In this document: positions 1 to 64,000 of the stretch, piece by piece
Layout: each line of letters opens with the position of its first letter
How positions within the stretch are numbered: position 1 is the first letter of the stretch
DNA from: an uncultured archaeon
GTDB taxonomy: Archaea; Iainarchaeota; Iainarchaeia; Iainarchaeales; JAAZKV01
Assembly: GCA_964534045.1 (NCBI GenBank)
Contig: CAZHNO010000001.1
Span: 1,786 to 65,785 of the forward strand
DNA: 64,000 nucleotides
Reading direction: 5' to 3'
Translations under genes and position numbers: made by a program
Notes under the pieces: model-generated
Told to the model about the DNA's origin: nothing
What the model saw: only the letters and a program-made list of their open reading frames with translations
The model's database searches: none

Positions 1-345
1 GAAAATATTAATGATGATAATGAAAACACCACTAAATTTATTACTATTTCTTTAGAGCATTCAAATCCATCCAATAAGAAAAAAACAGCCATTGTGTTTG
101 GAGTGAAAGATAAACCAGGGGCATTATTAGAAGTTTTACAATCATTCAAAAAGTTTGATATAAATTTAACAAAAATTATTTCTCGTCCATCTCACATAAA
201 ACAATGGGGTTATTTATTTTTTACAGAAATTGACGGAAACACAGAAGAAAAGAATGTTGCAGAAGCTTTAAGAGAAGTTAAAGAAAAAGCCGCATCATTA
301 AAAGTACTTGGAAGTTATAGTGCACTCGATAAAAATGAAAAGTAA
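1..345 (+). CDS. pheA: Prephenate dehydratase, C-terminal ACT regulatory domain (5'-truncated by window start)
   Basis: Frame 1 is open from base 1 to the TAA at 343-345. The translation ...VFGVKDKPGALLEVLQSFKKFDINLTKIISRP... has the ACT-domain signature of prephenate dehydratases (GxL...NLTKIESRP-like). A prephenate dehydrogenase follows. Confidence 0.6.
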   Translation, partial: ENINDDNENTTKFITISLEHSNPSNKKKTAIVFGVKDKPGALLEVLQSFKKFDINLTKIISRPSHIKQWGYLFFTEIDGNTEEKNVAEALREVKEKAASLKVLGSYSALDKNEK

Positions 346-387
346 CCAATTAAATGTTTATTTAAATTGTTTTAACAATTTCTTTTT

Positions 388-1689
388 ATGAATGTTTTAA
401 TTGTTGGGGGTTGTGGAAGTTTAGGTAATTTTTATGCTAAGCTTTTGAAAAAAAATAACTTTGAAATTTATATTACTGATATTTTAGATGAGAGTTTGAT
501 AAGGGAAAAGTGTAAATTAGAAGGGTTTAACTTTTTTGAGGGGAATTATTCTCAAATAAATATAATAATAATTTCAGTACCAAATAACATTGCAATTTCT
601 GTTTTAAAAGAAATTTCAAAAAAAGCAAAAAAAGAAACATTAATTTTTGATTTTTGCTCAGTAAAAAGTTTTATTGTTCCAGAATTAGAAAAATTAAAAG
701 GAAAAGATTTTGAATTAGCATCAATTCACCCAATGCATGGACCAAGAGTTAGTTCAATTGCAGGTTATCCAATAATTATTATTCCAATTGAAACGGGAAA
801 AAAATTTGAAGAAATAATTAATTTTTTTGAAACCGAAAACACAAACATTATCGAAACAAATGCTGAAATACATGACAAAACACTTTCAATTGTTCAAGGA
901 TTAACTCATTTTAGTCAATTTGTTTCAGCAAAAACAATTCATGATTTGAAAATTAATTTAAAAGAATCAAAAGAATTTTCTTCACCAAATTTTGATTTAT
1001 TTATGAGTTTAATGTCAAGAGTAATATTACAAAATCCTGAAATTTACGCGCAAATACAAACAGAAAACCCTTACAATGAAAAAATGCGAAAAGCTTTTTC
1101 TGCAAATTCTGTTGAATTGGAAAAGATTTCCAAAGCAGGCACAAAAGAATTACAAAAAGAAATAATTAGTTCGGCAAGTATCTTCAATTCACTAAATGAT
1201 GTTTTGTTTGAAAGTGATAAAGCAATTTCTGCTTTAAAATTTATTAGCAAAACTCTTGAAGACAATATTGGAAATAAATTTCTAATAGAAAATGTATCAA
1301 ATAATACTTTCCATTATGGAATAATTGAAAAAATTGAAAAAAACAAAGTTTGGTTAAAAGAAGGAAAAAGAGAATTGTGTTTAAATTTGTCAAAAATAAG
1401 ACTTACAACAAAAAAAGAAATGTTTGAATATAGGAGAAATAATATTTTGGAAAAGTATCTTGATTTTAGTTTTCTTGTTGATAACAAGTGTAAAAAAGAA
1501 GCTATTGTAAAAGCTTTTTCAAAAATAAAACACTCTAAAATAGAGATTGTTGATGAATTTAAAAGTAATAAATTTAATGATAAAAAAAGTCTTACACTTA
1601 GAATTCATTTTTTTAGCGATGATGATATTGAAATAATCAAAAAAGAGGTTTTTGAACTAATTAATGGATTGGGTTTTGAAAATAGGTAG
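388..1689 (+). CDS. tyrA: Prephenate dehydrogenase (TyrA family) with C-terminal extension
   Basis: N-terminal Rossmann motif VGGCGSLG, conserved HPMHGP motif (HPMFGP in TyrA) and a long K-rich C-terminal extension. The gene sits next to the pheA fragment. Confidence 0.6.
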   Translation: MNVLIVGGCGSLGNFYAKLLKKNNFEIYITDILDESLIREKCKLEGFNFFEGNYSQINIIIISVPNNIAISVLKEISKKAKKETLIFDFCSVKSFIVPELEKLKGKDFELASIHPMHGPRVSSIAGYPIIIIPIETGKKFEEIINFFETENTNIIETNAEIHDKTLSIVQGLTHFSQFVSAKTIHDLKINLKESKEFSSPNFDLFMSLMSRVILQNPEIYAQIQTENPYNEKMRKAFSANSVELEKISKAGTKELQKEIISSASIFNSLNDVLFESDKAISALKFISKTLEDNIGNKFLIENVSNNTFHYGIIEKIEKNKVWLKEGKRELCLNLSKIRLTTKKEMFEYRRNNILEKYLDFSFLVDNKCKKEAIVKAFSKIKHSKIEIVDEFKSNKFNDKKSLTLRIHFFSDDDIEIIKKEVFELINGLGFENR

Positions 1690-1779
1690 TGTTTTGACTT
1701 ATTTTTTAACCTCATAAAATCCTTTATAAAGCTTTGCCAATCAATATTAATTATTCAAAATCAATTTGGTGAGCATTAA

Positions 1780-2079
1780 ATGGCAAAGTTGAATACAGGT
1801 GTAAGAAAACCAGGGAAAAGGGGAAAAACCCGTTCTAAATTAAAGAAAAAGAATGGTAAGATTACTGTTAATAAAATTATGCAAGAATTTACAGATGGTG
1901 ATAGAGTTCAAGTAGTAATAGAACCAGATTATCATGCTGGATTTCCTGATAAAAGTTTTCACGGTTTAACTGGGAAAATTTGTGGAAGAAAAGGCGAGAG
2001 TTACGAAATAGAATTAAAAAAAGGTAATAAGTTATTCACAGTAGTAACTACTCCAGTACACATAAAGAAATTAAAATAA
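1780..2079 (+). CDS. rpl21e: Ribosomal protein L21e
   Basis: 99 aa beginning MAKLNTGVRKPGKRGKTRSK, with the typical L21e N-terminus and length. First gene of the archaeal L21e-RpoF-DUF655-KsgA cluster. Confidence 0.85.
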   Translation: MAKLNTGVRKPGKRGKTRSKLKKKNGKITVNKIMQEFTDGDRVQVVIEPDYHAGFPDKSFHGLTGKICGRKGESYEIELKKGNKLFTVVTTPVHIKKLK

Positions 2080-2087
2080 GCAAAAAT

Positions 2088-2453
2088 ATGGTGAAAGTGA
2101 TTTTTATGGATCAGAAAAAAGTTGTAGAAATGAAACCAGTTTCTCTTTTCGAGGTAAAAGAAATTCTAAAAGCTAGAAAAGCTGAGAAAGAATTGAATTA
2201 TGAACAAGATTTAACAATGAAATATGTTGAAAGATTTTCACAATTAACTGAAAAACAAACTACTGATTTGTTAAAAGCTTTAAAAGAAATTAATTTTTTA
2301 AAAGATAAAGATGAATTAATTTATCAAATAGCAGCTGCTTTACCAACAAAAGAAGAACAAGTAAAACTATTTTTAACAAAAGACATAACTGCTACTGATG
2401 AAGAAATTAAACAAGTCATTGAATTGACGAAGAAATTTGAGGATAAAATATAG
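2088..2453 (+). CDS. rpoF: DNA-directed RNA polymerase subunit Rpo4/RpoF (Rpb4 homolog)
   Basis: 121 aa; SLFEVKEILKARKAEKELNYEQDL...YVERFSQL matches the archaeal RpoF pattern (ELxYEQ...Y.ERF). Lies in the conserved position after L21e. Confidence 0.6.
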   Translation: MVKVIFMDQKKVVEMKPVSLFEVKEILKARKAEKELNYEQDLTMKYVERFSQLTEKQTTDLLKALKEINFLKDKDELIYQIAAALPTKEEQVKLFLTKDITATDEEIKQVIELTKKFEDKI

Positions 2454-2540
2454 TGTTTTTTAAACACTTTTTATCCAAAAAAACCATTTTTTAAGGAGAG
2501 TGTTTTGTAATATTATTATAATTACACACAACAAAATTAG

Positions 2541-3173
2541 TTGATTATTATGGAAGAAAGAAAAGAAATTGAAAAAAAGGAATTTACTCCAAAAACAGAA
2601 GAAAAGGCAATTGTATTAGACTACATGCCCAGCGGAAAATCTTCTGCTTTAAAGTCAGAGCCAATAGCACAAGTTATTGGCAAGGAATTTTTTACTTTGT
2701 TAGAGGTAACTCCAAAAGTTGGAAAAGGATTTTCTATTGGAGAAGAAATTTATGTTGGAAAAGATGAACGAGAAAAAGTTGAACTAATAAAAGGAAGAAT
2801 TACATACAAAGATTTGACTTCAAATTCAATGGCTGAACTTAATGATACAATTGAAGATATTGTTGAATCAGATAAAGAAAAATTTTTGAAGTTTTTTAAT
2901 ACAGCAAGGCCAATTTCTTTAAAGAGACATCAATTTGAACTATTGCCAGGCATGGGAAAGAAACATGTGCTAGCTGCTCTTGATGAAAGAGAAAAAAAAT
3001 CATTTGAAAGTTTTGAAGATATTGATAAAAGAGTAAAAGGAATGCCTGATCCAAAAAAAGCGATTGTGCGAAGAATTTTGGAAGAATTAGAGGGGCCTGA
3101 GGATAAACATTATTTATTTGTTAGACCACCATCACCTCCAAAAAAATTCTTTCCACCAAGAAGAAGGTATTAG
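2541..3173 (+). CDS. DUF655-family protein (conserved archaeal, between RpoF and KsgA)
   Basis: 210 aa at the position of the conserved archaeal gene neighbourhood. Carries a C-terminal Pro-rich basic tail (PPSPPKKFFPPRRRY). Confidence 0.5.
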   Translation: MIIMEERKEIEKKEFTPKTEEKAIVLDYMPSGKSSALKSEPIAQVIGKEFFTLLEVTPKVGKGFSIGEEIYVGKDEREKVELIKGRITYKDLTSNSMAELNDTIEDIVESDKEKFLKFFNTARPISLKRHQFELLPGMGKKHVLAALDEREKKSFESFEDIDKRVKGMPDPKKAIVRRILEELEGPEDKHYLFVRPPSPPKKFFPPRRRY

Positions 3174-3182
3174 TGGGAAAAA

Positions 3183-4010
3183 ATGGATCTATTTGCTGAG
3201 CTACAAAATTTAATGATAAAATATCATTTTAGACCAGAAAAAAAATTATCACAATTTTATTGTATAAATGAAGCTCTATTAATTTATTTAACAAAAGTTG
3301 CTCAAATAAATGATAGAGATACTGTTTTAGAAATTGGGCCAGGAACTGGTTTTTTAACACGAAGATTACTTGAAAAAGCAAGAAAAGTTTTTGTAATTGA
3401 AAAAGATAACAGCATGGTTGAATTATTAAAACAAGAATTTGAAGATGATGTTAATTCTGGAAGATTAAGAATTATTGAAGATGATGCTTCTCTTGTAGAT
3501 TATAATAATTTAGATATAGACAAAATTGTTTGCCTTCCCCCATATCATATTTCAAGCACACTTGTAACTAAAATAGCTATGTCAAAAATAAAACAAGCTG
3601 TTCTTGTTTTAGATTCTGGTTTTATAGAAAAATTAACTGCTTTTGAAGGCTTTAAAGAATATAATGCATTAACAGCATTGCTTTCTCTAAATGCAAAAAT
3701 AGAAGTTACTCAAGCAGTTGATAAAGATAGTTTTTTCCCAAAACCAAATTGTCAAAGTGCAGTTGTAAATATTGAATTTACTAAAATAGAAAATTCTGAA
3801 AAGTTTTTTACATTTTTAAAAGAGTTATTTAGACACAAAAATAAAGATTTATCTCGTGCAATGAAACAAGCAATGCCTTTTTTAGTTGAAAAATTAGAAT
3901 GGAAAAGCGATTCTAAAAAAATGGAAGCTTTAAAATATTCTGATAAAAAAGTTTATGCAATGAATCCTCAAGAATTACTTGAAACTTATAAATTTTGGAA
4001 AAAACCTTAA
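3183..4010 (+). CDS. rsmA: 16S rRNA (adenine1518/1519-N6)-dimethyltransferase KsgA/Dim1
   Basis: SAM-binding motif LEIGPGTGFLT and the LPPYHISS (NLPYNIS-like) motif; 275 aa. Confidence 0.85.
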   Translation: MDLFAELQNLMIKYHFRPEKKLSQFYCINEALLIYLTKVAQINDRDTVLEIGPGTGFLTRRLLEKARKVFVIEKDNSMVELLKQEFEDDVNSGRLRIIEDDASLVDYNNLDIDKIVCLPPYHISSTLVTKIAMSKIKQAVLVLDSGFIEKLTAFEGFKEYNALTALLSLNAKIEVTQAVDKDSFFPKPNCQSAVVNIEFTKIENSEKFFTFLKELFRHKNKDLSRAMKQAMPFLVEKLEWKSDSKKMEALKYSDKKVYAMNPQELLETYKFWKKP

Positions 4011-4029
4011 AATGAATTTATTATAAGCA

Positions 4030-4629
4030 CTAAGCATAATTTGAATGTAAACTTAGGTGAGCCGGCAAATCAACAACCAATTTGCATAAAATAAAAACTA
4101 TAACTACTCCTAATCCAAAATTTCCAAAAAATGCGCCCAAAAATACTCCAAAAATAATTGCAAAATGAAAGACTAACATTCTACTAACTAAAAAATAGTC
4201 TGCTTGCAACTTAAACTGCTTATTATCTTTTTTAAAGTTAACAATTAATGAAATTAAATGACTTAAAAACAACAAGAAAATAGAAAATATAAACGCAATA
4301 AAAATTTCATTGGAAGGAAATAAATTTAATGAAGTTGGAATATTTAACCCTATTATAAATGGATAATAAAGAATAAACCAAAAAAAGGAAAATATATAAA
4401 GAAAGCTAGATTTTTTTAGAGAAATCTTTTTTTCTTTTAAAAAAAGTTTCGCAATAATTATTTTAGAAAGAGAAATAAATATAACTATAAAAACTTCAAT
4501 TAAATAAATTAAAAGAATATGTACCAATTGTAAACTAGAATTTGTTGCAACAACTAGGACTAGTAGGTTAAAGACAATTAATGAAATTGCAGATGGTGAC
4601 GAACAAACCTTTCCAACAAATTTTTTCAT
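4030..4629 (-). CDS. Polytopic membrane protein, unknown function
   Basis: 199 aa with 5-6 hydrophobic helices and no recognisable motif. Confidence 0.4.
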   Translation of the reverse strand: MKKFVGKVCSSPSAISLIVFNLLVLVVATNSSLQLVHILLIYLIEVFIVIFISLSKIIIAKLFLKEKKISLKKSSFLYIFSFFWFILYYPFIIGLNIPTSLNLFPSNEIFIAFIFSIFLLFLSHLISLIVNFKKDNKQFKLQADYFLVSRMLVFHFAIIFGVFLGAFFGNFGLGVVIVFILCKLVVDLPAHLSLHSNYA

Positions 4630-4689
4630 AATAACTTAATACTTGTCTTAAATAAAAACTATTCTATCAATTTGTTAAATTAAAATCAA

Positions 4690-6213
4690 TCAACTATTTT
4701 TTCCAACTTTCTTTATTTCAACAAAACTATTTTTGTTTGCTTCTTCAATTGCAGAATCCAGCTTTCTTGCATTCTCAGCATAAATAGTCATTATTTTTTC
4801 CCCAGCATTAATTTTCTCTCCAATAGTTTTAGCAAGCATTATGCCAGCTAGTTTGTTTGCTGGTGCACCGGCATACCTCGCAATCTTTGTTAATTCAGCA
4901 ATATCCATTTCAGTAATAATTCCACTTTCTTTTGCCTTGATTTCTTTATTTAGTGGAGAAAGAATTAGTTTAGTGCTCTTATCAATCTTTCCACCCTGAG
5001 CATAAATAATTTCCTGCATTTTTGCCAGAGCTTTTCCAGATTTTAAAATTTCTTCAGCAAAATGATAACCTTGCCCCTGTCTCCTTAATCCAGCTAACTC
5101 AAAAATACTTCCTGCAAGTTCACAACTTTTTTTTGCTAAATTATCAAATCTTTTTCCTTCTAATATTTCTAAAACATATTTTGATTCCAATGCAGGACCA
5201 AAAGCTAAACCTGATGGTGAAGAACCATCAGTTATAATTGCTTCAACTTCCATCCCAATTTGTTTTCCAACAAAAACAAACTTTTTTGCCATTTCTAAAG
5301 CTTTCTTTTTATTTTTTATTTTTGCATTTGGACCAACTGGCAAATCAATTACCACATATTTGCTTCCAACACTTGCTTTTTTTGAAAGTACTGAAGCAAT
5401 TAACATTCCTTCAGGATCAAGCGAAAGCGGATGTCTTACTTGAATTATTTTATCATCAGCTGGAGCCAAATCAACAGCTCCACCCCAAGCAATCACTCCA
5501 CCAGTTTTTTTTGTTATATCTTTTATTTTATCAAAACTTAAATTAACTGGTGCTAAAACTTCCATTGCATCAGCAGTTCCAGCAACACTTGTAATACTTC
5601 TAGAACTTGTTTTTGGAATATATAATCCTGCAGAAGCAACTATTGGAATAACAAGCATTGTTGCTCTTCCATTAATTCCACCAACACTATGTTTGTCAAC
5701 CACTGGCTCAACATCAAAACTAATTCTTTGTCCATTATTTATTAGTGATTTTGTAAGAAAAGCAGTTTCTTTCATATTTAATTCTTTCATATAAACTGCA
5801 GAAACAAAAGCACTTGCTTCAATATCATTCAATCTACAATCAGTAATATCTTTTACTATTTCATCAAACTCTTTTTGATTTAATCTTTCCCCATTCATTT
5901 TATTTTTGATAAATTCAACACTTTTCAATGGGGGAGTGGCCTTAACTTCAACTAATTCATTACCATTAATCTTCAATAAATTAGCCACTTCTTCAAATAA
6001 ACCAATTCCTTTTTCTTTAACAGACATTGAACTAATATCAACTATTCCAACAGCTCTTCTTCCATTACTTTTATTTTTTATTTCTAATCTATCACCAGCA
6101 ATAACTCCTAATTCTTTTGCATCTCTTTCATTCAAAACGCAAATCATTCTACCGGCAGTAATATGAAATATTTTAGATTTCATCATCTGTGAATAAGTCT
6201 TTTCCTTTTCCAT
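4690..6213 (-). CDS. deoA: AMP phosphorylase / thymidine phosphorylase family (archaeal type)
   Basis: 507 aa. The N-terminal about 85-aa extension and the glycosyl-transferase family 3 core (ASAGLYIPKTSSRSITSVAGTAD, HSVGG-like motifs) are typical of archaeal AMP phosphorylase. Confidence 0.75.
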   Translation of the reverse strand: MEKEKTYSQMMKSKIFHITAGRMICVLNERDAKELGVIAGDRLEIKNKSNGRRAVGIVDISSMSVKEKGIGLFEEVANLLKINGNELVEVKATPPLKSVEFIKNKMNGERLNQKEFDEIVKDITDCRLNDIEASAFVSAVYMKELNMKETAFLTKSLINNGQRISFDVEPVVDKHSVGGINGRATMLVIPIVASAGLYIPKTSSRSITSVAGTADAMEVLAPVNLSFDKIKDITKKTGGVIAWGGAVDLAPADDKIIQVRHPLSLDPEGMLIASVLSKKASVGSKYVVIDLPVGPNAKIKNKKKALEMAKKFVFVGKQIGMEVEAIITDGSSPSGLAFGPALESKYVLEILEGKRFDNLAKKSCELAGSIFELAGLRRQGQGYHFAEEILKSGKALAKMQEIIYAQGGKIDKSTKLILSPLNKEIKAKESGIITEMDIAELTKIARYAGAPANKLAGIMLAKTIGEKINAGEKIMTIYAENARKLDSAIEEANKNSFVEIKKVGKNS

Positions 6214-6295
6214 TCAAAAATTACGTTTACTTGATTTATAATTGTTTGCAGGTGAAAGAAATAACAATAAAAACCATTGTGAATTTGTATTTACT

Positions 6296-7369
6296 ATGGA
6301 TATTAGTAAAAAAGTAGCTCTTGTAAAGGAAGTGGGTGAGGAGATACTCACCGAAGAAGAATTAAGAACACTTTTGGAAACAAAAAAAAATCCTGTTGCA
6401 TATGATGGTTTTGAACCTAGTGGACAAATGCATATTGCTCAAGGAATTTTAAGATCAGTAAATATTAACAAAATGATTGATGCTGGTTTCACATTTAAGA
6501 TGTGGGTTGCGGATTGGTTTGCATGGGCAAATAATAAATTAGATGGAAATTTAGAAAACATACAAACAGCGGGAAAATATTTAATTGAAGTTTGGAAAAC
6601 TACCGGAATGAATTTAGATAAAGTTGAATTTATTTGGGCTAATGAAGCAATGTCAGATGTTAATTATTGGAAAATAGTAATGAATGTTGCAACAACAAAT
6701 TCTCTAGCAAGAATAACAAGATGTTCACAAATAATGGGGCGAGATCAAAATGCTGCACTAAAAGCTTCACAAATTTTTTATCCATGCATGCAATGTGCAG
6801 ATATATTTTATTTAGGTGCGGATGCAACACAACTTGGAATGGATCAAAGAAAAGTTAATGTTTTAGCAAGAGAAGTTGGAGAAAAGCTTGGTTACTATAA
6901 GCCAATTGTAATTTCACACCACATGCTTGCTGGCTTAAAAGAAATTAATACAGATGCTACAGGAGCAGAGGCTGCAATTGCAAAAAAGATGTCAAAGAGC
7001 AATCCTGATTCAGCTATTTTTATGACTGATTCAACACAAGACATTCAGAGAAAAATATCAAAAGCATTTTGCCCAGAAAAGGTTGTTGAAGGAAACCCAA
7101 TTTTAGAATATAATAAGTTTATTGTTTTTGAAAAATTTGACAAAGTTAAAATTGAAAGGCCAATAAAGTTTGGTGGAGACGTTGAATACAAAACATATAA
7201 TGAAATGGAAAAAGATTTTGTTGAAGGAAAACTACACCCAATGGATTTGAAACAAACAACTGCAAAATGCCTTGATGAATTAGTTGAACCAACCAGAAAA
7301 CACTTTGAAAAAAATTCAAAAGCAAAAGATTTACTAAAACAAGTTCAAAGCTTTAAAATTACTAGATAA
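6296..7369 (+). CDS. tyrS: Tyrosyl-tRNA synthetase
   Basis: GFEPSGQMHIAQG (HIGH-type motif) and KKMSKS motif. The ATG at 6296 is preferred over the ORF-track start at 6242. Confidence 0.85.
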   Translation: MDISKKVALVKEVGEEILTEEELRTLLETKKNPVAYDGFEPSGQMHIAQGILRSVNINKMIDAGFTFKMWVADWFAWANNKLDGNLENIQTAGKYLIEVWKTTGMNLDKVEFIWANEAMSDVNYWKIVMNVATTNSLARITRCSQIMGRDQNAALKASQIFYPCMQCADIFYLGADATQLGMDQRKVNVLAREVGEKLGYYKPIVISHHMLAGLKEINTDATGAEAAIAKKMSKSNPDSAIFMTDSTQDIQRKISKAFCPEKVVEGNPILEYNKFIVFEKFDKVKIERPIKFGGDVEYKTYNEMEKDFVEGKLHPMDLKQTTAKCLDELVEPTRKHFEKNSKAKDLLKQVQSFKITR

Positions 7370-7453
7370 ATACTATTATTTAAAATCAAAAAGCAATATT
7401 TCTTGATTTATTGAATTGAAAAAATATAAAAAGCCCTAAATCCTTCTAATTTC

Positions 7454-8404
7454 ATGAAATCCTATATTTACATGGTGTTGGCAGCAATTTGTCTTTCAGC
7501 AATTGGTGTTTTAGTTAAGTTAATTGGTAATGAAGTTCCGACAATGTCTCTTAACTTTTTAAGAATATTTATAGCATTTTTATTTTTACTCATAATAACT
7601 CTTATTCCACAAGTAAACCCAAAATACAAAAGCATTCCAAAAAGAAAAATAAAAAAATATTTTTTAATTGGAGTAGTATATGCAATAGCCCTATCACTAC
7701 ACACTACCTCAAACTTATTCACTACAGTTCAAAATGCTGTTTTGTTGCATTATTTATATCCATTTTTTGTTTTACCCTTTGCTTACCTTTTATTAAAAGA
7801 AAATATTACAAAAACAAAAATTATTACTTTGATAATTGCAATAATTGGTTTGATAATAATTAATCCAATTAGTTTTAACTCCAGCAGGTTTGGTAATTTG
7901 CTCGCTTTATTAAGTGCAATATTTTATGCCATTTTAATAACTGAAATGCGAGCTGAAGATAAAGAGCATCACTCAGCAAGCATTGTTTGGTTTGTTTTCT
8001 TCGCATCAATTGTTCTTTTGCCGTTTGCAATAATTGATGGTTTTGGAAACTGGCTAGTTGTTTGGCCATTGATACTAATTCTTGGAATTTTTTCTACCGG
8101 ATTAGCTTATTTGTTTTACACAATTGCACTTGAAGATATTGAAGCGGAAAGTGCTTCAATAATAACAATGATTATTACTCCACTAATATCAATTATTCTT
8201 GCTGTTTTAATAATCAATGAATTAATTGATTTACAAACAATTATTGGAGGAATTATTTTAATAATTGCTGGAATTTATTTAGAAACTCACTCAAAGAAAA
8301 TTAAAAAAGAAGAAAAATTTAAAGAAAAAGTAGAAGCTGTAACCTATGATGTAAAACACAAAAACAAAGATAAGTTAGGCAATGATAAAGATAAAAAGAA
8401 TTAA
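7454..8404 (+). CDS. EamA/DMT-superfamily transporter
   Basis: 316 aa, about 10 TM helices arranged as two repeated 5-TM halves, with a K/D-rich C-terminal tail. Confidence 0.55.
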   Translation: MKSYIYMVLAAICLSAIGVLVKLIGNEVPTMSLNFLRIFIAFLFLLIITLIPQVNPKYKSIPKRKIKKYFLIGVVYAIALSLHTTSNLFTTVQNAVLLHYLYPFFVLPFAYLLLKENITKTKIITLIIAIIGLIIINPISFNSSRFGNLLALLSAIFYAILITEMRAEDKEHHSASIVWFVFFASIVLLPFAIIDGFGNWLVVWPLILILGIFSTGLAYLFYTIALEDIEAESASIITMIITPLISIILAVLIINELIDLQTIIGGIILIIAGIYLETHSKKIKKEEKFKEKVEAVTYDVKHKNKDKLGNDKDKKN

Positions 8405-8418
8405 TTTTCATTATTAAT

Positions 8419-9348
8419 TTATAATTTTAAAAAGTCAATTTCTTTTTTATCGAGTTCTAATTCAGTATATAATTTGCTTGCTAATACTTGTGGAGGAAAA
8501 ACTCCTTTTTCACAAATTATTCCTTCAATTAAAGAAGAATTAGTTCTATCAAAAGCAGGATTTACAACATTAACTTTTGGTATTTTTGATTGCAAAACTT
8601 CACTTTCAGCTCTCTGTTCAATTGGCTCATCTTTTCCAAAGAAACTAGCTGGCTCAAATTTATTAGTTGAAGTAACAACATAGTGTTTAGTTTCATACCT
8701 TCTACAAAGGGTAGAAATTTGATTTGTTCCTATTTTGTTTATAACATCACCATCAGCAAGAAAAGCATCAGCGCCTGTAAAAAAATAATCACATTCTTTT
8801 AAAAATATTGAAGCGGCGTTGTCAACAATTAAAGTAACTTTTATTCCAGCTGAAGCCAACTCTTTAGCAGTAATTCTTCCTTGAAACAAAGGGCGAGTTT
8901 CACAACAATAAACATGTTTTATTTTTCTTTTGGCTTTTATTAATACATCAACCACTGCATGTGAATGGCAAAGAGTCATTATTACTGCATTTTTTTTTAT
9001 TACTTCTGCCCCAAACTTAGTTCTTTTTTCATTATTTCTTTTTCTTTCAATTTCATAATTTTTACTTGTTTCATAAATTGTTTCTTTCATTTCTGCAACG
9101 TTTAAATCTTTTTTTGCAATACTTTTTTTAAAAATTCTTATTGTGTTTCTAAGTGCTGGTTCAGTAGGCCTAGCATTAAATAATTTTTTTGAATTTAGAA
9201 GGAATTCTTTTCTAAAATCCATTACATTATTTGTTTTGCTATGTAGCGAAGCTTCTACAAGTGCAATAATTGCTTTCTCTTTTACTTTTGAAGCGCCCTG
9301 AATCTTTAATGATTTTATATCTTTTATAGTTCTATCTATAATATCCAT
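8419..9348 (-). CDS. Ribose-1,5-bisphosphate isomerase (eIF-2B alpha/beta/delta-like, e2b2 family)
   Basis: 309 aa eIF-2B-like fold (GAD..L.DG...NKIGT motif: TGADAFLADGDVINKIGT). It co-occurs with AMP phosphorylase 2 kb away. Confidence 0.7.
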   Translation of the reverse strand: MDIIDRTIKDIKSLKIQGASKVKEKAIIALVEASLHSKTNNVMDFRKEFLLNSKKLFNARPTEPALRNTIRIFKKSIAKKDLNVAEMKETIYETSKNYEIERKRNNEKRTKFGAEVIKKNAVIMTLCHSHAVVDVLIKAKRKIKHVYCCETRPLFQGRITAKELASAGIKVTLIVDNAASIFLKECDYFFTGADAFLADGDVINKIGTNQISTLCRRYETKHYVVTSTNKFEPASFFGKDEPIEQRAESEVLQSKIPKVNVVNPAFDRTNSSLIEGIICEKGVFPPQVLASKLYTELELDKKEIDFLKL

Positions 9349-9459
9349 CAGATTGAATTAGTGATTTTTAGTATTTAATTCTTTTGGGCATGTTTAAGCT
9401 GGATTTTGAGCAATTTACAAACAAAAACCTTTTATTAAGTATAATTCTTCTTCTATTAA

Positions 9460-10326
9460 ATGAAAAAATCATTATCCACTGGATTAGTCATTGTAACAAT
9501 GTTCGTGCTAATTTTATTAGCACCTTTTATTCAAAACTTATTCCCAATTTCAATGAATGAACAATTTAGAATAATTTTATCCTTTGTAATTATTGGTGTT
9601 ATTTTTGTAATTGTACTTTTTATTTTAGTTTTTTTGAATAAAAAAGGAATAAATTCTCCAAAAAAAGAAGAAATAAAACCAATTAAAGCTGAAAGAATTG
9701 AAAAAAATGATTTAATTGAAAAAAAGGATGTTAAAGAAAATAAAAAAGTTGAAGAAGAGAAAAAAAAAGAAAAAGATAAATCTTTAAAACAGAAAAGAGA
9801 AGAGCTTGTTCAAAAATTAAATGAAGCTGAAAAAAAGTTTTTAAAAAATCAAATTGATAAGGATACTTTCCATTCAATATCTAAACAAGCAAATGCTGAA
9901 TTAATTAGTGTTGAAGCAGAGTTAGATTCTCAAAAAAAGATTAATCTTGGAAAAGATGAAATTAAACAATTAGATAATGTTTCGAAGGATAAGAAAAAAG
10001 TTTTACAAGATTTATTGGAGCAAAAACAAAAAAAAGTTTATGAAGCAAGAATAGCTGAGAAAAGTTTTTATAAAAGAAAAATAGATGAACCAACTTTTAA
10101 AAAAATAAGTTCTGATGTAAAATCTGAAATTATTTCTATAGATGGAAAAATAAAGGCAATTCAAAAAAGTGAAGAAATTGAAAAAATGAAAAAAGAACTT
10201 CTTGAAGGAACGAGAGAAGTAACAAAACAAAAACAAAAATCTGAAAAAAGAAAAGATGAGACTGAAATCTTTGAAGAAGATTTGTTTGCACAAATAGATG
10301 AAATGAGTGGTGGACTAAAAAGATAA
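9460..10326 (+). CDS. Membrane-anchored K/E-rich coiled-coil protein
   Basis: Two N-terminal TM helices followed by about 200 aa of a highly charged K/E repeat region. Confidence 0.4.
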   Translation: MKKSLSTGLVIVTMFVLILLAPFIQNLFPISMNEQFRIILSFVIIGVIFVIVLFILVFLNKKGINSPKKEEIKPIKAERIEKNDLIEKKDVKENKKVEEEKKKEKDKSLKQKREELVQKLNEAEKKFLKNQIDKDTFHSISKQANAELISVEAELDSQKKINLGKDEIKQLDNVSKDKKKVLQDLLEQKQKKVYEARIAEKSFYKRKIDEPTFKKISSDVKSEIISIDGKIKAIQKSEEIEKMKKELLEGTREVTKQKQKSEKRKDETEIFEEDLFAQIDEMSGGLKR

Positions 10327-10388
10327 ATTAGTCAAAAAAATATTTGTAAAAAATTAATAATCTTATTTTTGTTCAAAAATTTTGTTTT

Positions 10389-10856
10389 TTATATTTTTTG
10401 AAAAAATCGCTCAAAAAAAACTTCAACTTCTTTTAGTTTTCTAGAATCAAACTCAAAAATGCTTGAAAAAACTTTTGAATCAATAACCTTCATTTCATTC
10501 ATTGATAATAATGAAGACATTTTTTTGATAGCTTTTCCAGGCAAGCCTATGCCTGTTGCAAATAACACAACCCCTTTATTTTTATTTTTTAGATTTCTAA
10601 TAAATACATTAATTGCAGGCACTGAAGTAAACGAAACAATAGGAGTCCCTATTACAATTAAATCAAAATCTTTTACAATGGGTTGTTTTATTAATTCTAA
10701 TTTTTTTTCTTGTTTAAATTGTTTTTTTAGATTTTTTTCTTCAACTTCTACTTGAAAGCTTTCAACATCTATTTTTTTAGCTTTAAATAATTCTTCTATT
10801 TTTTTAGCTACCTTTGGGGCTTCACCAAAATTATAGTAAACAACACAAACATTCAT
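10389..10856 (-). CDS. Flavodoxin-like fold protein (tentative)
   Basis: 155 aa with an alternating beta/alpha pattern (MNVCVVYYNFGEAPK...DLIVIGTPIV...VVLFATG). Weak call. Confidence 0.3.
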   Translation of the reverse strand: MNVCVVYYNFGEAPKVAKKIEELFKAKKIDVESFQVEVEEKNLKKQFKQEKKLELIKQPIVKDFDLIVIGTPIVSFTSVPAINVFIRNLKNKNKGVVLFATGIGLPGKAIKKMSSLLSMNEMKVIDSKVFSSIFEFDSRKLKEVEVFFERFFQKI

Positions 10857-10970
10857 AATTTTATGAGAGCGAAAATCATTAAAAGGAGAATTTCAAAAGC
10901 GAAATGAAGGGTATAATTATAAAGCTAATTTAGTATTAAAAGCAAGAAATTTAGAAAAAATTTATGTGTT

Positions 10971-11567
10971 TTAATTGTTTATTGAAACTAACTGTAGCTC
11001 AAAAATCAATGTTTTTCCACCTAAAAAGTGATTTACTGATGCCAAAACGTTATTGTCATTAACTTCATAAATCTTTAATCTATATTGTCCAATGATGACT
11101 TCTTGTCCAACTTCAAAATTCATATCAGGCAATTGTTCTTTCAATATTACTTGCTTGTTTTCTTCATTTAGATTCCCATAAGCCTCTTCAGGTGGCAAAG
11201 TAATTGTTTTTGTATCCCCTACTTTCATCCCAATTACTGCATTATCAAATCCTTTTATCATTTGCCCAGTTCCAGCATCAAAAGTAAGTGGTTCTTTTCC
11301 AATACTAGAATCAAAAATTGCTCCGCCTTCAACTTTTCCAACATAATGAACTGAAATATTGTCTCCTACTTTTACTTTGCGAAATTGATCTAAATTATTA
11401 TAAGTGTTATTTGTGTTTGATTCATTTATTTGATTTGTATCATTTAAATTTGTATTATTTGAATTTGTCATATTATCACTTCCTATGCAACCAAAAAGCA
11501 AAAATAATGCCAAACTAAAAATAACAATTAATTTTACCTTCATAATGAAAATGAATTGGAAAAGCAT
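10971..11567 (-). CDS. FKBP-type peptidyl-prolyl cis-trans isomerase, lipoprotein-like
   Basis: Core VHYVGKVEGGAIFDSS...FDAGTGQMIKGFDNAVIGMKVGD. Has an N-terminal signal with LFGC lipobox-like motif and an Asn-rich linker. Likely start is the internal Met (MKVKLIV...). Confidence 0.75.
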   Translation of the reverse strand: MLFQFIFIMKVKLIVIFSLALFLLFGCIGSDNMTNSNNTNLNDTNQINESNTNNTYNNLDQFRKVKVGDNISVHYVGKVEGGAIFDSSIGKEPLTFDAGTGQMIKGFDNAVIGMKVGDTKTITLPPEEAYGNLNEENKQVILKEQLPDMNFEVGQEVIIGQYRLKIYEVNDNNVLASVNHFLGGKTLIFELQLVSINN

Positions 11568-11647
11568 TATAAATAATTCCTTTTTCTTAGTAAAGCATTA
11601 CTTTGCCATAATAATTACTTGAAAACATCTAATTGCAATTATTATAA

Positions 11648-12145
11648 TTATTTGAAGGCTTCCATTGCCAAATATTGTTCTTCTTTTTCTTTGCTTTCAA
11701 TTCTTTTTATTTTTTTAAATCCAGCTTTTTCTAAAAATTGGTTTAATATTTCTTCATCATAACCAAAATAATGATGATCTTCACCATAATTTTCAAAACC
11801 ATAAATTTTGTTTAATGCCCATTCTTTTTTTTGTCCTTTTTCTTCCAAAAATAATTTGAAAAAATAAGAAATATTTGGAACAATAATTTCTAATCTGCCT
11901 TGATTTTTCAAAACTCTATAAATTTCTTTCAAAGCTTTTCTTGCATCTTTCCTCATCAAATGTTCTAAAAAAAATCTTGAAAAAACTTCTTCAAATTCAT
12001 TATCTTTGAATGGAAGTTTTCTAGCATCACCAACAACATCAGCATTCACGTCTTTTCTAATGTCAAAATGCAAATAACCTTCAGTTGGTTTTTTTCCTGA
12101 ACCAATTTCTAGCTTTTTTAGATTGGTTTTTATTTTACTATTCAT
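11648..12145 (-). CDS. Class I SAM-dependent methyltransferase (Methyltransf_11-like)
   Basis: LEIGSGKKP...HFDIRKD...VVGDARKLPFKDNEFEEVFSRFFLEHL. Confidence 0.65.
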   Translation of the reverse strand: MNSKIKTNLKKLEIGSGKKPTEGYLHFDIRKDVNADVVGDARKLPFKDNEFEEVFSRFFLEHLMRKDARKALKEIYRVLKNQGRLEIIVPNISYFFKLFLEEKGQKKEWALNKIYGFENYGEDHHYFGYDEEILNQFLEKAGFKKIKRIESKEKEEQYLAMEAFK

Positions 12146-12196
12146 GATTTAAGAATGCTGGATTAGTTATAAATAGCTTTAGTTCCTTCATCTATT

Positions 12197-12556
12197 ATGG
12201 CTAAATTACAGTGCAAGCAAATGAATTCAAGAGAATTAATCCAATGCACTTTTGGCTTGAGCAAAACAGAATTAAAGATATTTTTGTTTCTTTTAAAAAG
12301 TAATAGAAGTGTTCCAAGTAATGATATAGCAAAAGAGATTGACTTGGATAGAACAACTGTTCAAAAATCAATGAAGGGTTTGCTTGACAGGGATATTATT
12401 ATTAGAAGACAAATTAATTTGGATAATGGTGGATATTTATTTTTGTATAATGTAAAAGAAAAAGAGGAATTGAAAGAACAAATGAAAAAAATTATTCATA
12501 CTTGGGCGTCTAATGTTGAATTGCAATTAGATGAAGTTTTTAAATTAAATGATTAA
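12197..12556 (+). CDS. Winged-helix transcriptional regulator (MarR/TrmB-like)
   Basis: 119 aa; LSKTELKIFLFLLKSNRSVPSNDIAKEIDLDRTTVQKSMKGLLDRDII. Confidence 0.45.
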   Translation: MAKLQCKQMNSRELIQCTFGLSKTELKIFLFLLKSNRSVPSNDIAKEIDLDRTTVQKSMKGLLDRDIIIRRQINLDNGGYLFLYNVKEKEELKEQMKKIIHTWASNVELQLDEVFKLND

Positions 12557-12932
12557 TTTAGTAATTGATATGGAAAGTTATGCAATTGTTGGAGCAAGTA
12601 ATAATAAAGAAAAATATGGTTACAAAGTAATGCTTTCTTTACAAGAATTAGGGTTTGAGGTTATTCCAATTAATCCTCATGAAAAAAAAATTTTAGGAGA
12701 AAAGGCTTACTCATCTATAAAAGATTTGAATGAAATTGTTGATGTTGTTGTATTAATTGTTCCTCCAAAAGTGAGTGAAAAAATTGTTGAAGAGGTAAAT
12801 GAAAAAGGAATTGAAAAAGTTTGGTTCCAACCTGGGAGTGAAAGTGAAAAAGCAATTAGATATTGTAAAGAAAATGGAATTGAAGTTATTAGTGGAAAAT
12901 GTATAATGGTTACAAAAGGCAACATTAAATAA
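12549..12932 (+). CDS. CoA-binding domain protein
   Basis: YAIVGASNNKEKYGYKV...GFEVIPINP...AYSSIKDL...VDVVVLIVPP pattern of the CoA_binding_2 family. Confidence 0.6.
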   Translation: MINLVIDMESYAIVGASNNKEKYGYKVMLSLQELGFEVIPINPHEKKILGEKAYSSIKDLNEIVDVVVLIVPPKVSEKIVEEVNEKGIEKVWFQPGSESEKAIRYCKENGIEVISGKCIMVTKGNIK

Positions 12933-13001
12933 AAAACACTGCTTTTGTTCAACAATAGTTAGCTTTTTAATGTCGAATAATGTTATTTTTAGAGTGGTTG
13001 G

Positions 13002-14336
13002 ATGCCGACAGTAGAATTTGTTTTCCTTGGACTTGGATTGATAATAGTTGCTGGTTATCTCGGCTTGGCTTTCTTTAAGAAAACAAAAGTCTCTGAAATA
13101 ATTATTTTACTATTAATCGGATTATTAATTGGGCCAATTTCTGACTTTCTTGGTTTTGGAATAATTGGGTCTAATGAAATGGTTTTGTTTGATTCTTTCC
13201 TTCCTTTTTTTGCTAGCTTAGCATTAATAATGATTCTTTTTGAAGGTGGCTTACAATTAAACTTTTTCAAAACAATAAAAGCATTGCCTGGTTCATTAGC
13301 ATTTACAATTTCAGTTTTTTTAACAAACATGCTTTTTACAATTTTAATTTTATGGTTAATGGGTGCAGCAAATTTAATGCCATTCAACATATTGATTGCA
13401 GTTTTTATTGCGGCGGTTTTGGGTGGAACAAGTTCGGCAGTAATAATTCCTCTTGTAAAAAATACTTCTGCTAGGGAAGAAACAAAAACTTTATTGAGTT
13501 TAGAATCAGCATTAACCGATGCATTGTGTGTAATTACTGCGGTTGCAGTAGCACAAATATTTTTAGTTGGAAGCGTTTCACTTGATGTTGTTTTTTCTGG
13601 AATACTAGCAAACTTTAGCATTGCTGCAGTAATTGGTTTCGCTTTTGGTTTAGTTTGGTTAAACATTTTAGGTTACTTGCAAGGAAAATCTTACGAATAC
13701 CTGATGACAATTGCTGCTTTACTAGTTGTTTATTCATCAGTACAAATGCTTGGTGGCAATGGAGCAATTGCTGCACTAATGTTTGGAATTGTTTTAGGAA
13801 ATGCTGAAGATATTACTGAAATGTTGAAATTAACTAAGCGAAAAATTGACACAAACATAATTTCTTTCCAAGGCGAGATATCTTTCCTAGTAAAAATATT
13901 TTTCTTTGTTTATCTTGGAATATTATTCAAAATTAAATTCCTAACGCCCCCAGTATTAATAATTTCAGGAGCGGTAATAATAACAATTTTCTTATCAAGA
14001 TATTTGATTTCAAGAGTATTAACAAAATTAAAGCCAATTTATACTCTTGATCAGCAATTAATTTCTTTTTTAAGTGCTAGGGGATTAGCTGCCGCAGTTC
14101 TTGCTTCAGTGCCAATAAGCATGGGTTTAGACAAAGTAGCCCCTGAGATATTTAGTATAGCATTTATTAGTCAACTATCAGCAATAATTTTCCTAGTAAT
14201 ATTTGGAACTAATATATTGACAACAATAGGAGTTTTCATTTTTGAAAGTGGAAAGCCTAAACCAAATACTCCTAAAGAAAAAGAAGAAATGTTAACAGAA
14301 TTAAAAGCAATTGCTAAACCAAAGGTGGTTAAATGA
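13002..14336 (+). CDS. Na+/H+ antiporter, CPA1 family
   Basis: 444 aa, about 11-12 TM helices; LFEGGLQLNF and GGTSSAVIIP motifs typical of NhaP-type exchangers. Confidence 0.6.
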   Translation: MPTVEFVFLGLGLIIVAGYLGLAFFKKTKVSEIIILLLIGLLIGPISDFLGFGIIGSNEMVLFDSFLPFFASLALIMILFEGGLQLNFFKTIKALPGSLAFTISVFLTNMLFTILILWLMGAANLMPFNILIAVFIAAVLGGTSSAVIIPLVKNTSAREETKTLLSLESALTDALCVITAVAVAQIFLVGSVSLDVVFSGILANFSIAAVIGFAFGLVWLNILGYLQGKSYEYLMTIAALLVVYSSVQMLGGNGAIAALMFGIVLGNAEDITEMLKLTKRKIDTNIISFQGEISFLVKIFFFVYLGILFKIKFLTPPVLIISGAVIITIFLSRYLISRVLTKLKPIYTLDQQLISFLSARGLAAAVLASVPISMGLDKVAPEIFSIAFISQLSAIIFLVIFGTNILTTIGVFIFESGKPKPNTPKEKEEMLTELKAIAKPKVVK

Positions 14337-15205
14337 ACACTCCAAATTTAAGTGGAGAGAAAAAGATAGCTGAAATTCTTAAAAAAAATAATATCAAATA
14401 TGAAACTAAAAAAAAGCTAATTCTTCATAAAGATTCAAAAAAATATAGAATTCCTGATTTTTATTTACCTGATTATAAATTAGCAATAGAATATTTTGGT
14501 AGTTGGCATAATGAAAAAAGCAAGAAAATGGAGAAGAAAGAAAGGGCAAGGTTTATGGAAAAAGTTGGGGCTTATGAAGAAAGTGGAATTGATTGTGTTT
14601 ATTTATATCCACAAGATTTAGAAAAAGCTGAAGAAAAAATTTTGAAAAAAATAGAACTTATTGAAACCCACAATAAAGCTGGCGAAATTGCTAGGCATAT
14701 TGTTACAAAAAAAGTTGTTGAAACTGAAAAAATTGAAACAAGAGAACCAATAATAATTAGAAAAGAAAAACCAATTTTTGGGGAAGAAACAAAAAAAATT
14801 AATTATCATTCAAGCAATAGTGAATATGAAGTTCTTAATTCTGAATTATTAAAAAAATTGATTGTTGGTTTGGGAATTACAGCAGTATTATTATTTTTAG
14901 CACAAACAATAATTGGAGTAATTCTTTTTGTAATGGGAAATCCTTTAACCAGTGAATTACATTTTCCAAACGATATTATGTTCACGCTATTTGCAATAAT
15001 CATTCCTTTATCAATAATTCTTTCAGGAATATATGCTTACAAAAAAAATCTTTCAAAAGGATTTATTTATGTTGCAATAATACTATTTATCTTCTACATA
15101 ATAACTCTTTTCTTTTTCGGAGATCCGTTAAATAGAGCAATAGTATTGTTAGTTGGAATGTTAGCAATAATTCCGGCTGAATATTATATGGTTACAAGTA
15201 ATTAA
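14333..15205 (+). CDS. Membrane protein with N-terminal Vsr/DUF559-like PD-(D/E)xK-fold domain (paralog of 58037..58930)
   Basis: YRIPDFYLPDYKLAIEYFGSWHNEK matches the DUF559/Vsr-like core (D...IE.DG.xH). The C-terminal 120 aa has 4 TM helices. Confidence 0.4.
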   Translation: MNTPNLSGEKKIAEILKKNNIKYETKKKLILHKDSKKYRIPDFYLPDYKLAIEYFGSWHNEKSKKMEKKERARFMEKVGAYEESGIDCVYLYPQDLEKAEEKILKKIELIETHNKAGEIARHIVTKKVVETEKIETREPIIIRKEKPIFGEETKKINYHSSNSEYEVLNSELLKKLIVGLGITAVLLFLAQTIIGVILFVMGNPLTSELHFPNDIMFTLFAIIIPLSIILSGIYAYKKNLSKGFIYVAIILFIFYIITLFFFGDPLNRAIVLLVGMLAIIPAEYYMVTSN

Positions 15206-15278
15206 AAAAATTTTATTTTTTCTTAAATACAAAACTATAAAAAAACATGGATTATTTAATTAATTAGAGTGAACACCA

Positions 15279-16181
15279 ATGGAAAAAAAATTTGATTTGA
15301 TAGTAATTGGAACAGGACCTGCGGGCGTTAGTGCAGCAGTTTATGCCGCAAGATACAAACTAAAAACACTTTTAGTTGGAGAATTAATGGGGGGCACTAT
15401 TACAGAAGCCCATAAAATTTGTAATTTTATTACTTACTCAGAAATTTCAGGTGCTGAATTTGCAGAAAAACTAAGAGAACAAATAAAATCACTAGAAATT
15501 ACTTACCTCCCTAGCAAGGTTCGTAAAATTGAAAAAGGAAAAGAATTCAAAGTTATAATTGATGATGAAATTTATTATTCAAAAAAAGTTATTATTGCAA
15601 CAGGTAATGAAAAAAGAAAATTAGGAATAAAAAATGAAATAAATTTTGTTGGAAAAGGAATTAGCTATTGTGCTACTTGTGATGCAGCTTTTTTCAGAGA
15701 AAAAATAGTTGGAGTAATTGGAGGAAGTAATTCAGCACTAACAACAGCATTATTATTAACAGAATTTGCTGAAAAGGTTTACTTAATTTATAGGGGGGAA
15801 AAATTTACAAAAGCTGATCCTGCTTGGATAGAACAAGTAGAAAAAAACAAAAAAATAGCTACTTTATTTAACACAAATGTGATTGAACTAATTGGAGAAA
15901 ATTTTTTAGAAAAAGCAAAACTAAATAATGGAAAAATAATTAACTTGTCTGGATTGTTTATTGAGATTGGTTCTGTTCCACAAACAGAATTAACAAAAGA
16001 ATTAGGTATTGAGTTAGAAAATGGTTTTGTAAAAGTTGACAAAGAACAAAAAACTAATGTCAACGGGCTTTTTGCTGCGGGAGATGTAACTAATAATCCA
16101 TTAAAACAAATAGTTACTGCAGCTGGTGAAGGAGCAATTGCTGCAAACCAAGCATTCAGAGAAATACAAAACGAAGAATGA
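15279..16181 (+). CDS. trxB: Thioredoxin-disulfide reductase
   Basis: GTGPAG FAD motif, CATC redox-active disulfide, GGGNSA NADPH motif, C-terminal GDV FAD motif; 300 aa. Confidence 0.85.
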   Translation: MEKKFDLIVIGTGPAGVSAAVYAARYKLKTLLVGELMGGTITEAHKICNFITYSEISGAEFAEKLREQIKSLEITYLPSKVRKIEKGKEFKVIIDDEIYYSKKVIIATGNEKRKLGIKNEINFVGKGISYCATCDAAFFREKIVGVIGGSNSALTTALLLTEFAEKVYLIYRGEKFTKADPAWIEQVEKNKKIATLFNTNVIELIGENFLEKAKLNNGKIINLSGLFIEIGSVPQTELTKELGIELENGFVKVDKEQKTNVNGLFAAGDVTNNPLKQIVTAAGEGAIAANQAFREIQNEE

Positions 16182-16247
16182 ATAAAATTTGTTCAAAAGT
16201 TCACTAATCGCATTAATAAATGCTTGTATGGGAAAATTATGTAATAG

Positions 16248-18164
16248 TTGATAGTAATGGGCTTTAGTAAGTTAAATATACATGAAAAAGTAATGAAAGG
16301 ATTAACAGAAATGGGTTTTGAAATCCCTACTTCTATCCAACAACGATGTATTCCTGAAATAAAAAAAGGACATGATATTGTTGGCCAATCATTAACCGGT
16401 TCGGGGAAGACCGCTGCATTTGGAATACCCTTGTTAGAACAGGTTACACCCGGTGAAGGAATACAAGCTTTAATTTTAACACCAACAAGAGAATTGTGTT
16501 TACAAGTAAGAGATAATTTAGAAAAAATGGGTAAATATGTTCCATTAAATATTAAGAGTATTTTTGGTGGAGTTGGTTATTACCAGCAAAGAGAAGACAT
16601 TTTGATTGCTGAAATAATTGTTGCAACACCAGGAAGATTACTAGATCATTTGAATCAAGGAAATATTAGTTTAGAAAAAGTAAAATTTGTTGTTTTAGAT
16701 GAAGCTGATAGAATGGTTGACATGGGTTTTTCAAAAGATGTAGAAAAAATTCTTAGAAAAACTGCTTCAAAAAGACAAACAACAATGTTCAGTGCAACAA
16801 TGCCTCCTGAAGCAAAGCACATAATCAAAACTTTTTTACACGAACCAATTTACATAACAGAACAATTGCAAGTTGATAATGAATTACTAAAACAAAAAGT
16901 GTATTACATAAGACAAGAAGATAAATTTTCTTTACTTGTTCATTTACTAAAACAAAATACTGGAAATGCAATTATTTTTTGTGGAAAAAAAAGAACTGTT
17001 GATAAGCTATCAAGAAATATTAGAAAACAAGGTTTTGCTGTAATGCCAATACATGGTGATATTGTTCAAAGCAAAAGACAAATGGCAATAAAAATGTTCA
17101 AAGATAAAAAAATTGATTTCTTAATAGCAACAGATGTTGCTGCAAGAGGAATTGACATTGACCACGTTTCACACATTTATAATTATGACACTCCAAAAAC
17201 ACCAGATGAATACACTCATAGAATTGGGAGAACTGCTCGTGCTGGAAAAAAAGGAGAAGCAATTAATTTAGTTAGTGAAAATGATAATGCACAATTTAAA
17301 GATATTTTAAAAGTTAGAAAAGAAATGACAGAAGAAGCGTTGCCCGAATTTGAAAAACTTGTATTTGAAAAAGGCTCTCACTCAAGAGACTTTGACAGAG
17401 ATTCTGGACGAAGCTTTGGAAGAAGTTCTGGGAGAGATTTTGGAAGACACCCAAAAGATAATTATAGAGGTGGAAAAGGCTCTGGAAGAAGTTCAAGAGA
17501 ATTTTTTAGAAACAGAGATGAGAATTCTCCAAGAAATAAATTTGGCCCAAAAACTGAAAGTTCTGAATCAAGTCCTTCTGAATCAGTTAGCCGAGATAGT
17601 TATGGAAATAGAAGTTCAGGAAGTAGTTATGGTAGAAGTTCTGGCGGTTATAGAGGAAATTATGGAAGAAGCTCTAGTGGCTATGGACAAAGGTCAAGTA
17701 ATTATAGAGGAAATTCTGAAGGTGGACGAAGTTCTCACGGTGGATACGGCAGAAGTTCTTCAGGCGAAAGTTCTGGGTATGGAAGAAGTTCTGGTAGAAG
17801 TAGTTACGGACGAAGTTCTAATGGTGGAAGAAGCCCTGGTGGCTATAGAGGAAATTCTGGCGGAGGATATGGAAGAAGCTCTGGTGGAAGTTCAGGTTAT
17901 GGAAGAAGTTCTGAAGGAAGTAGTTCTGGTAGAAGCCCAAGTGGTGGCTATGGAAGAAGTTCAAGTGGTTATGGAAGAGATTCTGGAGAAAGTTCAGGAA
18001 GAAGTTTTGGTGACAGAAGTGGAGCACCAAGAAGTAGTTTTCCAAACAAATTTTCTCACGCTAAACCAAAATCCTTTTCTCACAAACGTTCAGGCGAAGC
18101 AAGCAAACCTCGTAACTTCGGCAAAAGAAGAAATTATGTTAATAAAAAATCTAATAGAAATTAG
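16248..18164 (+). CDS. DEAD-box ATP-dependent RNA helicase with about 270-aa C-terminal G/S/R/Y-rich low-complexity tail
   Basis: Q-motif, TGSGKT, DEAD, SAT and HRIGRTARAG motifs. The tail is built from GYGRSS/GRSSG-type degenerate repeats. Confidence 0.85.
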   Translation: MIVMGFSKLNIHEKVMKGLTEMGFEIPTSIQQRCIPEIKKGHDIVGQSLTGSGKTAAFGIPLLEQVTPGEGIQALILTPTRELCLQVRDNLEKMGKYVPLNIKSIFGGVGYYQQREDILIAEIIVATPGRLLDHLNQGNISLEKVKFVVLDEADRMVDMGFSKDVEKILRKTASKRQTTMFSATMPPEAKHIIKTFLHEPIYITEQLQVDNELLKQKVYYIRQEDKFSLLVHLLKQNTGNAIIFCGKKRTVDKLSRNIRKQGFAVMPIHGDIVQSKRQMAIKMFKDKKIDFLIATDVAARGIDIDHVSHIYNYDTPKTPDEYTHRIGRTARAGKKGEAINLVSENDNAQFKDILKVRKEMTEEALPEFEKLVFEKGSHSRDFDRDSGRSFGRSSGRDFGRHPKDNYRGGKGSGRSSREFFRNRDENSPRNKFGPKTESSESSPSESVSRDSYGNRSSGSSYGRSSGGYRGNYGRSSSGYGQRSSNYRGNSEGGRSSHGGYGRSSSGESSGYGRSSGRSSYGRSSNGGRSPGGYRGNSGGGYGRSSGGSSGYGRSSEGSSSGRSPSGGYGRSSSGYGRDSGESSGRSFGDRSGAPRSSFPNKFSHAKPKSFSHKRSGEASKPRNFGKRRNYVNKKSNRN

Positions 18165-18234
18165 ATTTTAAAAAAATAGAAAACTTACCTAAATTGTTGA
18201 AGAGTTAATTTTTTTATAAAAAGTTTTTAAGTAT

Positions 18235-19041
18235 TTATTTGATTATTTCATCCAATAACTTCTTTTCAATCGCCAGGTGCTTGTCAAATCTTTTTGAATC
18301 AATTTTAATTTTTTTATTATTGCTTTTTAAAAAAGTTACTTTCCTCTTAGAGTTTTTTTTATTTAAAGTATCTATAATTTGACTAATTTTTGGAGTATAT
18401 TCTATTGCATTATAAATTCCTTCGCCATTTTTTATTGCTTTAAGTATTATTTTTGCAGCATCTTTTACATCGGTAATCATCAAAGTTGAATCTTTCGCAA
18501 ATCTTAAAGTTTTGTGTTTTTTATATTCAGTAATTATTTTTTTAACTCTATTCTCACTAGATTTTTCACCAATAAGAGTTGGAAACCTAAGAATTACAAA
18601 TTCAAATCCAAACTTTTTACTATATTTTATTATTTTCGTTTCAGCAATAAGTTTTGACTTTGCATAATCAGATAAATTTTTTCCACGTGTTTTCTCGTTT
18701 AACTTAATGGGGATTTTTTCTCCATAAACCGAACAACTTGATGTAAAAATAAATTTTTTTATTTTGTTTTTAACACAAAATTGTAAAAGATTTTCTGTAC
18801 CTTCAGCATTAACCAAATAGTAATCCTTCAGATTTTTTGTATGATTAAGCCCTGCTAAATGAATCACAATATCAAAATTTTCTTCAATAATAATGTTTTT
18901 TGTCAAATCAACTTGTTTGATTCCTTTTGCTTTGTGTCTACTCAATGCGATAAATGGAATTTTTTCTTTCTTTAATAAATTTATAACTTCTTTTCCCAAG
19001 AAGCCTGACGCCCCAGTGACTAAAACTTTTTCTTTGCTCAT
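18235..19041 (-). CDS. NAD-dependent epimerase/dehydratase family protein (short SDR)
   Basis: VLVTGASGFLG N-terminal Rossmann motif; 268 aa. Confidence 0.6.
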   Translation of the reverse strand: MSKEKVLVTGASGFLGKEVINLLKKEKIPFIALSRHKAKGIKQVDLTKNIIIEENFDIVIHLAGLNHTKNLKDYYLVNAEGTENLLQFCVKNKIKKFIFTSSCSVYGEKIPIKLNEKTRGKNLSDYAKSKLIAETKIIKYSKKFGFEFVILRFPTLIGEKSSENRVKKIITEYKKHKTLRFAKDSTLMITDVKDAAKIILKAIKNGEGIYNAIEYTPKISQIIDTLNKKNSKRKVTFLKSNNKKIKIDSKRFDKHLAIEKKLLDEIIK

Positions 19042-19076
19042 AAAGAATTAAAAACATCATTAACGCTTATATAAAT

Positions 19077-20234
19077 ATGGAAAAACTAGCTTTTTTTGGT
19101 GGCAAACCCATTTTAAAAGAAAAACCATTAATTAGCCCAAACATTTCAAAAAGTGCTCCAAAACTAATTATTAAGGCAATCAAGGATGGGGGGTTATCAA
19201 ATTTTGAGGGCAGTGGATTTGTATATAAGTTTGAAACAGAATTTGCTAAATTTAATGACACTAAATATGCTGTTGCAACAAATTCAGGAACATCTGCGCT
19301 ACACACCGCTTTGGCAACTTTTTCATTAAGTCCAAAAGATGAAGTTATCATTCCAGCATATACTTTTGTTTCAGGGGGGTCAATTGTAATTCAAGAAAAC
19401 GCAAAACTTGTTTTTGCTGATATAGAAAAAGACACTTATTGCATTGATCCAAAAAGTATTGAAGAATGTATTACTAAAAATACAAAAGCTATTATGCCAG
19501 TTCATATTTATGGACATCCTGCAAAAATGAAACAAATTAATAAAATTGCAAAGAAATTTGATTTAAAAGTAATTGAAGATTGTGCTCAAGCACATGGTGC
19601 GAAGATTGGAAACAAAATGGTTGGTTCTTTTGGAGATGCAGGATGTTATAGTTTTGCAAAAACAAAAAATATGACAACTGGTGAAGGTGGAATAGTTGTA
19701 ACTAATAAAAAAGAAATATCTGAAGAAGCAAAAATAATTAGACAAAATGGAAAAATTACTTGGAAAATACACAAAAGATTAGGTTATAATTATCGAATGA
19801 CAGAAATGCAGGCTGCTTTAGGAATCAGTCAGCTTCATGAATTAAAAAAATTTAATAAACTTCGTGAAAAGAATGCACTAGTTTATTTTAAAAAACTTAA
19901 AAATCTTGGATTAGAATTACCAAAAATTAGTCAAAATATAACCCATGCATATTACAAGTTACCTATTCTCATGCCTAAAGAATTAACAGAAAAACGAGGA
20001 ATATTTGTTAAAGCATGTATTCAAGAAAATATGCCTATTGAAACAGGATATTCTATTTCTTTAAACAAAATTAATTTTTTATCAAGTCATTCAAGAAAGA
20101 CAGAATGTCCAGTTGCAGAAGATTTTGTAAAAAGAATAATTAATTTGCCTGTTGCACCTTGTTTATCTACGCAAAAAATAGAGTTAATTTGTGAAGGCTT
20201 AAGAAAAGTATTTAATGAAATTGATTCTCTATAA
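19077..20234 (+). CDS. DegT/DnrJ/EryC1/StrS-family PLP-dependent sugar aminotransferase
   Basis: 385 aa; family layout with conserved region DCAQAHGA...GD...SF...K (the PLP-lysine region). Confidence 0.75.
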   Translation: MEKLAFFGGKPILKEKPLISPNISKSAPKLIIKAIKDGGLSNFEGSGFVYKFETEFAKFNDTKYAVATNSGTSALHTALATFSLSPKDEVIIPAYTFVSGGSIVIQENAKLVFADIEKDTYCIDPKSIEECITKNTKAIMPVHIYGHPAKMKQINKIAKKFDLKVIEDCAQAHGAKIGNKMVGSFGDAGCYSFAKTKNMTTGEGGIVVTNKKEISEEAKIIRQNGKITWKIHKRLGYNYRMTEMQAALGISQLHELKKFNKLREKNALVYFKKLKNLGLELPKISQNITHAYYKLPILMPKELTEKRGIFVKACIQENMPIETGYSISLNKINFLSSHSRKTECPVAEDFVKRIINLPVAPCLSTQKIELICEGLRKVFNEIDSL

Positions 20235-20238
20235 TTAT

Positions 20239-20574
20239 ATGAAAAGCCTGGTCAAAGGAATAATTGCTTCTAAAGGTATTGCTGAAGGCACTTGTGTTGT
20301 TGTTAATTCATTAGATGACTTTGCAAAGGTTAGTGAAGGCCAAATTCTCGTCGTGAAAAATACTGACCCTTCATTTGTGATTCTTTTTTCAAAAGTTTCT
20401 GGAATTATAACAGAAATTGGTGGAATGTGTTCACACGCAGCAATAGTATCAAGAGAAATGGGTTTGCCATGTATTGTTGGCACTGGCAATGCAAGAGAAA
20501 TTCTCAAAGACGGAATGAAAATTGTTTTGAATGCAAATGAAGGAATGGTTTATGAATCAAACAAAGATGAATGA
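20239..20574 (+). CDS. Stand-alone PEP-utilising-enzyme mobile (swivelling phosphohistidine) domain protein
   Basis: GGMCSHAAIVSREMGLPCIVGTG, the signature of the PEP-utilisers phosphohistidine domain. Only about 110 aa, with no ATP-grasp or PEP-binding domains attached. Confidence 0.6.
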   Translation: MKSLVKGIIASKGIAEGTCVVVNSLDDFAKVSEGQILVVKNTDPSFVILFSKVSGIITEIGGMCSHAAIVSREMGLPCIVGTGNAREILKDGMKIVLNANEGMVYESNKDE

Positions 20575-21646
20575 TTTTTTTAATTCACTAAATTATGCAA
20601 TTGAAAAAACAGATAGTGGCACTTTTTGGCCAGGGGGCGGTGGACAAATAGGTTCACCATTTGTTGCAATTGATGCTCTTGCCTTACACAATCAATTGCT
20701 TGAATTAAAAAAAAATAAAAGTGCTTCTGAATTAACAAACTTTTTTTATAATCCTTCTGTGATTCGCTATGTTGTTGTTGGAAATTTTATAATTGGACTA
20801 AAAGTTTTAATCCGTGATAAAAAGATTTCTCTTGAGTCTGCAAAAGAATCTCTTGAATTTTTTTTAGATATACTTGATTCAAAAATGGATTCAGACCCTT
20901 TTTGTGTTACTGGAAAAAATAATTGGTTTAGCCAAAAAAAAGTTAATATATTAGTTCAAAATTTAACTTTTAATAGTGCAGATGAAAAAGAACAGACACT
21001 CATTTCAAGAATGGTTATAGCTCTAAATTCTCTTGTTTGGTCTTTTTATTATGATATTTATGTTGAAGCAGGTTTTGAATTCCATGGACCTTATAATATT
21101 GAATTTAATGGAAAAAAATATTCTCTTTTAATAAGAGATTATCATGACTTAAAACCAATTGACCTTTGGGAGAATGCTAAAAAAATTAGTAATCAGTCAG
21201 TTAAATTGTATTTACTTTACTCTAGAGTTGACATAAAGCTAGATTATTTTATGCATGAATTATCAGATGAACCATTGCGAAAGAACCTCGCATTTTATGC
21301 AATTGAATTAACTGATTCTGAAGGCAAAAAAAGTTTTGTTCAAGTTAATGATTGTATAGAAATTATTGAAGAAGTAGAAAAAACTACATTTGAACAAGTT
21401 AATTTTGTAAACAAGCTTGATACTATAGAAAAAATAAAAAAAGGAGCAATGATTTGTTTTTATCAACTCAAAAGTTTTCGTGAAAAAATTGGTATTGATT
21501 GGAAACCATCAAAAGAAGTTTTTGAAGCAATTGATACAAAAGGTTTAGAAAAATGGGAAAAATTTAAAGCAAGAGCAAATGCCATTAGCACTGGAACTGC
21601 AAATATTGATTGGAGTGCAAAATACGATTTAAACAAGCCCTTGTAA
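20567..21646 (+). CDS. Hypothetical protein (translationally coupled to PEP-utiliser domain gene)
   Basis: The ATG overlaps the upstream stop (atgaATGA). About 360 aa with no recognisable motif. Confidence 0.35.
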   Translation: MNDFFNSLNYAIEKTDSGTFWPGGGGQIGSPFVAIDALALHNQLLELKKNKSASELTNFFYNPSVIRYVVVGNFIIGLKVLIRDKKISLESAKESLEFFLDILDSKMDSDPFCVTGKNNWFSQKKVNILVQNLTFNSADEKEQTLISRMVIALNSLVWSFYYDIYVEAGFEFHGPYNIEFNGKKYSLLIRDYHDLKPIDLWENAKKISNQSVKLYLLYSRVDIKLDYFMHELSDEPLRKNLAFYAIELTDSEGKKSFVQVNDCIEIIEEVEKTTFEQVNFVNKLDTIEKIKKGAMICFYQLKSFREKIGIDWKPSKEVFEAIDTKGLEKWEKFKARANAISTGTANIDWSAKYDLNKPL

Positions 21647-22654
21647 TTATAAAACAACACTACTTGTTTCACACTTTCTCGCCATTTCAATAATTTTTTT
21701 AGTATCCATATCAATTGTATTTTTATATGATTTTGAGAGTTTGTTTCCATTTCTATCTTTTACAACTGGAGTTATTAGAGTTAGTGGTTCTTCAAAATCT
21801 GGTTCAAACTCTTTAAGTAGCAAAGAATTAACATTCACACTTCCCCCATTATAATGATCTCCCCCTCGAATACACAAATCTATTTTAAGCAATAAAAGTC
21901 TTGGAATCAACAAAGGCTTGTGATAAATCCAATAATCAAATTCTGTTATATTTTTTTCAAATGTTTTTCCACATTTTTTACACTCAAATAGTGTTGTTGA
22001 TTTATTGATTTTTGTTTTACCATTTGATTCTTTGCAAGCTGGACAAATTGCACCAGCATAGTGTGCCAGTTCAGGAATTATTTTTTCACCAGTTGCTTTT
22101 TTTATAATTTCAGCAATCTTTTGAGGTTGCTGAATAGCTATTTTTAAATATTTTTGAAAAACTTTTTCACCAAGCAATGATGAATTTCTCACAAACTCAA
22201 TTTTTATTTTAGGAAACTCTTTTTCAAACGCATTTTTCATTTCTTTTCTTATCAACTCTTCATAGTGATCAATTATCTTTTCATGACATTTACCACTATC
22301 TAGCAGATTTCCAATATTTGTTTTTTCACAAATTATATTTGACCCATAGGTTGGTTCTTCAGTATCAAGATAGTCCGCAATCTTTTTGTAATAATAATTT
22401 TTACCATCAAATTCAAGATAGGATAATTCATTTGGCTCAAAATCATTTAGTGATATAAAAATAGTAAACTCTGGTTCTGTCCCATTCTTTTTTAGTTGTT
22501 CTGCAAGTAAATAGGGATAAGCAATTAATGCCATTTTATTCCCTGCGTGAAAACCAAATGGCCTTATTCCAATATGAATTTTTTCTTTGCCAGTTAGTTT
22601 CTTTGAAATTTCTTTTAAGCCATCCAAATACAAGTATGTTTTTTGTTTCATCAA
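21647..22654 (-). CDS. Class-I lysyl-tRNA-synthetase-like catalytic domain protein (truncated, no anticodon-binding domain)
   Basis: GIRPFGFHAGN matches the LysRS-I HIGH-region (G.TPSG..H.GN). KLSKSYKN matches the KMSKS-type motif. Also present: DLCIRGGDH (D.EP.GKDH-like) and a zinc-ribbon insertion CPACK...CKKCG. Only 335 aa against about 520 aa for LysRS-I. Confidence 0.6.
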   Translation of the reverse strand: MMKQKTYLYLDGLKEISKKLTGKEKIHIGIRPFGFHAGNKMALIAYPYLLAEQLKKNGTEPEFTIFISLNDFEPNELSYLEFDGKNYYYKKIADYLDTEEPTYGSNIICEKTNIGNLLDSGKCHEKIIDHYEELIRKEMKNAFEKEFPKIKIEFVRNSSLLGEKVFQKYLKIAIQQPQKIAEIIKKATGEKIIPELAHYAGAICPACKESNGKTKINKSTTLFECKKCGKTFEKNITEFDYWIYHKPLLIPRLLLLKIDLCIRGGDHYNGGSVNVNSLLLKEFEPDFEEPLTLITPVVKDRNGNKLSKSYKNTIDMDTKKIIEMARKCETSSVVL

Positions 22655-23679
22655 TAATCAACTCTTGATAAAAATTTATTTGCTTGACAATTTATTGGAT
22701 CACAGGAATCACAAATTCCAGGTTTTCCAGCATTTTTCATTTTTTCTTTTCTATTTTTGCTTTCCCAAATGTGCTTCACCGAGTGTGTAAAAATATTCCC
22801 AAGTAAAAATTTATCCCCTTTATAGGGCGTGTTAGCGCATGGATAAACTGCACCTGTTGCATCAAGAAATAAAGTATATTTGGACACAGTACAATCTATA
22901 TTCTTATAAAAATTTTTTGTATAATTGCCTGCTAAAGTATTTTCCATGTCAGCTGGTTCACCAAAAACAAATGGATTTTCATGTCTCAATTTTGTGTTGG
23001 TTTTTGAAGCCATTTTCTTGATCATTGGAACAATCCTATCATTATAATCCTTAACCTGTGTTTCATTAAGAAATAAATTTTTATTTCCCCTAATTGGAAT
23101 TAAATTTAATTCATCAAACAATTTACCACCATATTCATCCATCAACTCATGAATGTGCTCATAATTCAAATTATTTACAACATAGTTTACGATAACCTTC
23201 TGATTTGGGGACTTTTTTTTAAGAAATTCTAAATTACCAATTATCTTTTCAAAACTTTTTATCCCCCTTATTCTATTATGAGTTTCTGCCCTAGAAGAAT
23301 CAATTGACACATGTATTTGCTTTGGTGAATACATCAGCACCCTATTTATTATTTCTCTTGACAAGGTAAATCCATTTGTTATAAACGAAAAATCCATCCC
23401 CAAATCTTTTGTCAACATCATTGTCTCAAAAAAATATGGATAGATTGTTGGTTCTCCACCAGTCAACCTTATTTCTTTTGTACCCAACTCTTTTGCATCA
23501 ATAACTGCATTTTTTATTTTTTCAAAAGTTAGACCAGAATCAGTTTTTTTCCAAAAATCACACATAATGCATCTTGAATTGCACCTATAGGATGGCCTAA
23601 TTATGAAAAGTAATGGTTTTGTTACGCCAGCTTTATCTAGTGATAACACTTCATTTTGCAGTAAATCATCCACTACCAA
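22651..23679 (-). CDS. Radical SAM enzyme with C-terminal SPASM-like Cys cluster
   Basis: CNSRCIMC (CxxxCxxC) near the N-terminus and GGEPT glycine-rich motif. The C-terminus carries CANTPYKGD...GICDSCDPINC, typical of SPASM/twitch auxiliary clusters. Confidence 0.75.
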   Translation of the reverse strand: MVVDDLLQNEVLSLDKAGVTKPLLFIIRPSYRCNSRCIMCDFWKKTDSGLTFEKIKNAVIDAKELGTKEIRLTGGEPTIYPYFFETMMLTKDLGMDFSFITNGFTLSREIINRVLMYSPKQIHVSIDSSRAETHNRIRGIKSFEKIIGNLEFLKKKSPNQKVIVNYVVNNLNYEHIHELMDEYGGKLFDELNLIPIRGNKNLFLNETQVKDYNDRIVPMIKKMASKTNTKLRHENPFVFGEPADMENTLAGNYTKNFYKNIDCTVSKYTLFLDATGAVYPCANTPYKGDKFLLGNIFTHSVKHIWESKNRKEKMKNAGKPGICDSCDPINCQANKFLSRVDY

Positions 23680-24628
23680 ACACCTCTTGAATTAATTTAT
23701 AATATTTCCCAGCATACTTATTTTCTTTAAACTTTTTTGGCAGAATCGAAAAGTAAAAACTTTTTGATTCTTTACATGCCTTTGAAAAGGCAAGGTTTAG
23801 AATATTTTTTGGTGTAATGAAAACCTTTTCTTTGGCAACAGAAGAGTACATTCGTTTTTTTCCAAATAAGTTTGGAGTTGGCAAATAGGCCAAGTGGAAC
23901 AGCCTTTTGTTTTTTGATATACGCCTTGCAGTTTGTACTGCCTTTACTTGCTGAATATTTTCTACCACTAGAATGGTTGGATTTTTTATCTGGGTTAGCT
24001 CTTCCAAAAAATCAGGGAGATAGGTTACCAAAAATCGCTTATGAAGATTTACTTTTGTTTTATCCAATTTTAAAAAGGCTTCTTTCGCCCGATGGTCATT
24101 ATTTCCAATATAATATAATGTATCAAGTTCTTGTTGAGTAACTTTTTTTTCTATATTTTTTACATATTTTTCAATAAGCATATTTACTCTCTTTTCTGAT
24201 GTGTCAATAATCTGTATTTCTTCATAGTCAAGCGATTTGCTGATATCAGAAATAATTTTTTCAAATACTTTTTTTGTTTCAGACCAACTTTTTCCACTTC
24301 TCAATTCTTCTTCTTTTATACTTAGATAAATAAATGCTGGAACCTTAATTTCTTTTGCAAGCAAAATAAGATTTGTTAAATCATTAATACTTTCTATTGT
24401 AATAGAATCAAAATTATCCGTTATACATGGCCCACCAATTACTATTGTATTTTTGCTAAATTTTTTTGGAATTCCTTTTGTCACTCCTATGAATTGCCTT
24501 TGTTTCAATGTTTCCAAATCTAGCTCAGTTTTTTTTATTGAATCAAGCCCATATCGCTCATTAATTTTAGCACTTCCTTCCCAATACCACTCTCTCAAGA
24601 AGAAATCTAAACTATTAATTCTGTACAT
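23666..24628 (-). CDS. Hypothetical protein (operon member)
   Basis: 320 aa, overlaps both neighbours, no motif recognised. Confidence 0.35.
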   Translation of the reverse strand: MYRINSLDFFLREWYWEGSAKINERYGLDSIKKTELDLETLKQRQFIGVTKGIPKKFSKNTIVIGGPCITDNFDSITIESINDLTNLILLAKEIKVPAFIYLSIKEEELRSGKSWSETKKVFEKIISDISKSLDYEEIQIIDTSEKRVNMLIEKYVKNIEKKVTQQELDTLYYIGNNDHRAKEAFLKLDKTKVNLHKRFLVTYLPDFLEELTQIKNPTILVVENIQQVKAVQTARRISKNKRLFHLAYLPTPNLFGKKRMYSSVAKEKVFITPKNILNLAFSKACKESKSFYFSILPKKFKENKYAGKYYKLIQEVFGSG

Positions 24629-25056
24629 ATTTCCCCTTCCAAAATTTTTGGTATTTCTGTTTCATCCCTAAACCTAATTATTTTTGAATCAGTAACTGAT
24701 GAAAGCCCATTAACCAGTGGAGAATATTCAGTTTCTTCATGAAGCAATAAAATTATTCTTTTGTTTAAAGCAGATGCCCACCCTAATTCTACTTGCACGC
24801 CTCCAGAAGGCGGATTTCCAACAATGGCTAAAAATAAATCACAATCTTGTATTTCTTTGAAATCTTCTTTTGTGCACACCAATGGGTGCATCAATTCTTT
24901 TCCAAATTTTTCTCTTTTATGCGCATTTCTTACAACATGTCCTTTTTGTTCAAGTTGTTCAATTAGGTTAATAATAAAATTAACTTTGTGAGTATGAACT
25001 ATACTTGTATTTTTATTAATGTCCTGAGTAAATGGCGCACCCAAAAATATTTGCAT
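24607..25056 (-). CDS. Nucleoside 2-deoxyribosyltransferase-like protein
   Basis: 149 aa; DLFLAIVGNPPSGGVQVELGWASA resembles the NDT-family catalytic-Glu segment (D.GT.FE.G-type). Confidence 0.45.
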   Translation of the reverse strand: MQIFLGAPFTQDINKNTSIVHTHKVNFIINLIEQLEQKGHVVRNAHKREKFGKELMHPLVCTKEDFKEIQDCDLFLAIVGNPPSGGVQVELGWASALNKRIILLLHEETEYSPLVNGLSSVTDSKIIRFRDETEIPKILEGEICTELIV

Positions 25057-25057
25057 T

Positions 25058-26203
25058 TTAAACTCCTCCTAAAAGTTTATTTATTTCTTTTACTATTGCT
25101 GGCAGTCCATTTCCACCAAGTTTGTTAAAATATTTTTTTTGTTTTCTAGTAATTTTTTCTAGTTCTGCAGAATCTTTTTGAACAGAATCTAAAATATAAT
25201 TAGCGAGTTTATCCCAGCTTTTTCTATCACCATCAAATCTATTAACACATGCAAGTACTTTTTTTATTCCAGAAAGCTCATCTTCATTTTCATCAATTTG
25301 CACATCATAATAATCACTCCAGTTTAGTGAATTCTGGGCAAGACCTTGGTTATTAAATCCCCTAAGATTCCAAAATTGACTATAGTTTTGTGGTGGCAAA
25401 AAAAACACTGGAGTTCCAACGTTAAATGCTTCAAAACTTGTTGTCAACCCAGGTGAAGAAATTAACATTTTTGCTGATGCCAATTCTGCTATAAATTCAT
25501 CATGCCCTAAAAAGTCATAAGTTATTTTAGTGGATTTGTTTTTCCTCTGAAGCTCATCCATTACTTTTCCATTTCCAAGACAAAGAATTTTATCAAAATC
25601 TAATTTGCCTTCAATCTCGTCTAAGATTTTTGCTATGGCAAAAGGATAATTTGAGTTTTCTCCGATTTTTACTGATGCTGATTCCATTCCACCAAAATTT
25701 ATTATTAATTTATTTGATTTCTTTACTTTTGGATAATCTTTTACTATTGGGCCAACCAATCGTGGGTTCTTTATTTTATCAAAATAATTAGCCAACTGTT
25801 TTTCCACACCTTCAAAATTTTGTATAAAATAAATTTCAGAATTAAGTATTTCATCAGGAATTGTTTCCCACATCCAAAATAGACTATCTATTTGAATTTG
25901 TGGTTTTCCAATCCCATGCACAAACTTTGCAGATACTGGGTTCATTACATTTACAAAAATATCTGAGGTTTTTATGCGCATTTCCTGTTCTTTCAGAGAA
26001 TCTATGCTTTCCGTATTACATTGTATAAGTGAATCAATACGACTTTTGTTTGCAAGTTGTTGGCTAGTGCCCGAAACCATCATTGAGACACGATTGTCTT
26101 TACCAAGTTGCTCAGAAACAGTAAGCATTTTTGATACGGGCCCAAAACAAAAAGGAACTGCATCACATAGGATTGTGTGCATTTCACATGAAGACATAAA
26201 CAT
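25058..26203 (-). CDS. GT-B-fold glycosyltransferase-like protein (tentative)
   Basis: 381 aa. The C-terminal half has a G-rich nucleotide-sugar-binding-like segment (SSPGLTTSFEAFNVGTPVFFLP) as in MGT/GT28-type enzymes. Confidence 0.4.
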   Translation of the reverse strand: MFMSSCEMHTILCDAVPFCFGPVSKMLTVSEQLGKDNRVSMMVSGTSQQLANKSRIDSLIQCNTESIDSLKEQEMRIKTSDIFVNVMNPVSAKFVHGIGKPQIQIDSLFWMWETIPDEILNSEIYFIQNFEGVEKQLANYFDKIKNPRLVGPIVKDYPKVKKSNKLIINFGGMESASVKIGENSNYPFAIAKILDEIEGKLDFDKILCLGNGKVMDELQRKNKSTKITYDFLGHDEFIAELASAKMLISSPGLTTSFEAFNVGTPVFFLPPQNYSQFWNLRGFNNQGLAQNSLNWSDYYDVQIDENEDELSGIKKVLACVNRFDGDRKSWDKLANYILDSVQKDSAELEKITRKQKKYFNKLGGNGLPAIVKEINKLLGGV

Positions 26204-26278
26204 TTATAAGCCCTATAATATATATTGTTTGTTATTATGCTTTGAACAAAGGCATATGATTATTTAATATGTGATTAA

Positions 26279-27547
26279 ATGGATATTAATAAGTATTTTG
26301 TGCCCCTGAGTAGCCATCGCCTTTGGTGGGAAAAAACCTTCCTATCAAAAATTCAGCCAAATCGAAGAATTAATGTTTATTATTCCCCAAATGCATCCGG
26401 ATTACACTACTTTTTTATTTCACAATTATGGTTTTTATCAAAACTCTCAGCTCTTGGCGATGTACACTACTACATAATTTTAAATGATCAGGTTTTTAAT
26501 AGCCCAAAAAATATACTTACAAAGGACGAAGCAAAAAAAGAAAGATTAAATGAAACTACTGCTGCTTTGAGTTTTTTTGGAGTAAACCCAGAAAAAATTC
26601 ATTGTTACTTTTATTCAGATTGTGTAAATAAATTGTTTTCTAAAAATCCCAGAACCCCATTTATTTTCTCAAAAAGCCTTAGACTTATTTCACCAAAAAT
26701 ACTTAATCTTCCAAAAATTAATATTGAATATGAATATTTAGGAGATGAACATAGTTACCCGTTATCTTACTACTTACCAAAAGTAATGGACTTACTTATT
26801 ACACAAGATTTTCATAACTTTTTTCCAGAAGATATTGATGGAAAAATTGACGTTTTCGTTTCAAGTTGGTTTGGAATGTCCTTAATATCAAAGCTTCATC
26901 CATTATTTGTAGAAAAGGGAATTGTTACCGATTTAAAACCAATTGTTGTTTCAACTAAAAAAGTGCCTTTTTTTGGACACAATAAAAGTTACTATCCAAG
27001 ACATATCGCACCAAGCATCAACATGAGTGTTGAAGATATTTATGAAGCCATAATTATTTACAATGTTAAGGAAGCACATATGGAAAGCTTACTTAAAGAC
27101 ATTTTAATACCAAACCTTGACAACGAGTTTTTCTTACCAAGCTCACCGGGAGAAGTAATAAAATCATCAAAAATAACTGACTTTAAAAAATTAAAATTTG
27201 AAAAAAAAGCATTATCCTTAGCTTACTCTTTCAATGAATTTTTTAAAAAAATAAATTCCTCCATTAAAGAATCTCCTAAAAAAAATTATTTGCTTATTGA
27301 AAACAATTCTGATTTGGAAGATATTAGCATATTATTCAAGTCTCCACTAGCTCTTCTTGTTCTAAACGAATGTGATGGAAAAACTATTTCAGAAATTTCT
27401 AAAAAGCTTGATAAACATCAACCAAATATAAGTAAAATAATTTCTAGTTTGAAACGTGCTGGGCTTGTTGAAAGTAATAATAAGGGCCATTTATTTGTAC
27501 AAGTTAACACAATAAAAGTAAATTTATCAAATATACTAAAAAAGTAG
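26279..27547 (+). CDS. Degenerate TyrRS/TrpRS-like Rossmann domain fused to C-terminal winged-helix DNA-binding domain
   Basis: N-terminal VYYSPNASGLHYFF...KLSALGDVHYYIILNDQ aligns with this contig's TyrRS (AYDGFEPSGQMHIAQG...KMIDAGFTFKMWVADW). The HIGH motif glycine is lost. The C-terminal LVLNECDGKTISEISKKLDKHQPNISKIISSLKRAGLV is ArsR/MarR-like. Confidence 0.4.
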   Translation: MDINKYFVPLSSHRLWWEKTFLSKIQPNRRINVYYSPNASGLHYFFISQLWFLSKLSALGDVHYYIILNDQVFNSPKNILTKDEAKKERLNETTAALSFFGVNPEKIHCYFYSDCVNKLFSKNPRTPFIFSKSLRLISPKILNLPKINIEYEYLGDEHSYPLSYYLPKVMDLLITQDFHNFFPEDIDGKIDVFVSSWFGMSLISKLHPLFVEKGIVTDLKPIVVSTKKVPFFGHNKSYYPRHIAPSINMSVEDIYEAIIIYNVKEAHMESLLKDILIPNLDNEFFLPSSPGEVIKSSKITDFKKLKFEKKALSLAYSFNEFFKKINSSIKESPKKNYLLIENNSDLEDISILFKSPLALLVLNECDGKTISEISKKLDKHQPNISKIISSLKRAGLVESNNKGHLFVQVNTIKVNLSNILKK

Positions 27548-27551
27548 TTTT

Positions 27552-28043
27552 CTACAATTTTTTTATTTCTAAATACTTTGCAATCTTTGATCTTAAAAAA
27601 GGGGTTAATGATTTGGCTACTGCAAGCTGTTCATCCCTTGGAAGTCTTTCAAATGCCTTTATCATATTTGCTTGCGCTGTTTGTGGATTAAAAATTCTTT
27701 TTTTTAATTCAGAAGTATTAACTGCTGGGCGAATAACATCTTTCTTTTGAGGAATAAATTGAGCCCCTTGCTTTTTTCTTTCTGCTTTTTCTAGTTTTGC
27801 ATGCTCTCTTCTTTGAGCATCCAGCTCATGAAGTTCAACCATAGTTAATTTGCCTGACATTAACCCTTGAATCATTGAAGATATTTTTGTTACTTCATGA
27901 CTAGCATTTGCTTCCTGTGCAACCCTTAATCTTTTAGAAAGATGTTGATAAACAGGATGTTCCCAATATTTTTTTGGATCAAACCTTGGAATTCCATTAG
28001 GCACTTCTTTCATTTTTGGCTTTTGCTCTCTTTTTTTAGGCAT
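27552..28043 (-). CDS. Basic hypothetical protein
   Basis: 163 aa, Lys/Arg-rich (MPKKREQKPK...). Visibly more G+C-rich codon usage than its neighbours. Confidence 0.35.
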   Translation of the reverse strand: MPKKREQKPKMKEVPNGIPRFDPKKYWEHPVYQHLSKRLRVAQEANASHEVTKISSMIQGLMSGKLTMVELHELDAQRREHAKLEKAERKKQGAQFIPQKKDVIRPAVNTSELKKRIFNPQTAQANMIKAFERLPRDEQLAVAKSLTPFLRSKIAKYLEIKKL

Positions 28044-28247
28044 GAAATAATATTCCCATTATAACAATAAAAGGTTTTCTATTACTTTTAACCATCCATA
28101 CTTTGTTTAACACCGGCACGCCCCTCTAAAAAAGTTTAAATTCTACTTTTCAATATATTTTGTTGACTAGAAAAAGACACAAAATTTTGATTATAAAAAG
28201 GTTTAAAAGGTTGAAAGAGGAATAAGTTATTATTGAATCCCCGGGGT

Positions 28248-28277
28248 TGTTTCGACAAACCCGGGCTTACTTTATTT
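28248..28277. other. GC-rich hairpin with UUCG-type tetraloop in AT-rich intergenic region
   Basis: CCGGGGTTGT-TTCG-ACAAACCCGG: 9 of 10 stem pairs with one G/A mismatch. Lies between divergent gene starts. Confidence 0.3.
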
Positions 28278-28382
28278 TCAATAAAATCAAAAAAAGTTCC
28301 ACCTAATTAATTATCAAAGGCATCAAACCCAAGATAACTTTTTAAATACCGGGTGGTTAATATTCATTAAAGGTTGATTTAA

Positions 28383-28547
28383 ATGGCTAAAGTAATAAGA
28401 GCAACTCCTACTTTGAGAGGGGAAGAAGCAAATCTTTTCATTAAAGATATTCTAAAAAATGACAATGCAAGATTATCAAGACACCAAAAAAAGCTGTTTA
28501 GTTTTATTGAAAAAGCCCCTTTTTCTCTAGACGATTTCTCTCTTTAA
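28383..28547 (+). CDS. Small ORF (54 aa) downstream of a TTTTTAAATA box
   Basis: The ATG lies about 30 nt after TTTTTAAATA. Not in the ORF track because it is shorter than 60 aa. Its 3' end overlaps the convergent GNAT gene. Confidence 0.2.
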   Translation: MAKVIRATPTLRGEEANLFIKDILKNDNARLSRHQKKLFSFIEKAPFSLDDFSL

Positions 28548-29115
28548 ACTCATTAATATACGGCTGGACATCCAAATACATTGAAATGTAAGATGCATTA
28601 GCTTTTCTTTCTTTTAAAACTTTAAACCCTAATTTTTTATAAAAATGAATTGGCTTTTCAGATTCTTTCAAATTGCTTTCATTCTTTGCTTCTACCGTCA
28701 ATATTCTACAACCGGCTTTTCTGTTAATAAAAAACACTTGTTTTATTGCATTGCCAATAATCATTGTGCCCAATCTTTTCCTGACAACTCTTTCATCCAC
28801 AGCCATTCTTGCAATTTTTAGTGCAGGAATTGCCTTGTAAGGTATTCCATCTTCTTTGAATTTCTGCTTATCACTACCCCCTAAATGAATGGAATCAGTG
28901 CAAAGAGTAACATAACCAAGAATTTGCTTTTCATTTTTTGAAAACCATAAACTTGTTTTTCCCACTGATTTATTTTGTTGTGTTAAAGCATCCTCTTTTA
29001 GAAAATCATTCAAATCTTTTATCCCACATTTAAAATCTTCAATAAACTTTGAAGTAACTTCAGTAAGAGGCAAAATTTCAATATCTTCAACAGGATAAAT
29101 TTCTTTCATTAACAT
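28504..29115 (-). CDS. GNAT-family N-acetyltransferase
   Basis: IARMAVDERVVRKRLGTMIIGNAI acetyl-CoA-binding (R/Q-x-x-G-x-G/A) region; 203 aa. Confidence 0.55.
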   Translation of the reverse strand: MLMKEIYPVEDIEILPLTEVTSKFIEDFKCGIKDLNDFLKEDALTQQNKSVGKTSLWFSKNEKQILGYVTLCTDSIHLGGSDKQKFKEDGIPYKAIPALKIARMAVDERVVRKRLGTMIIGNAIKQVFFINRKAGCRILTVEAKNESNLKESEKPIHFYKKLGFKVLKERKANASYISMYLDVQPYINEFKERNRLEKKGLFQ

Positions 29116-29208
29116 AACTAAATTATTAAAATCGAGTTTTTAAAACTTAATAGAGCATCATGCCACTCAAAATTATTTAATTTCAGTTGGTGACAATTTG
29201 TAACCAAC

Positions 29209-30357
29209 TCAATCGTTTTCCCATTTCCCCAATTTAACCTGAAAACCTTTTTCTTTTTCCACAAATTTCTCTATTTTTTTATTACCTTTTTTTACTTCAG
29301 AGCCTAACTTCAAATAATTCAAATTAGAGTATTCTTCATACAATTTGTGTTTTTTTAAGTATTTTTCTAGTTTTTCCTTGTCCCATTTCAGTTTTTCTAT
29401 TTCTTTTATTGAAGCCTTCATTTTAGAGCCAAAAACAACGTTTATTTTGTGTTGTTTTGAATACTCAAACAAATCCTTTTGTAATTCTTCTTTTCTTTGT
29501 TTTAATTCATCTTCTTTTTCTTTTATTTCAACTAATTCATTAACTATTTTTACTCCTTCATCTTTCTTGAATTCTTTTATTGTTTTTTCTTCTAAATCTG
29601 CCTCGTGTTTGAAAGAAGGGCATAAGTGCTTGTAAACACAATAATCACATAATTTTGTTATGTTTGGAGGAAAGTCTTTACAATTAGTAATTTCATTGAT
29701 TTTTCCTATTGTTTCTTTTCTTATTTGTTTTAATTGTTCATAGGTTCTCGTGCTTTTTACTTCTTTATTAAATTTTAGCATATGCCACAACAATATTACT
29801 TTTTTTGCATCAGGATACTTTTGTTTAACCCAGAGAGAATACATTGCTAATTGCCTATCCTCATCCGCTTCTTTTTGCTCTTTCATTCTTGAATTTGTTT
29901 TATAATCACAAACAAAATAAGTGTCTCCTTTACAAGCCAACCTATCTATCCTAATTGAATAATTATTTGTTCCTAATTTTAAAAAATCACTTGTTTCTAA
30001 ACCAAGAATAGTATACTGCTCAAAAGGCTTGTAAGTATCATAATAATCTTCTAAAAATTTTTTTCCCTGAGTTTTGTAATTATTTGCTGTGTATTCTTTT
30101 TTAGTTATCTTTACTTCCTTTTCCTTTTCAAAATTTTTTTTCCACACTTCCTCATAATACTCTAACAATTCCTCTTTACTCAAATCCTTCCCATGCAACT
30201 TATCCCTATACAACTTCTCCAAAACCTCATGAACACAAGAACCCATAAACGCCTCAATAGTAGTCTCAACATCCACCCTAACCCTATCAACATACCTAAA
30301 CTTATAAGCCAACTTACAATTCTCAAACAACGAAATCTTTGAATGCGAGAAGTTCAT
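29209..30357 (-). CDS. Cas4-like PD-(D/E)xK nuclease with Fe-S cysteine cluster and coiled-coil C-terminal extension
   Basis: N-terminal Cys (FENCKLAYKFRY), IRIDRL..., VCDYKTN (D-x-K), and the C-x2-C-x5-C triad CDYCVYKHLC. Followed by about 120 aa of K/E-rich coiled coil. Confidence 0.6.
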   Translation of the reverse strand: MNFSHSKISLFENCKLAYKFRYVDRVRVDVETTIEAFMGSCVHEVLEKLYRDKLHGKDLSKEELLEYYEEVWKKNFEKEKEVKITKKEYTANNYKTQGKKFLEDYYDTYKPFEQYTILGLETSDFLKLGTNNYSIRIDRLACKGDTYFVCDYKTNSRMKEQKEADEDRQLAMYSLWVKQKYPDAKKVILLWHMLKFNKEVKSTRTYEQLKQIRKETIGKINEITNCKDFPPNITKLCDYCVYKHLCPSFKHEADLEEKTIKEFKKDEGVKIVNELVEIKEKEDELKQRKEELQKDLFEYSKQHKINVVFGSKMKASIKEIEKLKWDKEKLEKYLKKHKLYEEYSNLNYLKLGSEVKKGNKKIEKFVEKEKGFQVKLGKWEND

Positions 30358-30924
30358 TTATTTTTCACCCAAAGGAATTGCTTTTCTTATTTTACAATAA
30401 TGGTTTTCAGCTCTTATTTTAATTCCAATTTCTTTTGAAAAGAATTCAAATTCTCTTATTTTAGCATCTTTTTTTACTTTTTGTTCAATATCCTTTGGCA
30501 AGTATAATATTTTTGAAGAATGTGGATTATATAAGTCTAAAATAAATTTCCCTTGTTTTTCTGAATATTTTCCAATTTCTTTAACAATTTCATTGTGTAA
30601 TTTTTGTAATTCCTCATTTTTTTCTATTCTAATAACTAAATGAGATAAGTCTCCCGCTGAAAAAAGAGTTAATTCTTTTGATTTAATTTTAATTGGCTTG
30701 TATTTTTTTGCAATTTTTCTTAACATAGCTTCAATTTCATCTTTATGCTCAAAACAATTCCCCATTGAAAGCAAGGTTATGTGTGGAACATCATAATAAA
30801 TTCCATCATTAGGATGTTTGTTTTGACACTTTTTTGAATATTTTTTATGAAGCTCTTTTATCTCAGAATTAAGCTCTGAATACAATGGTTCTGGGATTGT
30901 CAAAACAATAGCAGTAGTCTCCAT
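30358..30924 (-). CDS. 2H phosphoesterase (LigT / 2'-5' RNA ligase-like)
   Basis: Two H-x-[TS]-x motifs (VPHITLL and NPHSSKIL) at LigT-like spacing; 188 aa. Start abuts the stop of the upstream nuclease gene. Confidence 0.45.
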   Translation of the reverse strand: METTAIVLTIPEPLYSELNSEIKELHKKYSKKCQNKHPNDGIYYDVPHITLLSMGNCFEHKDEIEAMLRKIAKKYKPIKIKSKELTLFSAGDLSHLVIRIEKNEELQKLHNEIVKEIGKYSEKQGKFILDLYNPHSSKILYLPKDIEQKVKKDAKIREFEFFSKEIGIKIRAENHYCKIRKAIPLGEK

Positions 30925-31002
30925 ATACTAATCATTCAATAAAAAGAATTTAATTGTTTTGGGGGTAGCGGGCTGGTGGAGGAATAGGAAAATTTTAATT
31001 TA

Positions 31003-31614
31003 TTACCTAAAAAGCGCTTTTAATTTAAAAAATCCGTTAGGCTCATAACGAAAGCCCCACAAATTTTCACGAAAACAACCATTTACTTTAGAGGCCTCAA
31101 TTGCTTTTTTAAAATCATCATAATTTCCAATCCACCGATAGTAGTCAATCCTAAAATTCTCATCCTGAGAAACTGGAAGCAACACAAGCTTATCTTGAGT
31201 TAACTCAAAAAGGTAAGAATCGAAAAACTCTGCTTCAGTTAAACTCGAACCATATTTTATTGTATCCACACTATCAATCAGACCAGTAATAAGCTTATTT
31301 TTATCAAGTTTAAATTTTAAAACTGCTGACCACTCAGAGGAAACATAACTCATAACCTCTTCATGTGAAGATTGGGGAAATTCTTCTGACAAAGAATCTA
31401 TTTCTTCTTTGGATGCGGGCCCCATATATTCATAAACAACATTTGTATCTTTATCATAAAATCTTGCTGAAAAGATACAGTCATCATCTCCATAAATCCA
31501 GATTTCTCCGAATAGAGCTTCGTTCGAATCCAATTTGTTATTTTGTTGAATTATTTCCGTACACCCAAAGACAAGGATGAAAAAAATTAACAAAACAAAA
31601 ATCTGTTTCTGCAA
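31003..31614 (-). CDS. Hypothetical secreted/lipoprotein
   Basis: N-terminal hydrophobic segment with VFGC lipobox-like motif; 203 aa. Confidence 0.35.
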   Translation of the reverse strand: MQKQIFVLLIFFILVFGCTEIIQQNNKLDSNEALFGEIWIYGDDDCIFSARFYDKDTNVVYEYMGPASKEEIDSLSEEFPQSSHEEVMSYVSSEWSAVLKFKLDKNKLITGLIDSVDTIKYGSSLTEAEFFDSYLFELTQDKLVLLPVSQDENFRIDYYRWIGNYDDFKKAIEASKVNGCFRENLWGFRYEPNGFFKLKALFR

Positions 31615-32130
31615 TTAAATCAACTCCAAATAACTTTTTAGTCCAGAAAAAAAATTATTGGACCCAGGTGAACCTATCGGAGATGTATTTACAACATTGA
31701 ACTTATTTATAATTAGCTTTTTGCTCAAAACTTTAAATCCGGGTGTTCCCACAATAATTATCTTAAAAGAGGAGCTTACTTTTGAAATACCATTTAGTTT
31801 AGAAAATAACTTGTTAGAGTCTAGTTTTATTCTACTTTCTTTTATTCGTTGAGGAAGCCCATTAATTTCATTATAGGTAGAATCAATAATAAAATAACCT
31901 TTTTTAGCAAACGCTTCTAATGACTCTTTTTTTGAGTTAAATTTTTTCCCAACCGTTTTTTCAATTAGCCAATTAAACCACCGCGGCCCAATAGTTTTAT
32001 CATCATAAAAATATATTCCATTACTCGGCGGGGATTCAAAAATAAAAACAACTTTTGTTTTTCTCTCAAACTTTTCTGGCGCATATCTTTCTCGCATTTT
32101 AATGTAATCTTCTTTTTTCATGTTTTTCAC
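31615..32130 (-). CDS. Hypothetical protein
   Basis: 171 aa, no confident motif. Abuts the previous gene. Confidence 0.3.
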   Translation of the reverse strand: MKNMKKEDYIKMRERYAPEKFERKTKVVFIFESPPSNGIYFYDDKTIGPRWFNWLIEKTVGKKFNSKKESLEAFAKKGYFIIDSTYNEINGLPQRIKESRIKLDSNKLFSKLNGISKVSSSFKIIIVGTPGFKVLSKKLIINKFNVVNTSPIGSPGSNNFFSGLKSYLELI

Positions 32131-32267
32131 ACAATTTAATCTTAAAACTATTTTTATATTTAATCTTATAAAAATAATTTTAGACCTAGAATTTAAAGGT
32201 TGGCGAGGATAGGTGCCGGCATGAAAGCTAAGAAAGATGTAAAAAGGTTTTTTTTAATTAATATTGT

Positions 32268-32603
32268 ATGATTAAAAAACAAAACAATGCTGATTTACAA
32301 AATATGGCGCTTACACAACAAATGGAAATCCAAAAACAACAAGCAAAAAATTTTAATCTTCTTTTAGAAAAGGGAATACCCGCAATTGAAAAATATTTAA
32401 ATGCCAAATTGGTACATTATGATAAACCACGATTTAAATATGCCATTGGAGGAGTTTGTTTAATTCTTTTGATAATCGTTATTGGGTCAATGTTTTTAGT
32501 TTTCAATGGTTTATTGGGCGCGGACGCATTTACTTTTTTAATGGGGATTATTGTTGGATATCTTCTTACTTTCTTTAAAGAAATGCTCTTTTCTAATGAT
32601 TAA
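32268..32603 (+). CDS. Small membrane protein
   Basis: 111 aa with two C-terminal TM helices. Confidence 0.35.
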   Translation: MIKKQNNADLQNMALTQQMEIQKQQAKNFNLLLEKGIPAIEKYLNAKLVHYDKPRFKYAIGGVCLILLIIVIGSMFLVFNGLLGADAFTFLMGIIVGYLLTFFKEMLFSND

Positions 32604-32630
32604 CTTTCAATGAAAAAACACTGATAAAAT

Positions 32631-33587
32631 ATGGCTCATTATATATTATTACATAAAAAAATATTCTTGTTTCTGTTAATCCTGTTTGTTCTACTTTTTT
32701 GTTTAACCCCTTATATAAGTTTATCCCAAATAGCAAAAAATGAAACATTTGGGGTGAATAGTAACAAAGAAAAGGCAATTATAATCGCAAATCTATTTAA
32801 GAAAAAATATGATTTTCCAACTAAAGAAAGTGATGGATTTCTTTATACAATTTATTCAATTTTCAACCAAAATTTTATAGTCTCTTTTTGGACTAATCAT
32901 GTTGATTGTGTCGGAGCGTCAGATGTATTTGTGTATATGATGCAATCAGTAGGCATAACTACAAGGCGAGTCGGCACAAATGGTGAAACCCATTTTTGGG
33001 CTGAATTTTATGATGGAAATGAATGGTTGAATATTGACCCATTTAATGATTCAAGTGGCCACAGCATAGGTGACTTAAACTTTTATTCTTCTTGGGATCA
33101 ACCATTTGGAAAAAGATTTTCTTTCGTTTATTATGAAGATGAAAATGGAACACATGACATTACAAAAAAATATCGTGAAACAGGAACAATAAAAATATTT
33201 AATTTTGAAAACGGCAAGTCTTCAAAAAGTTTTGTAATAGTAAAATCTCACCACTTAATGGAAGTATCAGACAAATATAAAGAGCCATTTGTTTCATTTT
33301 CAAGTTACACGGACAAAAATGGTTTTTTTGAACATGACTTTGGATATGGAAATAATTACACAATTGAGCTACTAACTGGTTTTCCTGAATTTGCACCAGT
33401 ACTCATATTCAGCAAAGAAAAGAAAATTTATCTCGACAAAAATAAAACTATCGAAGTTCGTTTTGATGAACCAATGCATTTCAAAGGACTAAATGATTTT
33501 ATAGTTGCCCCGTTTTTAGGGGCAATTATTCTTACAGCAGTAATTATTGGAATGAAAATTGGTAAAAAAATTAACAAGTTTTGTTAA
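32631..33587 (+). CDS. Transglutaminase-like cysteine protease-fold protein, membrane anchored
   Basis: DCVGASDVFVYMMQSVGI...THFWAEFYDGNEWLNIDP carries the Cys-His-Asp core of the transglutaminase-like superfamily. N-terminal signal/TM and C-terminal TM. Confidence 0.7.
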   Translation: MAHYILLHKKIFLFLLILFVLLFCLTPYISLSQIAKNETFGVNSNKEKAIIIANLFKKKYDFPTKESDGFLYTIYSIFNQNFIVSFWTNHVDCVGASDVFVYMMQSVGITTRRVGTNGETHFWAEFYDGNEWLNIDPFNDSSGHSIGDLNFYSSWDQPFGKRFSFVYYEDENGTHDITKKYRETGTIKIFNFENGKSSKSFVIVKSHHLMEVSDKYKEPFVSFSSYTDKNGFFEHDFGYGNNYTIELLTGFPEFAPVLIFSKEKKIYLDKNKTIEVRFDEPMHFKGLNDFIVAPFLGAIILTAVIIGMKIGKKINKFC

Positions 33588-33604
33588 TAACGAACCAAAA
33601 TAAT

Positions 33605-33856
33605 TCATTCACAAGCCACCCCATCATCATCCCTATCTAAGTCGTGAATGTCTTTTTCGCATTGTTCAAATATTTTTTGTGCTTCTTTTTGTGTTTTGAA
33701 GTCTGAGCAATTGTAAATATTGTATGAACAATCAATTGATTTTAGTTCAATTGAATCTTTTTGTTCTACATAATTATTTTCTTTTTGAGTGCAACCAAAA
33801 AGAAGGAAGAGTAAAAGAAAGATAAATATTATTCCAAAAATAACAAACTTACTCAT
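33605..33856 (-). CDS. Excalibur calcium-binding domain lipoprotein
   Basis: C-terminal [12 protein letters not shown] is the Excalibur D-x-D-x-D-G-x-x-C-E motif. N-terminal signal with LFGC lipobox. Confidence 0.6.
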
Positions 33857-33956
33857 TAGTGATATACTATTAAGAAATATTTAAATACTTAATGATAATA
33901 TACTATTAGTAGATGAAGCATAGTATTTTAAAAAAAGAAGAATTACATATATCACA

Positions 33957-34091
33957 ATGGCAGAAATTATACTCAAAGGATACCAATGCGAAAGATGCGG
34001 ACACAAATGGGTTCCAAGAGAACAAAAAGAAAAACCAAGAGTATGCCCAAAATGTAAAAGTCCATATTGGGATAAGCCAAAGAAGAAATAA
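33957..34091 (+). CDS. Small zinc-ribbon protein (44 aa)
   Basis: MAEIILKGYQCERCGHKWVPREQKEKPRVCPKCKSPYWDKPKKK has two CxxC pairs. Not in the ORF track (under 60 aa). Immediately upstream of the C5-methyltransferase. Confidence 0.35.
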   Translation: MAEIILKGYQCERCGHKWVPREQKEKPRVCPKCKSPYWDKPKKK

Positions 34092-34218
34092 TTTTAGAAG
34101 CAATTATATATTTAGAATGAAAACACCCTTCAAAAACTTACAAGTAATACAAAAATGTTTAGTGGCACAAAACTAATATTAAGTTTATAAACAAAATAGA
34201 GATTAAATTTTATGTGGG

Positions 34219-35181
34219 ATGAGGATGAATAATAAAATAAAAGTTTTTGATAGCTTTACAGGTTATGGCGGTGCAAGTTGGGGTTTAAAGAAGGCAGGCA
34301 TTCCTTTTGAAGTTATTGGATATTCTGAAATTTGTCCAATGGCAATAGAATTATATGAATTAAATCATTCTCAAACCAAAAATTATGGAGACATCACAAA
34401 AATAAAACCTAACGATCTTCCAGATTTTGATTTATTCACTGGGGGTTTTCCATGCCAATCTTTTTCAACTGCTGGAAAAGGAATGGGTGAATTAGACACA
34501 AGAGGAACTTTGTTTTGCGATATTATAAGAATTTGCGAAGTTAAACAACCAAATTTTATTCTTTTAGAAAATGTTAAAGGATTATTGTCAAAAAGACACA
34601 AGGAAACTTTCAAAAAAATTATTAGCGAACTTCAAAGAATTGGATACAATGTAAGATATGAATTATTAAATTCAAAAGATTTTGGCATTCCTCAAAATAG
34701 AGAGCGTGTTTGGATTTTTGCAACTAAAAAACAAATACCTTTTGGTTGGCAATTAAGTCCACCTAAAGAAAAGTTAAAAAAGAATTTTAAAGACTTTTTA
34801 GATAAGAATGTAGATAAAAAATATTATAAAAATGAAAACCAAGTAATTAGATTAGAAGAAGTAACTGGAGTTAAATTAGAAGTTAATGAACCAACTTGCT
34901 TTGATGTATATAATAAAAAATTGAAAAAAGATGGGTTGTGCCTCACAATTACTGAACCACACCATAATACACTTAGAGTTGTTGAACCTAATGAAGATAA
35001 AAATAAAAGAGTTAGAAAAATGACTGAACAAGAACAATTTAAATTTATGGGTTTTGAAGAAAATGAATTAAATTTTGGTGAAATGTCATATACTAGATTG
35101 TCAAAATGTGCAGGCAATGGTTGGGATGTAAATTTAGTTAGTAAATTAATGAAAAGAATATTTGAAACAAAATGGGACTAA
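34219..35181 (+). CDS. dcm: DNA (cytosine-5)-methyltransferase
   Basis: Motif I FDSFTGYGG, motif IV GGFPCQSFS, motif VI ENVKGLL, motif VIII QNRERVWI, motif X CAGNGW; 320 aa. Confidence 0.85.
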   Translation: MRMNNKIKVFDSFTGYGGASWGLKKAGIPFEVIGYSEICPMAIELYELNHSQTKNYGDITKIKPNDLPDFDLFTGGFPCQSFSTAGKGMGELDTRGTLFCDIIRICEVKQPNFILLENVKGLLSKRHKETFKKIISELQRIGYNVRYELLNSKDFGIPQNRERVWIFATKKQIPFGWQLSPPKEKLKKNFKDFLDKNVDKKYYKNENQVIRLEEVTGVKLEVNEPTCFDVYNKKLKKDGLCLTITEPHHNTLRVVEPNEDKNKRVRKMTEQEQFKFMGFEENELNFGEMSYTRLSKCAGNGWDVNLVSKLMKRIFETKWD

Positions 35182-35726
35182 TTATATTTTTTATTCTTTA
35201 ACCTGTTTTTGTGATATTCATTATGTTTTTTTGCAAATTCTGATGGATAAGGAAAATGACTTTCTTGAAAATTCCAATCTGGATATTTTCCCTCTTTTGC
35301 AAAATATTCTTCTTTACAAAAGTCTTCCATTTCTTTAAAACTTGCTATTTCAACTTTCTTTGAACTTGATAAACCATTAATTGTAGCAAGAACTTTTGGA
35401 GAAGTTATTACATATAATTCAACTTTTGAACCACTAAGCAAAGCTTCTTCAATTAACAAATGGAGAACAAATCTTGGTACTCCCGGACTCCCAGTCATTG
35501 ATGTTACATAAAGGTTTATTGTTGATTTAATTCCCCCCTTTCCTGCGGACCCGCCAATTTTTTTTATAACTCCATCAAGAACAAATAAATACACGCGGGG
35601 AGTTTCATCTTTTAAATCATTTTTAGTTATCCCTGATAAATAATTAATATTAATTTTATTTGCATGCCCATCCCTTAGGGTGAATTCACCAAACTTTTTA
35701 GCATTAGTTGCTTCTGAAATATTCAT
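35178..35726 (-). CDS. Putative Type II restriction endonuclease partner of the C5-MTase (inferred from context only)
   Basis: 182 aa. Convergent with dcm, with a 4-nt overlap of the stop codons. No recognisable nuclease motif, so the call rests on arrangement. Confidence 0.3.
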   Translation of the reverse strand: MNISEATNAKKFGEFTLRDGHANKININYLSGITKNDLKDETPRVYLFVLDGVIKKIGGSAGKGGIKSTINLYVTSMTGSPGVPRFVLHLLIEEALLSGSKVELYVITSPKVLATINGLSSSKKVEIASFKEMEDFCKEEYFAKEGKYPDWNFQESHFPYPSEFAKKHNEYHKNRLKNKKYN

Positions 35727-35807
35727 AATAAATCAATATCTTTATTCTTTTTAATACTATCAAATAGTGTGGCAAGTCATTTATTGTTTTTACACAGAAT
35801 TTTTTTT

Positions 35808-35936
35808 CTAATGTTTTTTAACATTCATGGACCAAGTGCATTCTTTTGTTTTCCAACAACATACTTTATATTCATCTCCACCCAAATCTTCAACATGAAA
35901 ATTAGAAGACTTACAAACTGGACATCTAAAAACCAT
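35808..35936 (-). CDS. Small zinc-ribbon-like ORF (42 aa)
   Basis: MVFRCPVCKSSNFHVEDLGGDEYKVCCWKTKEC (CPVC ... CC ... C). Under 60 aa, so not in the ORF track. Confidence 0.2.
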   Translation of the reverse strand: MVFRCPVCKSSNFHVEDLGGDEYKVCCWKTKECTWSMNVKKH

Positions 35937-36090
35937 TAAACCACCTCAAAATAAATAAAAATGAAAGTGTGTAAAAAGCAATCTTTTAATCAATATTATT
36001 TTAGTTATACTAATGCACATTTCAACCTAAACTTTAAATACTTATTAAGTTAGTCAAATAAAAGCAAAAAATAGCTTTTAAAACGGTTTT

Positions 36091-37308
36091 ATGAAAGAAC
36101 ATTATATGGAAAAAGCAGTAGATATTTCAAAAATAAAAAATAAGCTTATAATTATTCATTATTCTTGTTCCAACATAAACCATTCGTTTCCTGAAATATC
36201 TGCAATTTCCGTTTTTGACACAAATTTGTGTGAAACTCACACGTTTCCAAGATTTACAAAAGACAAAAATGATGAGATTAGATTATTAACTGAATTTTTT
36301 AATTATATCTCCCCAAAAATAGCGGAGAAGTACGGATTTGTCGGGTGGTATTGGGGGGATAAATATGGCCTGGATCAAATAATAAAAAGATATAAACAAA
36401 TAACCAAAAAAAGACTTGAATTCAAAAGTTCAGACCTGGTTGTTTATGATTTAGTAAAAATACTCTCCCACAACATAACCACGTTTCTAAGTGGCGGGCT
36501 AAAAAATCTTGCTAACTTTAATAATTTAAATACCTCAAATTTTATTGACGGCGACCAAGAGATTGAACTTCTTAAAAAACAAGAATTTGAACAATTAGCA
36601 GATTCCACATCCACCAAAGTCAATGTAATTTATGATTTATTAATAAGGTACTTAAACAAAACACTAAAAACTCCCACAATCGAAGAAATCTATTTTGATT
36701 TTAAGGATGTTGGAGCACACCCAATATTCAAAAATAATATAACCCAAATCAAGGAGTTAATTAATACCAAAAATGTTAATATACAAAATGAAGTTTTGGA
36801 AGAGTTCCTTAGAAAATTACTTTATGGAAATGTAATAACCTCTCTCGAGACTTACCTTTCCGACGAATTTACTAGAATCGTAATAAATGACAAAGGGTTA
36901 ATTTCAAATTATGTAAAAGAAAGCAAAAAGTTTAATGGGGATAAAACTAAATTCAGCGAGATATATTCAAATATGCTCCTGGAAAGCAAAAACGGAAACG
37001 ACATTTCAATAGAAAGGTATGTTCGTAGCAAATGTATTGCAGATATAAGAGACTTAACATTTCATAATTTAAATTTAATAAAGCCCCTGTATAAAAACGT
37101 TCTTGGAATTGATTTTCCTAAAAACTTAGATTCTATTTATAGGGCCATTGAAATAAGACACGATTTAATACATAGAAACGGAAAAGATAAAAATGACAAA
37201 ACCCTTAGAATTACATATACCCAACTTACCAAGATTATACGAGATTCCATTAGTTTTGCTAATCATATTCATAAACAAACAAAACAATTAAACATTTCCA
37301 ACAAATAA
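36091..37308 (+). CDS. Hypothetical protein with C-terminal Rx4H (HEPN-like / Abi-like) motif
   Basis: 405 aa. EIRHDLIHRNG fits the HEPN R-x4-6-H motif near the C-terminus. Downstream of the R-M pair. Confidence 0.35.
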   Translation: MKEHYMEKAVDISKIKNKLIIIHYSCSNINHSFPEISAISVFDTNLCETHTFPRFTKDKNDEIRLLTEFFNYISPKIAEKYGFVGWYWGDKYGLDQIIKRYKQITKKRLEFKSSDLVVYDLVKILSHNITTFLSGGLKNLANFNNLNTSNFIDGDQEIELLKKQEFEQLADSTSTKVNVIYDLLIRYLNKTLKTPTIEEIYFDFKDVGAHPIFKNNITQIKELINTKNVNIQNEVLEEFLRKLLYGNVITSLETYLSDEFTRIVINDKGLISNYVKESKKFNGDKTKFSEIYSNMLLESKNGNDISIERYVRSKCIADIRDLTFHNLNLIKPLYKNVLGIDFPKNLDSIYRAIEIRHDLIHRNGKDKNDKTLRITYTQLTKIIRDSISFANHIHKQTKQLNISNK

Positions 37309-37408
37309 ACTTTGTAAATAAACTCAACTAGTCTCAAATCAACTCACCCATCAATCCAAACCCCCCGAAACTATTTATTGAAATAATGCAAATATTTAAA
37401 CAACCATA

Positions 37409-37990
37409 TTGGTAAATTATATTATGGATTTAGGCACTTTTGCAATTATTATTCAAGCAATTGCTTCAGTAGTTTTAGTTTTAATCACAATATTTTATGC
37501 TTATTCCAGTCATAAAAATATCAAAGAAATGCAACTTACTAGAGAAATTGAAAATTTACCACGACTTATTCCAAAAATTGTTACTTGGTCTGACTTAGAA
37601 CATGGCTTTGAAACAAATGAGTTCCCAGTAATAATAAATACTGGAAAAGGAACTGCATTTAATGTAAAAATCAATATAGTTATTGAAAGTGATAATACTA
37701 ATTTAACTTGGACAACTAGTGCTTTAGAGCCTGGAAAAAGATTTGGAGATGGATATGATTATTTTGGCAATCCTGATTATACAAACACTAGTTTTTCAAA
37801 GAAAAAAACTTGTTTTAATATAGAATATGATACTTTATTAGGAAACTCCGTAAAAAATTCCATAATTTTAGAAAACCCAATTCCATTTAATGAATATGGA
37901 GAATCAAAAATTGTAAACCCAACAGATTTAGAAAAAATTTCTAGTTCAATTACAAAAATAAGTGAATTATTAGAAAAAAAATTTAAATGA
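37409..37990 (+). CDS. Membrane-anchored hypothetical protein
   Basis: A single N-terminal TM followed by a soluble domain; 193 aa. Confidence 0.35.
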   Translation: MVNYIMDLGTFAIIIQAIASVVLVLITIFYAYSSHKNIKEMQLTREIENLPRLIPKIVTWSDLEHGFETNEFPVIINTGKGTAFNVKINIVIESDNTNLTWTTSALEPGKRFGDGYDYFGNPDYTNTSFSKKKTCFNIEYDTLLGNSVKNSIILENPIPFNEYGESKIVNPTDLEKISSSITKISELLEKKFK

Positions 37991-38277
37991 AAAAAATAAT
38001 CTTTCTCACCTAAATCTTTAAACACTTCACAGCCACCCCCAGAGTAATTGTTGACTACTAAAAATAATTCCAAAACTAATTTTGATATTCAGGATTTATT
38101 TTTAAAATATAATAAAATTCCAATAATTATTCCAATTATTGAAAGCATAATTCCTGCAAAAAAGTCTTGTAGTGGGCTAATACGCACGAAAAAAAGAAAT
38201 ATTAAAAGAATTAATCAAAATTCAATAATGCCCATTTTGCCAAAGCATTTTTAAACTTAGAAAATTATTTTATTGTC

Positions 38278-38712
38278 ATGGAAAGAGTTAATAAAAAAAG
38301 TTTAGTTTATTCCACCATTTCAACGATCATTATTTCAATTTTATTAACCACCCTATCCCTAGTTTTTAATGAAAACTTTTTATTTATACCAGCCCAAATA
38401 TTCCTTTTGTTTGTTGGTTTTTACTTTTTATATTTCATAGTATTTGACTCTTTTGGCAAGGAAAATTCATTTATTTGCCAACTTACAAAAGAAGAAAAAC
38501 AATTTTTAAATAAAAAGAAAAATCCAAGACTTTTTTTATTTAATCAAAGCTTTATATTTTTAATTGGATTATTTTTAATACTTGCAGCAATTACTTCAGT
38601 TATTTTTAACTTTTTATTAATCCCACTAGTAGTTTTGGCTGGAATTTTATACATAGTTTGGTATTTTGTTTTAATTTATAATGATTTTGACTTGCCCTTT
38701 GGAGCTAATTAA
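38278..38712 (+). CDS. Polytopic small membrane protein
   Basis: 144 aa with 4 TM helices. Lies downstream of promoter/leader module copy 1. Confidence 0.35.
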   Translation: MERVNKKSLVYSTISTIIISILLTTLSLVFNENFLFIPAQIFLLFVGFYFLYFIVFDSFGKENSFICQLTKEEKQFLNKKKNPRLFLFNQSFIFLIGLFLILAAITSVIFNFLLIPLVVLAGILYIVWYFVLIYNDFDLPFGAN

Positions 38713-38826
38713 ACAAAAAAAGAAAACATTTAATTCAACCAACCCAAACTTTAAATACTTCACAGCCACTCCTAGTGTAATTGTTGACTACTGAAAAGAA
38801 AACTGATTCTAAAAAAATTAATATGC

Positions 38827-39123
38827 CTAAACCTTGACATTTAACAACATTTTTCTCAAAAAGACAACCATTATAACAATAATTCCAACAATAAAACCAA
38901 GATTAACAGCAGTTGCAATTTCATTTACTTGTCCTGTTACATCAATGCACATCCAAGCATCGTGGTATTCTCCACCAACTTTACAAGTCAAACTTTGACC
39001 AAAAATTGCTGACATTACTGCTGAATTAAAAACTAAAATAAAAATAAGAACTACAACAATAACAATCATTGCTAAAAGAACTTTTGGATTCTTTTGCAAA
39101 AACACTAAAAATGGAGCCTGCAT
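38827..39123 (-). CDS. 98-aa two-TM membrane protein with Cys-containing external loop (paralog A)
   Basis: Differs at one residue from 42030..42326. TM - TCKVGGEYHDAWMCIDVTGQ loop - TM. Confidence 0.5.
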   Translation of the reverse strand: MQAPFLVFLQKNPKVLLAMIVIVVVLIFILVFNSAVMSAIFGQSLTCKVGGEYHDAWMCIDVTGQVNEIATAVNLGFIVGIIVIMVVFLRKMLLNVKV

Positions 39124-39140
39124 AACTAAATTTAATTTTA

Positions 39141-39151
39141 AAGTATTTAAA
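39141..39151 (-). promoter_or_regulatory. TATA-like element (TTTAAATACTT on minus strand) about 20 nt upstream of paralog A start
   Basis: Reverse complement of AAGTATTTAAA. Forms a back-to-back divergent promoter pair with the 39176 element. Also present in the copy at 42344-42354. Confidence 0.4.
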
Positions 39152-39175
39152 CCTTTTTAAAACTCTCTGGCACCC

Positions 39176-39190
39176 AAACTTTAAATACTT
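39176..39190 (+). promoter_or_regulatory. BRE/TATA-like element AAACTTTAAATACTT (module copy P3)
   Basis: Matches the archaeal TATA consensus TTTAWATA with an A-rich BRE. The same 15-mer recurs at 38750-38764 (module P2) and 42379-42393, and in degenerate form in modules P1 and P4 (coordinates in the findings). P5 lacks the TATA block. Confidence 0.4.
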
Positions 39191-39359
39191 CCCAGCCACT
39201 ATATACCTAAGAGTAAAAGTTGACGGAAAAGATTGATACACAAGGCGATGAAAACAAATTATCCAATACTCATTCTGCGCAAAAATGTTGTTTTGGTTTT
39301 AACCTAACAAATTAAAAAGAATAAAAACCTTAACTAATCAGAGTTTTATTGGTGGTTTA

Positions 39360-39935
39360 GTGAAAATTAAGTTATGGTTGATTATTTTATTGTTTGCACT
39401 TATATTGTTTGCTTTTGGGTGCACATATTCAGGTGGGGGGAGCACCGACGTTAATAATATAGACGCCAGTAGAATTAACTTTTGTTCTGTAGATAGCGAT
39501 TGTACTTATATTTGGTACACTGGTGGGTGTAATAATCACAAAATTGTCGATATAATTAATGCAGAAAATGAAAAGAAAGGAATTATGATAGCTGCTGTAG
39601 AGCCAATAGATGGCAATGTATCCTGCACTTGCGAACAAGTAAGCGCAGAACTAAAACTTTGTCAAACACATGTTAAAGAGATTGATTCCTGCACAACAGA
39701 TGAAGATTGTATACTTGTTCAAAATGGATGCTGTGGATGCTCAGCTGGTGGCAGCAACACATCGATAAATAAAAAATACATGTTTTTCTGGAATAGAGAA
39801 ATTCTTGGTAGTAAATGCACTTCAGTAATGTGCCCAGCGGTAATGAGTAATGACTATACTTGCCATGGGCAAGTAACACCACATTGCACAGTTGAAAACA
39901 AATGTGTGTTGTCCCCACCACTACTTTATGAATAA
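39360..39935 (+). CDS. Cys-rich secreted lipoprotein
   Basis: GTG start. Signal peptide with FAFGC lipobox and about 24 Cys in 170 aa (CSVDSDC, CCGCSAGG, CPAVMS...C). Confidence 0.45.
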   Translation: MKIKLWLIILLFALILFAFGCTYSGGGSTDVNNIDASRINFCSVDSDCTYIWYTGGCNNHKIVDIINAENEKKGIMIAAVEPIDGNVSCTCEQVSAELKLCQTHVKEIDSCTTDEDCILVQNGCCGCSAGGSNTSINKKYMFFWNREILGSKCTSVMCPAVMSNDYTCHGQVTPHCTVENKCVLSPPLLYE

Positions 39936-40009
39936 TTACTTTGAGCCCTTCAGAAAATTTTTAAATAAACCATCCCCCACAAAACTCTTTTATATCCGCC
40001 CGCTTATTT

Positions 40010-40309
40010 ATGTCTACGGGAGATGATTGGATGAGTAGGAAACAAAAAGCAAGAAATGTTTACCAGCGTTCTTGTAAAGATTGGGAAGCGACTAAGTTTG
40101 CAATTATTGTAGCTTTTGTTTTTGCATTTATTATAACCTTTCCTTTGTATTTTTTTGACATCATTGGAGGACTCACTGCTCTTTTGATAGGAGCACTTAG
40201 CCTTTTGTTTTTTACTGCATTAATATCAATATTATTAATCACTCTTGAGGAAAGTCTTGAAAAAGATTTATTTCCTAAAAAGAAGTTAAAAAAATTTTCC
40301 AAAAAGTAG
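40010..40309 (+). CDS. Small membrane protein
   Basis: 99 aa with two TM helices. Confidence 0.3.
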   Translation: MSTGDDWMSRKQKARNVYQRSCKDWEATKFAIIVAFVFAFIITFPLYFFDIIGGLTALLIGALSLLFFTALISILLITLEESLEKDLFPKKKLKKFSKK

Positions 40310-40324
40310 CTTTTAGCTTATAGA

Positions 40325-40630
40325 CTAATTTCCACGTCTCGCTGTTGTAATAAAAATTTTTCTCATTGCAAAAATTAACACAGAAATAATGCCCCCAATT
40401 AAAACCCAATTAACAATTGTTGCTTCGCCATTCATTTGTCCTGAATTATCAACACACTTCCAACTAGAATTTTCTACTTCTCCATTTCCGCAAGTTAAAT
40501 CCTGCCCAAAAACCATTGATAATAAGGCTGAATTACAAATCATAAACGCTAATAGTAAGACAACCACTGCAACAAATACCAAAACTATTTTCCAATCTCT
40601 ACGAAGAAACTCTAAAAATGACAATCCCAT
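40325..40630 (-). CDS. 101-aa two-TM Cys-loop membrane protein (diverged paralog B)
   Basis: Same architecture as paralog A and about 45% identical (CNSALLSMVFGQDLTCGNGE...WKCVDNSGQMNGEATIVN). Confidence 0.5.
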   Translation of the reverse strand: MGLSFLEFLRRDWKIVLVFVAVVVLLLAFMICNSALLSMVFGQDLTCGNGEVENSSWKCVDNSGQMNGEATIVNWVLIGGIISVLIFAMRKIFITTARRGN

Positions 40631-40731
40631 TAATTAAATTTAATTTTTTAGTATTTAAACCTTTTTAAAACTCTCTTGCCCCCAAACTTTATATACAACC
40701 CCTCACTTGTCTGGAGATTGTTGAATACAAT

Positions 40732-41928
40732 TTAATTATCTAGTAGTCCGCCCCACTCAACAACAGTGAATCCTTTTCTTTCAAATGGTGTGATTTGTGG
40801 TTCTTCAATTTGAATTGGTTTATCAAGTGGTTTAAAATAAAATATTAATCGTAAAATTGAATCTGGTTTTGGGTTTATGTTCAAACTTAAATTCTTTTCC
40901 AAAAAGTCGTTTGAAAATAATTTAATTTCATAATATTTAGAATCATTTAAGTGTTCAAGCCAGTATTCTTTAAAATCATTAATTTCTTTTGTATTCATTC
41001 CCATTTCTTTTAATTTTATATCAAACCATTCTGGCAAATTGTCTTTCTTAACTATCCATCCCTTGTTTGATAAATTATAATTGTTAGTAAACAATTTCAT
41101 TTCATAAAATAAGTAATCATACTTGTTGTCAATAAGACCATTCTTTTCAACAAAAACATTCCACCCATTGTTATATGCTGGAATTGTTTGTGTGAACACT
41201 CCATTTAAACCTAAGTTAACTTGCACTTGAGTATCAGTTTCAGGATATAGATAAATTGCTGGTTTAGCAATAACTGGCATAGTAACAAATCCTAAAAATA
41301 AAAAAGCTAATACAAGTAAAACAACCAGAATTAATGCGGTTTTAGATTTTCCTTTTTTGGATAATTTGATAAACCCAAATAGAAGCAATCCAATAAAGAC
41401 AATTAGTCCAATCACCATTAAATCAGCAATTTGTGTAAATCCAACGGAAGGTCCCACATAAGGCATATTTCCTCTTTCAAATATAATTACACAACATGGT
41501 TCAAATCCACACCAGTCAGTTGGCTCATATTCCATAACTATACTTTTATTATCAATTACTTGCGATAGTTCCTCTCCTGTTTGTTCACACATTATTTGTG
41601 CCTTTACAGCAATACTTGTACTTATATTATTTTTAATAAAAAAACTGTCTTCATTTATACCAGTTTTTAACATTTCATTATTGTAAAAATCACCAGCATA
41701 AAAAATAATTGACCTTGAATCAAAACCAATGTTTTCAAAATAAGAACTTTGTATTACATCTCCTGGTTCAAGAATAAAAATTGGGGTTTTAGTATAACCC
41801 CCACCCCGAACAGCAGATAATGAATTGGAAAGAGTACTTCTAACAACATCTCCTGTCGGGGATAATACGCCAAAAACACCAGAAAATAAAAGTACAAATA
41901 TTATACTGATAATAAATAATTTTTTCAT
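40732..41928 (-). CDS. Secreted protein with central TM anchor, unknown function
   Basis: 398 aa: signal peptide, an about 140-aa domain, two TM helices, then an about 200-aa C-terminal domain. Confidence 0.4.
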   Translation of the reverse strand: MKKLFIISIIFVLLFSGVFGVLSPTGDVVRSTLSNSLSAVRGGGYTKTPIFILEPGDVIQSSYFENIGFDSRSIIFYAGDFYNNEMLKTGINEDSFFIKNNISTSIAVKAQIMCEQTGEELSQVIDNKSIVMEYEPTDWCGFEPCCVIIFERGNMPYVGPSVGFTQIADLMVIGLIVFIGLLLFGFIKLSKKGKSKTALILVVLLVLAFLFLGFVTMPVIAKPAIYLYPETDTQVQVNLGLNGVFTQTIPAYNNGWNVFVEKNGLIDNKYDYLFYEMKLFTNNYNLSNKGWIVKKDNLPEWFDIKLKEMGMNTKEINDFKEYWLEHLNDSKYYEIKLFSNDFLEKNLSLNINPKPDSILRLIFYFKPLDKPIQIEEPQITPFERKGFTVVEWGGLLDN

Positions 41929-42029
41929 AAAGCTATCAAATTAGAGGTTTTTTCTTTAAAAATATATCTAAGGGACATGATTGACTACAAATAATGATTC
42001 CGAAGCTGATTCTAAAAAAATTAATATGC

Positions 42030-42326
42030 CTAAACCTTGGCATTTAGCAACATTTTTCTCAAAAAGACAACCATTATAACAATAATTCCAACAATAAAAC
42101 CAAGATTAACAGCAGTTGCAATTTCATTTACTTGTCCTGTTACATCAATGCACATCCAAGCATCGTGGTATTCTCCACCAACTTTACAAGTCAAACTTTG
42201 ACCAAAAATTGCTGACATTACTGCTGAATTAAAAACTAAAATAAAAATAAGAACTACAACAATAACAATCATTGCTAAAAGAACTTTTGGATTCTTTTGC
42301 AAAAACACTAAAAATGGAGCCTGCAT
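42030..42326 (-). CDS. 98-aa two-TM Cys-loop membrane protein (paralog C)
   Basis: Near-identical copy of 38827..39123, inside the 424-bp direct repeat. Confidence 0.5.
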   Translation of the reverse strand: MQAPFLVFLQKNPKVLLAMIVIVVVLIFILVFNSAVMSAIFGQSLTCKVGGEYHDAWMCIDVTGQVNEIATAVNLGFIVGIIVIMVVFLRKMLLNAKV

Positions 42327-42378
42327 AACTAAATTTAATTTTAAAGTATTTAAACCTTTTTAAAACTCTCTGGCACCC

Positions 42379-42393
42379 AAACTTTAAATACTT
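42379..42393 (+). promoter_or_regulatory. BRE/TATA-like element AAACTTTAAATACTT about 27 nt upstream of the oxidoreductase TTG start
   Basis: Spacing is consistent with a leaderless or short-leader archaeal transcript. Confidence 0.45.
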
Positions 42394-42419
42394 CACAGAT
42401 ACTATATACCTAAGGGAGT

Positions 42420-43808
42420 TTGTTGACGAAAACTACTGAAAATAAAACTAATTCTGAAAAAGATAATAACTCTAAATACGATGTCTTGATTATTGGCGCA
42501 GGCCCAGCAGGCATATTCGCAGCTTATGAACTAGCAAAATCTTCTAAGAAAAGAGTTTTAGTAATAGAGAAAGGAAACCTAATAGAAAATAGACAAAAGT
42601 GTGAAGTGATGACGGGTTTTGGTGGAGCGGGAACTTTTTCTGATGGAAAGTTGCATTTTACTCCTGTTCTTTCTCATGAAAAGATGTTTCATCTATACGG
42701 CAAGGAAGAGTATCAGAATTTGATTGATTATGTGGAAAAAATTTTGTTGGATTTTGGTGTTCCTCCGGAGTATTATCCCAAGGATAATGATAAGGTTAAT
42801 GATTTAGTGGAAGAGGCAAAAAAACATAATATTAAGTTGTATGTGAGAAAAACAATTCATGTTGGCAGTGATAGGTTACCAAAAATAATGAAAAATTTTC
42901 AAAACTATTTATTAGAAAATAATATTGAAATTTTGCCTAAAACAGAGGTAAAGGATTTGGTAATAAATAATAACAAAATTGAAGGAGTGTTGTTAGCAAA
43001 TAACGAAATTATTAGAGCAGAGAAAGTAATTTGTGCTCCAGGAAGATATAATGCTAAGTGGATGCAAACTATTGCAGAGAAACATGGTTTGGGAGAAGTT
43101 TTTGAAAAAGTAGAGGTTGGAGTAAGAGTAGAGTTTCCTTCTGAAGTATTGAAAAAACACGCTGAAGAAATGTATGAAACAATTTTTTCTATGTATACGC
43201 CTACATATGATGATGTGATTAGAACTTTTTGTCCTTGTCCAAATGGGCATGTGGCAATAGAAAAATATGATGATTTTGTTTGTGTTAATGGACACTCAAA
43301 TCACTTCCATGATTCTAATAATAGTAATTTTGCTTTTGTTACAGAAATTACTTTAACAGAGCCTTTGGAAAGCACTAGAGCTTATGCTACTTTTTTAGCA
43401 CAAGGAGTAACTTTGTTAGGTTCAGGAAAACCTATTGTTCAAAGGTTAAAGGATTTGAAAAAAGGAAGGAGAAGCACGAAGGAAAGGATTGAAAGAGCAC
43501 ATATTTTGCCGAGCTTAAAAGAAGCTGTGCCGGGAGATATAGGGATGAGCATGCCTTATAGGGTTGTAAAAAATATTATTGAAGGAATTGAAATGTTGGA
43601 TAAGATTTTACCTGGTTTAAACGCAGATTCAACATTTTTGTATGCTCCAGAGGTTAAATTTCGTTCAAATAAAATCAAAACAAATAAACACTTAGAAACT
43701 GATATAAAAAATCTTTATGTTGCTGGAGATGGTGCAGGAGTTGCAGGGAATATTGTTGGGGCTGCAATTACTGGGGTAATTGCTGCGAGAGGGATTATTG
43801 ACAATTGA
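42420..43808 (+). CDS. FAD-dependent oxidoreductase (COG2509-like uncharacterised dehydrogenase)
   Basis: TTG start. The DVLIIGAGPAGIFAA dinucleotide-binding motif follows a 20-aa N-terminal leader. C-terminal GDGAG...GNIVGAAITG FAD motif; 462 aa. Confidence 0.65.
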   Translation: MLTKTTENKTNSEKDNNSKYDVLIIGAGPAGIFAAYELAKSSKKRVLVIEKGNLIENRQKCEVMTGFGGAGTFSDGKLHFTPVLSHEKMFHLYGKEEYQNLIDYVEKILLDFGVPPEYYPKDNDKVNDLVEEAKKHNIKLYVRKTIHVGSDRLPKIMKNFQNYLLENNIEILPKTEVKDLVINNNKIEGVLLANNEIIRAEKVICAPGRYNAKWMQTIAEKHGLGEVFEKVEVGVRVEFPSEVLKKHAEEMYETIFSMYTPTYDDVIRTFCPCPNGHVAIEKYDDFVCVNGHSNHFHDSNNSNFAFVTEITLTEPLESTRAYATFLAQGVTLLGSGKPIVQRLKDLKKGRRSTKERIERAHILPSLKEAVPGDIGMSMPYRVVKNIIEGIEMLDKILPGLNADSTFLYAPEVKFRSNKIKTNKHLETDIKNLYVAGDGAGVAGNIVGAAITGVIAARGIIDN

Positions 43809-43822
43809 CGAACTCTTGCTTA
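43803..43822. repeat. 20-bp direct repeat AATTGACGAACTCTTGCTTA (left copy)
   Basis: Exact copy at 44749..44768. The left copy overlaps the oxidoreductase stop codon. Confidence 0.8.
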
Positions 43823-43854
43823 GTTTTTTAAATCTCACAAAATGAAATTTTCTT

Positions 43855-44460
43855 ATGTTTTTTCATAAGAAAGATAGTTTTTTAAAAACAATAATGCTTA
43901 TCTTGTCTAATAACCACCCTACCATTGCAACAGCAACGGTAGGATTATCTAATAAAATTTTTATTTTCATTGATGGAAGTAATTTTTATCATTCTTTAGT
44001 CAGTAGTTTTGGGACTGCAAAGATTGATTTAGAACTATTTTGCAAAACAATTTCTCAAAGTGGAGAATTAATACGAATAAATTATTACACTTCCCCCGTG
44101 TCAAGATTTGACAATTCTGAAGCTTATAAGTCACAACAAAAGTTTTTTGAAAAAATTAAAGAGATTAAGCTTTTGAATCTTTTTCTTGGAAGATTAGAAA
44201 AACATGGAAATGCAAGAATTGAAAAGGGAGTGGATGTAAAAATAGCAACAGATTTAATTTCTGGTGCATACAATAACAAATTTGATGTTGCAATTATTGT
44301 TTCAAATGATTCTGATTTTGTGCCAGCAATAGAAGAGGTGCAAAACATTGGGAAACAAGTTTGGAACATTAATATTCAAAAGAGAAAATCTTACCATTTA
44401 AACAAGATTTGTGATAAAACAATTACAATAAATAGTATTGAAAAGTTTTTGATAAAATAG
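43855..44460 (+). CDS. NYN/LabA-like (PIN-like) domain protein
   Basis: IFIFIDGSNFYHSL ... VDVKIATDLISGAYNNKFDVAIIVSNDSDFVPAIEE match the NYN-domain acidic motifs. Confidence 0.6.
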   Translation: MFFHKKDSFLKTIMLILSNNHPTIATATVGLSNKIFIFIDGSNFYHSLVSSFGTAKIDLELFCKTISQSGELIRINYYTSPVSRFDNSEAYKSQQKFFEKIKEIKLLNLFLGRLEKHGNARIEKGVDVKIATDLISGAYNNKFDVAIIVSNDSDFVPAIEEVQNIGKQVWNINIQKRKSYHLNKICDKTITINSIEKFLIK

Positions 44461-44461
44461 T

Positions 44462-44710
44462 TTACTTTAACAAATCATTGATTTCTCTTAAGTCAATTGG
44501 TTTTTTTGACAATTCTCTCCTTACATTTCTTATTTGAGAAACAGAATTTTTTTTATCTACAATCAAACCTAAATATTCATCAAATAATAAACCACGCAAG
44601 GATTGCCTTATTGCATCTGAACGATTTAGGTAAGAACCATTATTAACTAAAGTATCAATTTGTTTTACAAGTTTTTTTGGAAGTCTCGCTTGAACAATAG
44701 TGGTTTCCAT
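44462..44710 (-). CDS. Ribbon-helix-helix (CopG/Arc-like) DNA-binding protein
   Basis: N-terminal TIVQARLPKKLVKQIDTLV...YLNRSDAIRQSLRGLL is a beta-strand-helix-helix pattern. Confidence 0.5.
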   Translation of the reverse strand: METTIVQARLPKKLVKQIDTLVNNGSYLNRSDAIRQSLRGLLFDEYLGLIVDKKNSVSQIRNVRRELSKKPIDLREINDLLK

Positions 44711-44748
44711 ATGTATTACTATTGTATGACAAAGTATTTAAGCATTAA

Positions 44749-44768
44749 CCTTATCATAAATTGACGAA
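44749..44768. repeat. 20-bp direct repeat AATTGACGAACTCTTGCTTA (right copy)
   Basis: Exact copy of 43803..43822. Confidence 0.8.
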
Positions 44769-44854
44769 CTCTTGCTTAAATTTAAAAACTCAAAGAAATT
44801 AATTTCTAAATGAAATTAGAAAGACTTATATTCTATAGTGTTCTATATCTTACT

Positions 44855-45070
44855 ATGGCTACAACGATACAAGTTAGTGCAGAACTAAAAAATCAATTGG
44901 AAAAGAGGAAAATGCGTTCTGAATCTTATGAAGATGTTATTTGGGATTTGTTAGAGGACACTATGGAATTAAGTGAAGAAACTAAAAGAAAAATTAAAAT
45001 TGCTGAAAAACAAATTGCTAGAGGCGAAGTTTATACCCTTGAAGAAGTCAAAAAAGAGTTGGGGTTATAA
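44855..45070 (+). CDS. RelB/DinJ-like antitoxin
   Basis: 71 aa (MATTIQVSAELKNQLEKRK...) immediately upstream of, and abutting, the RelE-like toxin. Internal ATG preferred over the ORF-track start at 44810. Confidence 0.5.
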   Translation: MATTIQVSAELKNQLEKRKMRSESYEDVIWDLLEDTMELSEETKRKIKIAEKQIARGEVYTLEEVKKELGL

Positions 45071-45325
45071 ATGTATGAAGTAACTTTATCTAAAGATGCT
45101 AAAAAATCCCTAAACAAACTTAACAAAATAGATAGTGAACGAATTATTTCGGTTTTAGAGCGGATTAGAATACGCCCACATGTTTTTGTAAAAAAACTTG
45201 TTGGAGTGAAGTATTTCTCAGCAAGAGCTGGAAAATATAGAATTATTTTAGACATTCAAGAAAATAAACTAATTATTTTTGTTATTGAAATTGGACATAG
45301 AAAAAATATTTACAAAACTTTGTAA
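45071..45325 (+). CDS. relE: RelE/ParE-family type II toxin
   Basis: KYRIILDIQENKLIIFVIEIGHRKNIY is a classic RelE/ParE C-terminal signature; 84 aa. Confidence 0.8.
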   Translation: MYEVTLSKDAKKSLNKLNKIDSERIISVLERIRIRPHVFVKKLVGVKYFSARAGKYRIILDIQENKLIIFVIEIGHRKNIYKTL

Positions 45326-45340
45326 AAATAAAATAAGCCC

Positions 45341-45862
45341 TTAATTAAAAGCACAATACAAATGCCAAAAAATGATTGCAAATACTGAAAACTTTTGAAG
45401 AACAGGGATTTGTAATAAAATATAAGCTAATATTATTAGCAAAGCAATTACTGAGATAATTATTTTCTTATTAGTAATTTTTTTATCCACAATTTTCTTG
45501 TTTTTTGATTTTAACAAATCAATTATTATTAAAATAAAAGAAAATACAAAAAATATCCCAGCAGAAATATAATGCTCAAAAGAAAAGGTTAATGGAAAGA
45601 AACCAACTAAAAACAAGCCAATTGATGAAATTAATGAAATAAAAAGAATTTTCTTATCTTTGAAAGAAAAGAAAAAATAAATTGCTAAGAAAATTGCTGT
45701 GAGCATTAATCCATAATTAAAAAAAATTGCTCCATTCCCAACTCCTAAATCACTAAAATTTTGTTCAAAAAATTTGTAACCTTCATAAGAATAAATAGAA
45801 ATTGTTGTTGTTAAAATAAATAAAATGAATGCTAAAATTCCAAATATTTTTTTTAATTCCAT
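45341..45862 (-). CDS. Polytopic membrane protein
   Basis: 173 aa with 5 TM helices. Confidence 0.4.
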   Translation of the reverse strand: MELKKIFGILAFILFILTTTISIYSYEGYKFFEQNFSDLGVGNGAIFFNYGLMLTAIFLAIYFFFSFKDKKILFISLISSIGLFLVGFFPLTFSFEHYISAGIFFVFSFILIIIDLLKSKNKKIVDKKITNKKIIISVIALLIILAYILLQIPVLQKFSVFAIIFWHLYCAFN

Positions 45863-45951
45863 ACACTTAATAAGTTTTTAGAGAATAAAAAAGAATTTGT
45901 TTTAATAAAAAAGCAATTTTTTAGTTTTTGAGTAATAAAAAAGAATTTGTT

Positions 45952-46326
45952 TTAGTAAAAAGCTAATTTTAGTGTGAAGTTTTGTGTTGCTCTTCCTTTT
46001 ACTAATGTTCCCATAACAGGGTTTTTTTCATTAGTACATATTTTTAGTGTTCCGTGCAAATCATTACAAGCTAAAATAAATTGTCCTGAAACTGAACGAA
46101 TTTCTTTTTCAACAAAATCAGCTTTTCTATAAGAGTTTCCTGAAAAATAATTAATTGTAATATCCCTAATTTTTCCATTACATTCTTCTACTAAAACTTT
46201 GTTCAATTTGTTTTCTATCATTGCTGATTTTAAGCAATCATAAATAGAATCATTTTCATCAAAAATAAGTGTTAATTGTTTTTTTCTAATCGGTTCTTTA
46301 ATTATAACAGCATCAAGGGAAGGCAT
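45952..46326 (-). CDS. Hypothetical protein
   Basis: 124 aa. Weak resemblance to the PPC/DUF296 fold (…VSGQFILACNDLHGTLKI…MGTLVKG). Not confident. Confidence 0.25.
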   Translation of the reverse strand: MPSLDAVIIKEPIRKKQLTLIFDENDSIYDCLKSAMIENKLNKVLVEECNGKIRDITINYFSGNSYRKADFVEKEIRSVSGQFILACNDLHGTLKICTNEKNPVMGTLVKGRATQNFTLKLAFY

Positions 46327-46424
46327 ACCTTATGGTAAAGATGATTAGCTTAAAAAGCATGATGTAAAATTTATAAAAAAAATAAAAAAATAACTTTTAA
46401 TTAAGAATTAACCCAAATTTTACT

Positions 46425-46853
46425 ATGAGATTATGGTCATTACACCCAAAATACCTTGATCATAAGGGCTTGGTTGCTGTTTGGAGAGAAGCTTTGCTGG
46501 CAAAGAAGGTTTTACAAGGAAAAACAAAAGGATATACAAAACATCCACAATTAGAAAGGTTTAGAGCTTATAGTGAGCCATTAAAGGCAATTGACACTTA
46601 TTTATATTATATTTATTTAGAAGCTTGTGAAAGAGATTATAATTTTGATAAAAAGAAGTGCAAAAATCACAATTTAAAAAAAGTGATTAGGGTTAATAGC
46701 GAACAGATAGAATATGAATTTAATCACTTAAATAAAAAGCTTCAGATTAGAGATATAAAAAAATTTAAGGAATTAAAAGAAATGAAAAAGATTGAAGTGA
46801 ATCCAATTTTCAAAATTACTAAAGGAAAAGTTGAAAGTTGGGAGAAAAAGTAG
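46425..46853 (+). CDS. Pyrimidine-dimer DNA glycosylase-like protein (T4 endonuclease V / Pyr_excise family, tentative)
   Basis: N-terminus MRLWSLHPKYLDHKGLVAVWREALLAKKVL resembles the conserved N-terminal block of prokaryotic endoV-family homologs. 142 aa. Confidence 0.4.
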   Translation: MRLWSLHPKYLDHKGLVAVWREALLAKKVLQGKTKGYTKHPQLERFRAYSEPLKAIDTYLYYIYLEACERDYNFDKKKCKNHNLKKVIRVNSEQIEYEFNHLNKKLQIRDIKKFKELKEMKKIEVNPIFKITKGKVESWEKK

Positions 46854-46883
46854 CTTTATTAATTTTAAAATAGTTGTTATTTT

Positions 46884-49800
46884 ATGAAAAAGATAGTAAA
46901 AATTTGGTTAATCGTTATTTTGATAGTTTTAGCTATCGTATTAATAAACTCAAATTTTTCTTTCACAGGGCTTTTTTTGCAAAAACAGGAATCAATTAGT
47001 TTTTCAGGAATTTGTAATAGCAATAACATTTGTGAAATTGGAGAGGATGATGAAAATTGTCCACAAGATTGTTTACCCAGGGCACCCAAAAATGAAAACT
47101 GCTTGTGCATTTACAGAAACGGAGATATTAATTCAGAAAAAATCTGTGAATATTATGCTGAAAAAAGGCCAGGAGTACATACTCTTGGTTTAAACTTAAG
47201 TTCAGGGATAGAAAGTGCACAAAAAAGCGTATTCATTTCTGAAGTTATTGATCCTCTTTGGGAATGGGTGGAAGCAAATGATGAATTAAAAATAACTCAT
47301 TTGGCAGTTGCAAGAGGCATTCCTACTGAAGTAATAATTGGAAATAGAACATATGGTGCTGCTTCAATGTTAGCCCTTTCAAAAGAATTTTATGATATTA
47401 GTCCTGGAATATCAGGAAATACACTAACTTTTATTCACTTTGATCCTGAAAAATATAAAACTGATGATGGAAAATATACATTCAGATTTGCTGTATCTTA
47501 TTTAACTGCTTATCAATTGGAAGATGTTTTAAAAATGATTGATAAAGCACAAGCCCCTATCCAAAATTTTGATGAATTAAAATGGTTTTTTGATGCGGAT
47601 GAAGATGAATTTCCAACAACTAAAATAAACTTAAAACAAGTTAAAGCAGAGTTAATAAAACAAGGAGTTCTTCCAGAAAATATTATTCTTGATTTTAACA
47701 ATGCTTTGCATACAAATCCTGAAGGCCCGATAATTGGATTTAATAGTGCAGGAAGACACCACACCGGTTATAGTCATTTATGGATGACACAAGAAAAATA
47801 TTTTAATCTTGAAGTTGCTAATCGCGCAATAATGAGTAGCGTTGAAAGTTATAATGCACACACTTTTTTTGGAAAACCTGATGAAAATATTGACGAAAGA
47901 ACAATTGGCCAAGGAAGAATTGCTGATGCTGTAAGCAAGATAGCTTTTGGGGGAGAAAATTATTCAAATAGTTTTGCAGGAGCAGGGGGAAATGTTACAG
48001 AACCATATCTGGGGTATCACATGAATGCAGAAAGATTTTTACCAGCATATGCTACTGGTTTAACACTTGGTGAAACTTTTTTAACAACACACCCATTAAG
48101 ATGGACTGCAATAATGATTGGAGACCCTTTAATGAGATTGATTGAAGATGATAAAGTTGGTTTACCAAATGGTACTGCTTGTGAAAATAATTCTCAATGT
48201 TATTCTAGAATTTGTGGAAATTCTCAAATTGGAGAAAAATTTTGTCATGCAAATCAAAATAATTGTGTTTATACTCAACAAAGTTTTGTTTATGATCTTA
48301 TGAATGGAAACAAAATTTGTAAGGAAATTACGAGCCAAACTGATATTTTATTTACTTGTGAAAATGGTACTTGGAAATTAGAAAAAGCCCCGGAGGAATA
48401 TTTGTGTAAATCAGTAAACTCTTTTTGGGATTTTGACGCAGACTTTTTTAAAAAAAATGGATTAGTTTGTTTGTCTGATGAAGAGTGTTATTCAAATGAT
48501 TGTAAAAAAGATTTAAGTGGAATAAAAAGATGTCAAAATAAAGACATTTGTCCAGTAAATAAAACTCAATATGTTAATAATAATTCATTTGCTTGTGTCT
48601 CAGAAAACCAAAAAATAAAATGTGTTAATGGTGAATGGGTAAACGGAATAATCAATTGCGATAATGAATGTATTGATGGAATGTGTTTGGGCGAATTTTT
48701 TACCCCTCCAAATATATTTACTATTGAAAAAAACAGGGATTATTATATGGCATTACCCATTAATCCTTCTTCAAAAAAAGTAAGTGATATTTTTGGAACA
48801 AATTTAGATTCTGGTAATCAAATTTATTTTTTTAGAAATAGTTGGACTTCAACAAGTTTTATTAAATTTGGAACAATTGAACAGTGGAATCCTGATTTGG
48901 AAATTAAAAATGGCGAGGGTTTTTTATTGAATCTAAATAGTGATATTAACATAATTATTGAAGGAGATGAAATAACTGAATCATTTCCTATTGAAATTAA
49001 AGGAAGTTCTAATTTGATAGGAATTCCAACACTGGGTAAAAAAAGAATGGCTTCTGAAGTTTTAGAAGAAATTAATTTACTAGATGATAGCTGTTATACA
49101 ATAAAATCTGGAGGAGGAAATGGAAAAAGTTATTCTATTACTAATGAAGGTGTTGAAGGAGAAGATTTTGAAATTTTTAATTATATTGCTTATTGGATTA
49201 TTTGTGATGAAAATACTAATATTACTTGGGTGCCTTTTGAAAATGAATGTACTCCTGGAGAATTTTGTGGATTAAATAGTTGTGAAGCAAATTATTGTGT
49301 TGATAATTTACTAAAAAAATTTCCACAAAATTGTGAAAAATTTTGTAATAATAACAGAGAATGTGTAGGTTGTTCTTGCACAGTAATTGAACAAAATTGT
49401 GGTTCAAATGCACTATGTTCTAATGGGGTTTGTTTAAGTTGTGGAGATAATTTTGCTAATTGTGATGGGATTACTGGCAATGGTTGTGAAATAAATGTTA
49501 AAGAAGATAACGGAAATTGTGGTTCTTGTGGAAATATTTGTGGTGATGGTAAAGAGTGTATTAATGGCGTTTGTGAAGATATAAATTTATGTAAAAATAT
49601 AAATTGTGGAACGAATGCATTTTGTAAATCTGAAACAGGTTCTTGTGAATGTTTTAACAATTATTTAAATTGTGATAATAACTTTAGTAATGGATGTGAG
49701 CTTAGTACAAGTACAGGTTGTCCAGAATGTGAAAATAATGAAAGTAGACTTTGTGTAAATGAAAAATTGTGTTTAGGTTCGCAAGCTTGTGAAAATAAAA

Positions 49801-50813
49801 AATGGAATCAATGTTTAATTGAAACTGAATGTGAATTTGGAGAAGTAAGAACTTGCACTCCAAAAATTAATGGTGAAGATTGTAATTTAGTATTAGGAAA
49901 TCAAACATGTAACAAATGTGGGCAATGGGAAGCTTGCACAGTAAGTAGTAACATAAACTGTTGCAGTGGAAAAAAAGAAAATTGTTTTATAAATGGTTGT
50001 GAAGGAAAAAAACATTGTGTGGGTTTTATTTGGCAAGATTGTAAAAAAAATGATTTGCTTTGTGGATTAAACAACACTAGCACATTTGACTTAGATAATT
50101 TAAGCACTTCTAACACTAGCGAAGGTAGTTCAAATTTTTGTAAAAATAGTGATTGTGGTGAGGATGAATACTGTGTAGAAAATAAGTGTGTTAAGTTAGA
50201 GTGCATAGATGGATTTATAATAAAAAATCATGAATGTGTCTGTAATGGAATATTATGTAATGGATTTTGTTACGATACTATTGGAATTTGTTGTAATAAT
50301 AATTGGAATGAAGAGCTTGATTCTTGTGAAACTGAAAGAAATATTGTTTTAAATATAGTCATGAATTCAAAAAATAATGAAGCAATCAAACTTTATGATG
50401 AAGCTGAAGAATCAATAAAAAAAGGAGAAATTAAAAAAGCAAAAGCTCAGCTAAAAATTGCTGAGTTGAAAGCAAAAGAAAATATTAAAAATAAAGAGCT
50501 TGTTTATGAAAGCTTAGAAAAAATTAACCTTGCAATGCAAAATGAAAAATATTCTGAAGCAGAAAACCTCGCAATAGATGCATTAAATAATCTGAAAAAA
50601 GAAAATGAATTTGAACAATTTATGGATGGAGATTTTGCACAAACCATCTTACTAATCTTAAGTATTATTTTTTTATTAATTATTATTGTTGAAGTTAGTC
50701 CAAGAGTTTACAAAAAAGTGAAAAATAAAAGTGGTGGAAAGAAAAAAAATAAAAAAATAGTCAAAAGTGAAAAAGAAAAAATCTTAGAAGAACTAAAAAA
50801 ACAATTTAAATAA
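46884..50813 (+). CDS. Giant (1309 aa) cysteine-rich cell-surface protein with C-terminal TM anchor
   Basis: N-terminal signal/TM and an about 400-aa globular region. Then about 700 aa of EGF-like Cys-rich modules (…NCDGITGNGCEINV…, …NCDNNFSNGCELST…). A coiled-coil stalk, TM helix and K-rich cytoplasmic tail follow. Confidence 0.6.
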   Translation: MKKIVKIWLIVILIVLAIVLINSNFSFTGLFLQKQESISFSGICNSNNICEIGEDDENCPQDCLPRAPKNENCLCIYRNGDINSEKICEYYAEKRPGVHTLGLNLSSGIESAQKSVFISEVIDPLWEWVEANDELKITHLAVARGIPTEVIIGNRTYGAASMLALSKEFYDISPGISGNTLTFIHFDPEKYKTDDGKYTFRFAVSYLTAYQLEDVLKMIDKAQAPIQNFDELKWFFDADEDEFPTTKINLKQVKAELIKQGVLPENIILDFNNALHTNPEGPIIGFNSAGRHHTGYSHLWMTQEKYFNLEVANRAIMSSVESYNAHTFFGKPDENIDERTIGQGRIADAVSKIAFGGENYSNSFAGAGGNVTEPYLGYHMNAERFLPAYATGLTLGETFLTTHPLRWTAIMIGDPLMRLIEDDKVGLPNGTACENNSQCYSRICGNSQIGEKFCHANQNNCVYTQQSFVYDLMNGNKICKEITSQTDILFTCENGTWKLEKAPEEYLCKSVNSFWDFDADFFKKNGLVCLSDEECYSNDCKKDLSGIKRCQNKDICPVNKTQYVNNNSFACVSENQKIKCVNGEWVNGIINCDNECIDGMCLGEFFTPPNIFTIEKNRDYYMALPINPSSKKVSDIFGTNLDSGNQIYFFRNSWTSTSFIKFGTIEQWNPDLEIKNGEGFLLNLNSDINIIIEGDEITESFPIEIKGSSNLIGIPTLGKKRMASEVLEEINLLDDSCYTIKSGGGNGKSYSITNEGVEGEDFEIFNYIAYWIICDENTNITWVPFENECTPGEFCGLNSCEANYCVDNLLKKFPQNCEKFCNNNRECVGCSCTVIEQNCGSNALCSNGVCLSCGDNFANCDGITGNGCEINVKEDNGNCGSCGNICGDGKECINGVCEDINLCKNINCGTNAFCKSETGSCECFNNYLNCDNNFSNGCELSTSTGCPECENNESRLCVNEKLCLGSQACENKKWNQCLIETECEFGEVRTCTPKINGEDCNLVLGNQTCNKCGQWEACTVSSNINCCSGKKENCFINGCEGKKHCVGFIWQDCKKNDLLCGLNNTSTFDLDNLSTSNTSEGSSNFCKNSDCGEDEYCVENKCVKLECIDGFIIKNHECVCNGILCNGFCYDTIGICCNNNWNEELDSCETERNIVLNIVMNSKNNEAIKLYDEAEESIKKGEIKKAKAQLKIAELKAKENIKNKELVYESLEKINLAMQNEKYSEAENLAIDALNNLKKENEFEQFMDGDFAQTILLILSIIFLLIIIVEVSPRVYKKVKNKSGGKKKNKKIVKSEKEKILEELKKQFK

Positions 50814-50954
50814 AAAAATTAAAAAAAATAAGAATAGCTAAATTAGCAACAAACCAACTTATACATAATGTTTTATTTTTTATCTTTCACCTTTGCTCAA
50901 CTTGTTTTGAGAAGATGCTTTTTAAAAAGAAACCAACAGAGTTTAATTTAGAGT

Positions 50955-51731
50955 TTGGGTGAAAGAGAAATGGTTGAAAAAATTGATGAAATTACTGAAA
51001 TTAATAAAATTTACAAAACTCTAATGCACTTTCCAGGAAGCACTTTTTCTGATTTGTGGGATAAAGAAATCCCAAGCAATAAATTTAATTATTATTTAAA
51101 AAAAATGGAAACAGAAAGTTTAATTGAAAAAAAAGATGGAAAATATTTTCTAACTTTACAAGGAAAAGAAAATGCTGTAGAAATTAGTGGAGACACAGGA
51201 AAGAAAGAAGAGAGGCCAGTTGTTGCTTTATTGCTTGTGATTAGAAGAGATAAGAAAAATACAAACAGAAAAAATAATGAAAACGAAAAAAATTATGAGT
51301 ATATTTTGTATAGGAGAATGAAGGAACCTTATTACAACCATTGTGGTTTTCCAGGTGCAAAAATGCAAAAAGGGGAAGAAATTTTAGAATCAGCAAAAAG
51401 AGAACTGAAAGAAGAAACTAATTTTGATTGTGATGGAAAGATTATTGGTGTACAAAATTGTAAAGTGAAAAACGATGGAAAATTATTTCACCATTTTTTA
51501 CAATTTGTTATTTTGTTTGAAAACCCAAAAGGCGAGCTAATAAAAGAAAGTAGAGAAGGAACTTATGAATGGGCTTCAAAAAAAGAAATTTTGGGGCAGA
51601 AAAAGTTGTTCCCTGATATTAAAGGTGTTTTAGAGAGTATTGAAAAGAATGAGTTTTATATGAAAGAATTGGATTTTTTACAAGAAAATCAACAATTCAC
51701 AGGTATTTTAGAAAAAGGAATTTGCTTCTAA
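50955..51731 (+). CDS. NUDIX hydrolase with N-terminal winged-helix domain
   Basis: Nudix box GAKMQKGEEILESAKRELKEETN (G-x5-E-x7-REL.EE). N-terminal LMHFPGSTFSDLW...FNYYLKKMETESLIEKKDGKYFLT resembles a winged helix. Confidence 0.65.
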   Translation: MGEREMVEKIDEITEINKIYKTLMHFPGSTFSDLWDKEIPSNKFNYYLKKMETESLIEKKDGKYFLTLQGKENAVEISGDTGKKEERPVVALLLVIRRDKKNTNRKNNENEKNYEYILYRRMKEPYYNHCGFPGAKMQKGEEILESAKRELKEETNFDCDGKIIGVQNCKVKNDGKLFHHFLQFVILFENPKGELIKESREGTYEWASKKEILGQKKLFPDIKGVLESIEKNEFYMKELDFLQENQQFTGILEKGICF

Positions 51732-51797
51732 AAACACTTGAAAAAAAACTTCTCCAATTATCTTTTAAATAAAATAGCTCTTTTATTTACAGATATT

Positions 51798-52574
51798 ATG
51801 CCTATAAAAAAGAGATTAGACAAAAATATACCAATAGCAAAAAGTAAGGCTAGTTCTAGGAAAAGTGTTTCAAAAGGAGGAGCAATTGTTTCCTTAGAAG
51901 ATGTTTATAAAATTTATAATTTAGGCGAAGTTGAAGTAAGAGCTTTAGATGGAATTAATTTGCAAATTTGTAGGGGAGATTATGTTTCTATAATGGGCCC
52001 AAGTGGAAGTGGAAAAACAACCCTATTAGATATTTTAAGCACAATGCTTCGCCCTAGCAAAGGAAAAATTTTGATTGATGGAAAAGACACTACAAAAATG
52101 AGTGACGCTGAATTAGCTAATTTTAGAGGAAACAAAATTGGTTTTATTTTTCAAACTTTTAATTTATTACCAAAATTAAGTGCTTTAGAAAATGTAATGG
52201 TTCCAATGTGGATTAATAACACCCCAAGAGGAGAGAGAGTTGAGAGAGCAAAAAAAGTTTTGGAAAGTGTTGGTTTAGGAGACAGGCTACAAAATCGCCC
52301 AGGGCAAATGTCTGGTGGACAGAGGCAGAGGGTTGCTATTGCAAGAGCGTTAGCACTTGACCCTGATATTGTTGTTGCTGATGAACCAACAGGAAATCTT
52401 GATTCAAAATCAGGAAAAGTTGTAATGGATATTTTACAAGATTTGTATGAAACAAAAGGAAAAACTGTAATTCTTGTTACTCATGATGAGAGTATTGGAA
52501 AGAGAGCAAAAAAACATATTTCTTTGAAAGATGGAAAAATTGTTTCTAGTGGAACGCAAGTTTGTCAATTATAA
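51798..52574 (+). CDS. ABC transporter ATP-binding protein (MacB/LolD/FtsE-like)
   Basis: Walker A GPSGSGKTT, signature LSGGQRQRVAIARAL, Walker B IVVADEPTGNLD, H-loop. The alternative upstream start at 51738 would add 20 aa. Confidence 0.85.
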   Translation: MPIKKRLDKNIPIAKSKASSRKSVSKGGAIVSLEDVYKIYNLGEVEVRALDGINLQICRGDYVSIMGPSGSGKTTLLDILSTMLRPSKGKILIDGKDTTKMSDAELANFRGNKIGFIFQTFNLLPKLSALENVMVPMWINNTPRGERVERAKKVLESVGLGDRLQNRPGQMSGGQRQRVAIARALALDPDIVVADEPTGNLDSKSGKVVMDILQDLYETKGKTVILVTHDESIGKRAKKHISLKDGKIVSSGTQVCQL

Positions 52575-52675
52575 TTTTTGTTTATTAAAAAAACAAAATT
52601 TGAATATTAATAATAAAAAATTAAATTTAAAAAATTTAAATATTAAATAGTTTATTTTTGGGAAAAGGTGTTGAA

Positions 52676-53863
52676 ATGCCATATGATTTGATTAGAGAAT
52701 CTTCAAGTAATTTGAAGAGAGAGGGCGTAAGAACTTATTTAACATTATTAGGAATTGTTATTGGCATTGCCGCAATTGTTTCTTTAACCTCAATTGGCTC
52801 TGGTTTAGGAGTTGCAGTTGATCAACAATTAGAACAATTAGGTGGAACAATAATTTTTGTTATTCCTGGTGGATTACAAAATATTAGATTGGAATTAGAT
52901 GAGCATGATGTTTCTGTCTTAGAAGGAATTAGTGGTGTTGAAAGTGCTGTTCCAATTTATTCTACTTCTGCAGTAATGGAATTTGATGGAGAAAAAGTTA
53001 ATGTTTCTGTTTCAGCAACAGATGCAAAAAAAGCAGAGATTTTTGATAACACGGGTTATTTTGATGTTGGAGAAGGAAGAGATTTTGCTAGAAACGAATC
53101 AACATCTGTTCTTATTGGAAATACTTTGGCAAAAACTTATTTTGAAAAACCAATTAATCTTAGAAAACAAGTGTTGATTAATGGAAAGACTTTCAAAGTA
53201 ATTGGAATTTTGAAACCACAAGCACAATCTTTTGGTGGAGGGCCTGATACAGGCGGTTCTGTTTTTATGTCCCTTGATGCTTTCAAAAGAATTTCTGATA
53301 AATTAAATCCATCAATAATTTTTGTTAACGCAAGTGACAAGTTAGGAATTGAAGATGTTGTTGAGGATATAAAAAAATATTTTGACAAAGAATATGGAAA
53401 AAATAGTGTAACTGTTTTATCTTCTGAAGAAATTTCTGAAAGAGTAAGTTCTTTGTTAAGCATTGTAACAATTTTTATTGCGGGCTTGGCTGGAATTAGT
53501 TTAGTTGTTGGAGGAATAGGAATAATGAATGCAATGATAACAAGTGTTCTGCAAAGAACAAAAGAAATTGGATTATACAAAGCAGTTGGTGCCAGTTCAA
53601 GAAAAATTTTAATATTATTTATTTTAGAAGCGGGTTTTATTGGTTTATTGGGTGGTATAATTGGAGTAATTGTTGGTTTATTATTGGCAGAGGGAATTGC
53701 CTTTGTTGGTTTGCAAGCAGGTTATGCTTTAGTGGCTGTAAAAACTCCTGAAATTATTTTAGGGGGATTGGCTTTTGCAGTTATTGTTGGAATATTATCG
53801 GGCATTTATCCTGCTTTGCGAGCAGCAAAACTTGATCCGGTTGTTGCGTTGAGGTATGAATAA
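52676..53863 (+). CDS. ABC transporter permease, FtsX/MacB family (copy 1)
   Basis: N-terminal TM, about 230-aa periplasmic-type domain, then a C-terminal 3-TM FtsX module (…KEIGLYKAVGAS…). Confidence 0.75.
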   Translation: MPYDLIRESSSNLKREGVRTYLTLLGIVIGIAAIVSLTSIGSGLGVAVDQQLEQLGGTIIFVIPGGLQNIRLELDEHDVSVLEGISGVESAVPIYSTSAVMEFDGEKVNVSVSATDAKKAEIFDNTGYFDVGEGRDFARNESTSVLIGNTLAKTYFEKPINLRKQVLINGKTFKVIGILKPQAQSFGGGPDTGGSVFMSLDAFKRISDKLNPSIIFVNASDKLGIEDVVEDIKKYFDKEYGKNSVTVLSSEEISERVSSLLSIVTIFIAGLAGISLVVGGIGIMNAMITSVLQRTKEIGLYKAVGASSRKILILFILEAGFIGLLGGIIGVIVGLLLAEGIAFVGLQAGYALVAVKTPEIILGGLAFAVIVGILSGIYPALRAAKLDPVVALRYE

Positions 53864-53895
53864 TTTTTTGAAAAAAAATTAATTGAGTGATTTTT

Positions 53896-55089
53896 ATGTT
53901 GGAAGTTATTGAACAATCATTAAAGAATTTGCGAAGAGAAGGAGTTAGAACTTTCCTTACTTTAATTGGAATTGTTATTGGTATTGCTGCAATAGTTGCT
54001 TTGCTTTCAATTGGTTCTGGTTTAACAATTGCTTTTGAAGAACAATTTGAAGGCATTGGTTCTAACATGGTTTTTGCTTCACCAGGTGATGCTTTGAGCA
54101 TGCAACAATCTACAGATTTAAAAATTTCTCAAAAAGATGTTGAAAATGTGAAAAATATTAGAAATGTAAAAACTGTTATTGCTGAGTATGCTGGCGCGGG
54201 AGCAATTCATTTTGATAATGAAACAAGAAGTGCAATATTTTTTAGTGTTGATGAGGAAGGTTATGATTTTTTTAAGAATGAAGATTTTGTTGAATTAATT
54301 GAGGGCAGGTGGATTGAACCAAATGAATCAACAGGAATAATGATTAATGAAACTCTAGCAAAGGATGCTTTTGATAAAGAAATTAATTTAAGAAAACAAC
54401 TTGATATTAGTGGAAAGAACTTCAAGGTTGTTGGAATTTTTAAATTTGGTAGCGGAGCATCAACCTTTATGGGTGGTTCAGGAATAGTTTTCTCTACCAT
54501 AAATGGTTATGATAGAGTTTTCCCGGAAAAAGAAATTGCTGAAATAATGATAAAAACTGAAACAACTGAAAGTGCACCACAAGTAGCAGAAGATGTGAAA
54601 GAATATTTTGAGGATAAGTATGGAAAAAGAAGTATTACTGTGCTAACTTCTGACCAAGCAATAGAACAACTAAATAGTGTATTATCTTTACTAACAATTG
54701 TTATTGCAGGGATTGCTGGAATTAGTTTGGTTGTTGGAGGAATAGGGATAATGAATGCAATGATAACAAGTGTAATAGAGAGAACAAAAGAAATTGGATT
54801 ATACAAAGCACTAGGCGCAAGTAATAAAAAAATCCTTTCAATATTTATCTTAGAAGCAGGATTTATTGGTTTATTGGGTGGAATAATTGGTTGTGCATTA
54901 GGTTTTTCTTTAGCTGGAATTATTGGCATTGTTGGAAGTAGTGCAGGTTTGCCTTTGAGAGCAGTAATAACTCCTGAATTAGTGATTGGGGGTTTAGCTT
55001 TTTCAATGATTGTTGGAATACTTTCAGGTTTATACCCTGCAATAAAAGCTTCTCAATTAGATCCAGTTGAAGCAATTAGATTTGATTAA
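53896..55089 (+). CDS. ABC transporter permease, FtsX/MacB family (copy 2, paralog)
   Basis: Same architecture as copy 1 and about 45% identical (…KEIGLYKALGAS…). Confidence 0.75.
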   Translation: MLEVIEQSLKNLRREGVRTFLTLIGIVIGIAAIVALLSIGSGLTIAFEEQFEGIGSNMVFASPGDALSMQQSTDLKISQKDVENVKNIRNVKTVIAEYAGAGAIHFDNETRSAIFFSVDEEGYDFFKNEDFVELIEGRWIEPNESTGIMINETLAKDAFDKEINLRKQLDISGKNFKVVGIFKFGSGASTFMGGSGIVFSTINGYDRVFPEKEIAEIMIKTETTESAPQVAEDVKEYFEDKYGKRSITVLTSDQAIEQLNSVLSLLTIVIAGIAGISLVVGGIGIMNAMITSVIERTKEIGLYKALGASNKKILSIFILEAGFIGLLGGIIGCALGFSLAGIIGIVGSSAGLPLRAVITPELVIGGLAFSMIVGILSGLYPAIKASQLDPVEAIRFD

Positions 55090-55109
55090 AAAAATATTTT
55101 AAAAAATAG

Positions 55110-57170
55110 TTAGATTTTATTTTCTAACTTAGCATTTTTAATAATCAATGTTCCAGTAAATTCATTTTCCATTTTCTTTTCAAATTTAACGCTTAATCTT
55201 TTTTCAAACAAAGGCATATCCAAAACAAGTGTTTCATATTCTCCACCTTCACCAGCAACATTAATTTTAAACTTTTTTTCCAACGCAATTAACTTTTCAA
55301 CATCAGCAATTTTTAAAATTTTCCCCAGCCATTCTTCACCCAAACCATAACAAGCTATTTTTGTAATCATAATTGAAAATTTTTCTTTGATTAATTGTTT
55401 CATATATTGTGCTTGATTCATTTGCCATAGCGGAGCAAACGCTCTAATGCCAAGGGATTCACAAATTTTTTCAATTCTTTCTCTTTGATAATTTGAAAAT
55501 AATGCTCCTGAACAAATTCCTTCAATATTATATTTTTTCTTAGCTTCTTTTATTGCTTTTTTTAAATCACTTAATTCTTTTTCTTTTTTTCCAATTGTTT
55601 TCACTAATACCAAATGCTTTCCTAATGATTGTGCTTGTAACTTTGCTAAAGCAATTGTTGGAGTATGAAACATATAGGAATCTTTATTCTTTGAATCAAT
55701 TGTAATTAAGCATTTTATATCATATCCTTGTTTTTGCATTAAACTCATTGCAAATAAAGAATCTTTTCCTGTTGAAATAAGTGCAGCGATTGAAATATTT
55801 TTCCTATCTTCTTTTTTTTGTAAAGAATTCAAATAATCAGCTTTTGATCTAAACTTGTTTTTCCTAGCTAACTTTTCTAAAGCTTTATCAAAATTACTTC
55901 CATATTGAGCTGCTTTCTTTGGGCGATAAGCAATTTCTTTATTCAAGCCAAGTGATTCTGCAAATTCTCGCAATAATAATTTATTTTGCTTTTTGTCAGA
56001 AGATATTTTATATTTTGGTTCTAAAGCAAGAGATGCTTGAACAAGCTCTTTGTCAAGATAAGGTAGCCTTAATTCTGTCTTGTTATTCATGCAAATAATA
56101 TCTTCAAAATATAAATCATTTTCATACATTTTTATCAAATAAGAATAGCAATCTTTATTCACATCAGTGCTTTCTTTAAAACGAGCATAACCAGCAAATA
56201 GTTCATCCGCACCCAAACCAGAAAAACAAACTTTTTCTTTAATTGATTTTGTTGCAAAATAAATCGTGCTTGCAACACCAACTCTAACAGGGTCTGTTGA
56301 CTCTATTAAAGAAATTATTTTTGGTAATTCTTTTTCATATTCTTTTAGAGAAACTAAATTGATTTTTAATACTGAATTTAAATCATAGGATGCTTTTTTA
56401 GCAAATTCTAGGTCAACTGGCTCAGCAAAATCTTTTATTCCTGCAAAATAAGAAGTGAATTTTATCTTATTATTCTTCAAAATCAAACCAATTAATGTTG
56501 AATCAACTCCTCCAGAAAGAAGTAATGCTACTTTTTGTTCTGGAACTCTTTTAGTAACTGCACTTAATAGTAATTTTTGTATTTCTTCCTTTGGCCCCTT
56601 CAACTTTGTCTTTTTAATAATTCTTTTCTTAATAATCAAGCTTTTTGTTTTAATATTATAAATCAAAATCTCTCTTGGATTAAGATTTTTTGAATCAAAT
56701 TTAAGTGCTTTCTTTTCTGAAGCAAAAATAATTTTCTCTTTATCAATAAAATATACTAATGGTTTTACTCCAAACAAATCTCTTGCAAGAATAATTTTTT
56801 CTTCTTTTTTTGAGTAATAAGAAAATGCAAAAACACCATCTAATTCTTCAACTATTTCGGCAATATTTGAAATTCCTTTTTTATCAATTAATTTTTGTAT
56901 TAATTCAGCATCATTTTTTACATTCAATTTATTTTTCTCGCTTAGTTCTTTCCAATTATAAATTTCACAATTCGCTATACATAAACTTTCTTTTGTAACA
57001 AGGGGTTGTTTAACAAAATCAATTATTGAATGTAAATTATGCCCAAAAACAACTTCTTTATATTTAATAATTTTAGAAGCGTCTTTACCCCTATTTTGCA
57101 TTATTTTTAATCCTTTAGAACAAATTTCTCTTCCTAAAGGAGTATTTGCTGAACCTATTATTCCACACAT
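55110..57170 (-). CDS. Fusion protein: glutamine-hydrolysing asparagine synthase (AsnB)-like + MJ0570/Dph6-type ATP-binding (diphthine--ammonia ligase-like) domain
   Basis: N-terminal MCGIIG (Cys2 Ntn nucleophile), LDGVFAFSYY, RDLFGVKPLVY, SGGVDS PP-loop and SGLGADELFAGY. The C-terminal 230 aa carry STGKDS, DSYMFHTPTIALAKLQAQSLG, GKKEKELSDLKKAIKEAKKKY and GEGGEYETLVLDMPLFEKR. That region aligns nearly motif-for-motif with M. jannaschii MJ0570. Confidence 0.75.
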   Translation of the reverse strand: MCGIIGSANTPLGREICSKGLKIMQNRGKDASKIIKYKEVVFGHNLHSIIDFVKQPLVTKESLCIANCEIYNWKELSEKNKLNVKNDAELIQKLIDKKGISNIAEIVEELDGVFAFSYYSKKEEKIILARDLFGVKPLVYFIDKEKIIFASEKKALKFDSKNLNPREILIYNIKTKSLIIKKRIIKKTKLKGPKEEIQKLLLSAVTKRVPEQKVALLLSGGVDSTLIGLILKNNKIKFTSYFAGIKDFAEPVDLEFAKKASYDLNSVLKINLVSLKEYEKELPKIISLIESTDPVRVGVASTIYFATKSIKEKVCFSGLGADELFAGYARFKESTDVNKDCYSYLIKMYENDLYFEDIICMNNKTELRLPYLDKELVQASLALEPKYKISSDKKQNKLLLREFAESLGLNKEIAYRPKKAAQYGSNFDKALEKLARKNKFRSKADYLNSLQKKEDRKNISIAALISTGKDSLFAMSLMQKQGYDIKCLITIDSKNKDSYMFHTPTIALAKLQAQSLGKHLVLVKTIGKKEKELSDLKKAIKEAKKKYNIEGICSGALFSNYQRERIEKICESLGIRAFAPLWQMNQAQYMKQLIKEKFSIMITKIACYGLGEEWLGKILKIADVEKLIALEKKFKINVAGEGGEYETLVLDMPLFEKRLSVKFEKKMENEFTGTLIIKNAKLENKI

Positions 57171-57219
57171 AATAAAGTTAATTAAGAAGCTTAATATAAT
57201 TGTTTTGAATAAAGTATCT

Positions 57220-57987
57220 ATGAATAATATTGCTTTGATAATTGCTCACAATGAAGCAGCCACCATAAAAAATGTAGTTGCTGGTTTATTGCAGGTTAAA
57301 AAAGAAGGAGTAATTCAAAGAGTAGTTCTTGTAAATGATGGAAGCACTGATAGCACAGCTAAAATTGCAAAATCACTTGGTGCTGAAATTATTAATCTCC
57401 CAAGAAATGTTGGTAAAGGACAAGCATTTATTGAGGGAGTAAATTTTTGTGCTAAACAAAGAGCTGATAATGTTCTTATGTTCGATGGAGATTTATTAGA
57501 AGTAAAAACAAAACAAGTAAAAAAACTATTAAAGCCATTAAAGAATCCTAAAACAAAAATGGTTATTGGTTCTGTTAAAGGGGATGGCACAGCAATGAGT
57601 GGAGAAAGAGCAATAAAAATGAGTGCATTGAAACCATTATATCAGGCACAAAATAAAAATTGGATAAGCCATATGCAAGGCTTCGGTTTAGAACCAACAT
57701 TAAATCATTATCTTGGATATAAAACAATTTTTTTACCAAAAATATTTGATAAAATTGGCGGAAGCATATACAATGGTTGGCATCCTTTTAGACAAAGCGT
57801 AAAATATGCAAGAACTAATTTCAGAGCTCTCCCCCCAAATAAAAGAGGATTTTATGTTACAGAAGAGCTTTTGAATAAAAGATTAGAATTAATCGGACGA
57901 GAAAATTCAGCAAGATTAATAAAAAAGGCTAGAAAACTTAATAAAAAAGGAAAAACAAAAAATCAAATAAAAAAAGCTCTCCACTAA
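57220..57987 (+). CDS. GT2-family glycosyltransferase (dolichyl-phosphate glycosyltransferase-like)
   Basis: IALIIAHNEAATI...VVLVNDGSTDST...D.D(GDL). A basic C-terminal tail follows. Confidence 0.7.
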   Translation: MNNIALIIAHNEAATIKNVVAGLLQVKKEGVIQRVVLVNDGSTDSTAKIAKSLGAEIINLPRNVGKGQAFIEGVNFCAKQRADNVLMFDGDLLEVKTKQVKKLLKPLKNPKTKMVIGSVKGDGTAMSGERAIKMSALKPLYQAQNKNWISHMQGFGLEPTLNHYLGYKTIFLPKIFDKIGGSIYNGWHPFRQSVKYARTNFRALPPNKRGFYVTEELLNKRLELIGRENSARLIKKARKLNKKGKTKNQIKKALH

Positions 57988-58036
57988 AAAAGTACTAAAC
58001 AATCAGATTTATATTCATTAAATACTTATTTTTAAT

Positions 58037-58930
58037 ATGGCTAAAGAAAGCACTAATAAGCAAGGCAAAAAAACAGTTAATTCTAAAAAAATTAAAAATA
58101 ATAATAAAAAGAATGAAAACTTGAAGAAAACAATTATTGTTAATCCAAATATTAATAGAAAAAAAGTTACAAGAAAAGCTGGGCCTAATTTGAAGGGAGA
58201 AAAACAAATTGAAACTTTTTTAAAAAACATGAATTTTGAGTACACTAAACACAAAAAAATATTTGATTTGAAAGGAGATTCTAAAGAATATAGAAAACCT
58301 GATTTTTATTTACCCAAATATAATTTATCAATAGAATATTTTGGGAGTTGGAGTGAAAAAAAAGATTTTTTTAGTAAAAAAGAAGTTGAAAGGTTTTTGA
58401 AAAAAGTTTTTGTTTATCATTCAAATAAATTAAATTGTGTATTTATTTATCCAAAATATCTAGATATTGCTCCAACACTAATTCTAAAAGCAGTTAATAA
58501 GAACAATACAGAAAATGCTTACCAAGACATAATGTTTCCTTGGATGAATTATGATAGAATTGAAGAACCTTTACCTGAAGATTTTATTAACAAACCATTA
58601 AGATGGAAAATTGAATGGTTGGACCAAGCAAAAATAGAACCTCCATTAGCAAGTGATTTTGAAGAAGAAAGAAAACCACTTGATTGGTATTTACCTTGGC
58701 TTTATGAAGAAAAAATAGATGAGCCATTAGCAAGTGATTTTATTAAAAAGGAAAAAAGAAAAGTTGTCGTTTCTGCTGAGCCAATTGAAAATTCAGTTGA
58801 ACCAAAAATAAAAGAAACAAATCCTTTTTTTATGGATAATGTAGTTAGTTTGATTGGTTTGGCATTAATCATTGCAATAATTGTTTTAATAGTAATATTT
58901 ATTTTAATGATAATTAATTTTGGTTTCTAG
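58037..58930 (+). CDS. Membrane protein with N-terminal Vsr/DUF559-like domain (paralog of 14333..15205)
   Basis: YRKPDFYLPKYNLSIEYFGSWSEKK shares its core with 14333..15205. Has three W/acidic repeats (EPLPEDF / EPPLASDF / EPLASDF) and a single C-terminal TM. Confidence 0.4.
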   Translation: MAKESTNKQGKKTVNSKKIKNNNKKNENLKKTIIVNPNINRKKVTRKAGPNLKGEKQIETFLKNMNFEYTKHKKIFDLKGDSKEYRKPDFYLPKYNLSIEYFGSWSEKKDFFSKKEVERFLKKVFVYHSNKLNCVFIYPKYLDIAPTLILKAVNKNNTENAYQDIMFPWMNYDRIEEPLPEDFINKPLRWKIEWLDQAKIEPPLASDFEEERKPLDWYLPWLYEEKIDEPLASDFIKKEKRKVVVSAEPIENSVEPKIKETNPFFMDNVVSLIGLALIIAIIVLIVIFILMIINFGF

Positions 58931-58958
58931 AACAAATTAATACTTAATCAAATTTTAA

Positions 58959-59336
58959 TTAATCAGATTTCCACAAACCATGAATATTACAATATGCTCT
59001 TGCTGAAACTTTTTTCCCAGTAACACAAAACTCTGCTATTGGTTTTTCATTTGGAGAAAAATCTTTTCTATAAACTTTTCCATCAACTTCTAATTCAACC
59101 CATTCAATATAATGTGCTTCTTCCATTGGATGCAAAACAGAACCAATACTTACTTTATAACCTGTTTCAATTTTTTCAATTATTGGTTTGTGTTTTTCTG
59201 TGCCTTCTTCTCCACTTTTTTCTTTCATTAAATCCATGTTTTTTCCACAACAAACCAACGTTCCAATACCATTATGCATTACTTCAACAATATTCCCACA
59301 AATCATACATTTGTAAATTTGTTTATTTTCAGTCAT
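58959..59336 (-). CDS. dfx: Desulfoferrodoxin (2Fe superoxide reductase)
   Basis: [12 protein letters not shown]...LVCCG desulforedoxin-type N-terminal Fe site. [20 protein letters not shown] and CNIHGLW form the SOR centre II. 125 aa from the internal Met. Confidence 0.85.
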
Positions 59337-59476
59337 TTTAACACCCAAATGAATAAGTTTTAAGTTATTAAAAAGCTAATGATTTTGCTTAAAAACTTAT
59401 AAAAATTTGCACAAACACTCAAATCAAAAAAATTCAATTAATAAGCTTTATAAATAATACCAAATTCAATATTTCT

Positions 59477-59559
59477 GCGGAGTTGGCAGAGTGGTCAAAT
59501 GCGCCTGCCTTGAGAGCAGGTTCCTTCCAGGAGCGGGGGTTCAAATCCCTCACTCCGCG
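59477..59559 (+). tRNA. tRNA-Ser (anticodon UGA)
   Basis: 7-bp acceptor stem GCGGAGT/ACTCCGC. Anticodon stem CCTGC/GCAGG with loop CTTGAGA gives anticodon TGA. Long variable arm, T-loop TTCAAAT, discriminator G, no encoded CCA. Confidence 0.8.
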
Positions 59560-59562
59560 TTT

Positions 59563-60033
59563 TTATTTCCCTTTTAGCGCAATAAACCATTTTCTTTCTT
59601 TGTCAAATAATGGTTTTGCTGCCCACATTTTTAGAAATTTATTTATTGGAAGTGAATGGTTTTGCCCATAATAAGGATCCATCAAAATTACTTTTCCATT
59701 TTTTATTCCATTAAAAACAGTATAATGATTTTCTTTCATTTCTGGCGGATGGTAAGATAATAAAATAAAATATCCTTTTGCTCTAAGTGAAGATATTCTT
59801 TGTAAAGTTGAATTTTGTTCAACAACATGTTCAAACTTGTGTTTTCTTGCAAATTTTACTAAATCAATGTTGTTAGTTCCACGAATGGGGTTTGCACCTA
59901 GTTCTTAGATTAACAATTCTCGACTGGCTTTTTTTCCCATTGAGTGCATTATCATTTTCAATGCATTTGGTCCACAAGTCCAAGCTCGTCTTTGACCAAA
60001 AAATTTTTTTACTTTAGGAACTTTTGGAGGCAT
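59563..60033 (-). pseudogene. C39-like (bacteriocin-processing, papain-fold) peptidase domain gene interrupted by an in-frame TAA
   Basis: Reverse-strand translation MPPKVPKVKKFFGQRRAWTCGPNALKMIMHSMGKKASRELLI*ELGANPIRG...HYTVFNG...ILMDPYYG contains the C39 Q/Cys motif (Q..AWTCG.A..M....G) and the downstream His (HYTV) and Asp (MDP). The in-frame stop is at 59906-59908. Confidence 0.45.
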
Positions 60034-60058
60034 AATAAATTATCATTATGAAGTTTTT

Positions 60059-60364
60059 TTATATTGCTGCCATTCCAATGAAAACAAGCACTTCATAAAC
60101 AAGGAATGCTGGCCAAACAAGTGCTTTCAAAAAACCAAGCATTGCCATCCAAATATCTGGAGCTGTGCTAATGTAATAAACAGCTGCACCAATAAAACCG
60201 AGGAAATAAAATGCTCCTCCACAACCACAACTAACATTATTTTTTATATTCCAAGAACTACATTTGTCTTCTTTACACTCTTCATCTATTTTTGCTCCAA
60301 TAGTTTTACCTATTTCACTCCACTTTGTTTTATCATTTTTTTTATTTGAAGAACTTTTTTTCAT
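60059..60364 (-). CDS. Small protein: N-terminal Cys4 knuckle / GG-containing leader plus two hydrophobic helices
   Basis: MKKSSSNKKNDKTKWSEIGKTIGAKIDEECKEDKCSSWNIKNNVSCGCGG followed by 52 hydrophobic residues. Lies directly upstream, on the same strand, of the C39-like pseudogene. Confidence 0.4.
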   Translation of the reverse strand: MKKSSSNKKNDKTKWSEIGKTIGAKIDEECKEDKCSSWNIKNNVSCGCGGAFYFLGFIGAAVYYISTAPDIWMAMLGFLKALVWPAFLVYEVLVFIGMAAI

Positions 60365-60390
60365 CTATAACACTCCATAATCAAAAAAAC

Positions 60391-60801
60391 TTATTGAAAA
60401 GCCAAGAATATATTAAAAAAGAATAATTGTATTGTTTCAACAAAACCATGAGCTGTAACTTGAATGTTTCCTTTTTTTAATTGAGCAATTGCTTCTTTTG
60501 CAGGGTCATTTGAAGAAACCAATGCATTTTTTGCTCCCACACTTACATAAATACTATAATTTGGTTTTTCCATTACTCCTTCAATAACACTTGTTACTGC
60601 TTGGTTTTCAACTTTCACACCATATATTTGATTTGTTTCTCCATCCGTTACATTAACAATCGCATTTCCAAGAATACCAAATTCATTAAGCATTAATTTT
60701 ACATCAGAATCTGTAACTTGATTGCTATAATCAACTGCACTTACAAAAGAGAATAAACATAATAAAAGCAAAAAAATAATCAAAATGTTCTTAATTTGCA
60801 T
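60391..60801 (-). CDS. Secreted hypothetical protein
   Basis: 136 aa with an N-terminal signal peptide (…FSFVSAVDYS). Confidence 0.4.
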   Translation of the reverse strand: MQIKNILIIFLLLLCLFSFVSAVDYSNQVTDSDVKLMLNEFGILGNAIVNVTDGETNQIYGVKVENQAVTSVIEGVMEKPNYSIYVSVGAKNALVSSNDPAKEAIAQLKKGNIQVTAHGFVETIQLFFFNIFLAFQ

Positions 60802-60893
60802 ATTAATTTCTACAAAGTAAGTTATTAAAAAACCATTTGGAATTTATTTATTGAAACGCAATGTTTAAATACCATAATCAACATAATAGAATT

Positions 60894-61367
60894 ATGTTAA
60901 AACAGAAAGGACAAGGCACAATTGAATATTTGGTTATTATTGCAGTCATTGTTGTAATGGCTTTGGTTGTAGTAGCATTAATATCAAGTGTAGGTTCAGA
61001 TAGTGGTGAAATTCAATTAAAAAATTCTAGGGCATATTGGTCTGCTCAAAGCCCACTTGCAATTATTGACAGCAAGGTTGAAACTGATGGCACTATAACT
61101 CTCATAATAAAAAACACATCTGCAAGTAGTTTATCATTGAGTGCTGATTCGATTACTTTTGGTGGAGAAAATCTTACAATTACACCTGTTGATTTTGCCC
61201 CTTTTGCTGAAAAAGAAGTGACAATGGATTCTAGTTTTACAGGTTCGGAAGGAGATGTATTCTCACAGTCATTAATAATAGAATATGTTGTTTCTGAGTT
61301 ATCATTAACAAAAACAATTTCTGGAACCACTAATTTTGCAACACGATATCATTATCCAACAGGATAA
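60894..61367 (+). CDS. Archaeal type IV pilin-like protein (class III signal peptide, DUF361-like)
   Basis: MLKQKGQGTIEYLVIIAVIVVMALVVVALIS: short basic N-terminus, the KGQG cleavage region, a conserved Glu (TIEYL), then a hydrophobic helix. Typical of PibD/FlaK substrates. Confidence 0.55.
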   Translation: MLKQKGQGTIEYLVIIAVIVVMALVVVALISSVGSDSGEIQLKNSRAYWSAQSPLAIIDSKVETDGTITLIIKNTSASSLSLSADSITFGGENLTITPVDFAPFAEKEVTMDSSFTGSEGDVFSQSLIIEYVVSELSLTKTISGTTNFATRYHYPTG

Positions 61368-61481
61368 ATAATTTGCTTGCTTGCACAAAAGGACATAATG
61401 AAACAATTCATTGGAAATTTTAACAGGGGTTTGTAATTATAAAACTAAATTATAATTCCATTTGTATTAAACTCAGTTTAA

Positions 61482-62378
61482 CTACCCATCAATACCCGAA
61501 ATGATTAATCTTCTTATTTGTGTTCTGCATTCTTTTGATTCAATTGCAATTATTCCACTTTGTCCACCAAAAAAGTCTTTTTTATAATCAAAAAAGCCTT
61601 CTTTAAAATCATAAAAAGTTTCTATATATTCATCATTAACAAAAATAGAAATCTCATCTTTTAATTTAATTACTTTTATATTATTCCATTCTTGGTTGTT
61701 TAGATCAGTTTGAACAAACAACAAATTAAATTGCATTTCCCCATTTATTACTCGATTTAATTCAACTATGCCATCAGGGGTTATAATTAAATAAAAATGA
61801 TTGAATTGGTCCATATAATTAAAAATTATTTTTGAAGTTTGCCAGTTTTGCAATTCCAAACTATTTTCACAAGACAAAATTGCTTCTGGATAAAAATTTG
61901 ACAAACAATTTTCCTTTGTATAATTAGTCAATTTTTCACTAACTGAACATAAGTCTTCTTTCTCAACTAAAATCTTATTAATACATGCTTCAAAACGCAC
62001 ATTCTTATCAGCATAACTAGTTTTCAACTCTATTTCAAACGCATATTCAAGCGGGGCAATAAAACTATAAACTACTGGTTTGTTTGTATCTAAAATCCCA
62101 TTTCTTTGAACATAATAAAAATTTGCATCACTCATATTAGAATATTTTGAAAAGTCTTTTTCAAAAATAACTTTATCATCATTTAGCTTATAACCATCTT
62201 GAAAAAAGCTTTTTGAGGAAACAAAATCTTTGTCAATAAGTGTATATGATGTGAAAGAAAAAAGTAGGCAAATATATAATAATATCAAAAAAACAATTAA
62301 TCCGAGAAAAACTTTTCCTTCAAAAGAGTCTGCTTTAAAAAAATTGATAAATTTATTTAGCTTTTTGAGAGAAAACAT
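61482..62378 (-). CDS. N-terminally anchored hypothetical protein
   Basis: 298 aa with a single N-terminal TM. Confidence 0.4.
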   Translation of the reverse strand: MFSLKKLNKFINFFKADSFEGKVFLGLIVFLILLYICLLFSFTSYTLIDKDFVSSKSFFQDGYKLNDDKVIFEKDFSKYSNMSDANFYYVQRNGILDTNKPVVYSFIAPLEYAFEIELKTSYADKNVRFEACINKILVEKEDLCSVSEKLTNYTKENCLSNFYPEAILSCENSLELQNWQTSKIIFNYMDQFNHFYLIITPDGIVELNRVINGEMQFNLLFVQTDLNNQEWNNIKVIKLKDEISIFVNDEYIETFYDFKEGFFDYKKDFFGGQSGIIAIESKECRTQIRRLIISGIDG

Positions 62379-62432
62379 AATTTAAATTTAATAAAGAAAG
62401 GCTTTTAATAGAACTACATAATTATTATTTTA

Positions 62433-64000
62433 ATGAAACTAAACACCTTACCAAACGCAAAAGATATTGAACATTTTATCCAAAAATATTGGAAATATGT
62501 ACTGATAATCCTAATATTAGTTTCACTTTTTTTACCATTAATTGAAAATATTAAATACCCCCTTTTAACTAGTTATGACACCTGGCATTTTTTATCTTTT
62601 GGAACCCAAATAATTGAAAACAATGGAATTCCCATTTGGCAAAATTTAGATCATTTCCCTAGTGGGCGACCTTTTCTTTATCCTCCAATAGTCCCACTTT
62701 TGTTGGCCGTTTTTTCAATAATCAGCTCAATTGATTTATATTTAATAATAAAAATTAGCACAATAATAATGTACCCATTATACATTTTAGGCGCAATCTT
62801 TTTAGCAACAAAAATTACTGATTCTGACAAGAAAAGAGAAATTACTCTTTTATCAGCAGTAATATTACTAGGTTTTGTTCAAGCATATGTAAATTCAATA
62901 AATTCGCTTTCTCAAATTTTAGAAATACTTTTTATTTATTTATTAATTTATTTTATTTACAAGAAGAAATTCTATACAACCCCAATTATTTTAGGGACTA
63001 TGTTTTTTACACATTTTTTTACTCCATTTTTATCTTTTTTGGGAATTATTGGTTGCGGGATTTTTTCAGAAAATAAATCCGTTAGAAAAAAGCTTTTACT
63101 AGGAGCAATTATTGGTTTAGCAATTGGATGTATTTGGTTAATTAGATATTACTTATTTTCCGGATTTGTTCATATGAACAATCATATGCCAGAACACTTT
63201 ATTCTAAACGAGTTTTTTGTTTGGCGTTTTGTTATTGAAGGCCCAACTTTTTTAATCGTTTTAATAACATTCCTGGTTTTATATTTTACTTCAAATAAAA
63301 AAATAAAGAGCGAAATTATTGACAATAAATTAAATCAATTATTAATAATATTTTCAATTGCTTTTATTCCTGCGTTTATTTATCCTGAAAGAGCAGTAAC
63401 TTATGTTGCACCTTTTATCTCAATACTTTGTGCCCAATTAATTTTGAAAGCAAAGATTTCGCAACTAAAAATTGTAAGCTTGTTTTTGACTATCCCCTTA
63501 TTCATTGTGATAATATACTATATACTTGGGCCAAAAGTTTTTACCTACGAATATTCACTGCTATCTTACATAACAATATTTTTGTTTATTTCTGTTTTGT
63601 TAATAATGTTTTCAACTAGAATCAAATTAACCAAAAGTGTTTTTTTAGTAGTGTTTGTTTTGTTGTTATTTACTTATACTGACACAAACACAGTTGTCCC
63701 ATTTTTTTCATGGTACTCACCATCAATAATTAACGAAAAAGCCAACCCATATGGAATGGATGCTGCTGATTGGATTGTAGAACATTGCCCTGATGCAATA
63801 GTTGCAACCAATAACTATAAATTAGATGGTTATTTGGTTTATAAAAAAATCAAAACTACTGGTTATGTTGTTATAGAATTTAGCAAGCGGGGAGCTGTAA
63901 CGGAAACTGCAGGGGCAACACATTTTATTAGTGTTGGTTTTTTTGATACAAAAACCATTGCTTATAATGATTTTTTTGGAAGTGAAAAGTATAAAATAAT
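62433..64000 (+). CDS. Large polytopic membrane protein (3'-truncated by window end), possibly GT-C-fold glycosyltransferase-like
   Basis: Frame 3 is open from the ATG at 62433 to the window end (over 520 codons). At least 11 hydrophobic helices. Not in the ORF track because it has no stop inside the window. Confidence 0.4.
   Translation, partial: MKLNTLPNAKDIEHFIQKYWKYVLIILILVSLFLPLIENIKYPLLTSYDTWHFLSFGTQIIENNGIPIWQNLDHFPSGRPFLYPPIVPLLLAVFSIISSIDLYLIIKISTIIMYPLYILGAIFLATKITDSDKKREITLLSAVILLGFVQAYVNSINSLSQILEILFIYLLIYFIYKKKFYTTPIILGTMFFTHFFTPFLSFLGIIGCGIFSENKSVRKKLLLGAIIGLAIGCIWLIRYYLFSGFVHMNNHMPEHFILNEFFVWRFVIEGPTFLIVLITFLVLYFTSNKKIKSEIIDNKLNQLLIIFSIAFIPAFIYPERAVTYVAPFISILCAQLILKAKISQLKIVSLFLTIPLFIVIIYYILGPKVFTYEYSLLSYITIFLFISVLLIMFSTRIKLTKSVFLVVFVLLLFTYTDTNTVVPFFSWYSPSIINEKANPYGMDAADWIVEHCPDAIVATNNYKLDGYLVYKKIKTTGYVVIEFSKRGAVTETAGATHFISVGFFDTKTIAYNDFFGSEKYKI

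Follow-up and report, generated by a model that had tools for sequence, protein, structure and literature searches.

Full-length class I lysyl-tRNA synthetases (LysRS-I, ∼ 500–540 aa) carry C-terminal SC-fold and α-helix-cage anticodon-binding domains, and four of their cysteines bind zinc. Genuine LysRS-I requires tRNA for the activation of lysine (PMC2034488). Aminoacyl-tRNA synthetase (aaRS) cores have also been recruited to non-translational chemistry, as in MshC, BshC, GluQRS and the cyclodipeptide synthases. In the blasticidin S (bls), mildiomycin (mil), arginomycin and gougerotin clusters of Streptomyces, which encode cytosine peptidyl-nucleoside pathways, aminoacylation follows the action of the CMP hydrolase BlsM/MilB, the cytosylglucuronate (CGA) synthase BlsD/MilC, the radical-SAM protein BlsE/MilG and an aminotransferase of the DegT family (PMC3715490; PMC11784345). 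BlsK has been reported to be a leucyl transferase that depends on tRNA and contains a [3Fe-4S] cluster (PMC12710036), and MilH is annotated like BlsK (PMC11784345).

The window (the whole 64,000-nucleotide stretch of archaeal DNA that was analysed) contains a truncated LysRS-I-like gene inside a cluster with several other products that resemble enzymes of the Streptomyces pathways (Table 1). By analogy we propose that the encoded protein is an ATP-dependent aminoacyl ligase of the MshC/BshC kind, working in a blasticidin/gougerotin-like pathway to an aminoacyl-cytosine nucleoside. We put the probability of this reading at about 0.5.

Table 1. Genes and motifs of the LysRS-like cluster, in order of position within the window.
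Feature	Position	Strand	Remarks
NAD-dependent sugar epimerase/dehydratase (SDR)	18235..19041	-	conserved beside the cluster in archaeal loci
DegT/DnrJ/EryC1-family PLP sugar aminotransferase	19077..20234	+	family match
Stand-alone PEP-utilising-enzyme mobile (phospho-histidine swivel) domain	20215..20574	+	family match
Conserved 371-aa protein	20531..21646	+	overlaps swivel-domain gene; converges on LysRS-like gene with zero spacer
Truncated class-I-LysRS-like gene	21647..22654	-	334 or 335 aa; ATG at 22651 is the probable start
KLSKS	21728-21742	-	motif of LysRS-like protein
GGDH	21854-21865	-	motif of LysRS-like protein
Four-Cys knuckles CPACK...CKKC	21971-22045	-	motif of LysRS-like protein
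GIRPFGFHAGN (HIGH-type)	22538-22570	-	motif of LysRS-like protein
Radical-SAM enzyme with SPASM/twitch C-terminal domain	22651..23679	-	CxxxCxMC motif; translationally coupled to LysRS-like gene
Conserved 320-aa protein	23666..24628	-	archaeal-type cluster only; weak class Ic aaRS resemblance, unproven
CMP N-glycosidase-like protein (149 aa)	24607..25056	-	MilB/BlsM/BcmB subfamily; nucleoside 2-deoxyribosyltransferase (NDT) fold
CGA-synthase-like glycosyltransferase (381 aa)	25058..26203	-	first gene of minus-strand operon; TIGR04467 match
422-aa protein	26279..27547	+	divergently transcribed; ∼ 340-aa N-terminal domain and C-terminal ArsR/Csa3-like winged helix
Small basic 163-aa protein	27552..28043	-	adjoins the cluster in 5/5 archaeal-type loci

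The LysRS-like gene likely starts at the ATG at 22651, which overlaps the stop codon of the upstream radical-SAM gene as TGATG. The 334-aa product (P0001), which is also NCBI's call, matches a start at this ATG. All four LysRS-I hallmark blocks quoted in a preliminary description of this DNA were located in the protein. Its catalytic domain has the Rossmann fold, carries a HIGH-type and a KMSKS-type motif and is recognised by PF01921 (61.6 bits, E = 7.9e-17), and a profile built from its family retrieves 1irx_A from the PDB (E = 1.4e-6). The AlphaFold model (pLDDT 93.2) has LysRS-I as its best Foldseek match (1irx, E = 2.7e-14, the runner-up being near 1e-7). The resemblance to LysRS-I is thus well beyond chance. 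Only 26 residues separate KLSKS from the C-terminus; the alignment to 1IRX ends at residue 289 of the 523-residue chain and that to the PF01921 profile at position 293 of 360, so the C-terminal tRNA-binding domains, SC-fold and α-helix cage alike, are missing. The anticodon-binding domain, whose absence had been claimed for this one protein, is found in none of ∼ 150 full-length relatives. The nearest structural neighbours that are not tRNA synthetases are BshC and MshC and the ATP motifs are conserved, in line with the analogy to MshC-like repurposed cores that had been proposed.

The LysRS-like family is small. An exhaustive profile search of 1.84 billion proteins yielded ∼ 73 representatives, and 185,579 species genomes contain 26 loci, carried mainly by CPR bacteria and DPANN-like archaea. 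Its members are ∼ 320–360 aa long, a few fusions excepted, with a median of 332 aa among about 150–159 relatives. One of the fusions, P0097, is a natural APH–LysRS-like protein. P0095 was considered as a glycosidase–LysRS-like fusion because on visual inspection the first 195 aa resemble the NDT fold, and was rejected as Pfam, PDB and local-profile searches gave no match to this part; it has a weak pairwise match to the neighbour in locus L008. A high-GC relative, P0153, lies in an unrelated gene context.

The HxGN, GxDH and KMSKS-type motifs and four cysteines (C204, C207, C225 and C228, all invariant) are conserved across the family, HxGN and KMSKS strictly so. Column-wise comparison with 16 full-length LysRS-I sequences identified residues that are invariant in LysRS-I and replaced here: the Ser of PSG (Phe/Tyr33), the Glu of GNFRE (Leu43), a Lys (Trp242), a Trp (His245), a Tyr (Pro296) and the Glu of DFE (residue 261, variable). 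These positions are putative lysine contacts, by comparison with 1IRX. The earlier suggestion of an enzyme that activates an amino acid, perhaps lysine, therefore survives in part: the conserved ATP-binding motifs speak for activation, while the replacements make lysine doubtful as the substrate. Judged by these residues, the amino acid used is probably not lysine.

Within the same pathway, the enzyme might instead take its aminoacyl group from aminoacyl-tRNA, as BlsK does. Such a tRNA-dependent transferase would fit the tRNA dependence stated above for LysRS-I chemistry, the BlsK-like annotation of MilH and the four conserved cysteines, which in principle could hold an Fe–S cluster like that of BlsK. 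BlsK of blasticidin biosynthesis might itself be LysRS-I-like, a link that carries no weight in our reading; k-mer, exhaustive profile and name searches returned no BlsK-named or Streptomyces protein. However, the four cysteines are equally conserved in genuine LysRS-I (94–100% in the aligned columns of the 16 sequences), and a transferase would not need the strictly conserved HxGN and KMSKS motifs. Both motifs have been lost in a Chloroflexi sister group (the high-GC P0156 group), which may have an aminoacyl-tRNA-dependent transferase role. We therefore regard a tRNA-dependent donor as unlikely for the family described here.

The gene context was surveyed in 31 distinct loci, 26 bacterial and five of the archaeal type. 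Nearly all show the same set of neighbours beside the LysRS-like gene, and only two (L008 and L026) have few or none of them. The near-constant partners are the CMP N-glycosidase, the CGA-synthase-like glycosyltransferase, the DegT aminotransferase and a kinase or phosphotransferase. Nearly all loci have the DegT gene together with one or two glycosyltransferase genes. Phosphotransfer genes are represented by the swivel domain and the 371-aa protein in archaeal-type loci and by an APH-type kinase in the CPR type; CPR-type clusters add a generic GT4 glycosyltransferase, a methyltransferase and an ABC-F protein. The LysRS-like gene overlaps neighbouring genes, the radical-SAM gene in the window and the CGA-synthase-like gene in CPR loci, which indicates translational coupling. 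Thus the biosynthetic operon with a radical-SAM/SPASM enzyme that the preliminary description had pictured holds as far as the coupled gene and the conserved cluster are concerned. The radical-SAM enzyme is not its defining partner; it is restricted to the archaeal-type cluster and one bacterial variant and is missing from the canonical CPR form.

The glycosidase and the CGA-synthase-like glycosyltransferase would point to cytosine nucleosides. With a profile of seven glycosidase neighbours the best matches are 4jen (1.3e-27), MilB (4.1e-19) and BlsM (2.1e-15), and other members of the fold follow at a distance (DNPH1, 6.7e-9; NDT, near 1e-6). By these profile matches the NDT-fold neighbour is a member of the CMP N-glycosidase subfamily. 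For the glycosyltransferase, CGA synthase (TIGR04467) is the sole substantial NCBIfam family match, at 74.5 bits for the window protein and 44.3 bits for a CPR protein (cut-off 300). The radical-SAM protein reaches 70.2 bits with the BlsE/MilG-type model TIGR04466 (cut-off 400); equal or higher scores come from the models for viperin, mycofactocin, AhbD and MoaA, and the BlsE, viperin, MoaA and AhbD scores are similar and each below its cut-off. That the CGA-synthase and BlsE-type scores fall so far under their cut-offs counts against a nucleoside pathway. PADLOC returned the radical-SAM/viperin similarity and generic winged-helix matches only, and a defence system was rejected.

The 371-aa protein gave no family or PDB match; we presume it to be a phosphotransfer partner because it always accompanies the swivel-domain gene and overlaps it. 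The 320-aa protein matches a class Ic aaRS profile weakly (E = 0.04, with ENIQQ at the place of GxDQ and KRMYSS at that of KMSKS), and its single-sequence structure model has a pLDDT of 35. The 422-aa protein gave no signal with the class Ic profile, and neither of the two did with the LysRS-like family profile. PDB profile searches with the 371-, 320- and 422-aa proteins recovered only the winged helix of the last, which is presumed to be a cluster regulator and is kept in two further loci (L005 and L010). The 163-aa protein has no family match. Genes for AMP-phosphorylase-like and diphthamide-synthase proteins also lie in the window, and genes for NMD3 and deoxyhypusine synthase in the syntenic locus L001; both sets speak for an archaeal origin.

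Instead of making a free nucleoside, a cluster of this composition might serve to decorate nucleotide sugars or glycans of the cell surface. The LysRS-like enzyme would then N-aminoacylate an amino sugar such as a UDP-4-amino sugar, before glycosyl transfer to a surface polymer. The top families of the DegT enzyme are PseC and LegC, nucleotide-sugar aminotransferases of surface-glycan pathways; SDR, GT4 and methyltransferase genes are typical of glycan loci, and MshC and BshC likewise act on amino sugars. The DegT matches and the generic GT4 of the CPR clusters are also points against a nucleoside product. Against the glycan, it would leave unexplained the near-universal gene of the CMP N-glycosidase subfamily, the CGA-synthase-like glycosyltransferase, the kinase and the tightly linked ABC-F gene. 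Flippase, polymerase and lipid-carrier genes are absent from the clusters examined. We consider glycan decoration improbable. For the aminoacyl-cytosine nucleoside pathway, the DegT aminotransferase probably supplies the amine to be acylated.

Of the 26 bacterial loci, 21 have an adjacent ABC-F gene, its position and orientation differing between loci; none of the archaeal loci, this window included, has one. The CPR protein scores best with the ribosomal-protection-like family NF000355 among 189 families, above EttA and Uup, at 370.7 bits, just under the cut-off of 380. This shortfall, the lack of the gene in archaeal loci and the housekeeping roles that ABC-F proteins also have weigh against the nucleoside reading. 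The ABC-F linkage, pointing to the translation apparatus, could also be taken to mean that, much as with GluQRS, RNA is the substrate, the truncated core charging either a modified base or the terminus of a tRNA or rRNA. The partners, however, are small-molecule enzymes (glycosidase, glycosyltransferases, aminotransferase, kinase), and the cluster is free of RNA-modification genes, tRNA genes and Rfam elements, which makes an RNA substrate very improbable. That the gene is half of a split housekeeping LysRS, or a LysRS copy kept for resistance or as a decoy, is hardly tenable: LysRS-I is the closest relative in sequence and fold and there is no second LysRS gene within the window, but the curated LysRS equivalogs score far below their cut-offs (28.1 versus 147.55 bits for TIGR00467; 19.6 versus 648 for NF001968), LysRS-I-invariant residues are replaced, no neighbouring gene matches the LysRS C-terminal domain, and a family with so few loci cannot be the essential enzyme of its lineages. 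The doubt expressed at the outset about a housekeeping role is thereby supported.

In the aminoacyl-cytosine nucleoside pathway that we favour, the steps of which are drawn from homology and gene context, a LysRS-I-derived stand-alone class I core would have taken on the role of an ATP-dependent amino-acid ligase. The CMP N-glycosidase-like enzyme would act on CMP to release cytosine or a modified pyrimidine, and the CGA-synthase-like glycosyltransferase would join the base to the sugar of a UDP-hexose or UDP-hexuronate to form a pyranosyl nucleoside. An amine may then be formed from a sugar hydroxyl, probably the one at C4′, by the DegT enzyme acting with the radical-SAM enzyme, the SDR or both. 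The LysRS-like enzyme is predicted to bind ATP via HxGN, GxDH and the KMSKS-type motif and to form an aminoacyl-adenylate, which the amine would attack to yield the aminoacyl (peptidyl) nucleoside, by the chemistry of MshC and BshC on amino sugars. Given the tRNA requirement of genuine LysRS-I for lysine activation, tRNA-free formation of the adenylate is an assumption. A phosphotransferase (the swivel domain with the 371-aa protein in archaea, the APH-type kinase in CPR) could modify the product or an intermediate, and in CPR the adjacent ribosomal-protection-like ABC-F protein could shield the producer's ribosome. Such shielding would suggest the peptidyl-transferase centre as the target of the product.

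More tentatively, and with the odds somewhat against us, we speculate that CPR and DPANN-like episymbionts share, likely by cross-domain transfer, a compact cluster for a blasticidin/gougerotin-like aminoacyl-cytosine nucleoside that blocks this centre. The LysRS-I core would form the amide bond by accepting the nucleoside as a stand-in for the 3′-end of tRNA, self-protection would come from ABC-F and/or phosphorylation, and the compound would serve as a weapon of symbiosis or an agent of host control. CPR and DPANN organisms are usually described as nearly devoid of biosynthetic capacity. A literature search found no paper tying them to cytosine nucleoside pathways. If our reading is correct, the family is a new branch of aaRS cores in non-translational chemistry and the first from class I LysRS, and it belongs to a conserved, horizontally shared natural-product pathway in CPR bacteria as well as DPANN archaea. 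Compounds of the predicted class inhibit ribosomes in every domain of life; the one made here would be a molecular candidate for episymbiont attack on, or control of, hosts and competitors, and the cluster would offer new scaffolds for nucleoside antibiotics and, for engineering, a compact amide ligase.

Among the known systems, GluQRS (YadB) differs in being GluRS-derived, acting on queuosine in tRNA-Asp and lacking a small-molecule cluster. P. horikoshii LysRS-I (1IRX) shares with the LysRS-like protein the Rossmann core, HxGN, the four-Cys insertion, GxDH and the KMSKS-type motif, but it has the C-terminal domains that are missing here and is not, as this gene is, an accessory of a biosynthetic cluster. 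The cysteine ligases MshC (mycothiol) and BshC (bacillithiol) are alike in having a class I aaRS-like core without tRNA anticodon recognition and in being encoded alongside enzymes that provide an amino-sugar acceptor (DegT and glycosyltransferases in our case). They differ in being CysRS-derived or CysRS-like rather than related to LysRS-I, and in their acceptors, GlcN-inositol or GlcN-malate instead of a nucleoside; the LysRS-like cluster has no deacetylase but has the CMP glycosidase, kinase and ABC-F genes. BlsK and MilH, aminoacylating enzymes of a cytosine-nucleoside pathway with a reported Cys-ligated metal ([3Fe-4S]), parallel the role proposed for the LysRS-like enzyme, yet use Leu-tRNA as donor instead of ATP. 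The Streptomyces cytosine nucleoside clusters have counterparts here to their CMP hydrolase and DegT enzyme and, more tentatively, to their CGA synthase, radical-SAM enzyme and aminoacylation step. The CGA-synthase and BlsE models match weakly, and the hosts here are organisms of ultra-small size, CPR bacteria and DPANN-like archaea of ∼ 28% GC. Their arginine aminomutase, SerRS-like and carrier-protein genes were not seen in the LysRS-like clusters. In these the predicted amide-forming enzyme is instead a LysRS-I core, to which the cluster adds a kinase, GT4, methyltransferase and ABC-F in CPR, or the swivel phosphotransfer pair in archaea.

The open reading frame of the LysRS-like gene comprises 335 codons from a TTG. 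An ATG at 22651, the codon directly after it, forms a TGATG overlap with the stop codon of the radical-SAM gene upstream and gives a product of 334 residues with 100% identity to the NCBI-derived P0001; the 335-aa length of the preliminary description counts from the TTG. All four of its motif blocks (GIRPFGFHAGN, CPACK...CKKC, GGDH and KLSKS) were located in this frame, and its placement in the class I lysyl-tRNA synthetase (LysRS-I) family is borne out by profile searches. PF01921 (class I LysRS) matches with 61.6 bits (E 7.9e-17), over residues 121–316 only (profile positions 101–293 of 360), and a 25-member family profile finds 1irx (P. horikoshii LysRS-I) with E 1.4e-6; a PDB search with the single sequence gave zero matches. 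The LysRS equivalog models are far from reached (28.1 versus 147.55 bits; 19.6 versus 648 bits). AlphaFold gave a confident model from the family alignment (pLDDT 93.2, pTM 0.91). The C-terminus lies 26 residues past KLSKS, where the alignment stands at residue 289 of the 523-residue 1IRX chain, which confirms that the protein is a LysRS-I-type catalytic core without the anticodon-binding domain, as had been proposed.

The family is rare. A k-mer-indexed search yielded 26 clusters, rising to 92 on a profile repeat (5.8 billion proteins), and an exhaustive HMMER search gave 73 with E below 1e-30 (1.84 billion representatives). Scanning 185,579 species, one genome each, found 26 loci, in Saccharibacteria, Staskawicz-, Shapiro-, Nomura- and Beckwithbacteria and Paceibacterota, and in two 'archaeon' MAGs; Proteobacteria or Bdellovibrionales is the label of a few host MAGs. 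JGI labels members 'lysyl-tRNA synthetase class I', NCBI hypothetical proteins. Relatives measure 290 to 652 aa (median 332; 159 near-full-length). Just four of the 159 exceed 400 aa, two of them being fusions with another domain; a tRNA-binding extension is absent from all four. Natural fusions join an APH kinase to the LysRS-like core (P0097), the core to an alpha/beta hydrolase (P0145, from a high-GC organism) and, in another locus, GT4 to APH.

Invariant in the family are G29, R31, P32, H36, G38 and N39 of the HIGH-type motif, N70, D71, E73, R156, N157, S158, four Cys, W242, R252, G264, D266, H267 and, in the KMSKS-type motif, S307 and K308; most members have the canonical KMSKS. Compared column by column with 16 full-length LysRS-I sequences, the family has its ATP-site motifs and four Cys in common with them, whereas several positions 88–100% conserved in LysRS-I are swapped, mostly for equally conserved residues: the PSG Ser for Phe/Tyr33, the GNFRE Glu for Leu43, a Lys for Trp242, a Trp for His245, a Tyr for Pro296 and the DFE Glu for a variable residue. 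The replaced Glu, Trp and Tyr presumably line the lysine pocket in 1IRX. Since the catalytic machinery is retained and the LysRS-specific positions are not, lysine, queried earlier as the amino acid, is a doubtful substrate.

Two further LysRS-I-like groups were noted. A Chloroflexi/Dehalococcoidia sister group of ∼310 aa (P0154, P0156, P0165, P0179, P0236-P0253) keeps the four Cys, but its HIGH-type and KMSKS motifs are both gone; its gene adjoins a rhodanese gene, outside any nucleoside-type cluster. A second, distinct metagenomic family of truncated proteins of ∼340 aa (P0185, P0196, P0197, P0201, P0216, P0217, P0221, P0234) reads GLRPSGxIHLGN ... GGDY ... KMSKS.

Gene context proved the most informative. 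In nearly all of 31 distinct loci, with ORFs labelled by iterative searches that started from the cluster proteins of the window and of one CPR locus, the same enzyme partners recur, and the biosynthetic-operon setting first described holds. Archaeal-type loci (window, L001, L005, L010, L011) encode a cytosylglucuronate (CGA)-synthase-like glycosyltransferase, an NDT-fold protein, a 320-aa protein, a radical-SAM/SPASM enzyme, the LysRS-like protein, a DegT aminotransferase, a PEP-utiliser swivel domain, a 371-aa protein, an SDR, a divergent 422-aa winged-helix protein and a 163-aa basic protein. By its gene content the window (∼28% GC) itself appears archaeal: it has AMP-phosphorylase-like and diphthamide-synthase genes, and the syntenic L001 has NMD3 and deoxyhypusine synthase genes. 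The canonical CPR order (∼17 loci) is ABC-F, NDT-fold, DegT, methyltransferase, GT4, APH kinase, LysRS-like and CGA-synthase-like glycosyltransferase, with an overlap between the final two genes in most cases. A third, bacterial variant (L025, L027, L031, L032) has radical-SAM, two DegT-like, APH, glycosyltransferase, NDT-fold and ABC-F genes. Comparison of the three layouts therefore leaves the NDT-fold protein, the CGA-synthase-like glycosyltransferase, DegT and a phosphotransferase (APH kinase in bacteria, a swivel-domain system in archaea) as near-constant partners.

Coordinates of the LysRS-like gene, its neighbours and other features
Feature	Locus	Position	Strand
LysRS-like gene	window	21647-22654	-
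Class Ib (Tyr/Trp-type) tRNA synthetase	window	6242-7369	+
Class Ib (Tyr/Trp-type) tRNA synthetase	L001	3310-4395	
DEAD-box helicase	window	16248-18164	+
PEP-utiliser swivel domain	window	20215-20574	+
371-aa protein	window	20531-21646	+
320-aa protein	window	23666-24628	-
422-aa protein	window	26279-27547	+
422-aa protein	L005	2105-3367	
422-aa protein	L010	6053-7249	
163-aa basic protein (also L001, L005, L010, L011)	window	27552-28043	-
Candidate mobile/defence patch	window	28504-30924	-
Candidate mobile/defence patch	window	34219-35181	+
1309-aa ORF	window	46884-50813	+
686-aa protein	window	55110-57170	-
ABC-F (equivalents in L006, L007, L012, L015-L023, L025, L027-L033)	L003	4070-5557	
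GT4-APH fusion	L007	2995-5091	
Chloroflexi sister gene	L037	7001-7933	

By profile, the NDT-fold neighbours match CMP N-glycosidases (4jen 1.3e-27, MilB 4e-19, BlsM 2e-15) far better than the other branches of that fold (DNPH1/Rcl near 1e-8, true deoxyribosyltransferases near 1e-6). The sole substantial NCBIfam match of the glycosyltransferase is cytosylglucuronate synthase TIGR04467 (74.5 bits for the window protein and 44.3 for a CPR protein; cut-off 300). The window radical-SAM enzyme could not be assigned as BlsE, as viperin, MoaA, AhbD and BlsE models all score ∼70–88 bits. The Streptomyces blasticidin S and mildiomycin pathways open with a CMP hydrolase (BlsM/MilB) and CGA synthase (BlsD/MilC), after which radical-SAM (BlsE/MilG) and DegT-type aminotransferase steps come next (PMC3715490, PMC11784345).

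A two-domain ABC-F ATPase directly adjoins the cluster in 21 of 26 bacterial loci, up- or downstream and in either orientation; in two of the other five the contig ends on that side, and archaeal-type loci have none. The best model for the L003 protein is NF000355, 'ribosomal protection-like ABC-F' (370.7 bits; cut-off 380), which outscores the housekeeping models EttA, Uup and PRK15064. This linkage fits, without proving, a ribosome-targeting nucleoside product, since ABC-F proteins guard the peptidyl-transferase centre in antibiotic producers and resistant bacteria, and blasticidin, gougerotin and amicetin bind there.

We propose, at roughly even odds (∼0.5), that the LysRS-like protein works as an ATP-dependent amino-acid ligase. 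It would build an aminoacyl-adenylate at the site formed by the conserved HxGN, GxDH and KMSKS-type motifs and pass the acyl group to an amine that DegT would place on a cytosine pyranosyl nucleoside. Fold, motifs, truncation, rarity, synteny and, at the strengths given above, the partner families come directly from the analysis; each catalytic step, the acceptor, the amide (not ester) linkage and the biological role we infer. An aminoacyl-tRNA-dependent transferase like BlsK, reported to be a [3Fe-4S] enzyme dependent on Leu-tRNA (PMC12710036), is unlikely, given that the ATP motifs are strictly conserved and that the Chloroflexi sister group, which lacks them, occupies a different gene context. 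Somewhat less likely still is aminoacylation of a surface-glycan sugar, with which DegT, SDR and GT4 agree and the CMP glycosidase, CGA-synthase-like glycosyltransferase, kinase and ABC-F are at odds. An RNA-directed, GluQRS-like activity seems improbable. A housekeeping LysRS, a role that the preliminary description already doubted, or a split or decoy LysRS is contradicted by the sub-threshold scores, the replaced invariant residues and the rarity of the family, and may practically be set aside.

Several neighbours of the putative ligase gene merit description. The 320-aa protein aligns weakly to class Ic synthetases (TyrRS/TrpRS; hhalign E 0.04) in the register to be expected (ENIQQ against GxDQ, KRMYSS against KMSKS) and may be a second, degenerate synthetase-like protein of the operon; its single-sequence structure prediction has pLDDT 35. 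Because the stand-alone phospho-histidine swivel gene and the overlapping gene for the conserved 371-aa protein (homologues undetected in Pfam, NCBIfam and PDB) fill the slot of the APH kinase in bacterial clusters, a split dikinase-type phosphotransferase is suggested. The divergently transcribed 422-aa protein combines a C-terminal ArsR/Csa3-like winged helix with a conserved N-terminal domain of ∼340 aa, for which Pfam, PDB and profile searches were empty; it is probably a ligand-sensing cluster regulator with a new sensor domain. The small, very basic 163-aa protein (no family match) borders the cluster in each of the five archaeal-type loci despite otherwise rearranged gene order and could be a cluster component, e.g. 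an immunity factor. Just past the cluster, genes for a GNAT acetyltransferase, a PD-(D/E)XK nuclease that has a long, charged tail, and a 2'-5' RNA-ligase-family protein, with a C5 cytosine DNA methylase farther out, may form a mobile or defence-related patch. An ordinary class Ib synthetase gene, 14 kb away from the cluster (5.6 kb in L001), is probably a housekeeping gene there by coincidence. Elsewhere in the window, the DEAD-box helicase has a C-terminal tail of ∼270 residues, nearly all Ser/Gly/Arg/Tyr repeats (RGG/SSGYGR-like low complexity, unusual for a prokaryote), the 686-aa protein fuses glutamine amidotransferase, asparagine-synthase and diphthamide-synthase (diphthine-ammonia ligase) domains, and the 1309-aa ORF has no Pfam match.

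A literature search returned no paper joining CPR with 'peptidyl nucleoside', and the top-ranked CPR or DPANN papers never mention cytosylglucuronic acid, CMP hydrolase or nucleoside antibiotics. The main caveat to novelty is the possibility that BlsK/MilH already represent the LysRS-like fold. Ligases derived from aminoacyl-tRNA synthetases and cytosine-nucleoside pathways are known kinds; what appears to be new is a member derived from LysRS-I, and such a cluster common to CPR bacteria and DPANN-like archaea.

Follow-up and report, generated by a model that had tools for sequence, protein, structure and literature searches.

A candidate archaeal gene cluster for an aminoacylated amino-sugar cytosine nucleoside, with two tRNA synthetase-like proteins

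Results

The window analyzed here is a 64,000-nucleotide stretch of a contig from an uncultured archaeon (Iainarchaeota). On its minus strand, from 21647 to 26203, lie five overlapping or abutting open reading frames, and reading them from the sequence again reproduced all the coordinates and junctions of an earlier, sequence-only reading. Together with their neighbors they form the following set.

18235-19041, minus strand: SDR / NAD-dependent epimerase-dehydratase family protein, 268 aa (PF01370, 2.8e-33)
19077-20234, plus strand: DegT/DnrJ/EryC1 PLP sugar aminotransferase, counterpart of BlsH/MilD, 385 aa (PF01041, 2.6e-102)
20215-20574, plus strand: stand-alone PEP-utiliser mobile (swivelling phospho-His) domain (PF00391, 9.8e-27)
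20531-21646, plus strand: unk371, fold without assignment, 371 aa, translationally coupled to the swivel domain
21647-22654, minus strand: truncated class I LysRS paralogue, 335 aa (PF01921, 1IRX, motifs)
22651-23679, minus strand: radical SAM (rSAM) protein with SPASM/twitch C-terminal domain, BlsE/MilG-like, 342 aa (PF04055, PF13186, BlsE matches)
23666-24628, minus strand: unk320, class Ic aaRS (TrpRS/TyrRS)-like Rossmann fold, 320 aa
24607-25056, minus strand: NDT149, predicted CMP N-glycosidase of the MilB/BlsM/BcmB family, 149 aa (PDB matches, identity to a bls-cluster protein)
25058-26203, minus strand: GT-B glycosyltransferase (GT) related to cytosylglucuronate (CGA) synthase BlsD/MilC, 381 aa (TIGR04467 and BlsD profile match)
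26204-26278, no strand: putative divergent promoter region shared by the GT operon and the wHTH gene; contains a CACATAT...CATATG dyad and a TATA-like box (AATATATATT)
26279-27547, plus strand: wHTH protein, 422 aa, whose first 330 or so residues are an uncharacterised domain and whose C-terminus is an ArsR/Csa3-like winged helix
27552-28043, minus strand: Lys/Arg-rich basic protein, 163 aa, which travels with the cluster

The junctions bear out the proposal of one tightly coupled operon. A single nucleotide separates the GT stop from the NDT149 start (25058/25056), with GGAGG close upstream, and NDT149 overlaps unk320 by 22 nt (24607-24628), its partner's ATG being preceded by GGAAGGGG. The overlap between unk320 and rSAM is 14 nt from a TTG start or 8 nt from an in-frame GTG start; that between rSAM and the LysRS-like gene is 4 nt from a TTG start or 1 nt (TGATG) from an ATG start, the latter being the start in NCBI protein P0001 (334 aa). 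At the other end, the LysRS-like gene and the plus-strand unk371 gene meet back to back at 21646/21647. The zero-spacer tail-to-tail junction described earlier is thus real, but the plus-strand genes are not a separate neighboring operon: in four other archaeal loci (L007, L095, L112, L114) the DegT, PEP-utiliser and unk371 genes run in the same direction as the five, and are therefore part of the same system.

The functional unit is larger than the five-gene block and extends over roughly 18235-28043, about eleven genes. The sequence-only reading had called for a check of neighborhood conservation, which turned out positive: the SDR, DegT, swivel-domain, unk371, wHTH and 163-aa genes recur together with the five in about nine other archaeal contigs, in shuffled order, so that the grouping goes beyond chance. 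All ten or eleven genes are found together in L007, L012, L095, L112 and L114, with order and strands rearranged; L001 has most of them, and one archaeal relative, L001/L092, is without the NDT gene. Co-occurrence was counted over metagenomic loci of at least 9 kb (n=38). There the LysRS-like gene is accompanied by a CGA-synthase-like GT in 37 of 38 loci, by an NDT-fold gene in 32 and by DegT, which is found in every archaeal-type locus, in 31. SDR homologues adjoin the cluster in L001, L006, L007 and L012, and a second DegT-family gene takes the place of the SDR in L095, L112 and L114.

The wHTH gene is paired divergently with the GT gene in the window and in L007, L012, L095 and L112; the copy in L114 is truncated at the contig end. 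Both the dyad and the TATA-like box are found again between the corresponding genes of L007, L012, L112 and L114, where the flanking wHTH proteins are only 28-41% identical to that of the window, which points to 26204-26278 as a putative operator or promoter. The protein matches HTH_5 (9e-5), TrmB (1.2e-4) and the Csa3 model (6.5e-7), while searches with its N-terminal domain gave no significant match; it is putatively a ligand-sensing regulator of the cluster. Homologues of the 163-aa protein, for which Pfam, PADLOC and PDB yielded no match, sit at the cluster edge in varied arrangements (L001/L092, L007, L012/L093, L095, L096, L112, L114).

The most secure functional assignment is that of NDT149, first described simply as NDT-like. 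Its PDB matches (4JEN, 7.5e-30; MilB 4JEM, 1.7e-29; BlsM 5VTO, 7.7e-26), its 41% identity with the NDT protein from the Kitasatospora bls cluster (1.7e-31), and its conserved NAHxRE and ExGWAS motifs argue strongly for a CMP N-glycosidase of the MilB/BlsM/BcmB type that would be the source of free cytosine. The GT, correctly recognized as GT-B-like, has CGA synthase as its sole real curated match (TIGR04467, 8.5e-21 and 74.5 bits against a cut-off of 300; second-best family 8e-4). Its family profile matches annotated BlsD at 4e-20 over nearly the full length, and TIGR04467 is the best or only match for every GT relative checked. We propose it as a candidate for the enzyme that forms the N-glycoside between base and sugar. 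These two proteins speak against a pathway for nucleotide sugars or cell-surface glycans, or for an aminoacyl-amino-sugar metabolite of the mycothiol/bacillithiol kind rather than a nucleoside antibiotic, in which neither would have a role. Nor did the cluster show a polyprenyl-phosphate transferase, flippase or oligosaccharyltransferase, and the GT4 match is far under its cut-off (107 vs 274 bits), the archaeal version being without GT4. We regard such a pathway as improbable.

The rSAM/SPASM assignment is upheld by PF04055 (2.7e-26) and PF13186 (2.1e-10). The closest solved relative is BlsE (7VOB, 2.4e-13), and annotated blsE from Kitasatospora is 24% identical over 276 aa (2.5e-15). Homologues from Paenibacillus and Anoxybacillus link the two: the Paenibacillus L047 protein matches the window rSAM at 1.5e-40 and has BlsE as its own top NCBIfam match (6e-48). 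Against the BlsE model itself the window protein reaches 70 bits (cut-off 400), and the viperin, mycofactocin, MoaA and pVip models score equally or slightly better. Because of these scores, and because both GT and rSAM are far below their equivalog cut-offs, a point of difference from the blasticidin-type clusters, it is uncertain which sugar is donated and which radical chemistry is performed.

The same matches (NF038283, 4.5e-22; pVip, 2.2e-25) could suggest an antiviral defense module making a viperin-like chain-terminating or otherwise toxic nucleotide analogue, with which the Csa3-like winged helix (6.5e-7) and the AbiEii and transposase genes adjoining a truncated cluster copy in L006 would agree. 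However, the viperin score of 78.5 is below the cut-off of 180, the protein has a SPASM domain, and viperins trail BlsE in the PDB search (2.6e-6). No further component of the cluster matches PADLOC, whose viperin models are described only with or without kinases, GT, DegT and aaRS-like ligases not being among their features. This makes a defense role very unlikely. Still less probable are the tRNA or rRNA hypermodification and the RiPP matured by a SPASM enzyme that had been among the outputs first considered, and for which no support was found. The LysRS-like family, with 159 matches in 1.84 billion representatives, is much too scarce and scattered to serve a core RNA modification; no RNA-binding domain was detected; a search of the divergent intergenic region for a precursor-peptide ORF found none; and enzymes handling nucleosides and sugars adjoin the rSAM gene in every locus.

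The original LysRS-like label is confirmed by matches to PF01921 (7.9e-17) and, with the family profile, to class I LysRS of P. horikoshii (1IRX, 1.4e-6), in an alignment that stops at KMSKS, some 25 residues before the protein ends; TIGR00467 gives only 28 bits (cut-off 147.55). Shared with class I LysRS are the catalytic Rossmann core, the HIGH-type (HAGN) and KMSKS (KLSKS) motifs and the four-cysteine CxxC...CxxC ribbon, and H36/G38/N39, C204/C207/C225/C228, G264/D266/H267 and S307/K308 are invariant in the family. Unlike class I LysRS, the protein has 335 instead of about 520 aa, no anticodon-binding domain was found in it, and its family always occurs within a nucleoside/sugar gene cluster. 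GluQRS is a comparable truncated aaRS paralogue, likewise without this domain. Relatives on other archaeal contigs are 35-73% identical to the window protein, and the domain also occurs fused to an APH kinase (P0047) or to an alpha/beta hydrolase. We propose that it acts as an ATP-dependent, amino-acid-activating amide ligase. Its tRNA independence is inferred solely from the missing anticodon-binding domain.

unk320 has no HIGH motif left, and at the KMSKS position it carries a conserved G-x-x-R-M-Y-S-S. Cyclodipeptide synthases, which are class Ic aaRS-like and use aminoacyl-tRNA, have in common with it the TrpRS/TyrRS-derived fold and the loss of HIGH, and we propose unk320 as a second aminoacyl-transfer or ligase enzyme. 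Non-homologous proteins fill the aminoacyl slot elsewhere: a FemAB-like Acetyltransf_6 protein in Paenibacillus and CPR locus L157, an ATP-grasp ligase in actinomycetes. It is conceivable, though unlikely, that the same scaffold is made with tRNA, the LysRS-like protein charging or using one, or both proteins being aminoacyl-tRNA-dependent transferases in the manner of BlsK/MilH, Fem or cyclodipeptide synthases. Against this, the LysRS-like family keeps the HxGN and KMSKS motifs of adenylate formation while lacking the anticodon-binding domain, and is dissimilar to the protein in the BlsK position.

Homologues of the swivel domain (109-116 aa) are always encoded immediately upstream of an unk371 homologue. 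Its start is likely Met9 (about 20239), where alignments to homologues begin, and that of unk371 probably Met8 (about 20552), since NCBI protein P0033 has 364 aa. An ATP-binding partner for the swivel domain is not present in the cluster; unk371 is presumed to be the substrate-binding or catalytic partner for phosphoryl transfer. A phosphorylation step is suggested by the non-homologous kinases that occupy the same place in related clusters, namely APH (CPR, Paenibacillus), a PEP-utiliser+PPDK_N protein (P. faecalis) and the APH-LysRS-like fusion (P0047).

Discussion

The combination of genes had been thought to match no described pathway. However, NDT149, GT, rSAM and the neighboring DegT correspond one-to-one to BlsM, BlsD, BlsE and BlsH (MilB, MilC, MilG and MilD), the core of the blasticidin S, mildiomycin and arginomycin type of pathway in actinomycetes, and the operon logic is the same. 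Roles of MilB, MilC, MilD and MilG (PMC11784345) and of BlsD and BlsE (PMC3715490) have been described. The reference for our comparison was a PGAP-annotated bls cluster on a plasmid of Kitasatospora sp. NBC_00039 (L171), whose DegT (BlsH) is 24% identical to that of the window (1.2e-19); the top matches of the latter are of the PseC/LegC type. BlsG, BlsI, BlsK, BlsL and BlsF of this cluster are absent or unrelated in the archaeal one. The archaeal cluster lacks an arginine 2,3-aminomutase, an ATP-grasp ligase, a BlsK/MilH-type transferase, BlsF, a guanidino-methyltransferase and an M1 peptidase. It has instead two class I aaRS-fold proteins, the split swivel-His module with unk371, an SDR and the new wHTH protein. 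In other words, a blasticidin-like core appears in a small-genome archaeon, with two tRNA-synthetase-like enzymes where peptide-coupling enzymes are normally used.

Together, our data suggest, with moderate confidence, that the cluster most likely builds a cytosine-based aminoacyl or peptidyl amino-sugar nucleoside in which the aaRS paralogues serve as amide ligases; of the outputs first envisaged, an aminoacylated nucleoside is the one that the evidence favors. We would expect a relative of the blasticidin S / mildiomycin / gougerotin scaffold that is probably a translation inhibitor. By homology, NDT149 would, with good support, hydrolyze CMP to free cytosine. The GT may then join cytosine to a UDP-sugar, probably UDP-glucuronate though the sugar is uncertain, to give a pyranosyl cytosine nucleoside, whose sugar the BlsE-like enzyme may alter by radical chemistry, for example decarboxylation or dehydration. 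An amino group, probably at C4', may be introduced by DegT with the SDR, a candidate for C4' oxidation or nucleotide-sugar tailoring. The LysRS-like enzyme would form an amino acid adenylate and ligate it to the amine without tRNA, as MshC does. More speculatively, unk320 might add or handle a further aminoacyl unit, perhaps drawn from aminoacyl-tRNA as in cyclodipeptide synthases, and the swivel-His domain and unk371 might transfer a phosphate to the product or to an intermediate, either as self-protection or for activation. The wHTH protein would control the divergent promoters. MshC (mycothiol) and BshC (bacillithiol) are aaRS-like enzymes that join an amino acid to an amino sugar, but the parallel lies only in how they work. 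Their origin or resemblance is to CysRS, not to LysRS-I or TrpRS/TyrRS, and they have no sequence-level relationship to the window proteins.

The host is an archaeon with a GC content of about 28-30%, unlike the actinomycete hosts of bls clusters. Antibiotic pathways are not usually met in genomes as small as this one, which counts against our main reading, as does the missing NDT gene of L001/L092.

The closest GT and rSAM homologues outside the archaeal-type cluster come from uncharacterised CGA-type clusters of Paenibacillus and Anoxybacillus (L015, L023, L047/48/52, L060, L088), with GT matches of 1e-36 to 5e-55 by phmmer and 2e-54 to 2e-70 by profile, and rSAM matches down to 4e-42. These clusters share NDT, DegT and a kinase (APH(3') or PEP-utiliser+PPDK_N), some also an unk320 homologue, but have no LysRS-like gene, the FemAB-like protein taking the aminoacyl slot. 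Bacillus circulans makes bagougeramines, which are of the gougerotin type.

A sister version of the cluster is widespread in CPR bacteria. Its NDT-fold protein belongs to a different subfamily, and the base may therefore not be cytosine. Nearly always the sister cluster adjoins a ribosome-protection-like ABC-F gene; the median distance to the LysRS-like gene is 1.8 kb over 40 CPR loci, which fall into 27 clusters at 70% identity (median pairwise identity 45%). The Kitasatospora bls cluster likewise has an ABC-F-like gene at its side, whereas the archaeal cluster of the window is without one. These ABC-F neighbors speak for translation as the target of the product. The CPR protein may be a housekeeping one; its best match is NF000355, at 338-371 bits just short of the cut-off of 380, and it also matches the TlrC/CarA/OleB producer model, in likeness to the ARE-type ABC-F ribosome-protection proteins of antibiotic producer clusters.

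Gene content and junctions

In the sequence, the five overlapping minus-strand open reading frames are present exactly as the sequence-only reading had described them. The same holds for the tail-to-tail end without spacer, where the LysRS-like gene and the plus-strand gene for a 371-aa protein meet at 21646/21647. The wider cluster comprises the following genes.

Genes of the cluster, in window coordinates
18235-19041, SDR
19077-20234, plus strand, DegT-family sugar aminotransferase
20215-20574, plus strand, swivel-His domain of PEP-utiliser type
20531-21646, plus strand, 371-aa protein
21647-22654, minus strand, LysRS-like protein of 335 aa
22651-23679, minus strand, radical SAM (rSAM) protein
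23666-24628, minus strand, 320-aa protein
24607-25056, minus strand, 149-aa NDT-like protein
25058-26203, minus strand, glycosyltransferase (GT) GT381
26279-27547, plus strand, wHTH protein
27552-28043, Lys/Arg-rich protein of 163 aa

A gap of 1 nt separates the GT and NDT genes, and the NDT gene overlaps that of the 320-aa protein by 22 nt. The overlap between the 320-aa and rSAM genes is 14 nt with a TTG start and 8 nt with a GTG start, and that between the rSAM and LysRS-like genes is 4 nt with TTG and 1 nt with ATG, as in NCBI protein P0001. The window is AT-rich (about 28-30% GC). Its archaeal markers are an AMP-phosphorylase-like gene of archaeal type and a diphthamide-synthase domain; the contig of the closest relative has NMD3, deoxyhypusine synthase and a beta-CASP RNase. 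Archaeal origin of the window has good support. Scans for bacterial-type promoters and terminators gave matches at chance level and are uninformative for an archaeon.

Extent of the cluster in archaea

Conservation of the neighbourhood, which had been proposed as a check, is found across the archaeal loci: homologues of the cluster genes lie together in L001, L006, L007, L012, L095, L112 and L114. L007 (44% identity) has the genes for GT, NDT, 320-aa protein, rSAM, LysRS-like protein, DegT, PEP-utiliser and 371-aa protein on a single strand in this order, with the wHTH gene divergent upstream and the 163-aa and SDR genes nearby. L012, from a GTDB archaeon MAG, encodes eleven of the eleven proteins in a different order and orientation; L095, L112 and L114 show a further gene order, with a second DegT-family gene replacing the SDR; and L001 and L006 share the convergent arrangement of the window. 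As gene content is conserved while gene order is shuffled, this is strong evidence for one functional system that is larger than five genes and extends from about 18235 to 28043. The genes downstream of it at 28504-30924, encoding a GNAT acetyltransferase, a PD-(D/E)XK nuclease and a LigT-like 2'-5' RNA ligase, were considered as members and left out, since they are not conserved beside the cluster in other loci. The archaeal copy in L006 is truncated (942-2421): only a 75-aa SPASM fragment lies upstream of the LysRS-like gene, and an AbiEii-family gene and a DDE transposase adjoin it.

The wHTH gene is divergently paired with the GT operon, and the intergenic region shares between loci a CACATAT-N8-10-(C/A)ATATG dyad and a TATA-like box, AATATATATT, as candidate operator and archaeal TATA element. 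In the window these 75 bp carry the promoter-like motifs and have no ORF, so that no precursor-peptide gene for a RiPP was found there, and there is no space for one inside the operon, as its genes overlap. A precursor gene at a distance is possible. The earlier suggestion of a RiPP-like product finds no positive evidence, the neighbours of the rSAM gene being nucleoside and sugar enzymes in all loci.

Elements shared between archaeal loci
Divergent intergenic region with dyad and box: window 26204-26278; L007 3368-3462; L012 7358-7427; L112 3957-4007; L114 838-923
Gene for the 163-aa Lys/Arg-rich protein or its homologues, at the cluster edge: window 27552-28043; L007 10640-11131; L012 11161-11655; L095 13385-13918; L112 12415-12912; L114 9347-9856

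The 163-aa protein has no Pfam, PADLOC or PDB match. Across the archaeal loci its gene occurs in different arrangements and nearly always lies at the cluster edge; the product may act in immunity or be associated with the ribosome. The neighbouring gene in L007 and L095 encodes a DRG-type GTPase (MMR_HSR1 and TGS domains). For the large N-terminal domain of the wHTH protein, profile-profile comparisons were not significant and PDB profile searches found the wHTH alone, so that a third aaRS-like domain there is an unproven hint.

Relation to the blasticidin S and mildiomycin pathways

With the NDT protein as tblastn query against plasmids, a reference cluster of blasticidin S type, annotated by PGAP, was found on a plasmid of Kitasatospora sp. 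NBC_00039 (L171). It contains genes for an ABC protein, CGA synthase, BlsE, BlsF, BlsG, DegT, a carboxylate-amine ligase, an MFS transporter, a hypothetical protein in the position of BlsK, a methyltransferase, NDT and an M1 peptidase. Four window proteins resemble proteins of this cluster: the NDT-like protein BlsM (41% identity, 1.7e-31), GT381 BlsD (BLAST 6e-15; family profile 4e-20, nearly full length, about 23% identity), the rSAM BlsE (2.5e-15 over 276 residues) and DegT BlsH (1.2e-19). BlsF, BlsG, BlsI, the BlsK-position protein and BlsL have no counterpart among the window proteins. In the mildiomycin pathway, MilB frees (hydroxymethyl)cytosine from (HM-)CMP, MilC joins (hydroxymethyl)cytosine to UDP-glucuronate, a transaminase role is proposed for MilD and that of a radical SAM decarboxylase for MilG, and MilH is a BlsK-like tRNA-dependent aminoacyltransferase (PMC11784345; PMC3715490; PMC12710036). 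The matches to L171, taken with these roles, indicate that the core of the gene combination belongs to a described pathway. The claim that the combination was undescribed therefore fails for the core and stands for the side-chain part, as the window cluster lacks the blasticidin side-chain machinery (arginine 2,3-aminomutase, ATP-grasp ligase and BlsK/MilH transferase).

The closest PDB matches of the 149-aa protein are BcmB (4JEN, 7.5e-30), MilB (4JEM, 1.7e-29) and BlsM (5VTO, 7.7e-26), and true deoxyribosyltransferases reach only about 1e-6; with the NAHxRE and ExGWAS motifs of the catalytic region kept, it is a predicted member of the CMP N-glycosidase family. For GT381, the sole meaningful curated match is TIGR04467, hydroxymethylcytosylglucuronate/cytosylglucuronate synthase (8.5e-21, the next family at 8e-4), with 74.5 bits against a cut-off of 300. 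It is by sequence a homologue of BlsD whose donor and acceptor are only putative. DegT is assigned through PF01041 (2.6e-102), and its gene lies inside the cluster at every archaeal locus.

The rSAM has the CxxxCxxC motif (C33-x3-C37-x2-C40) and matches PF04055 (2.7e-26) and, at residues 263-327, the SPASM domain PF13186 (2.1e-10). Its NCBIfam matches form a flat list, in which BlsE (2e-19) stands alongside viperin, mycofactocin, AhbD and MoaA models; against TIGR04466 it scores 70 bits (cut-off 400), and other models rank above. A viperin-like defence role would draw on sub-threshold matches of this one protein: it scores 78.5 bits against the viperin model NF038283 (cut-off 180), over residues 32-231 only, and PADLOC matches are limited to the rSAM (pVip) and the wHTH protein. 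However, the SPASM domain speaks against this role, as does the comparison with solved structures, in which BlsE is clearly best (2.4e-13, viperins 2.6e-6). A transitive link to BlsE runs via the rSAMs of L047 and L015, two of the Paenibacillus and Anoxybacillus loci.

Homology shows that a putative CMP hydrolase acts together with a predicted sugar aminotransferase and with relatives of BlsD (the GT) and BlsE (the rSAM). An alternative pathway leading to a glycan or a thiol-like metabolite would need neither the CMP hydrolase nor the CGA-synthase-like GT. We lean towards reading the cluster as a blasticidin-like aminoacyl-nucleoside pathway.

Proteins related to aminoacyl-tRNA synthetases

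The LysRS-like protein matches PF01921 (7.9e-17), and a profile of its family (25 sequences) finds Pyrococcus horikoshii LysRS (1IRX, 1.4e-6), with residues 90-289 only of the 523-aa chain aligned. HIGH- and KMSKS-type motifs are present (HAGN at 36-39, KLSKS at 305-309); in the family, H36, G38, N39, S307 and K308 are invariant, as are the H-x-G-N, G-x-D-H and (K)-M-S-K-S motifs together with four cysteines. The protein stops about 25 residues past KMSKS and thus lacks the part of LysRS-I that binds the anticodon, about half of that enzyme; it falls below the TIGR00467 equivalog cut-off (28.1 bits, cut-off 147.55). By sequence it is a truncated class I LysRS paralogue and not a LysRS. Homologues are rare, with 26 clusters in 5.8 billion proteins and 159 matches at E <= 1e-3 in 1.84 billion representatives. 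Nothing positive speaks for the earlier idea of a tRNA hypermodification, a core function for which the family is too rare. The short matches of the second tier are metagenomic and named "hypothetical" or "lysyl-tRNA synthetase class I"; a look-up by name found no actinomycete proteins among them. We also considered whether the protein is a known BlsK-type part, on the premise that BlsK might be LysRS-like, and rejected this, the 626-aa protein in the BlsK position of L171 showing no similarity.

Natural fusions combine the LysRS-like domain with an APH kinase (P0047, 652 aa) and with an Abhydrolase_3 esterase of the alpha/beta hydrolase fold (P0098, 619 aa), and locus L005 has a GT4-APH fusion. 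In two further relatives, P0045 and P0048, the N-terminus is extended by 200-240 aa that have no Pfam match.

The 320-aa protein has no family match, and PF00579, which was looked for, is absent. A model predicted from six sequences (pLDDT 68, pTM 0.73, core blocks 85-93) gives it a class Ic (TrpRS/TyrRS) Rossmann fold, with MshC and BshC as structural neighbours in the underlying fold search. The HIGH position reads GGPCITD, without a His-containing motif; at the KMSKS position, an invariant G-x-x-R-M-Y-S-S leaves the RMYSS remnant alone conserved. Its profile matches TyrRS in the PDB weakly (E about 0.8). With the LysRS paralogue, the operon therefore encodes two proteins of class I aaRS fold. 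As a BlsF counterpart the 320-aa protein was rejected, being without similarity to BlsF of L171. The 371-aa and 320-aa families are extremely rare (12 and 6 clusters), and their sources, where named, are archaeal MAGs. The predicted fold of the 371-aa protein has no structural match, and its sequence is unrelated to the N-terminal 400 aa of the PEP-utiliser/PPDK_N protein of P. faecalis.

Relatives outside the archaeal clusters

Paenibacillus and Anoxybacillus genomes contain clusters of GT, NDT, rSAM and DegT genes, and supply the closest homologues of the window GT outside the archaeal-type cluster (phmmer 1e-36 to 5e-55, profile to 2e-70). Their rSAMs are clearly BlsE-like (318 bits for L015; 164 bits, by a wide margin, for L047), and that of L047 matches the window rSAM at 1.5e-40. 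Some of these clusters add a homologue of the 320-aa protein, an APH(3') kinase, a HAD phosphatase and a FemAB-like protein, and that of P. faecalis includes a PEP-utiliser+PPDK_N protein.

The LysRS-like gene is common in CPR bacteria (Staskawiczbacteria, Daviesbacteria and PBP-containing contigs), and a metagenome scan found 109 relatives. In the 38 loci that span 9 kb or more, its partners are a CGA-synthase-like GT (37 loci), an NDT-fold protein (32), DegT (31), ABC-F (32), APH (25), GT4 (24) and a methyltransferase (23). The CPR GT is 25% identical to that of the window, with TIGR04467 as its sole match; the CPR NDT-fold protein belongs to a different subfamily from MilB. In 40 CPR loci, among L003, L004, L009 and L097-L170, the ABC-F and LysRS-like genes are a median of 1.8 kb apart, a link that spans 27 clusters at 70% identity (median pairwise identity 45%). 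Its best model is the ribosomal-protection-like NF000355, with 338-371 bits, below the cut-off of 380. Next to the blasticidin-type cluster of Kitasatospora there is likewise an ABC-F-like gene (L171 1865-3505).

MilB-type relatives were found in Woesearchaeota, Nanoarchaeota and Iainarchaeota MAGs, which makes it plausible that the window is of DPANN affiliation. In DPANN/Altiarchaeota MAGs (L016, L028, L029, L033, L037, L038, L040, L046), the gene for a MilB-type CMP hydrolase lies in several cases beside a radical SAM gene, whose product matches the window rSAM at 1e-11 to 1e-17 (L029, 2e-6); L016 (Iainarchaeum) has the hydrolase without rSAM. No GT, DegT or LysRS-like gene was found within 10 kb of the hydrolase in these MAGs, and the pair looks like a different cytosine-related system. 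The NDT-LysRS-like pair has a third context in locus L020 of Candidatus Daviesbacteria (641-11475). There the pair, with an NDT of MilB type, lies among four radical SAM genes and genes for a HEAT-repeat protein, a GTPase, an Asp/Glu racemase and a methyltransferase, without GT or DegT.

A model for the pathway

Together, these comparisons suggest a model in which cytosine would be freed and then N-glycosylated with a UDP-hexuronate or related sugar. The cytosine glycoside would be remodelled by the radical enzyme, then oxidised and transaminated, and the resulting amine would be acylated. Acylation would most likely fall to the LysRS paralogue, acting in an MshC-like mode, as it keeps the adenylate-forming motifs and is missing the tRNA anticodon-binding domain. 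MshC ligates cysteine to an amino sugar. The main alternative is a tRNA-dependent version of the same pathway, which differs in this acylation step alone. More speculatively, the 320-aa protein of TrpRS/TyrRS fold without HIGH motif might add a second residue, perhaps from aminoacyl-tRNA as cyclodipeptide synthases do.

In related clusters, non-homologous enzymes (APH, PEP-utiliser+PPDK_N) occupy one "kinase slot", which suggests that the swivel-His domain and the 371-aa protein could transfer phosphate to an intermediate or to the product. Support for this step is weak, since the cluster contains no ATP-binding partner for the swivel-His domain and the fold of the 371-aa protein is without match. 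The known relatives of the scaffold and the association with ABC-F suggest that the product may be a translation inhibitor, and the nearly constant presence of an ABC-F gene nearby in CPR suggests that its target would be the ribosome.

A more far-reaching reading is tentative and, taken as a whole, rather doubtful. It holds jointly that small-genome, probably episymbiotic DPANN-like archaea and many CPR bacteria make new ribosome-targeting aminoacyl-nucleosides, that the truncated LysRS-I and the TrpRS/TyrRS-fold protein are tRNA-independent peptide couplers, that a third degenerate aaRS copy is perhaps the sensor domain of the regulator, and that a new-fold partner of the swivel-His domain phosphorylates the product. 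On this reading, Archaea would have their first pathway to a nucleoside antibiotic, and ultra-small symbionts a candidate means of acting on hosts or competitors.

Significance

Cytosylglucuronate-based nucleoside antibiotics (blasticidin S, mildiomycin, gougerotin, arginomycin) come from actinomycetes and a few Bacillus, and CPR bacteria and Archaea are thought to have little secondary metabolism. If our reading is true, the scaffold pathway reaches Archaea and CPR bacteria. Peptide coupling would have been reinvented with tRNA-synthetase paralogues, with two additions to the small set of aaRS-like ligases (MshC, BshC, GluQRS, cyclodipeptide synthases), and two very rare families, the 371-aa and the 163-aa basic proteins, would gain a testable function. 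The pathway would also be a source of new enzymes for aminoacyl-nucleoside analogues.

The scaffold part is of an already known kind. New features are the hosts (archaea and CPR bacteria), two class I aaRS paralogues in place of the ATP-grasp/BlsK-type couplers, a swivel-His module that is split and has a partner of unknown fold, the large uncharacterised domain of the wHTH protein, and the travelling 163-aa protein. A search of the papers available found none of these features described, and no paper tying CPR or archaea to a blasticidin/mildiomycin-type pathway.

Other features of the window

Beside the cluster, at 16248-18164, lies a gene for a DEAD-box helicase whose C-terminal tail, about 270 aa long, consists nearly entirely of Ser/Gly/Arg/Tyr repeats (RGG/SGR-like low complexity). 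A 290-aa protein (14333-15205) matches a PvuRts1I-like N-terminal domain at E 1.1e-3, a sub-cut-off value that may be chance; PvuRts1I-like restriction endonucleases are a 5-hydroxymethylcytosine-dependent family. Further away are a 1309-aa open reading frame without Pfam match (46884-50813) and a gene (55110-57170) for a 686-aa fusion of a glutamine amidotransferase/asparagine-synthase-like part with a Diphthami_syn_2 diphthamide-synthase domain.

What the first reader, a model, noticed from the sequence alone, without database searches (positions are those of the whole stretch)
29209..30924. Cas4-like Fe-S PD-(D/E)xK nuclease translationally abutted to a 2H (LigT-like) phosphoesterase, with no CRISPR-Cas nearby
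The nuclease has the Cas4 cysteine arrangement (one N-terminal Cys plus C-x2-C-x5-C) and a D-Y-K active-site block, plus an unusual 120-aa coiled-coil tail. Its stop abuts the start of a protein with two H-x-S/T-x motifs, a 2',3'-cyclic phosphodiesterase / RNA ligase fold. Solo Cas4 genes are typical of viruses and MGEs. A nuclease plus cyclic-phosphate-processing pair could be an RNA/DNA end-processing or anti-defense module. A GNAT gene and a G+C-richer basic protein lie just upstream, consistent with horizontally acquired DNA.
Basis: partly seen in the sequence, partly recalled or inferred. Interest (0 to 1): 0.55.

Follow-up and report, generated by a model that had tools for sequence, protein, structure and literature searches.

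The report
DPANN solo-Cas4 nuclease beside 2H phosphoesterase
Two real enzyme genes, an iron-sulfur DNA nuclease already known to be widespread in tiny DPANN archaea and a small RNA cyclic-phosphate esterase, sit end to end here. The pairing recurs only in a few close relatives, so this looks like an ordinary chromosomal neighbourhood, not a new mobile or anti-defence module.

Summary
Both domain calls hold up. ORF 30357..29209 (-) is a 382-aa Cas4/AddB-type Fe-S PD-(D/E)xK nuclease. ORF 30924..30358 (-) is a 188-aa 2H phosphoesterase, and its model is closest to YjcG, CPDase and LigT. The window has no CRISPR array.

The full-length nuclease, tail included, is conserved at about 50% identity in at least 186 DPANN species. 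It has no full-length relative in viral collections and its composition is typical of the window. It matches the published, vertically inherited DPANN "solo-Cas4", which is often found next to restriction-modification genes.

The "coiled-coil tail" is a conserved domain specific to this family.

The pairing is not general. None of 80 species-level nuclease loci has this 2H family within 5 kb. Close relatives of the nuclease (71-75% identity) carry AIPR, restriction-modification or toxin-antitoxin genes there instead. Within the narrow 2H-bearing clade, one other lineage keeps the direct junction (ATGA overlap). Three others have the two genes 1.5-3 kb apart, with cargo inserted between them.

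Best reading: two independent enzymes co-transcribed at a variable, defence-rich chromosomal slot. Interest is low.

The parts
30358..30924 (-). 2H phosphoesterase gene (188 aa), a YjcG/LigT-like family. It is the first gene of the probable bicistron.
   Evidence: Pfam PF13563 matches at E 3e-12 and PF02834 at E 9e-6. The H48-x-T50 and H135-x-S137 motifs are invariant in 10 homologs. The PDB profile search hits PH0099 (1VDX) at E 5.5e-6. The AF2 model has pLDDT 86, and its best Foldseek match is YjcG (2D4G) at E 3e-8 with TM 0.71.
29209..30357 (-). Solo-Cas4-type Fe-S PD-(D/E)xK nuclease gene (382 aa). Residues 1-250 form the nuclease domain and residues ~255-382 form a family-specific C-terminal domain.
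   Evidence: Pfam PF12705 matches at E 6.9e-32 and the PADLOC Cas4 model at E 3.4e-8. Invariant residues are C14, C237, C240, C246, D138, D151, K153, Q169 and Y173. The AF2 model has pLDDT 86; its top Foldseek matches are ACE1 (9IAB), the AdnA nuclease domain, AddB, Dna2 and Cas4 SSO0001.
29209..29595 (-). Region encoding the C-terminal domain (residues ~255-382): a long helix (267-303) followed by a small alpha/beta unit. Its function is unknown.
   Evidence: Conserved residues include F263, D266, G268, G310, S311 and K335. A profile of this domain finds 509 representative proteins at E<=1e-3. In the complete proteins listed, the domain nearly always sits at the C-terminus of a 350-410-aa protein. 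It has no Pfam family. The only PDB sequence hit is a non-significant one to the SMC4 hinge (E ~0.07).
30355..30360 (-). TAAATG junction: the 2H stop codon is immediately followed by the nuclease start codon.
   Evidence: Read directly from the sequence. The 382-aa start is supported by N-terminal conservation that includes the ligand Cys14. A 345-aa gene model on record in NCBI-derived data lacks that cysteine.
30925..31002 (-). 78-nt spacer upstream of the 2H gene. It contains an A/T-rich TATA-like stretch about 20-27 nt before the ATG, which is the probable promoter of the 2H-nuclease unit, and a unique GC-rich 23-mer.
   Evidence: Sequence; the 23-mer is unique in the window. The promoter role is inferred, because no archaeal promoter scan was available.
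29186..29208 (-). Imperfect palindrome GTTGGTtacaaattgtcACCAAC directly after the nuclease stop codon. It may mark the end of the transcription unit.
   Evidence: Sequence. The function is inferred only.
33605..35181 (.). Excalibur-domain gene (33605-33856, -), an 87-aa ORF (33913-34176, +) and a Dcm cytosine methylase gene (34219-35181, +). Together with the nuclease gene they form the far border of the variable slot seen in close relatives.
   Evidence: Pfam matches are. Homologs of these genes lie 1-4 kb from the nuclease or 2H gene in L091, L093, L097 and L102.

Best explanation
The window comes from the chromosome of a low-GC DPANN archaeon. The 382-aa protein belongs to the conserved DPANN solo-Cas4 lineage of Fe-S PD-(D/E)xK nucleases.

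Nuclease. By homology it is a divalent-metal-dependent DNA nuclease. It probably acts on single-stranded DNA or on DNA ends. A [4Fe-4S] cluster is held by C14, C237, C240 and C246. A family-specific C-terminal helix plus alpha/beta domain probably mediates oligomerisation or binding of a partner or of DNA. Its likely role is DNA-end processing: recombinational repair, or degradation of DNA already cut by the restriction systems that so often flank it.

2H protein. The 188-aa protein is an active-looking 2H phosphoesterase. It most likely hydrolyses 2',3'-cyclic phosphate ends of RNA or cyclic nucleotides.

Arrangement. In this genome the two genes are co-transcribed from a promoter upstream of the 2H gene. 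The juxtaposition is a lineage-specific arrangement inside a variable, defence-rich cargo slot bordered by the nuclease gene. It is not an obligate two-enzyme machine, and it is not a recently acquired mobile element.

Shown: the domain identities, the conservation, the distribution and the neighbourhood statistics. Inferred: the substrates, the co-transcription and the physiological role.
For: Domain identity.

Cellular and conserved:
- There are 1925 homologs, and the best 120 cover 89-100% of the query length.
- 186 GTDB species encode a relative, nearly all labelled as DPANN archaea.
- IMG/VR holds none.
- The phage collection holds only relatives that are 27% identical and cover the nuclease domain alone.
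- Composition is typical of the window.
- Diphthamide synthase and other housekeeping genes lie in the same window.

Published description: most DPANN encode solo-Cas4, inheritance is mostly vertical, and the gene is adjacent to RM genes in several DPANN genomes (PMC5704561).

Variable, defence-rich surroundings:
- Downstream neighbours include N6_Mtase (9), N6_N4_Mtase (9), Eco57I (8), HsdM_N (7) and ResIII (6).
- Upstream neighbours include ParE, Fic, CARF, GmrSD and nSTAND3.
- 21 of 80 loci have a methyltransferase-like gene within 3 genes of the nuclease.
- Close relatives sit next to Dcm+MwoI, HsdMS+SduA_C, Bsp6I+Dcm, AIPR and ParE.

The pair is not obligate:
- 0 of 80 nuclease loci carry this 2H family.
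- 2H orthologs in L003-L006, L008-L010 and L098/L099 have no nuclease within the flanks available.
- In L097+L104 four cargo genes sit between the two genes: a 125-aa ORF, an NTase, a peptidase S51 and a Bro-N protein.
- Zero-gap junctions are common in this genome.
Against: - Where the 2H family is present and enough flank is available, the nuclease lies within 3 kb in 5 of 8 distinct contexts: the window, L100, L097/L104, L105 and L007.
- In L100 the direct, translationally coupled junction (ATGA overlap) is kept although the 2H proteins are only 59% identical. Apart from Dcm, w33913 and Excalibur, little else is syntenic between these loci. Some selection for proximity therefore cannot be excluded.
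- No experiment bears on the substrates.
- The C-terminal domain has no known homolog.
- The background rate of RM genes in DPANN genomes was not measured here.
Confidence: 0.68

Rival explanations
1. The 2H and nuclease genes form a true two-gene functional module, either a nucleic-acid end-processing system or a defence system. For example, the 2H enzyme could remove or create cyclic-phosphate ends on RNA or on RNA-DNA substrates that the nuclease then degrades. Alternatively, it could tune a cyclic-nucleotide signal that controls the nuclease.
For: - The junctions are translationally coupled in two lineages: TAAATG here and an ATGA overlap in L100.
- The nuclease lies within 3 kb of the 2H gene in 5 of 8 informative 2H contexts.
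- The surroundings are defence-island-like.
- CARF-domain neighbours occur in 4 of 139 upstream genes.
Against: - 0 of 80 nuclease loci carry this 2H family.
- No 2H Pfam family appears among the 25 most frequent neighbour families shown for each side.
- Equally close nuclease relatives (71-75% identity) lack the 2H gene at this position.
- Unrelated cargo is inserted between the two genes in L104, L105 and L007.
- 2H orthologs also occur beside NUDIX and Dus genes with no nuclease nearby.
- The nuclease is far more widespread than this 2H family.
Confidence: 0.12
2. The pair is part of a recently acquired virus, provirus, plasmid or anti-defence island. This is the first reader's idea: a solo Cas4 of mobile-element type plus a 2H enzyme that degrades immune signals, like Acb1 or the viral 2',5'-oligoadenylate phosphodiesterases.
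For: - Cas4-like nucleases and 2H enzymes both occur in viruses. Campylobacter phage RecB/Cas4-like exonucleases match at 27% identity.
- Viral LigT-like folds match the 2H model.
- The flanking genes are variable.
Against: - Neither protein has a relative in IMG/VR.
- The 2H protein has no match in GenBank phages.
- Phage matches to the nuclease lack the C-terminal domain and cover at most 66% of the protein.
- GC content, GC3 and tetranucleotide composition are typical of the window.
- Acb1 ranks only 45th among viral structural matches (TM 0.42), whereas the cellular YjcG, CPDase and LigT structures are the best PDB matches.
- No integrase, capsid or terminase gene was identified among the ORFs scanned between 21.6 and 38.7 kb.
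- The nuclease is conserved at about 50% identity across DPANN phyla.
Confidence: 0.05
3. The 2H gene is simply a housekeeping RNA 2',3'-cyclic phosphodiesterase that deals with tRNA-splicing or RNA-decay by-products. The nuclease is a housekeeping recombination or repair nuclease. On this reading the defence-gene neighbourhood has no functional meaning for either gene.
For: - The closest structures are the cellular YjcG, CPDase and LigT.
- 2H orthologs lie beside NUDIX and tRNA dihydrouridine synthase genes.
- Published work reports purifying selection and vertical inheritance of solo-Cas4 (PMC5704561).
- The M. mazei solo-Cas4 showed no response to virus challenge (PMC12501428).
Against: - This 2H family is narrow. 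Only 10 protein clusters and 13 metagenome loci were found, which is unlike a universal housekeeping gene.
- The score is below the ThpR equivalog cut-off: 28.3 bits against 65.7.
- RM genes are strikingly frequent next to the nuclease, in 21 of 80 loci.
Confidence: 0.15

Closest known systems
DPANN solo-Cas4 (Hudaiberdiev et al. 2017, BMC Evol Biol 17:232; PMC5704561)
   Same: It is a Cas4-family Fe-S PD-(D/E)xK nuclease encoded outside any CRISPR-cas locus. It occurs in most DPANN archaea, is mainly vertically inherited, and lies next to restriction-modification genes in several genomes. My 80-locus survey reproduces that context.
   Different: The paper focuses on pfam01930/COG1468 and treats pfam12705 only briefly. 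This protein scores on PF12705, and PF01930 is on record only for some of its homologs. I could not confirm that this exact clade is in their tree, because a search of the supplements found nothing. In the passages of that paper I read, the ~125-aa C-terminal domain and any link to a 2H gene are not mentioned.
[quoted passage not shown]
   Same: It is the best structural match (E 1e-10). It is a stand-alone Cas4-family nuclease with an Fe-S cluster. It acts as an ssDNA endonuclease and serves as an accessory to another defence protein.
   Different: Sequence identity is only 17-18%. ACE1 is about 266 aa and lacks the C-terminal domain. It is encoded next to a long-A pAgo, and no Argonaute gene was identified among the ORFs scanned near this pair.
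AdnA/AddB/RecB-type nuclease domains of bacterial end-resection machines, and eukaryotic Dna2
   Same: They share the same PD-(D/E)xK fold with a Fe-S 'staple' (1 + 3 cysteines) and the QxxxY motif (NCBIfam AddA C-terminus at E 1.5e-5).
   Different: This protein has no helicase domain or helicase partner, it is a single small protein, and it is archaeal.
2H phosphoesterases YjcG (B. subtilis, 2D4G), ThpR/LigT (E. coli 5LDM/4QAK; P. horikoshii PH0099, 1VDX) and plant CPDase (1FSI)
   Same: It has two H-x-S/T motifs and the 2H fold (TM 0.65-0.71), and its size is similar.
   Different: Identity is at most 22%. The score is below the ThpR equivalog threshold. The second motif is H-x-S-K instead of H-x-T-x. 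The family has invariant cysteines at positions 33 and 177. It is narrow and found only in one DPANN clade.
Campylobacter phage Cas4-like RecB exonuclease
   Same: It is a homologous nuclease domain, 27% identical over residues 3-253, and is a solo Cas4-like gene in a mobile element.
   Different: It has no C-terminal domain, it is bacterial and viral, and the relationship is too distant to indicate a viral origin for the gene in the window.

Membership tests
Cas4-family / PDDEXK_1 Fe-S nucleases | PD-(D/E)xK catalytic core: a motif II Asp, a motif III D/E-x-K, and the QxxxY motif | tested here: met
   D138, D151-Y-K153 and Q169...Y173 are invariant in 58 sequences. PF12705 scores 111.8 bits against a cut-off of 22.
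Cas4-family / PDDEXK_1 Fe-S nucleases | Four cysteines, one N-terminal plus C-x2-C-x5-C, that can hold a [4Fe-4S] cluster | tested here: met
   C14, C237, C240 and C246 are invariant. Actual cluster binding cannot be tested with these tools.
Cas4-family / PDDEXK_1 Fe-S nucleases | Fold similarity to solved Cas4-family or AddB-type nuclease structures | tested here: met
   Foldseek matches: ACE1 at E 1e-10, AdnA at 2e-9, AddB at 8.5e-6, Dna2 at 1e-4 and Cas4 SSO0001 at 2e-4.
Cas4 sensu stricto (pfam01930/COG1468, CRISPR adaptation) | A match to PF01930 and linkage to cas1/cas2 and a CRISPR array | tested here: not met
   PF01930 gives no hit at E<=0.1 for this protein; only the PADLOC Cas4 model hits, at E 3.4e-8. 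The window has no CRISPR array, and no cas1 or cas2 appears in the scans shown (list truncated). It is therefore a 'solo' Cas4-like protein.
Cas4-family / PDDEXK_1 Fe-S nucleases | Metal-dependent DNA nuclease activity | not testable with these tools
   Inferred from the intact active site and from characterised relatives (PMC12501428, PMC12094033).
2H phosphoesterase superfamily | Two H-x-S/T-x motifs | tested here: met
   The motifs are H48-I-T50-L and H135-S-S137-K. H48, T50, H135 and S137 are invariant in 10 homologs.
2H phosphoesterase superfamily | The 2H fold: two lobes of beta-sheet with the His motifs facing a cleft | tested here: met
   The AF2 model has pLDDT 86 and pTM 0.84. All 42 PDB matches with E<=1e-3 are to entries containing 2H-fold proteins, and YjcG is the best (TM 0.71). 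PF13563 scores 47.3 bits against a cut-off of 27.
ThpR/LigT RNA 2',3'-cyclic phosphodiesterase (TIGR02258 equivalog) | A score above the equivalog cut-off | tested here: not met
   The score is 28.3 bits against a cut-off of 65.7. It is a member of the superfamily, not an established ThpR ortholog.
Conserved two-gene operon or module (nuclease + 2H) | Adjacency that recurs across divergent lineages beyond what shared ancestry explains | tested here: inconclusive
   0 of 80 nuclease loci and 0 of 3 close-relative loci carry this 2H family. Within the 2H clade, 2 contexts are directly adjacent and 3 lie within 1.5-3 kb, out of 8 informative contexts. No synteny-decay model could be run.
Virus or mobile-element gene | Relatives in viral or plasmid sequence, atypical composition, or mobility genes nearby | tested here: not met
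   IMG/VR holds no relative of either protein. Phages hold only distant matches to the nuclease domain alone, and none to the 2H protein. Composition z-scores are within +/-1.7. The plasmid collection was not searched.

The most novel reading that the evidence does not exclude
In one DPANN clade, the solo-Cas4 nuclease with its uncharacterised C-terminal domain and the narrow 2H phosphoesterase family act together. On this reading they form a small defence or nucleic-acid salvage module sitting at a defence hotspot. The 2H enzyme would process cyclic-phosphate RNA ends or a cyclic-nucleotide signal, and the nuclease would destroy the DNA. This would give a first functional handle on why nearly all DPANN archaea keep a solo Cas4 without CRISPR.
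Probability: 0.1. Interest if true: 0.55.

Novelty: new member of a known kind. Interest (0 to 1): 0.25.

Why it matters
The function of solo-Cas4 in DPANN archaea and CPR bacteria, which mostly lack CRISPR, is an acknowledged open question (PMC5704561; PMC11420986). This locus does not answer it. It does add three modest points:
- The DPANN family carries a conserved, unannotated C-terminal domain of about 125 aa that is essentially restricted to this protein.
- The gene marks a slot where restriction-modification, Abi, toxin-antitoxin and other cargo genes turn over.
- A 345-aa gene model on record in NCBI-derived data omits the N-terminal cysteine ligand.

The 2H pairing itself is probably incidental. 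It is useful mainly as a negative result that stops an 'anti-defence module' annotation from spreading.

Tried and rejected
- Exact look-ups of the 382-aa and 345-aa nuclease proteins in the contig index found nothing. The window's own contig was reached only through the 2H protein, on two short Logan contigs.
- A relaxed HMM search (E<=50, --max) for the 2H family in the 80 nuclease loci gave only noise.
- The sequence-profile search of the PDB with the full nuclease alignment gave no significant hit. Structure comparison was needed.
- The C-terminal domain gave only non-significant hits: the SMC4 hinge 3L51 at E 0.07 and 3FOV at rank 40 in Foldseek. I do not assign it a fold family.
- The bacterial promoter and terminator scan is uninformative for an archaeon.
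- A search of the supplements of PMC5704561 for DPANN lineage names found nothing.
- The PADLOC hit of the 2H protein to PDC-S57 (E 1e-3) is too weak to use.
- The idea that the GNAT gene recurs with the pair was rejected. The GNAT in L007 is not detectably homologous to the GNAT in the window.
- The Acb1-like anti-CBASS reading of the 2H protein was rejected as a specific similarity, because Acb1 ranks 45th with TM 0.42.
Full report
**Observation**

On the minus strand, ORF 30924..30358 (188 aa) is followed without a gap by ORF 30357..29209 (382 aa). The junction reads TAAATG. The GNAT gene (28504-29115) and the basic-protein gene (27552-28043) lie downstream of the pair.

- Nuclease: C14 plus C237-x2-C240-x5-C246, and D151-Y-K153.
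- 2H protein: H48-I-T-L and H135-S-S-K.

**What the two proteins are**

*Nuclease.*
- It matches Pfam PDDEXK_1 (PF12705) end to end over residues 3-247 at E 6.9e-32. It also matches a PADLOC Cas4 model at E 3.4e-8.
- In alignments of 20 and 58 homologs, the four cysteines and D138, D151, K153, Q169 and Y173 are invariant.
- An AlphaFold2 model (pLDDT 86) is closest to ACE1, the Argonaute-associated Cas4-family enzyme (E 1e-10). The next matches are the nuclease domains of AdnA and AddB, then Dna2, then Cas4 SSO0001.

*2H protein.*
- It matches PF13563 at E 3e-12. A profile of the family hits Pyrococcus PH0099 at E 5.5e-6.
- Its model (pLDDT 86, pTM 0.84) is closest to B. subtilis YjcG (E 3e-8, TM 0.71). 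Bacterial and plant cyclic phosphodiesterases and LigT follow.
- It scores below the ThpR equivalog cut-off.

**The 'tail'**

Residues ~255-382 are not a mere low-complexity coiled coil.
- They contain conserved positions (F263, D266, G268, G310, S311, K335) and are modelled as a long helix followed by a small alpha/beta unit.
- A profile of this region alone finds 509 representative proteins in a 1.8-billion-protein library. Nearly all the complete ones carry the domain at the C-terminus of a 350-410-aa protein.
- It has no Pfam family. It has only non-significant resemblance to an SMC hinge.
- It is therefore a family-specific domain of unknown role. Oligomerisation or partner or DNA binding is my inference.

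**Where the nuclease family lives**

- The full-length protein has 1925 detectable homologs, and the best 120 cover 89-100% of its length. Beyond a few close relatives, identity is about 50%. Almost all named sources are Woese-, Pace-, Nano-, Iain- or Aenigmarchaeota.
- A scan of one genome per GTDB species confirmed 186 encoded relatives.
- The same scan of IMG/VR confirmed none.
- A tblastn search of GenBank phages found only Campylobacter-phage Cas4-like exonucleases, at 27% identity over the nuclease domain alone.
- The window itself carries archaeal housekeeping genes.
- The 27.5-31 kb region has typical GC content, GC3 and tetranucleotide composition.

This matches the published picture. 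Most DPANN archaea encode a solo-Cas4 without CRISPR-Cas, these genes evolve mostly vertically, and in several DPANN genomes they lie next to restriction-modification genes (PMC5704561; echoed in PMC11420986). The mobile-element or horizontal-transfer reading is not supported.

**Is the pair a module?**

*Starting from the nuclease.*
- None of 80 species-level loci (flanks of up to 5 kb on each side) contains a member of this 2H family, even at permissive thresholds.
- Pfam scans of 139 upstream and 140 downstream neighbours show no 2H family among the 25 most frequent neighbour families listed for each side.
- The three relatives of 71-75% identity whose contexts I looked up are flanked instead by Dcm+MwoI and ParE, by HsdM/S+SduA_C and NUDIX, or by Bsp6I+Dcm and AIPR.

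*Starting from the 2H protein.* The family is narrow, with 10 protein clusters and 13 metagenome loci. The contexts are as follows.

| Context | Arrangement |
|---|---|
| Window | 2H directly upstream of the nuclease, zero gap (TAAATG) |
| L100 | Same order, ATGA overlap; 2H 59% and nuclease 75% identical to the window's |
| L097+L104 | 3 kb apart; four cargo genes between (a 125-aa ORF, an NTase, a peptidase S51, a Bro-N protein) |
| L105 | About 2.2 kb apart, order reversed, two genes between |
| L007 | 1.5 kb apart on opposite strands; the nuclease is a tail-less 269-aa variant |
| L003-L006, L094, L095 | No nuclease within the available flanks; a NUDIX gene lies nearby |
| L008-L010, L096 | No nuclease within the available flanks; NUDIX and Dus genes are adjacent |
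| L098, L099 | No nuclease within the available flanks |

The linkage therefore exists, but only inside one clade, and it is repeatedly broken by insertions.

In that clade, the nuclease gene and a small Excalibur-domain gene bracket a slot whose content differs from genome to genome. The 2H gene is one occupant of that slot. Zero-gap or overlapping junctions are frequent in this compact genome (8 of 43 same-strand pairs), so abutment is weak evidence by itself.

**Context of the nuclease family at large**

- 21 of 80 loci carry a DNA-methyltransferase-like gene within three genes of the nuclease. It is usually directly downstream on the same strand.
- Upstream genes include ParE, Fic, CARF-domain, GmrSD and STAND NTPase genes.
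- I did not measure a background rate. My rough expectation of a few percent is an inference.

**Most likely mechanism**

- The nuclease is a metal-dependent DNA nuclease with a structural [4Fe-4S] cluster. Characterised relatives cut ssDNA (ACE1; PMC12094033) or linear and supercoiled dsDNA (M. mazei solo-Cas4; PMC12501428).
- In DPANN cells it probably processes DNA ends for repair, or finishes off restricted foreign DNA.
- The 2H enzyme probably hydrolyses 2',3'-cyclic phosphates on RNA or nucleotides.
- In this genome the two genes are probably co-transcribed from the A/T-rich spacer at 30925-31002.

All of these statements are inferred.

**Rivals**

- A true two-gene module has about 0.12 probability. 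It is kept alive by the L100 junction and the 5-of-8 linkage.
- A mobile or anti-defence island has about 0.05 probability.
- Purely housekeeping roles with a meaningless neighbourhood have about 0.15 probability.

**Verdict**

The nuclease is a new member of a known kind, the DPANN solo-Cas4. The 2H protein is a new small family within a known superfamily. Interest is low, at 0.25.

Noticed in passing
window 29209-35181; loci L091, L093, L097+L104, L102: In close relatives, the solo-Cas4 gene and a small Excalibur-domain gene (with an 87-aa ORF beside it) bracket a slot whose cargo differs in every genome. Cargo seen includes AIPR, a toxin-antitoxin-like NTase pair, a Bro-N protein, a peptidase S51, a transglutaminase-like protein and the 2H gene. 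Different Dcm/RM cassettes lie beyond the Excalibur gene. It looks like a chromosomal integration or defence hotspot.
   Followed up: partly
80 GTDB loci L011-L090 (nuclease at ~5001-6150 in most): 21 of 80 DPANN loci have a DNA-methyltransferase-like gene within three genes of the nuclease, mostly directly downstream on the same strand. Type I, II and III RM components, GmrSD, HNH and Vsr genes also recur. This quantifies a one-sentence remark in Hudaiberdiev 2017. No background rate was measured.
   Followed up: partly
window 30247-30357 (-): A 345-aa gene model on record in NCBI-derived data (P0001) starts at Met38 and so omits the invariant Cys14 ligand of the Fe-S cluster. A 382-aa version on a Logan contig (P0281) and the homolog alignment support the longer ORF.
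   Followed up: yes
window 30961-30983 (-): A GC-rich 23-mer, TCCTCCACCAGCCCGCTACCCCC, sits in the 78-nt spacer upstream of the 2H gene in a 29%-GC genome. It is unique in the window (0 expected by chance) and its function is unknown.
   Followed up: partly
window 29186-29208 (-): An imperfect palindrome, GTTGGTtacaaattgtcACCAAC, begins immediately after the nuclease stop codon. It may be a transcript-end hairpin or a protein-binding site.
   Followed up: no
window 28044-29115: The GNAT protein (28504-29115, -) has an N-terminal FKCGxxxLNDFL segment. From memory it resembles the tRNA-acetylating GNAT toxins (TacT/AtaT type); this was not tested. It is followed by a 460-nt stretch with no ORF of 60 aa or more. 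A 54-aa convergent ORF (28383-28547, +) overlaps its 3' end.
   Followed up: no
L007 3691-4500 (-) and 6001-6579 (+): A more distant genome carries a tail-less 269-aa variant of the nuclease (48% identity, ending just after the Cys motif). It lies 1.5 kb from a 2H ortholog, with an unrelated GNAT gene and a 256-aa unknown gene between them.
   Followed up: partly
window 44810-45325 (+); L091 7137-7612: A small toxin-antitoxin pair (VapB/DUF7557-like plus ParE-like) lies 15 kb from the nuclease in the window. It has 67-77% identical homologs placed directly beside the nuclease gene in L091 and L092, which suggests the cassette moves around within the clade.
   Followed up: no
window 46884-50813 (+): A 1309-aa ORF has no Pfam match at E<=1e-3. 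It lies upstream of a NUDIX gene and a MacB-type ABC transporter operon.
   Followed up: no
window 16257-18164 (+), repeats at 17381-18012: A DEAD-box helicase has a C-terminal tail encoded by degenerate G/S/R-rich repeats. This region is the GC peak (0.378) and the strongest tetranucleotide outlier of the window.
   Followed up: no
2H family alignment A2 (window protein residues 33, 57, 177): Cys33 and Cys177 are invariant and Cys57 is nearly invariant in this 2H family. These cysteines are not part of the canonical 2H motifs and could form a disulfide or a metal site.
   Followed up: no
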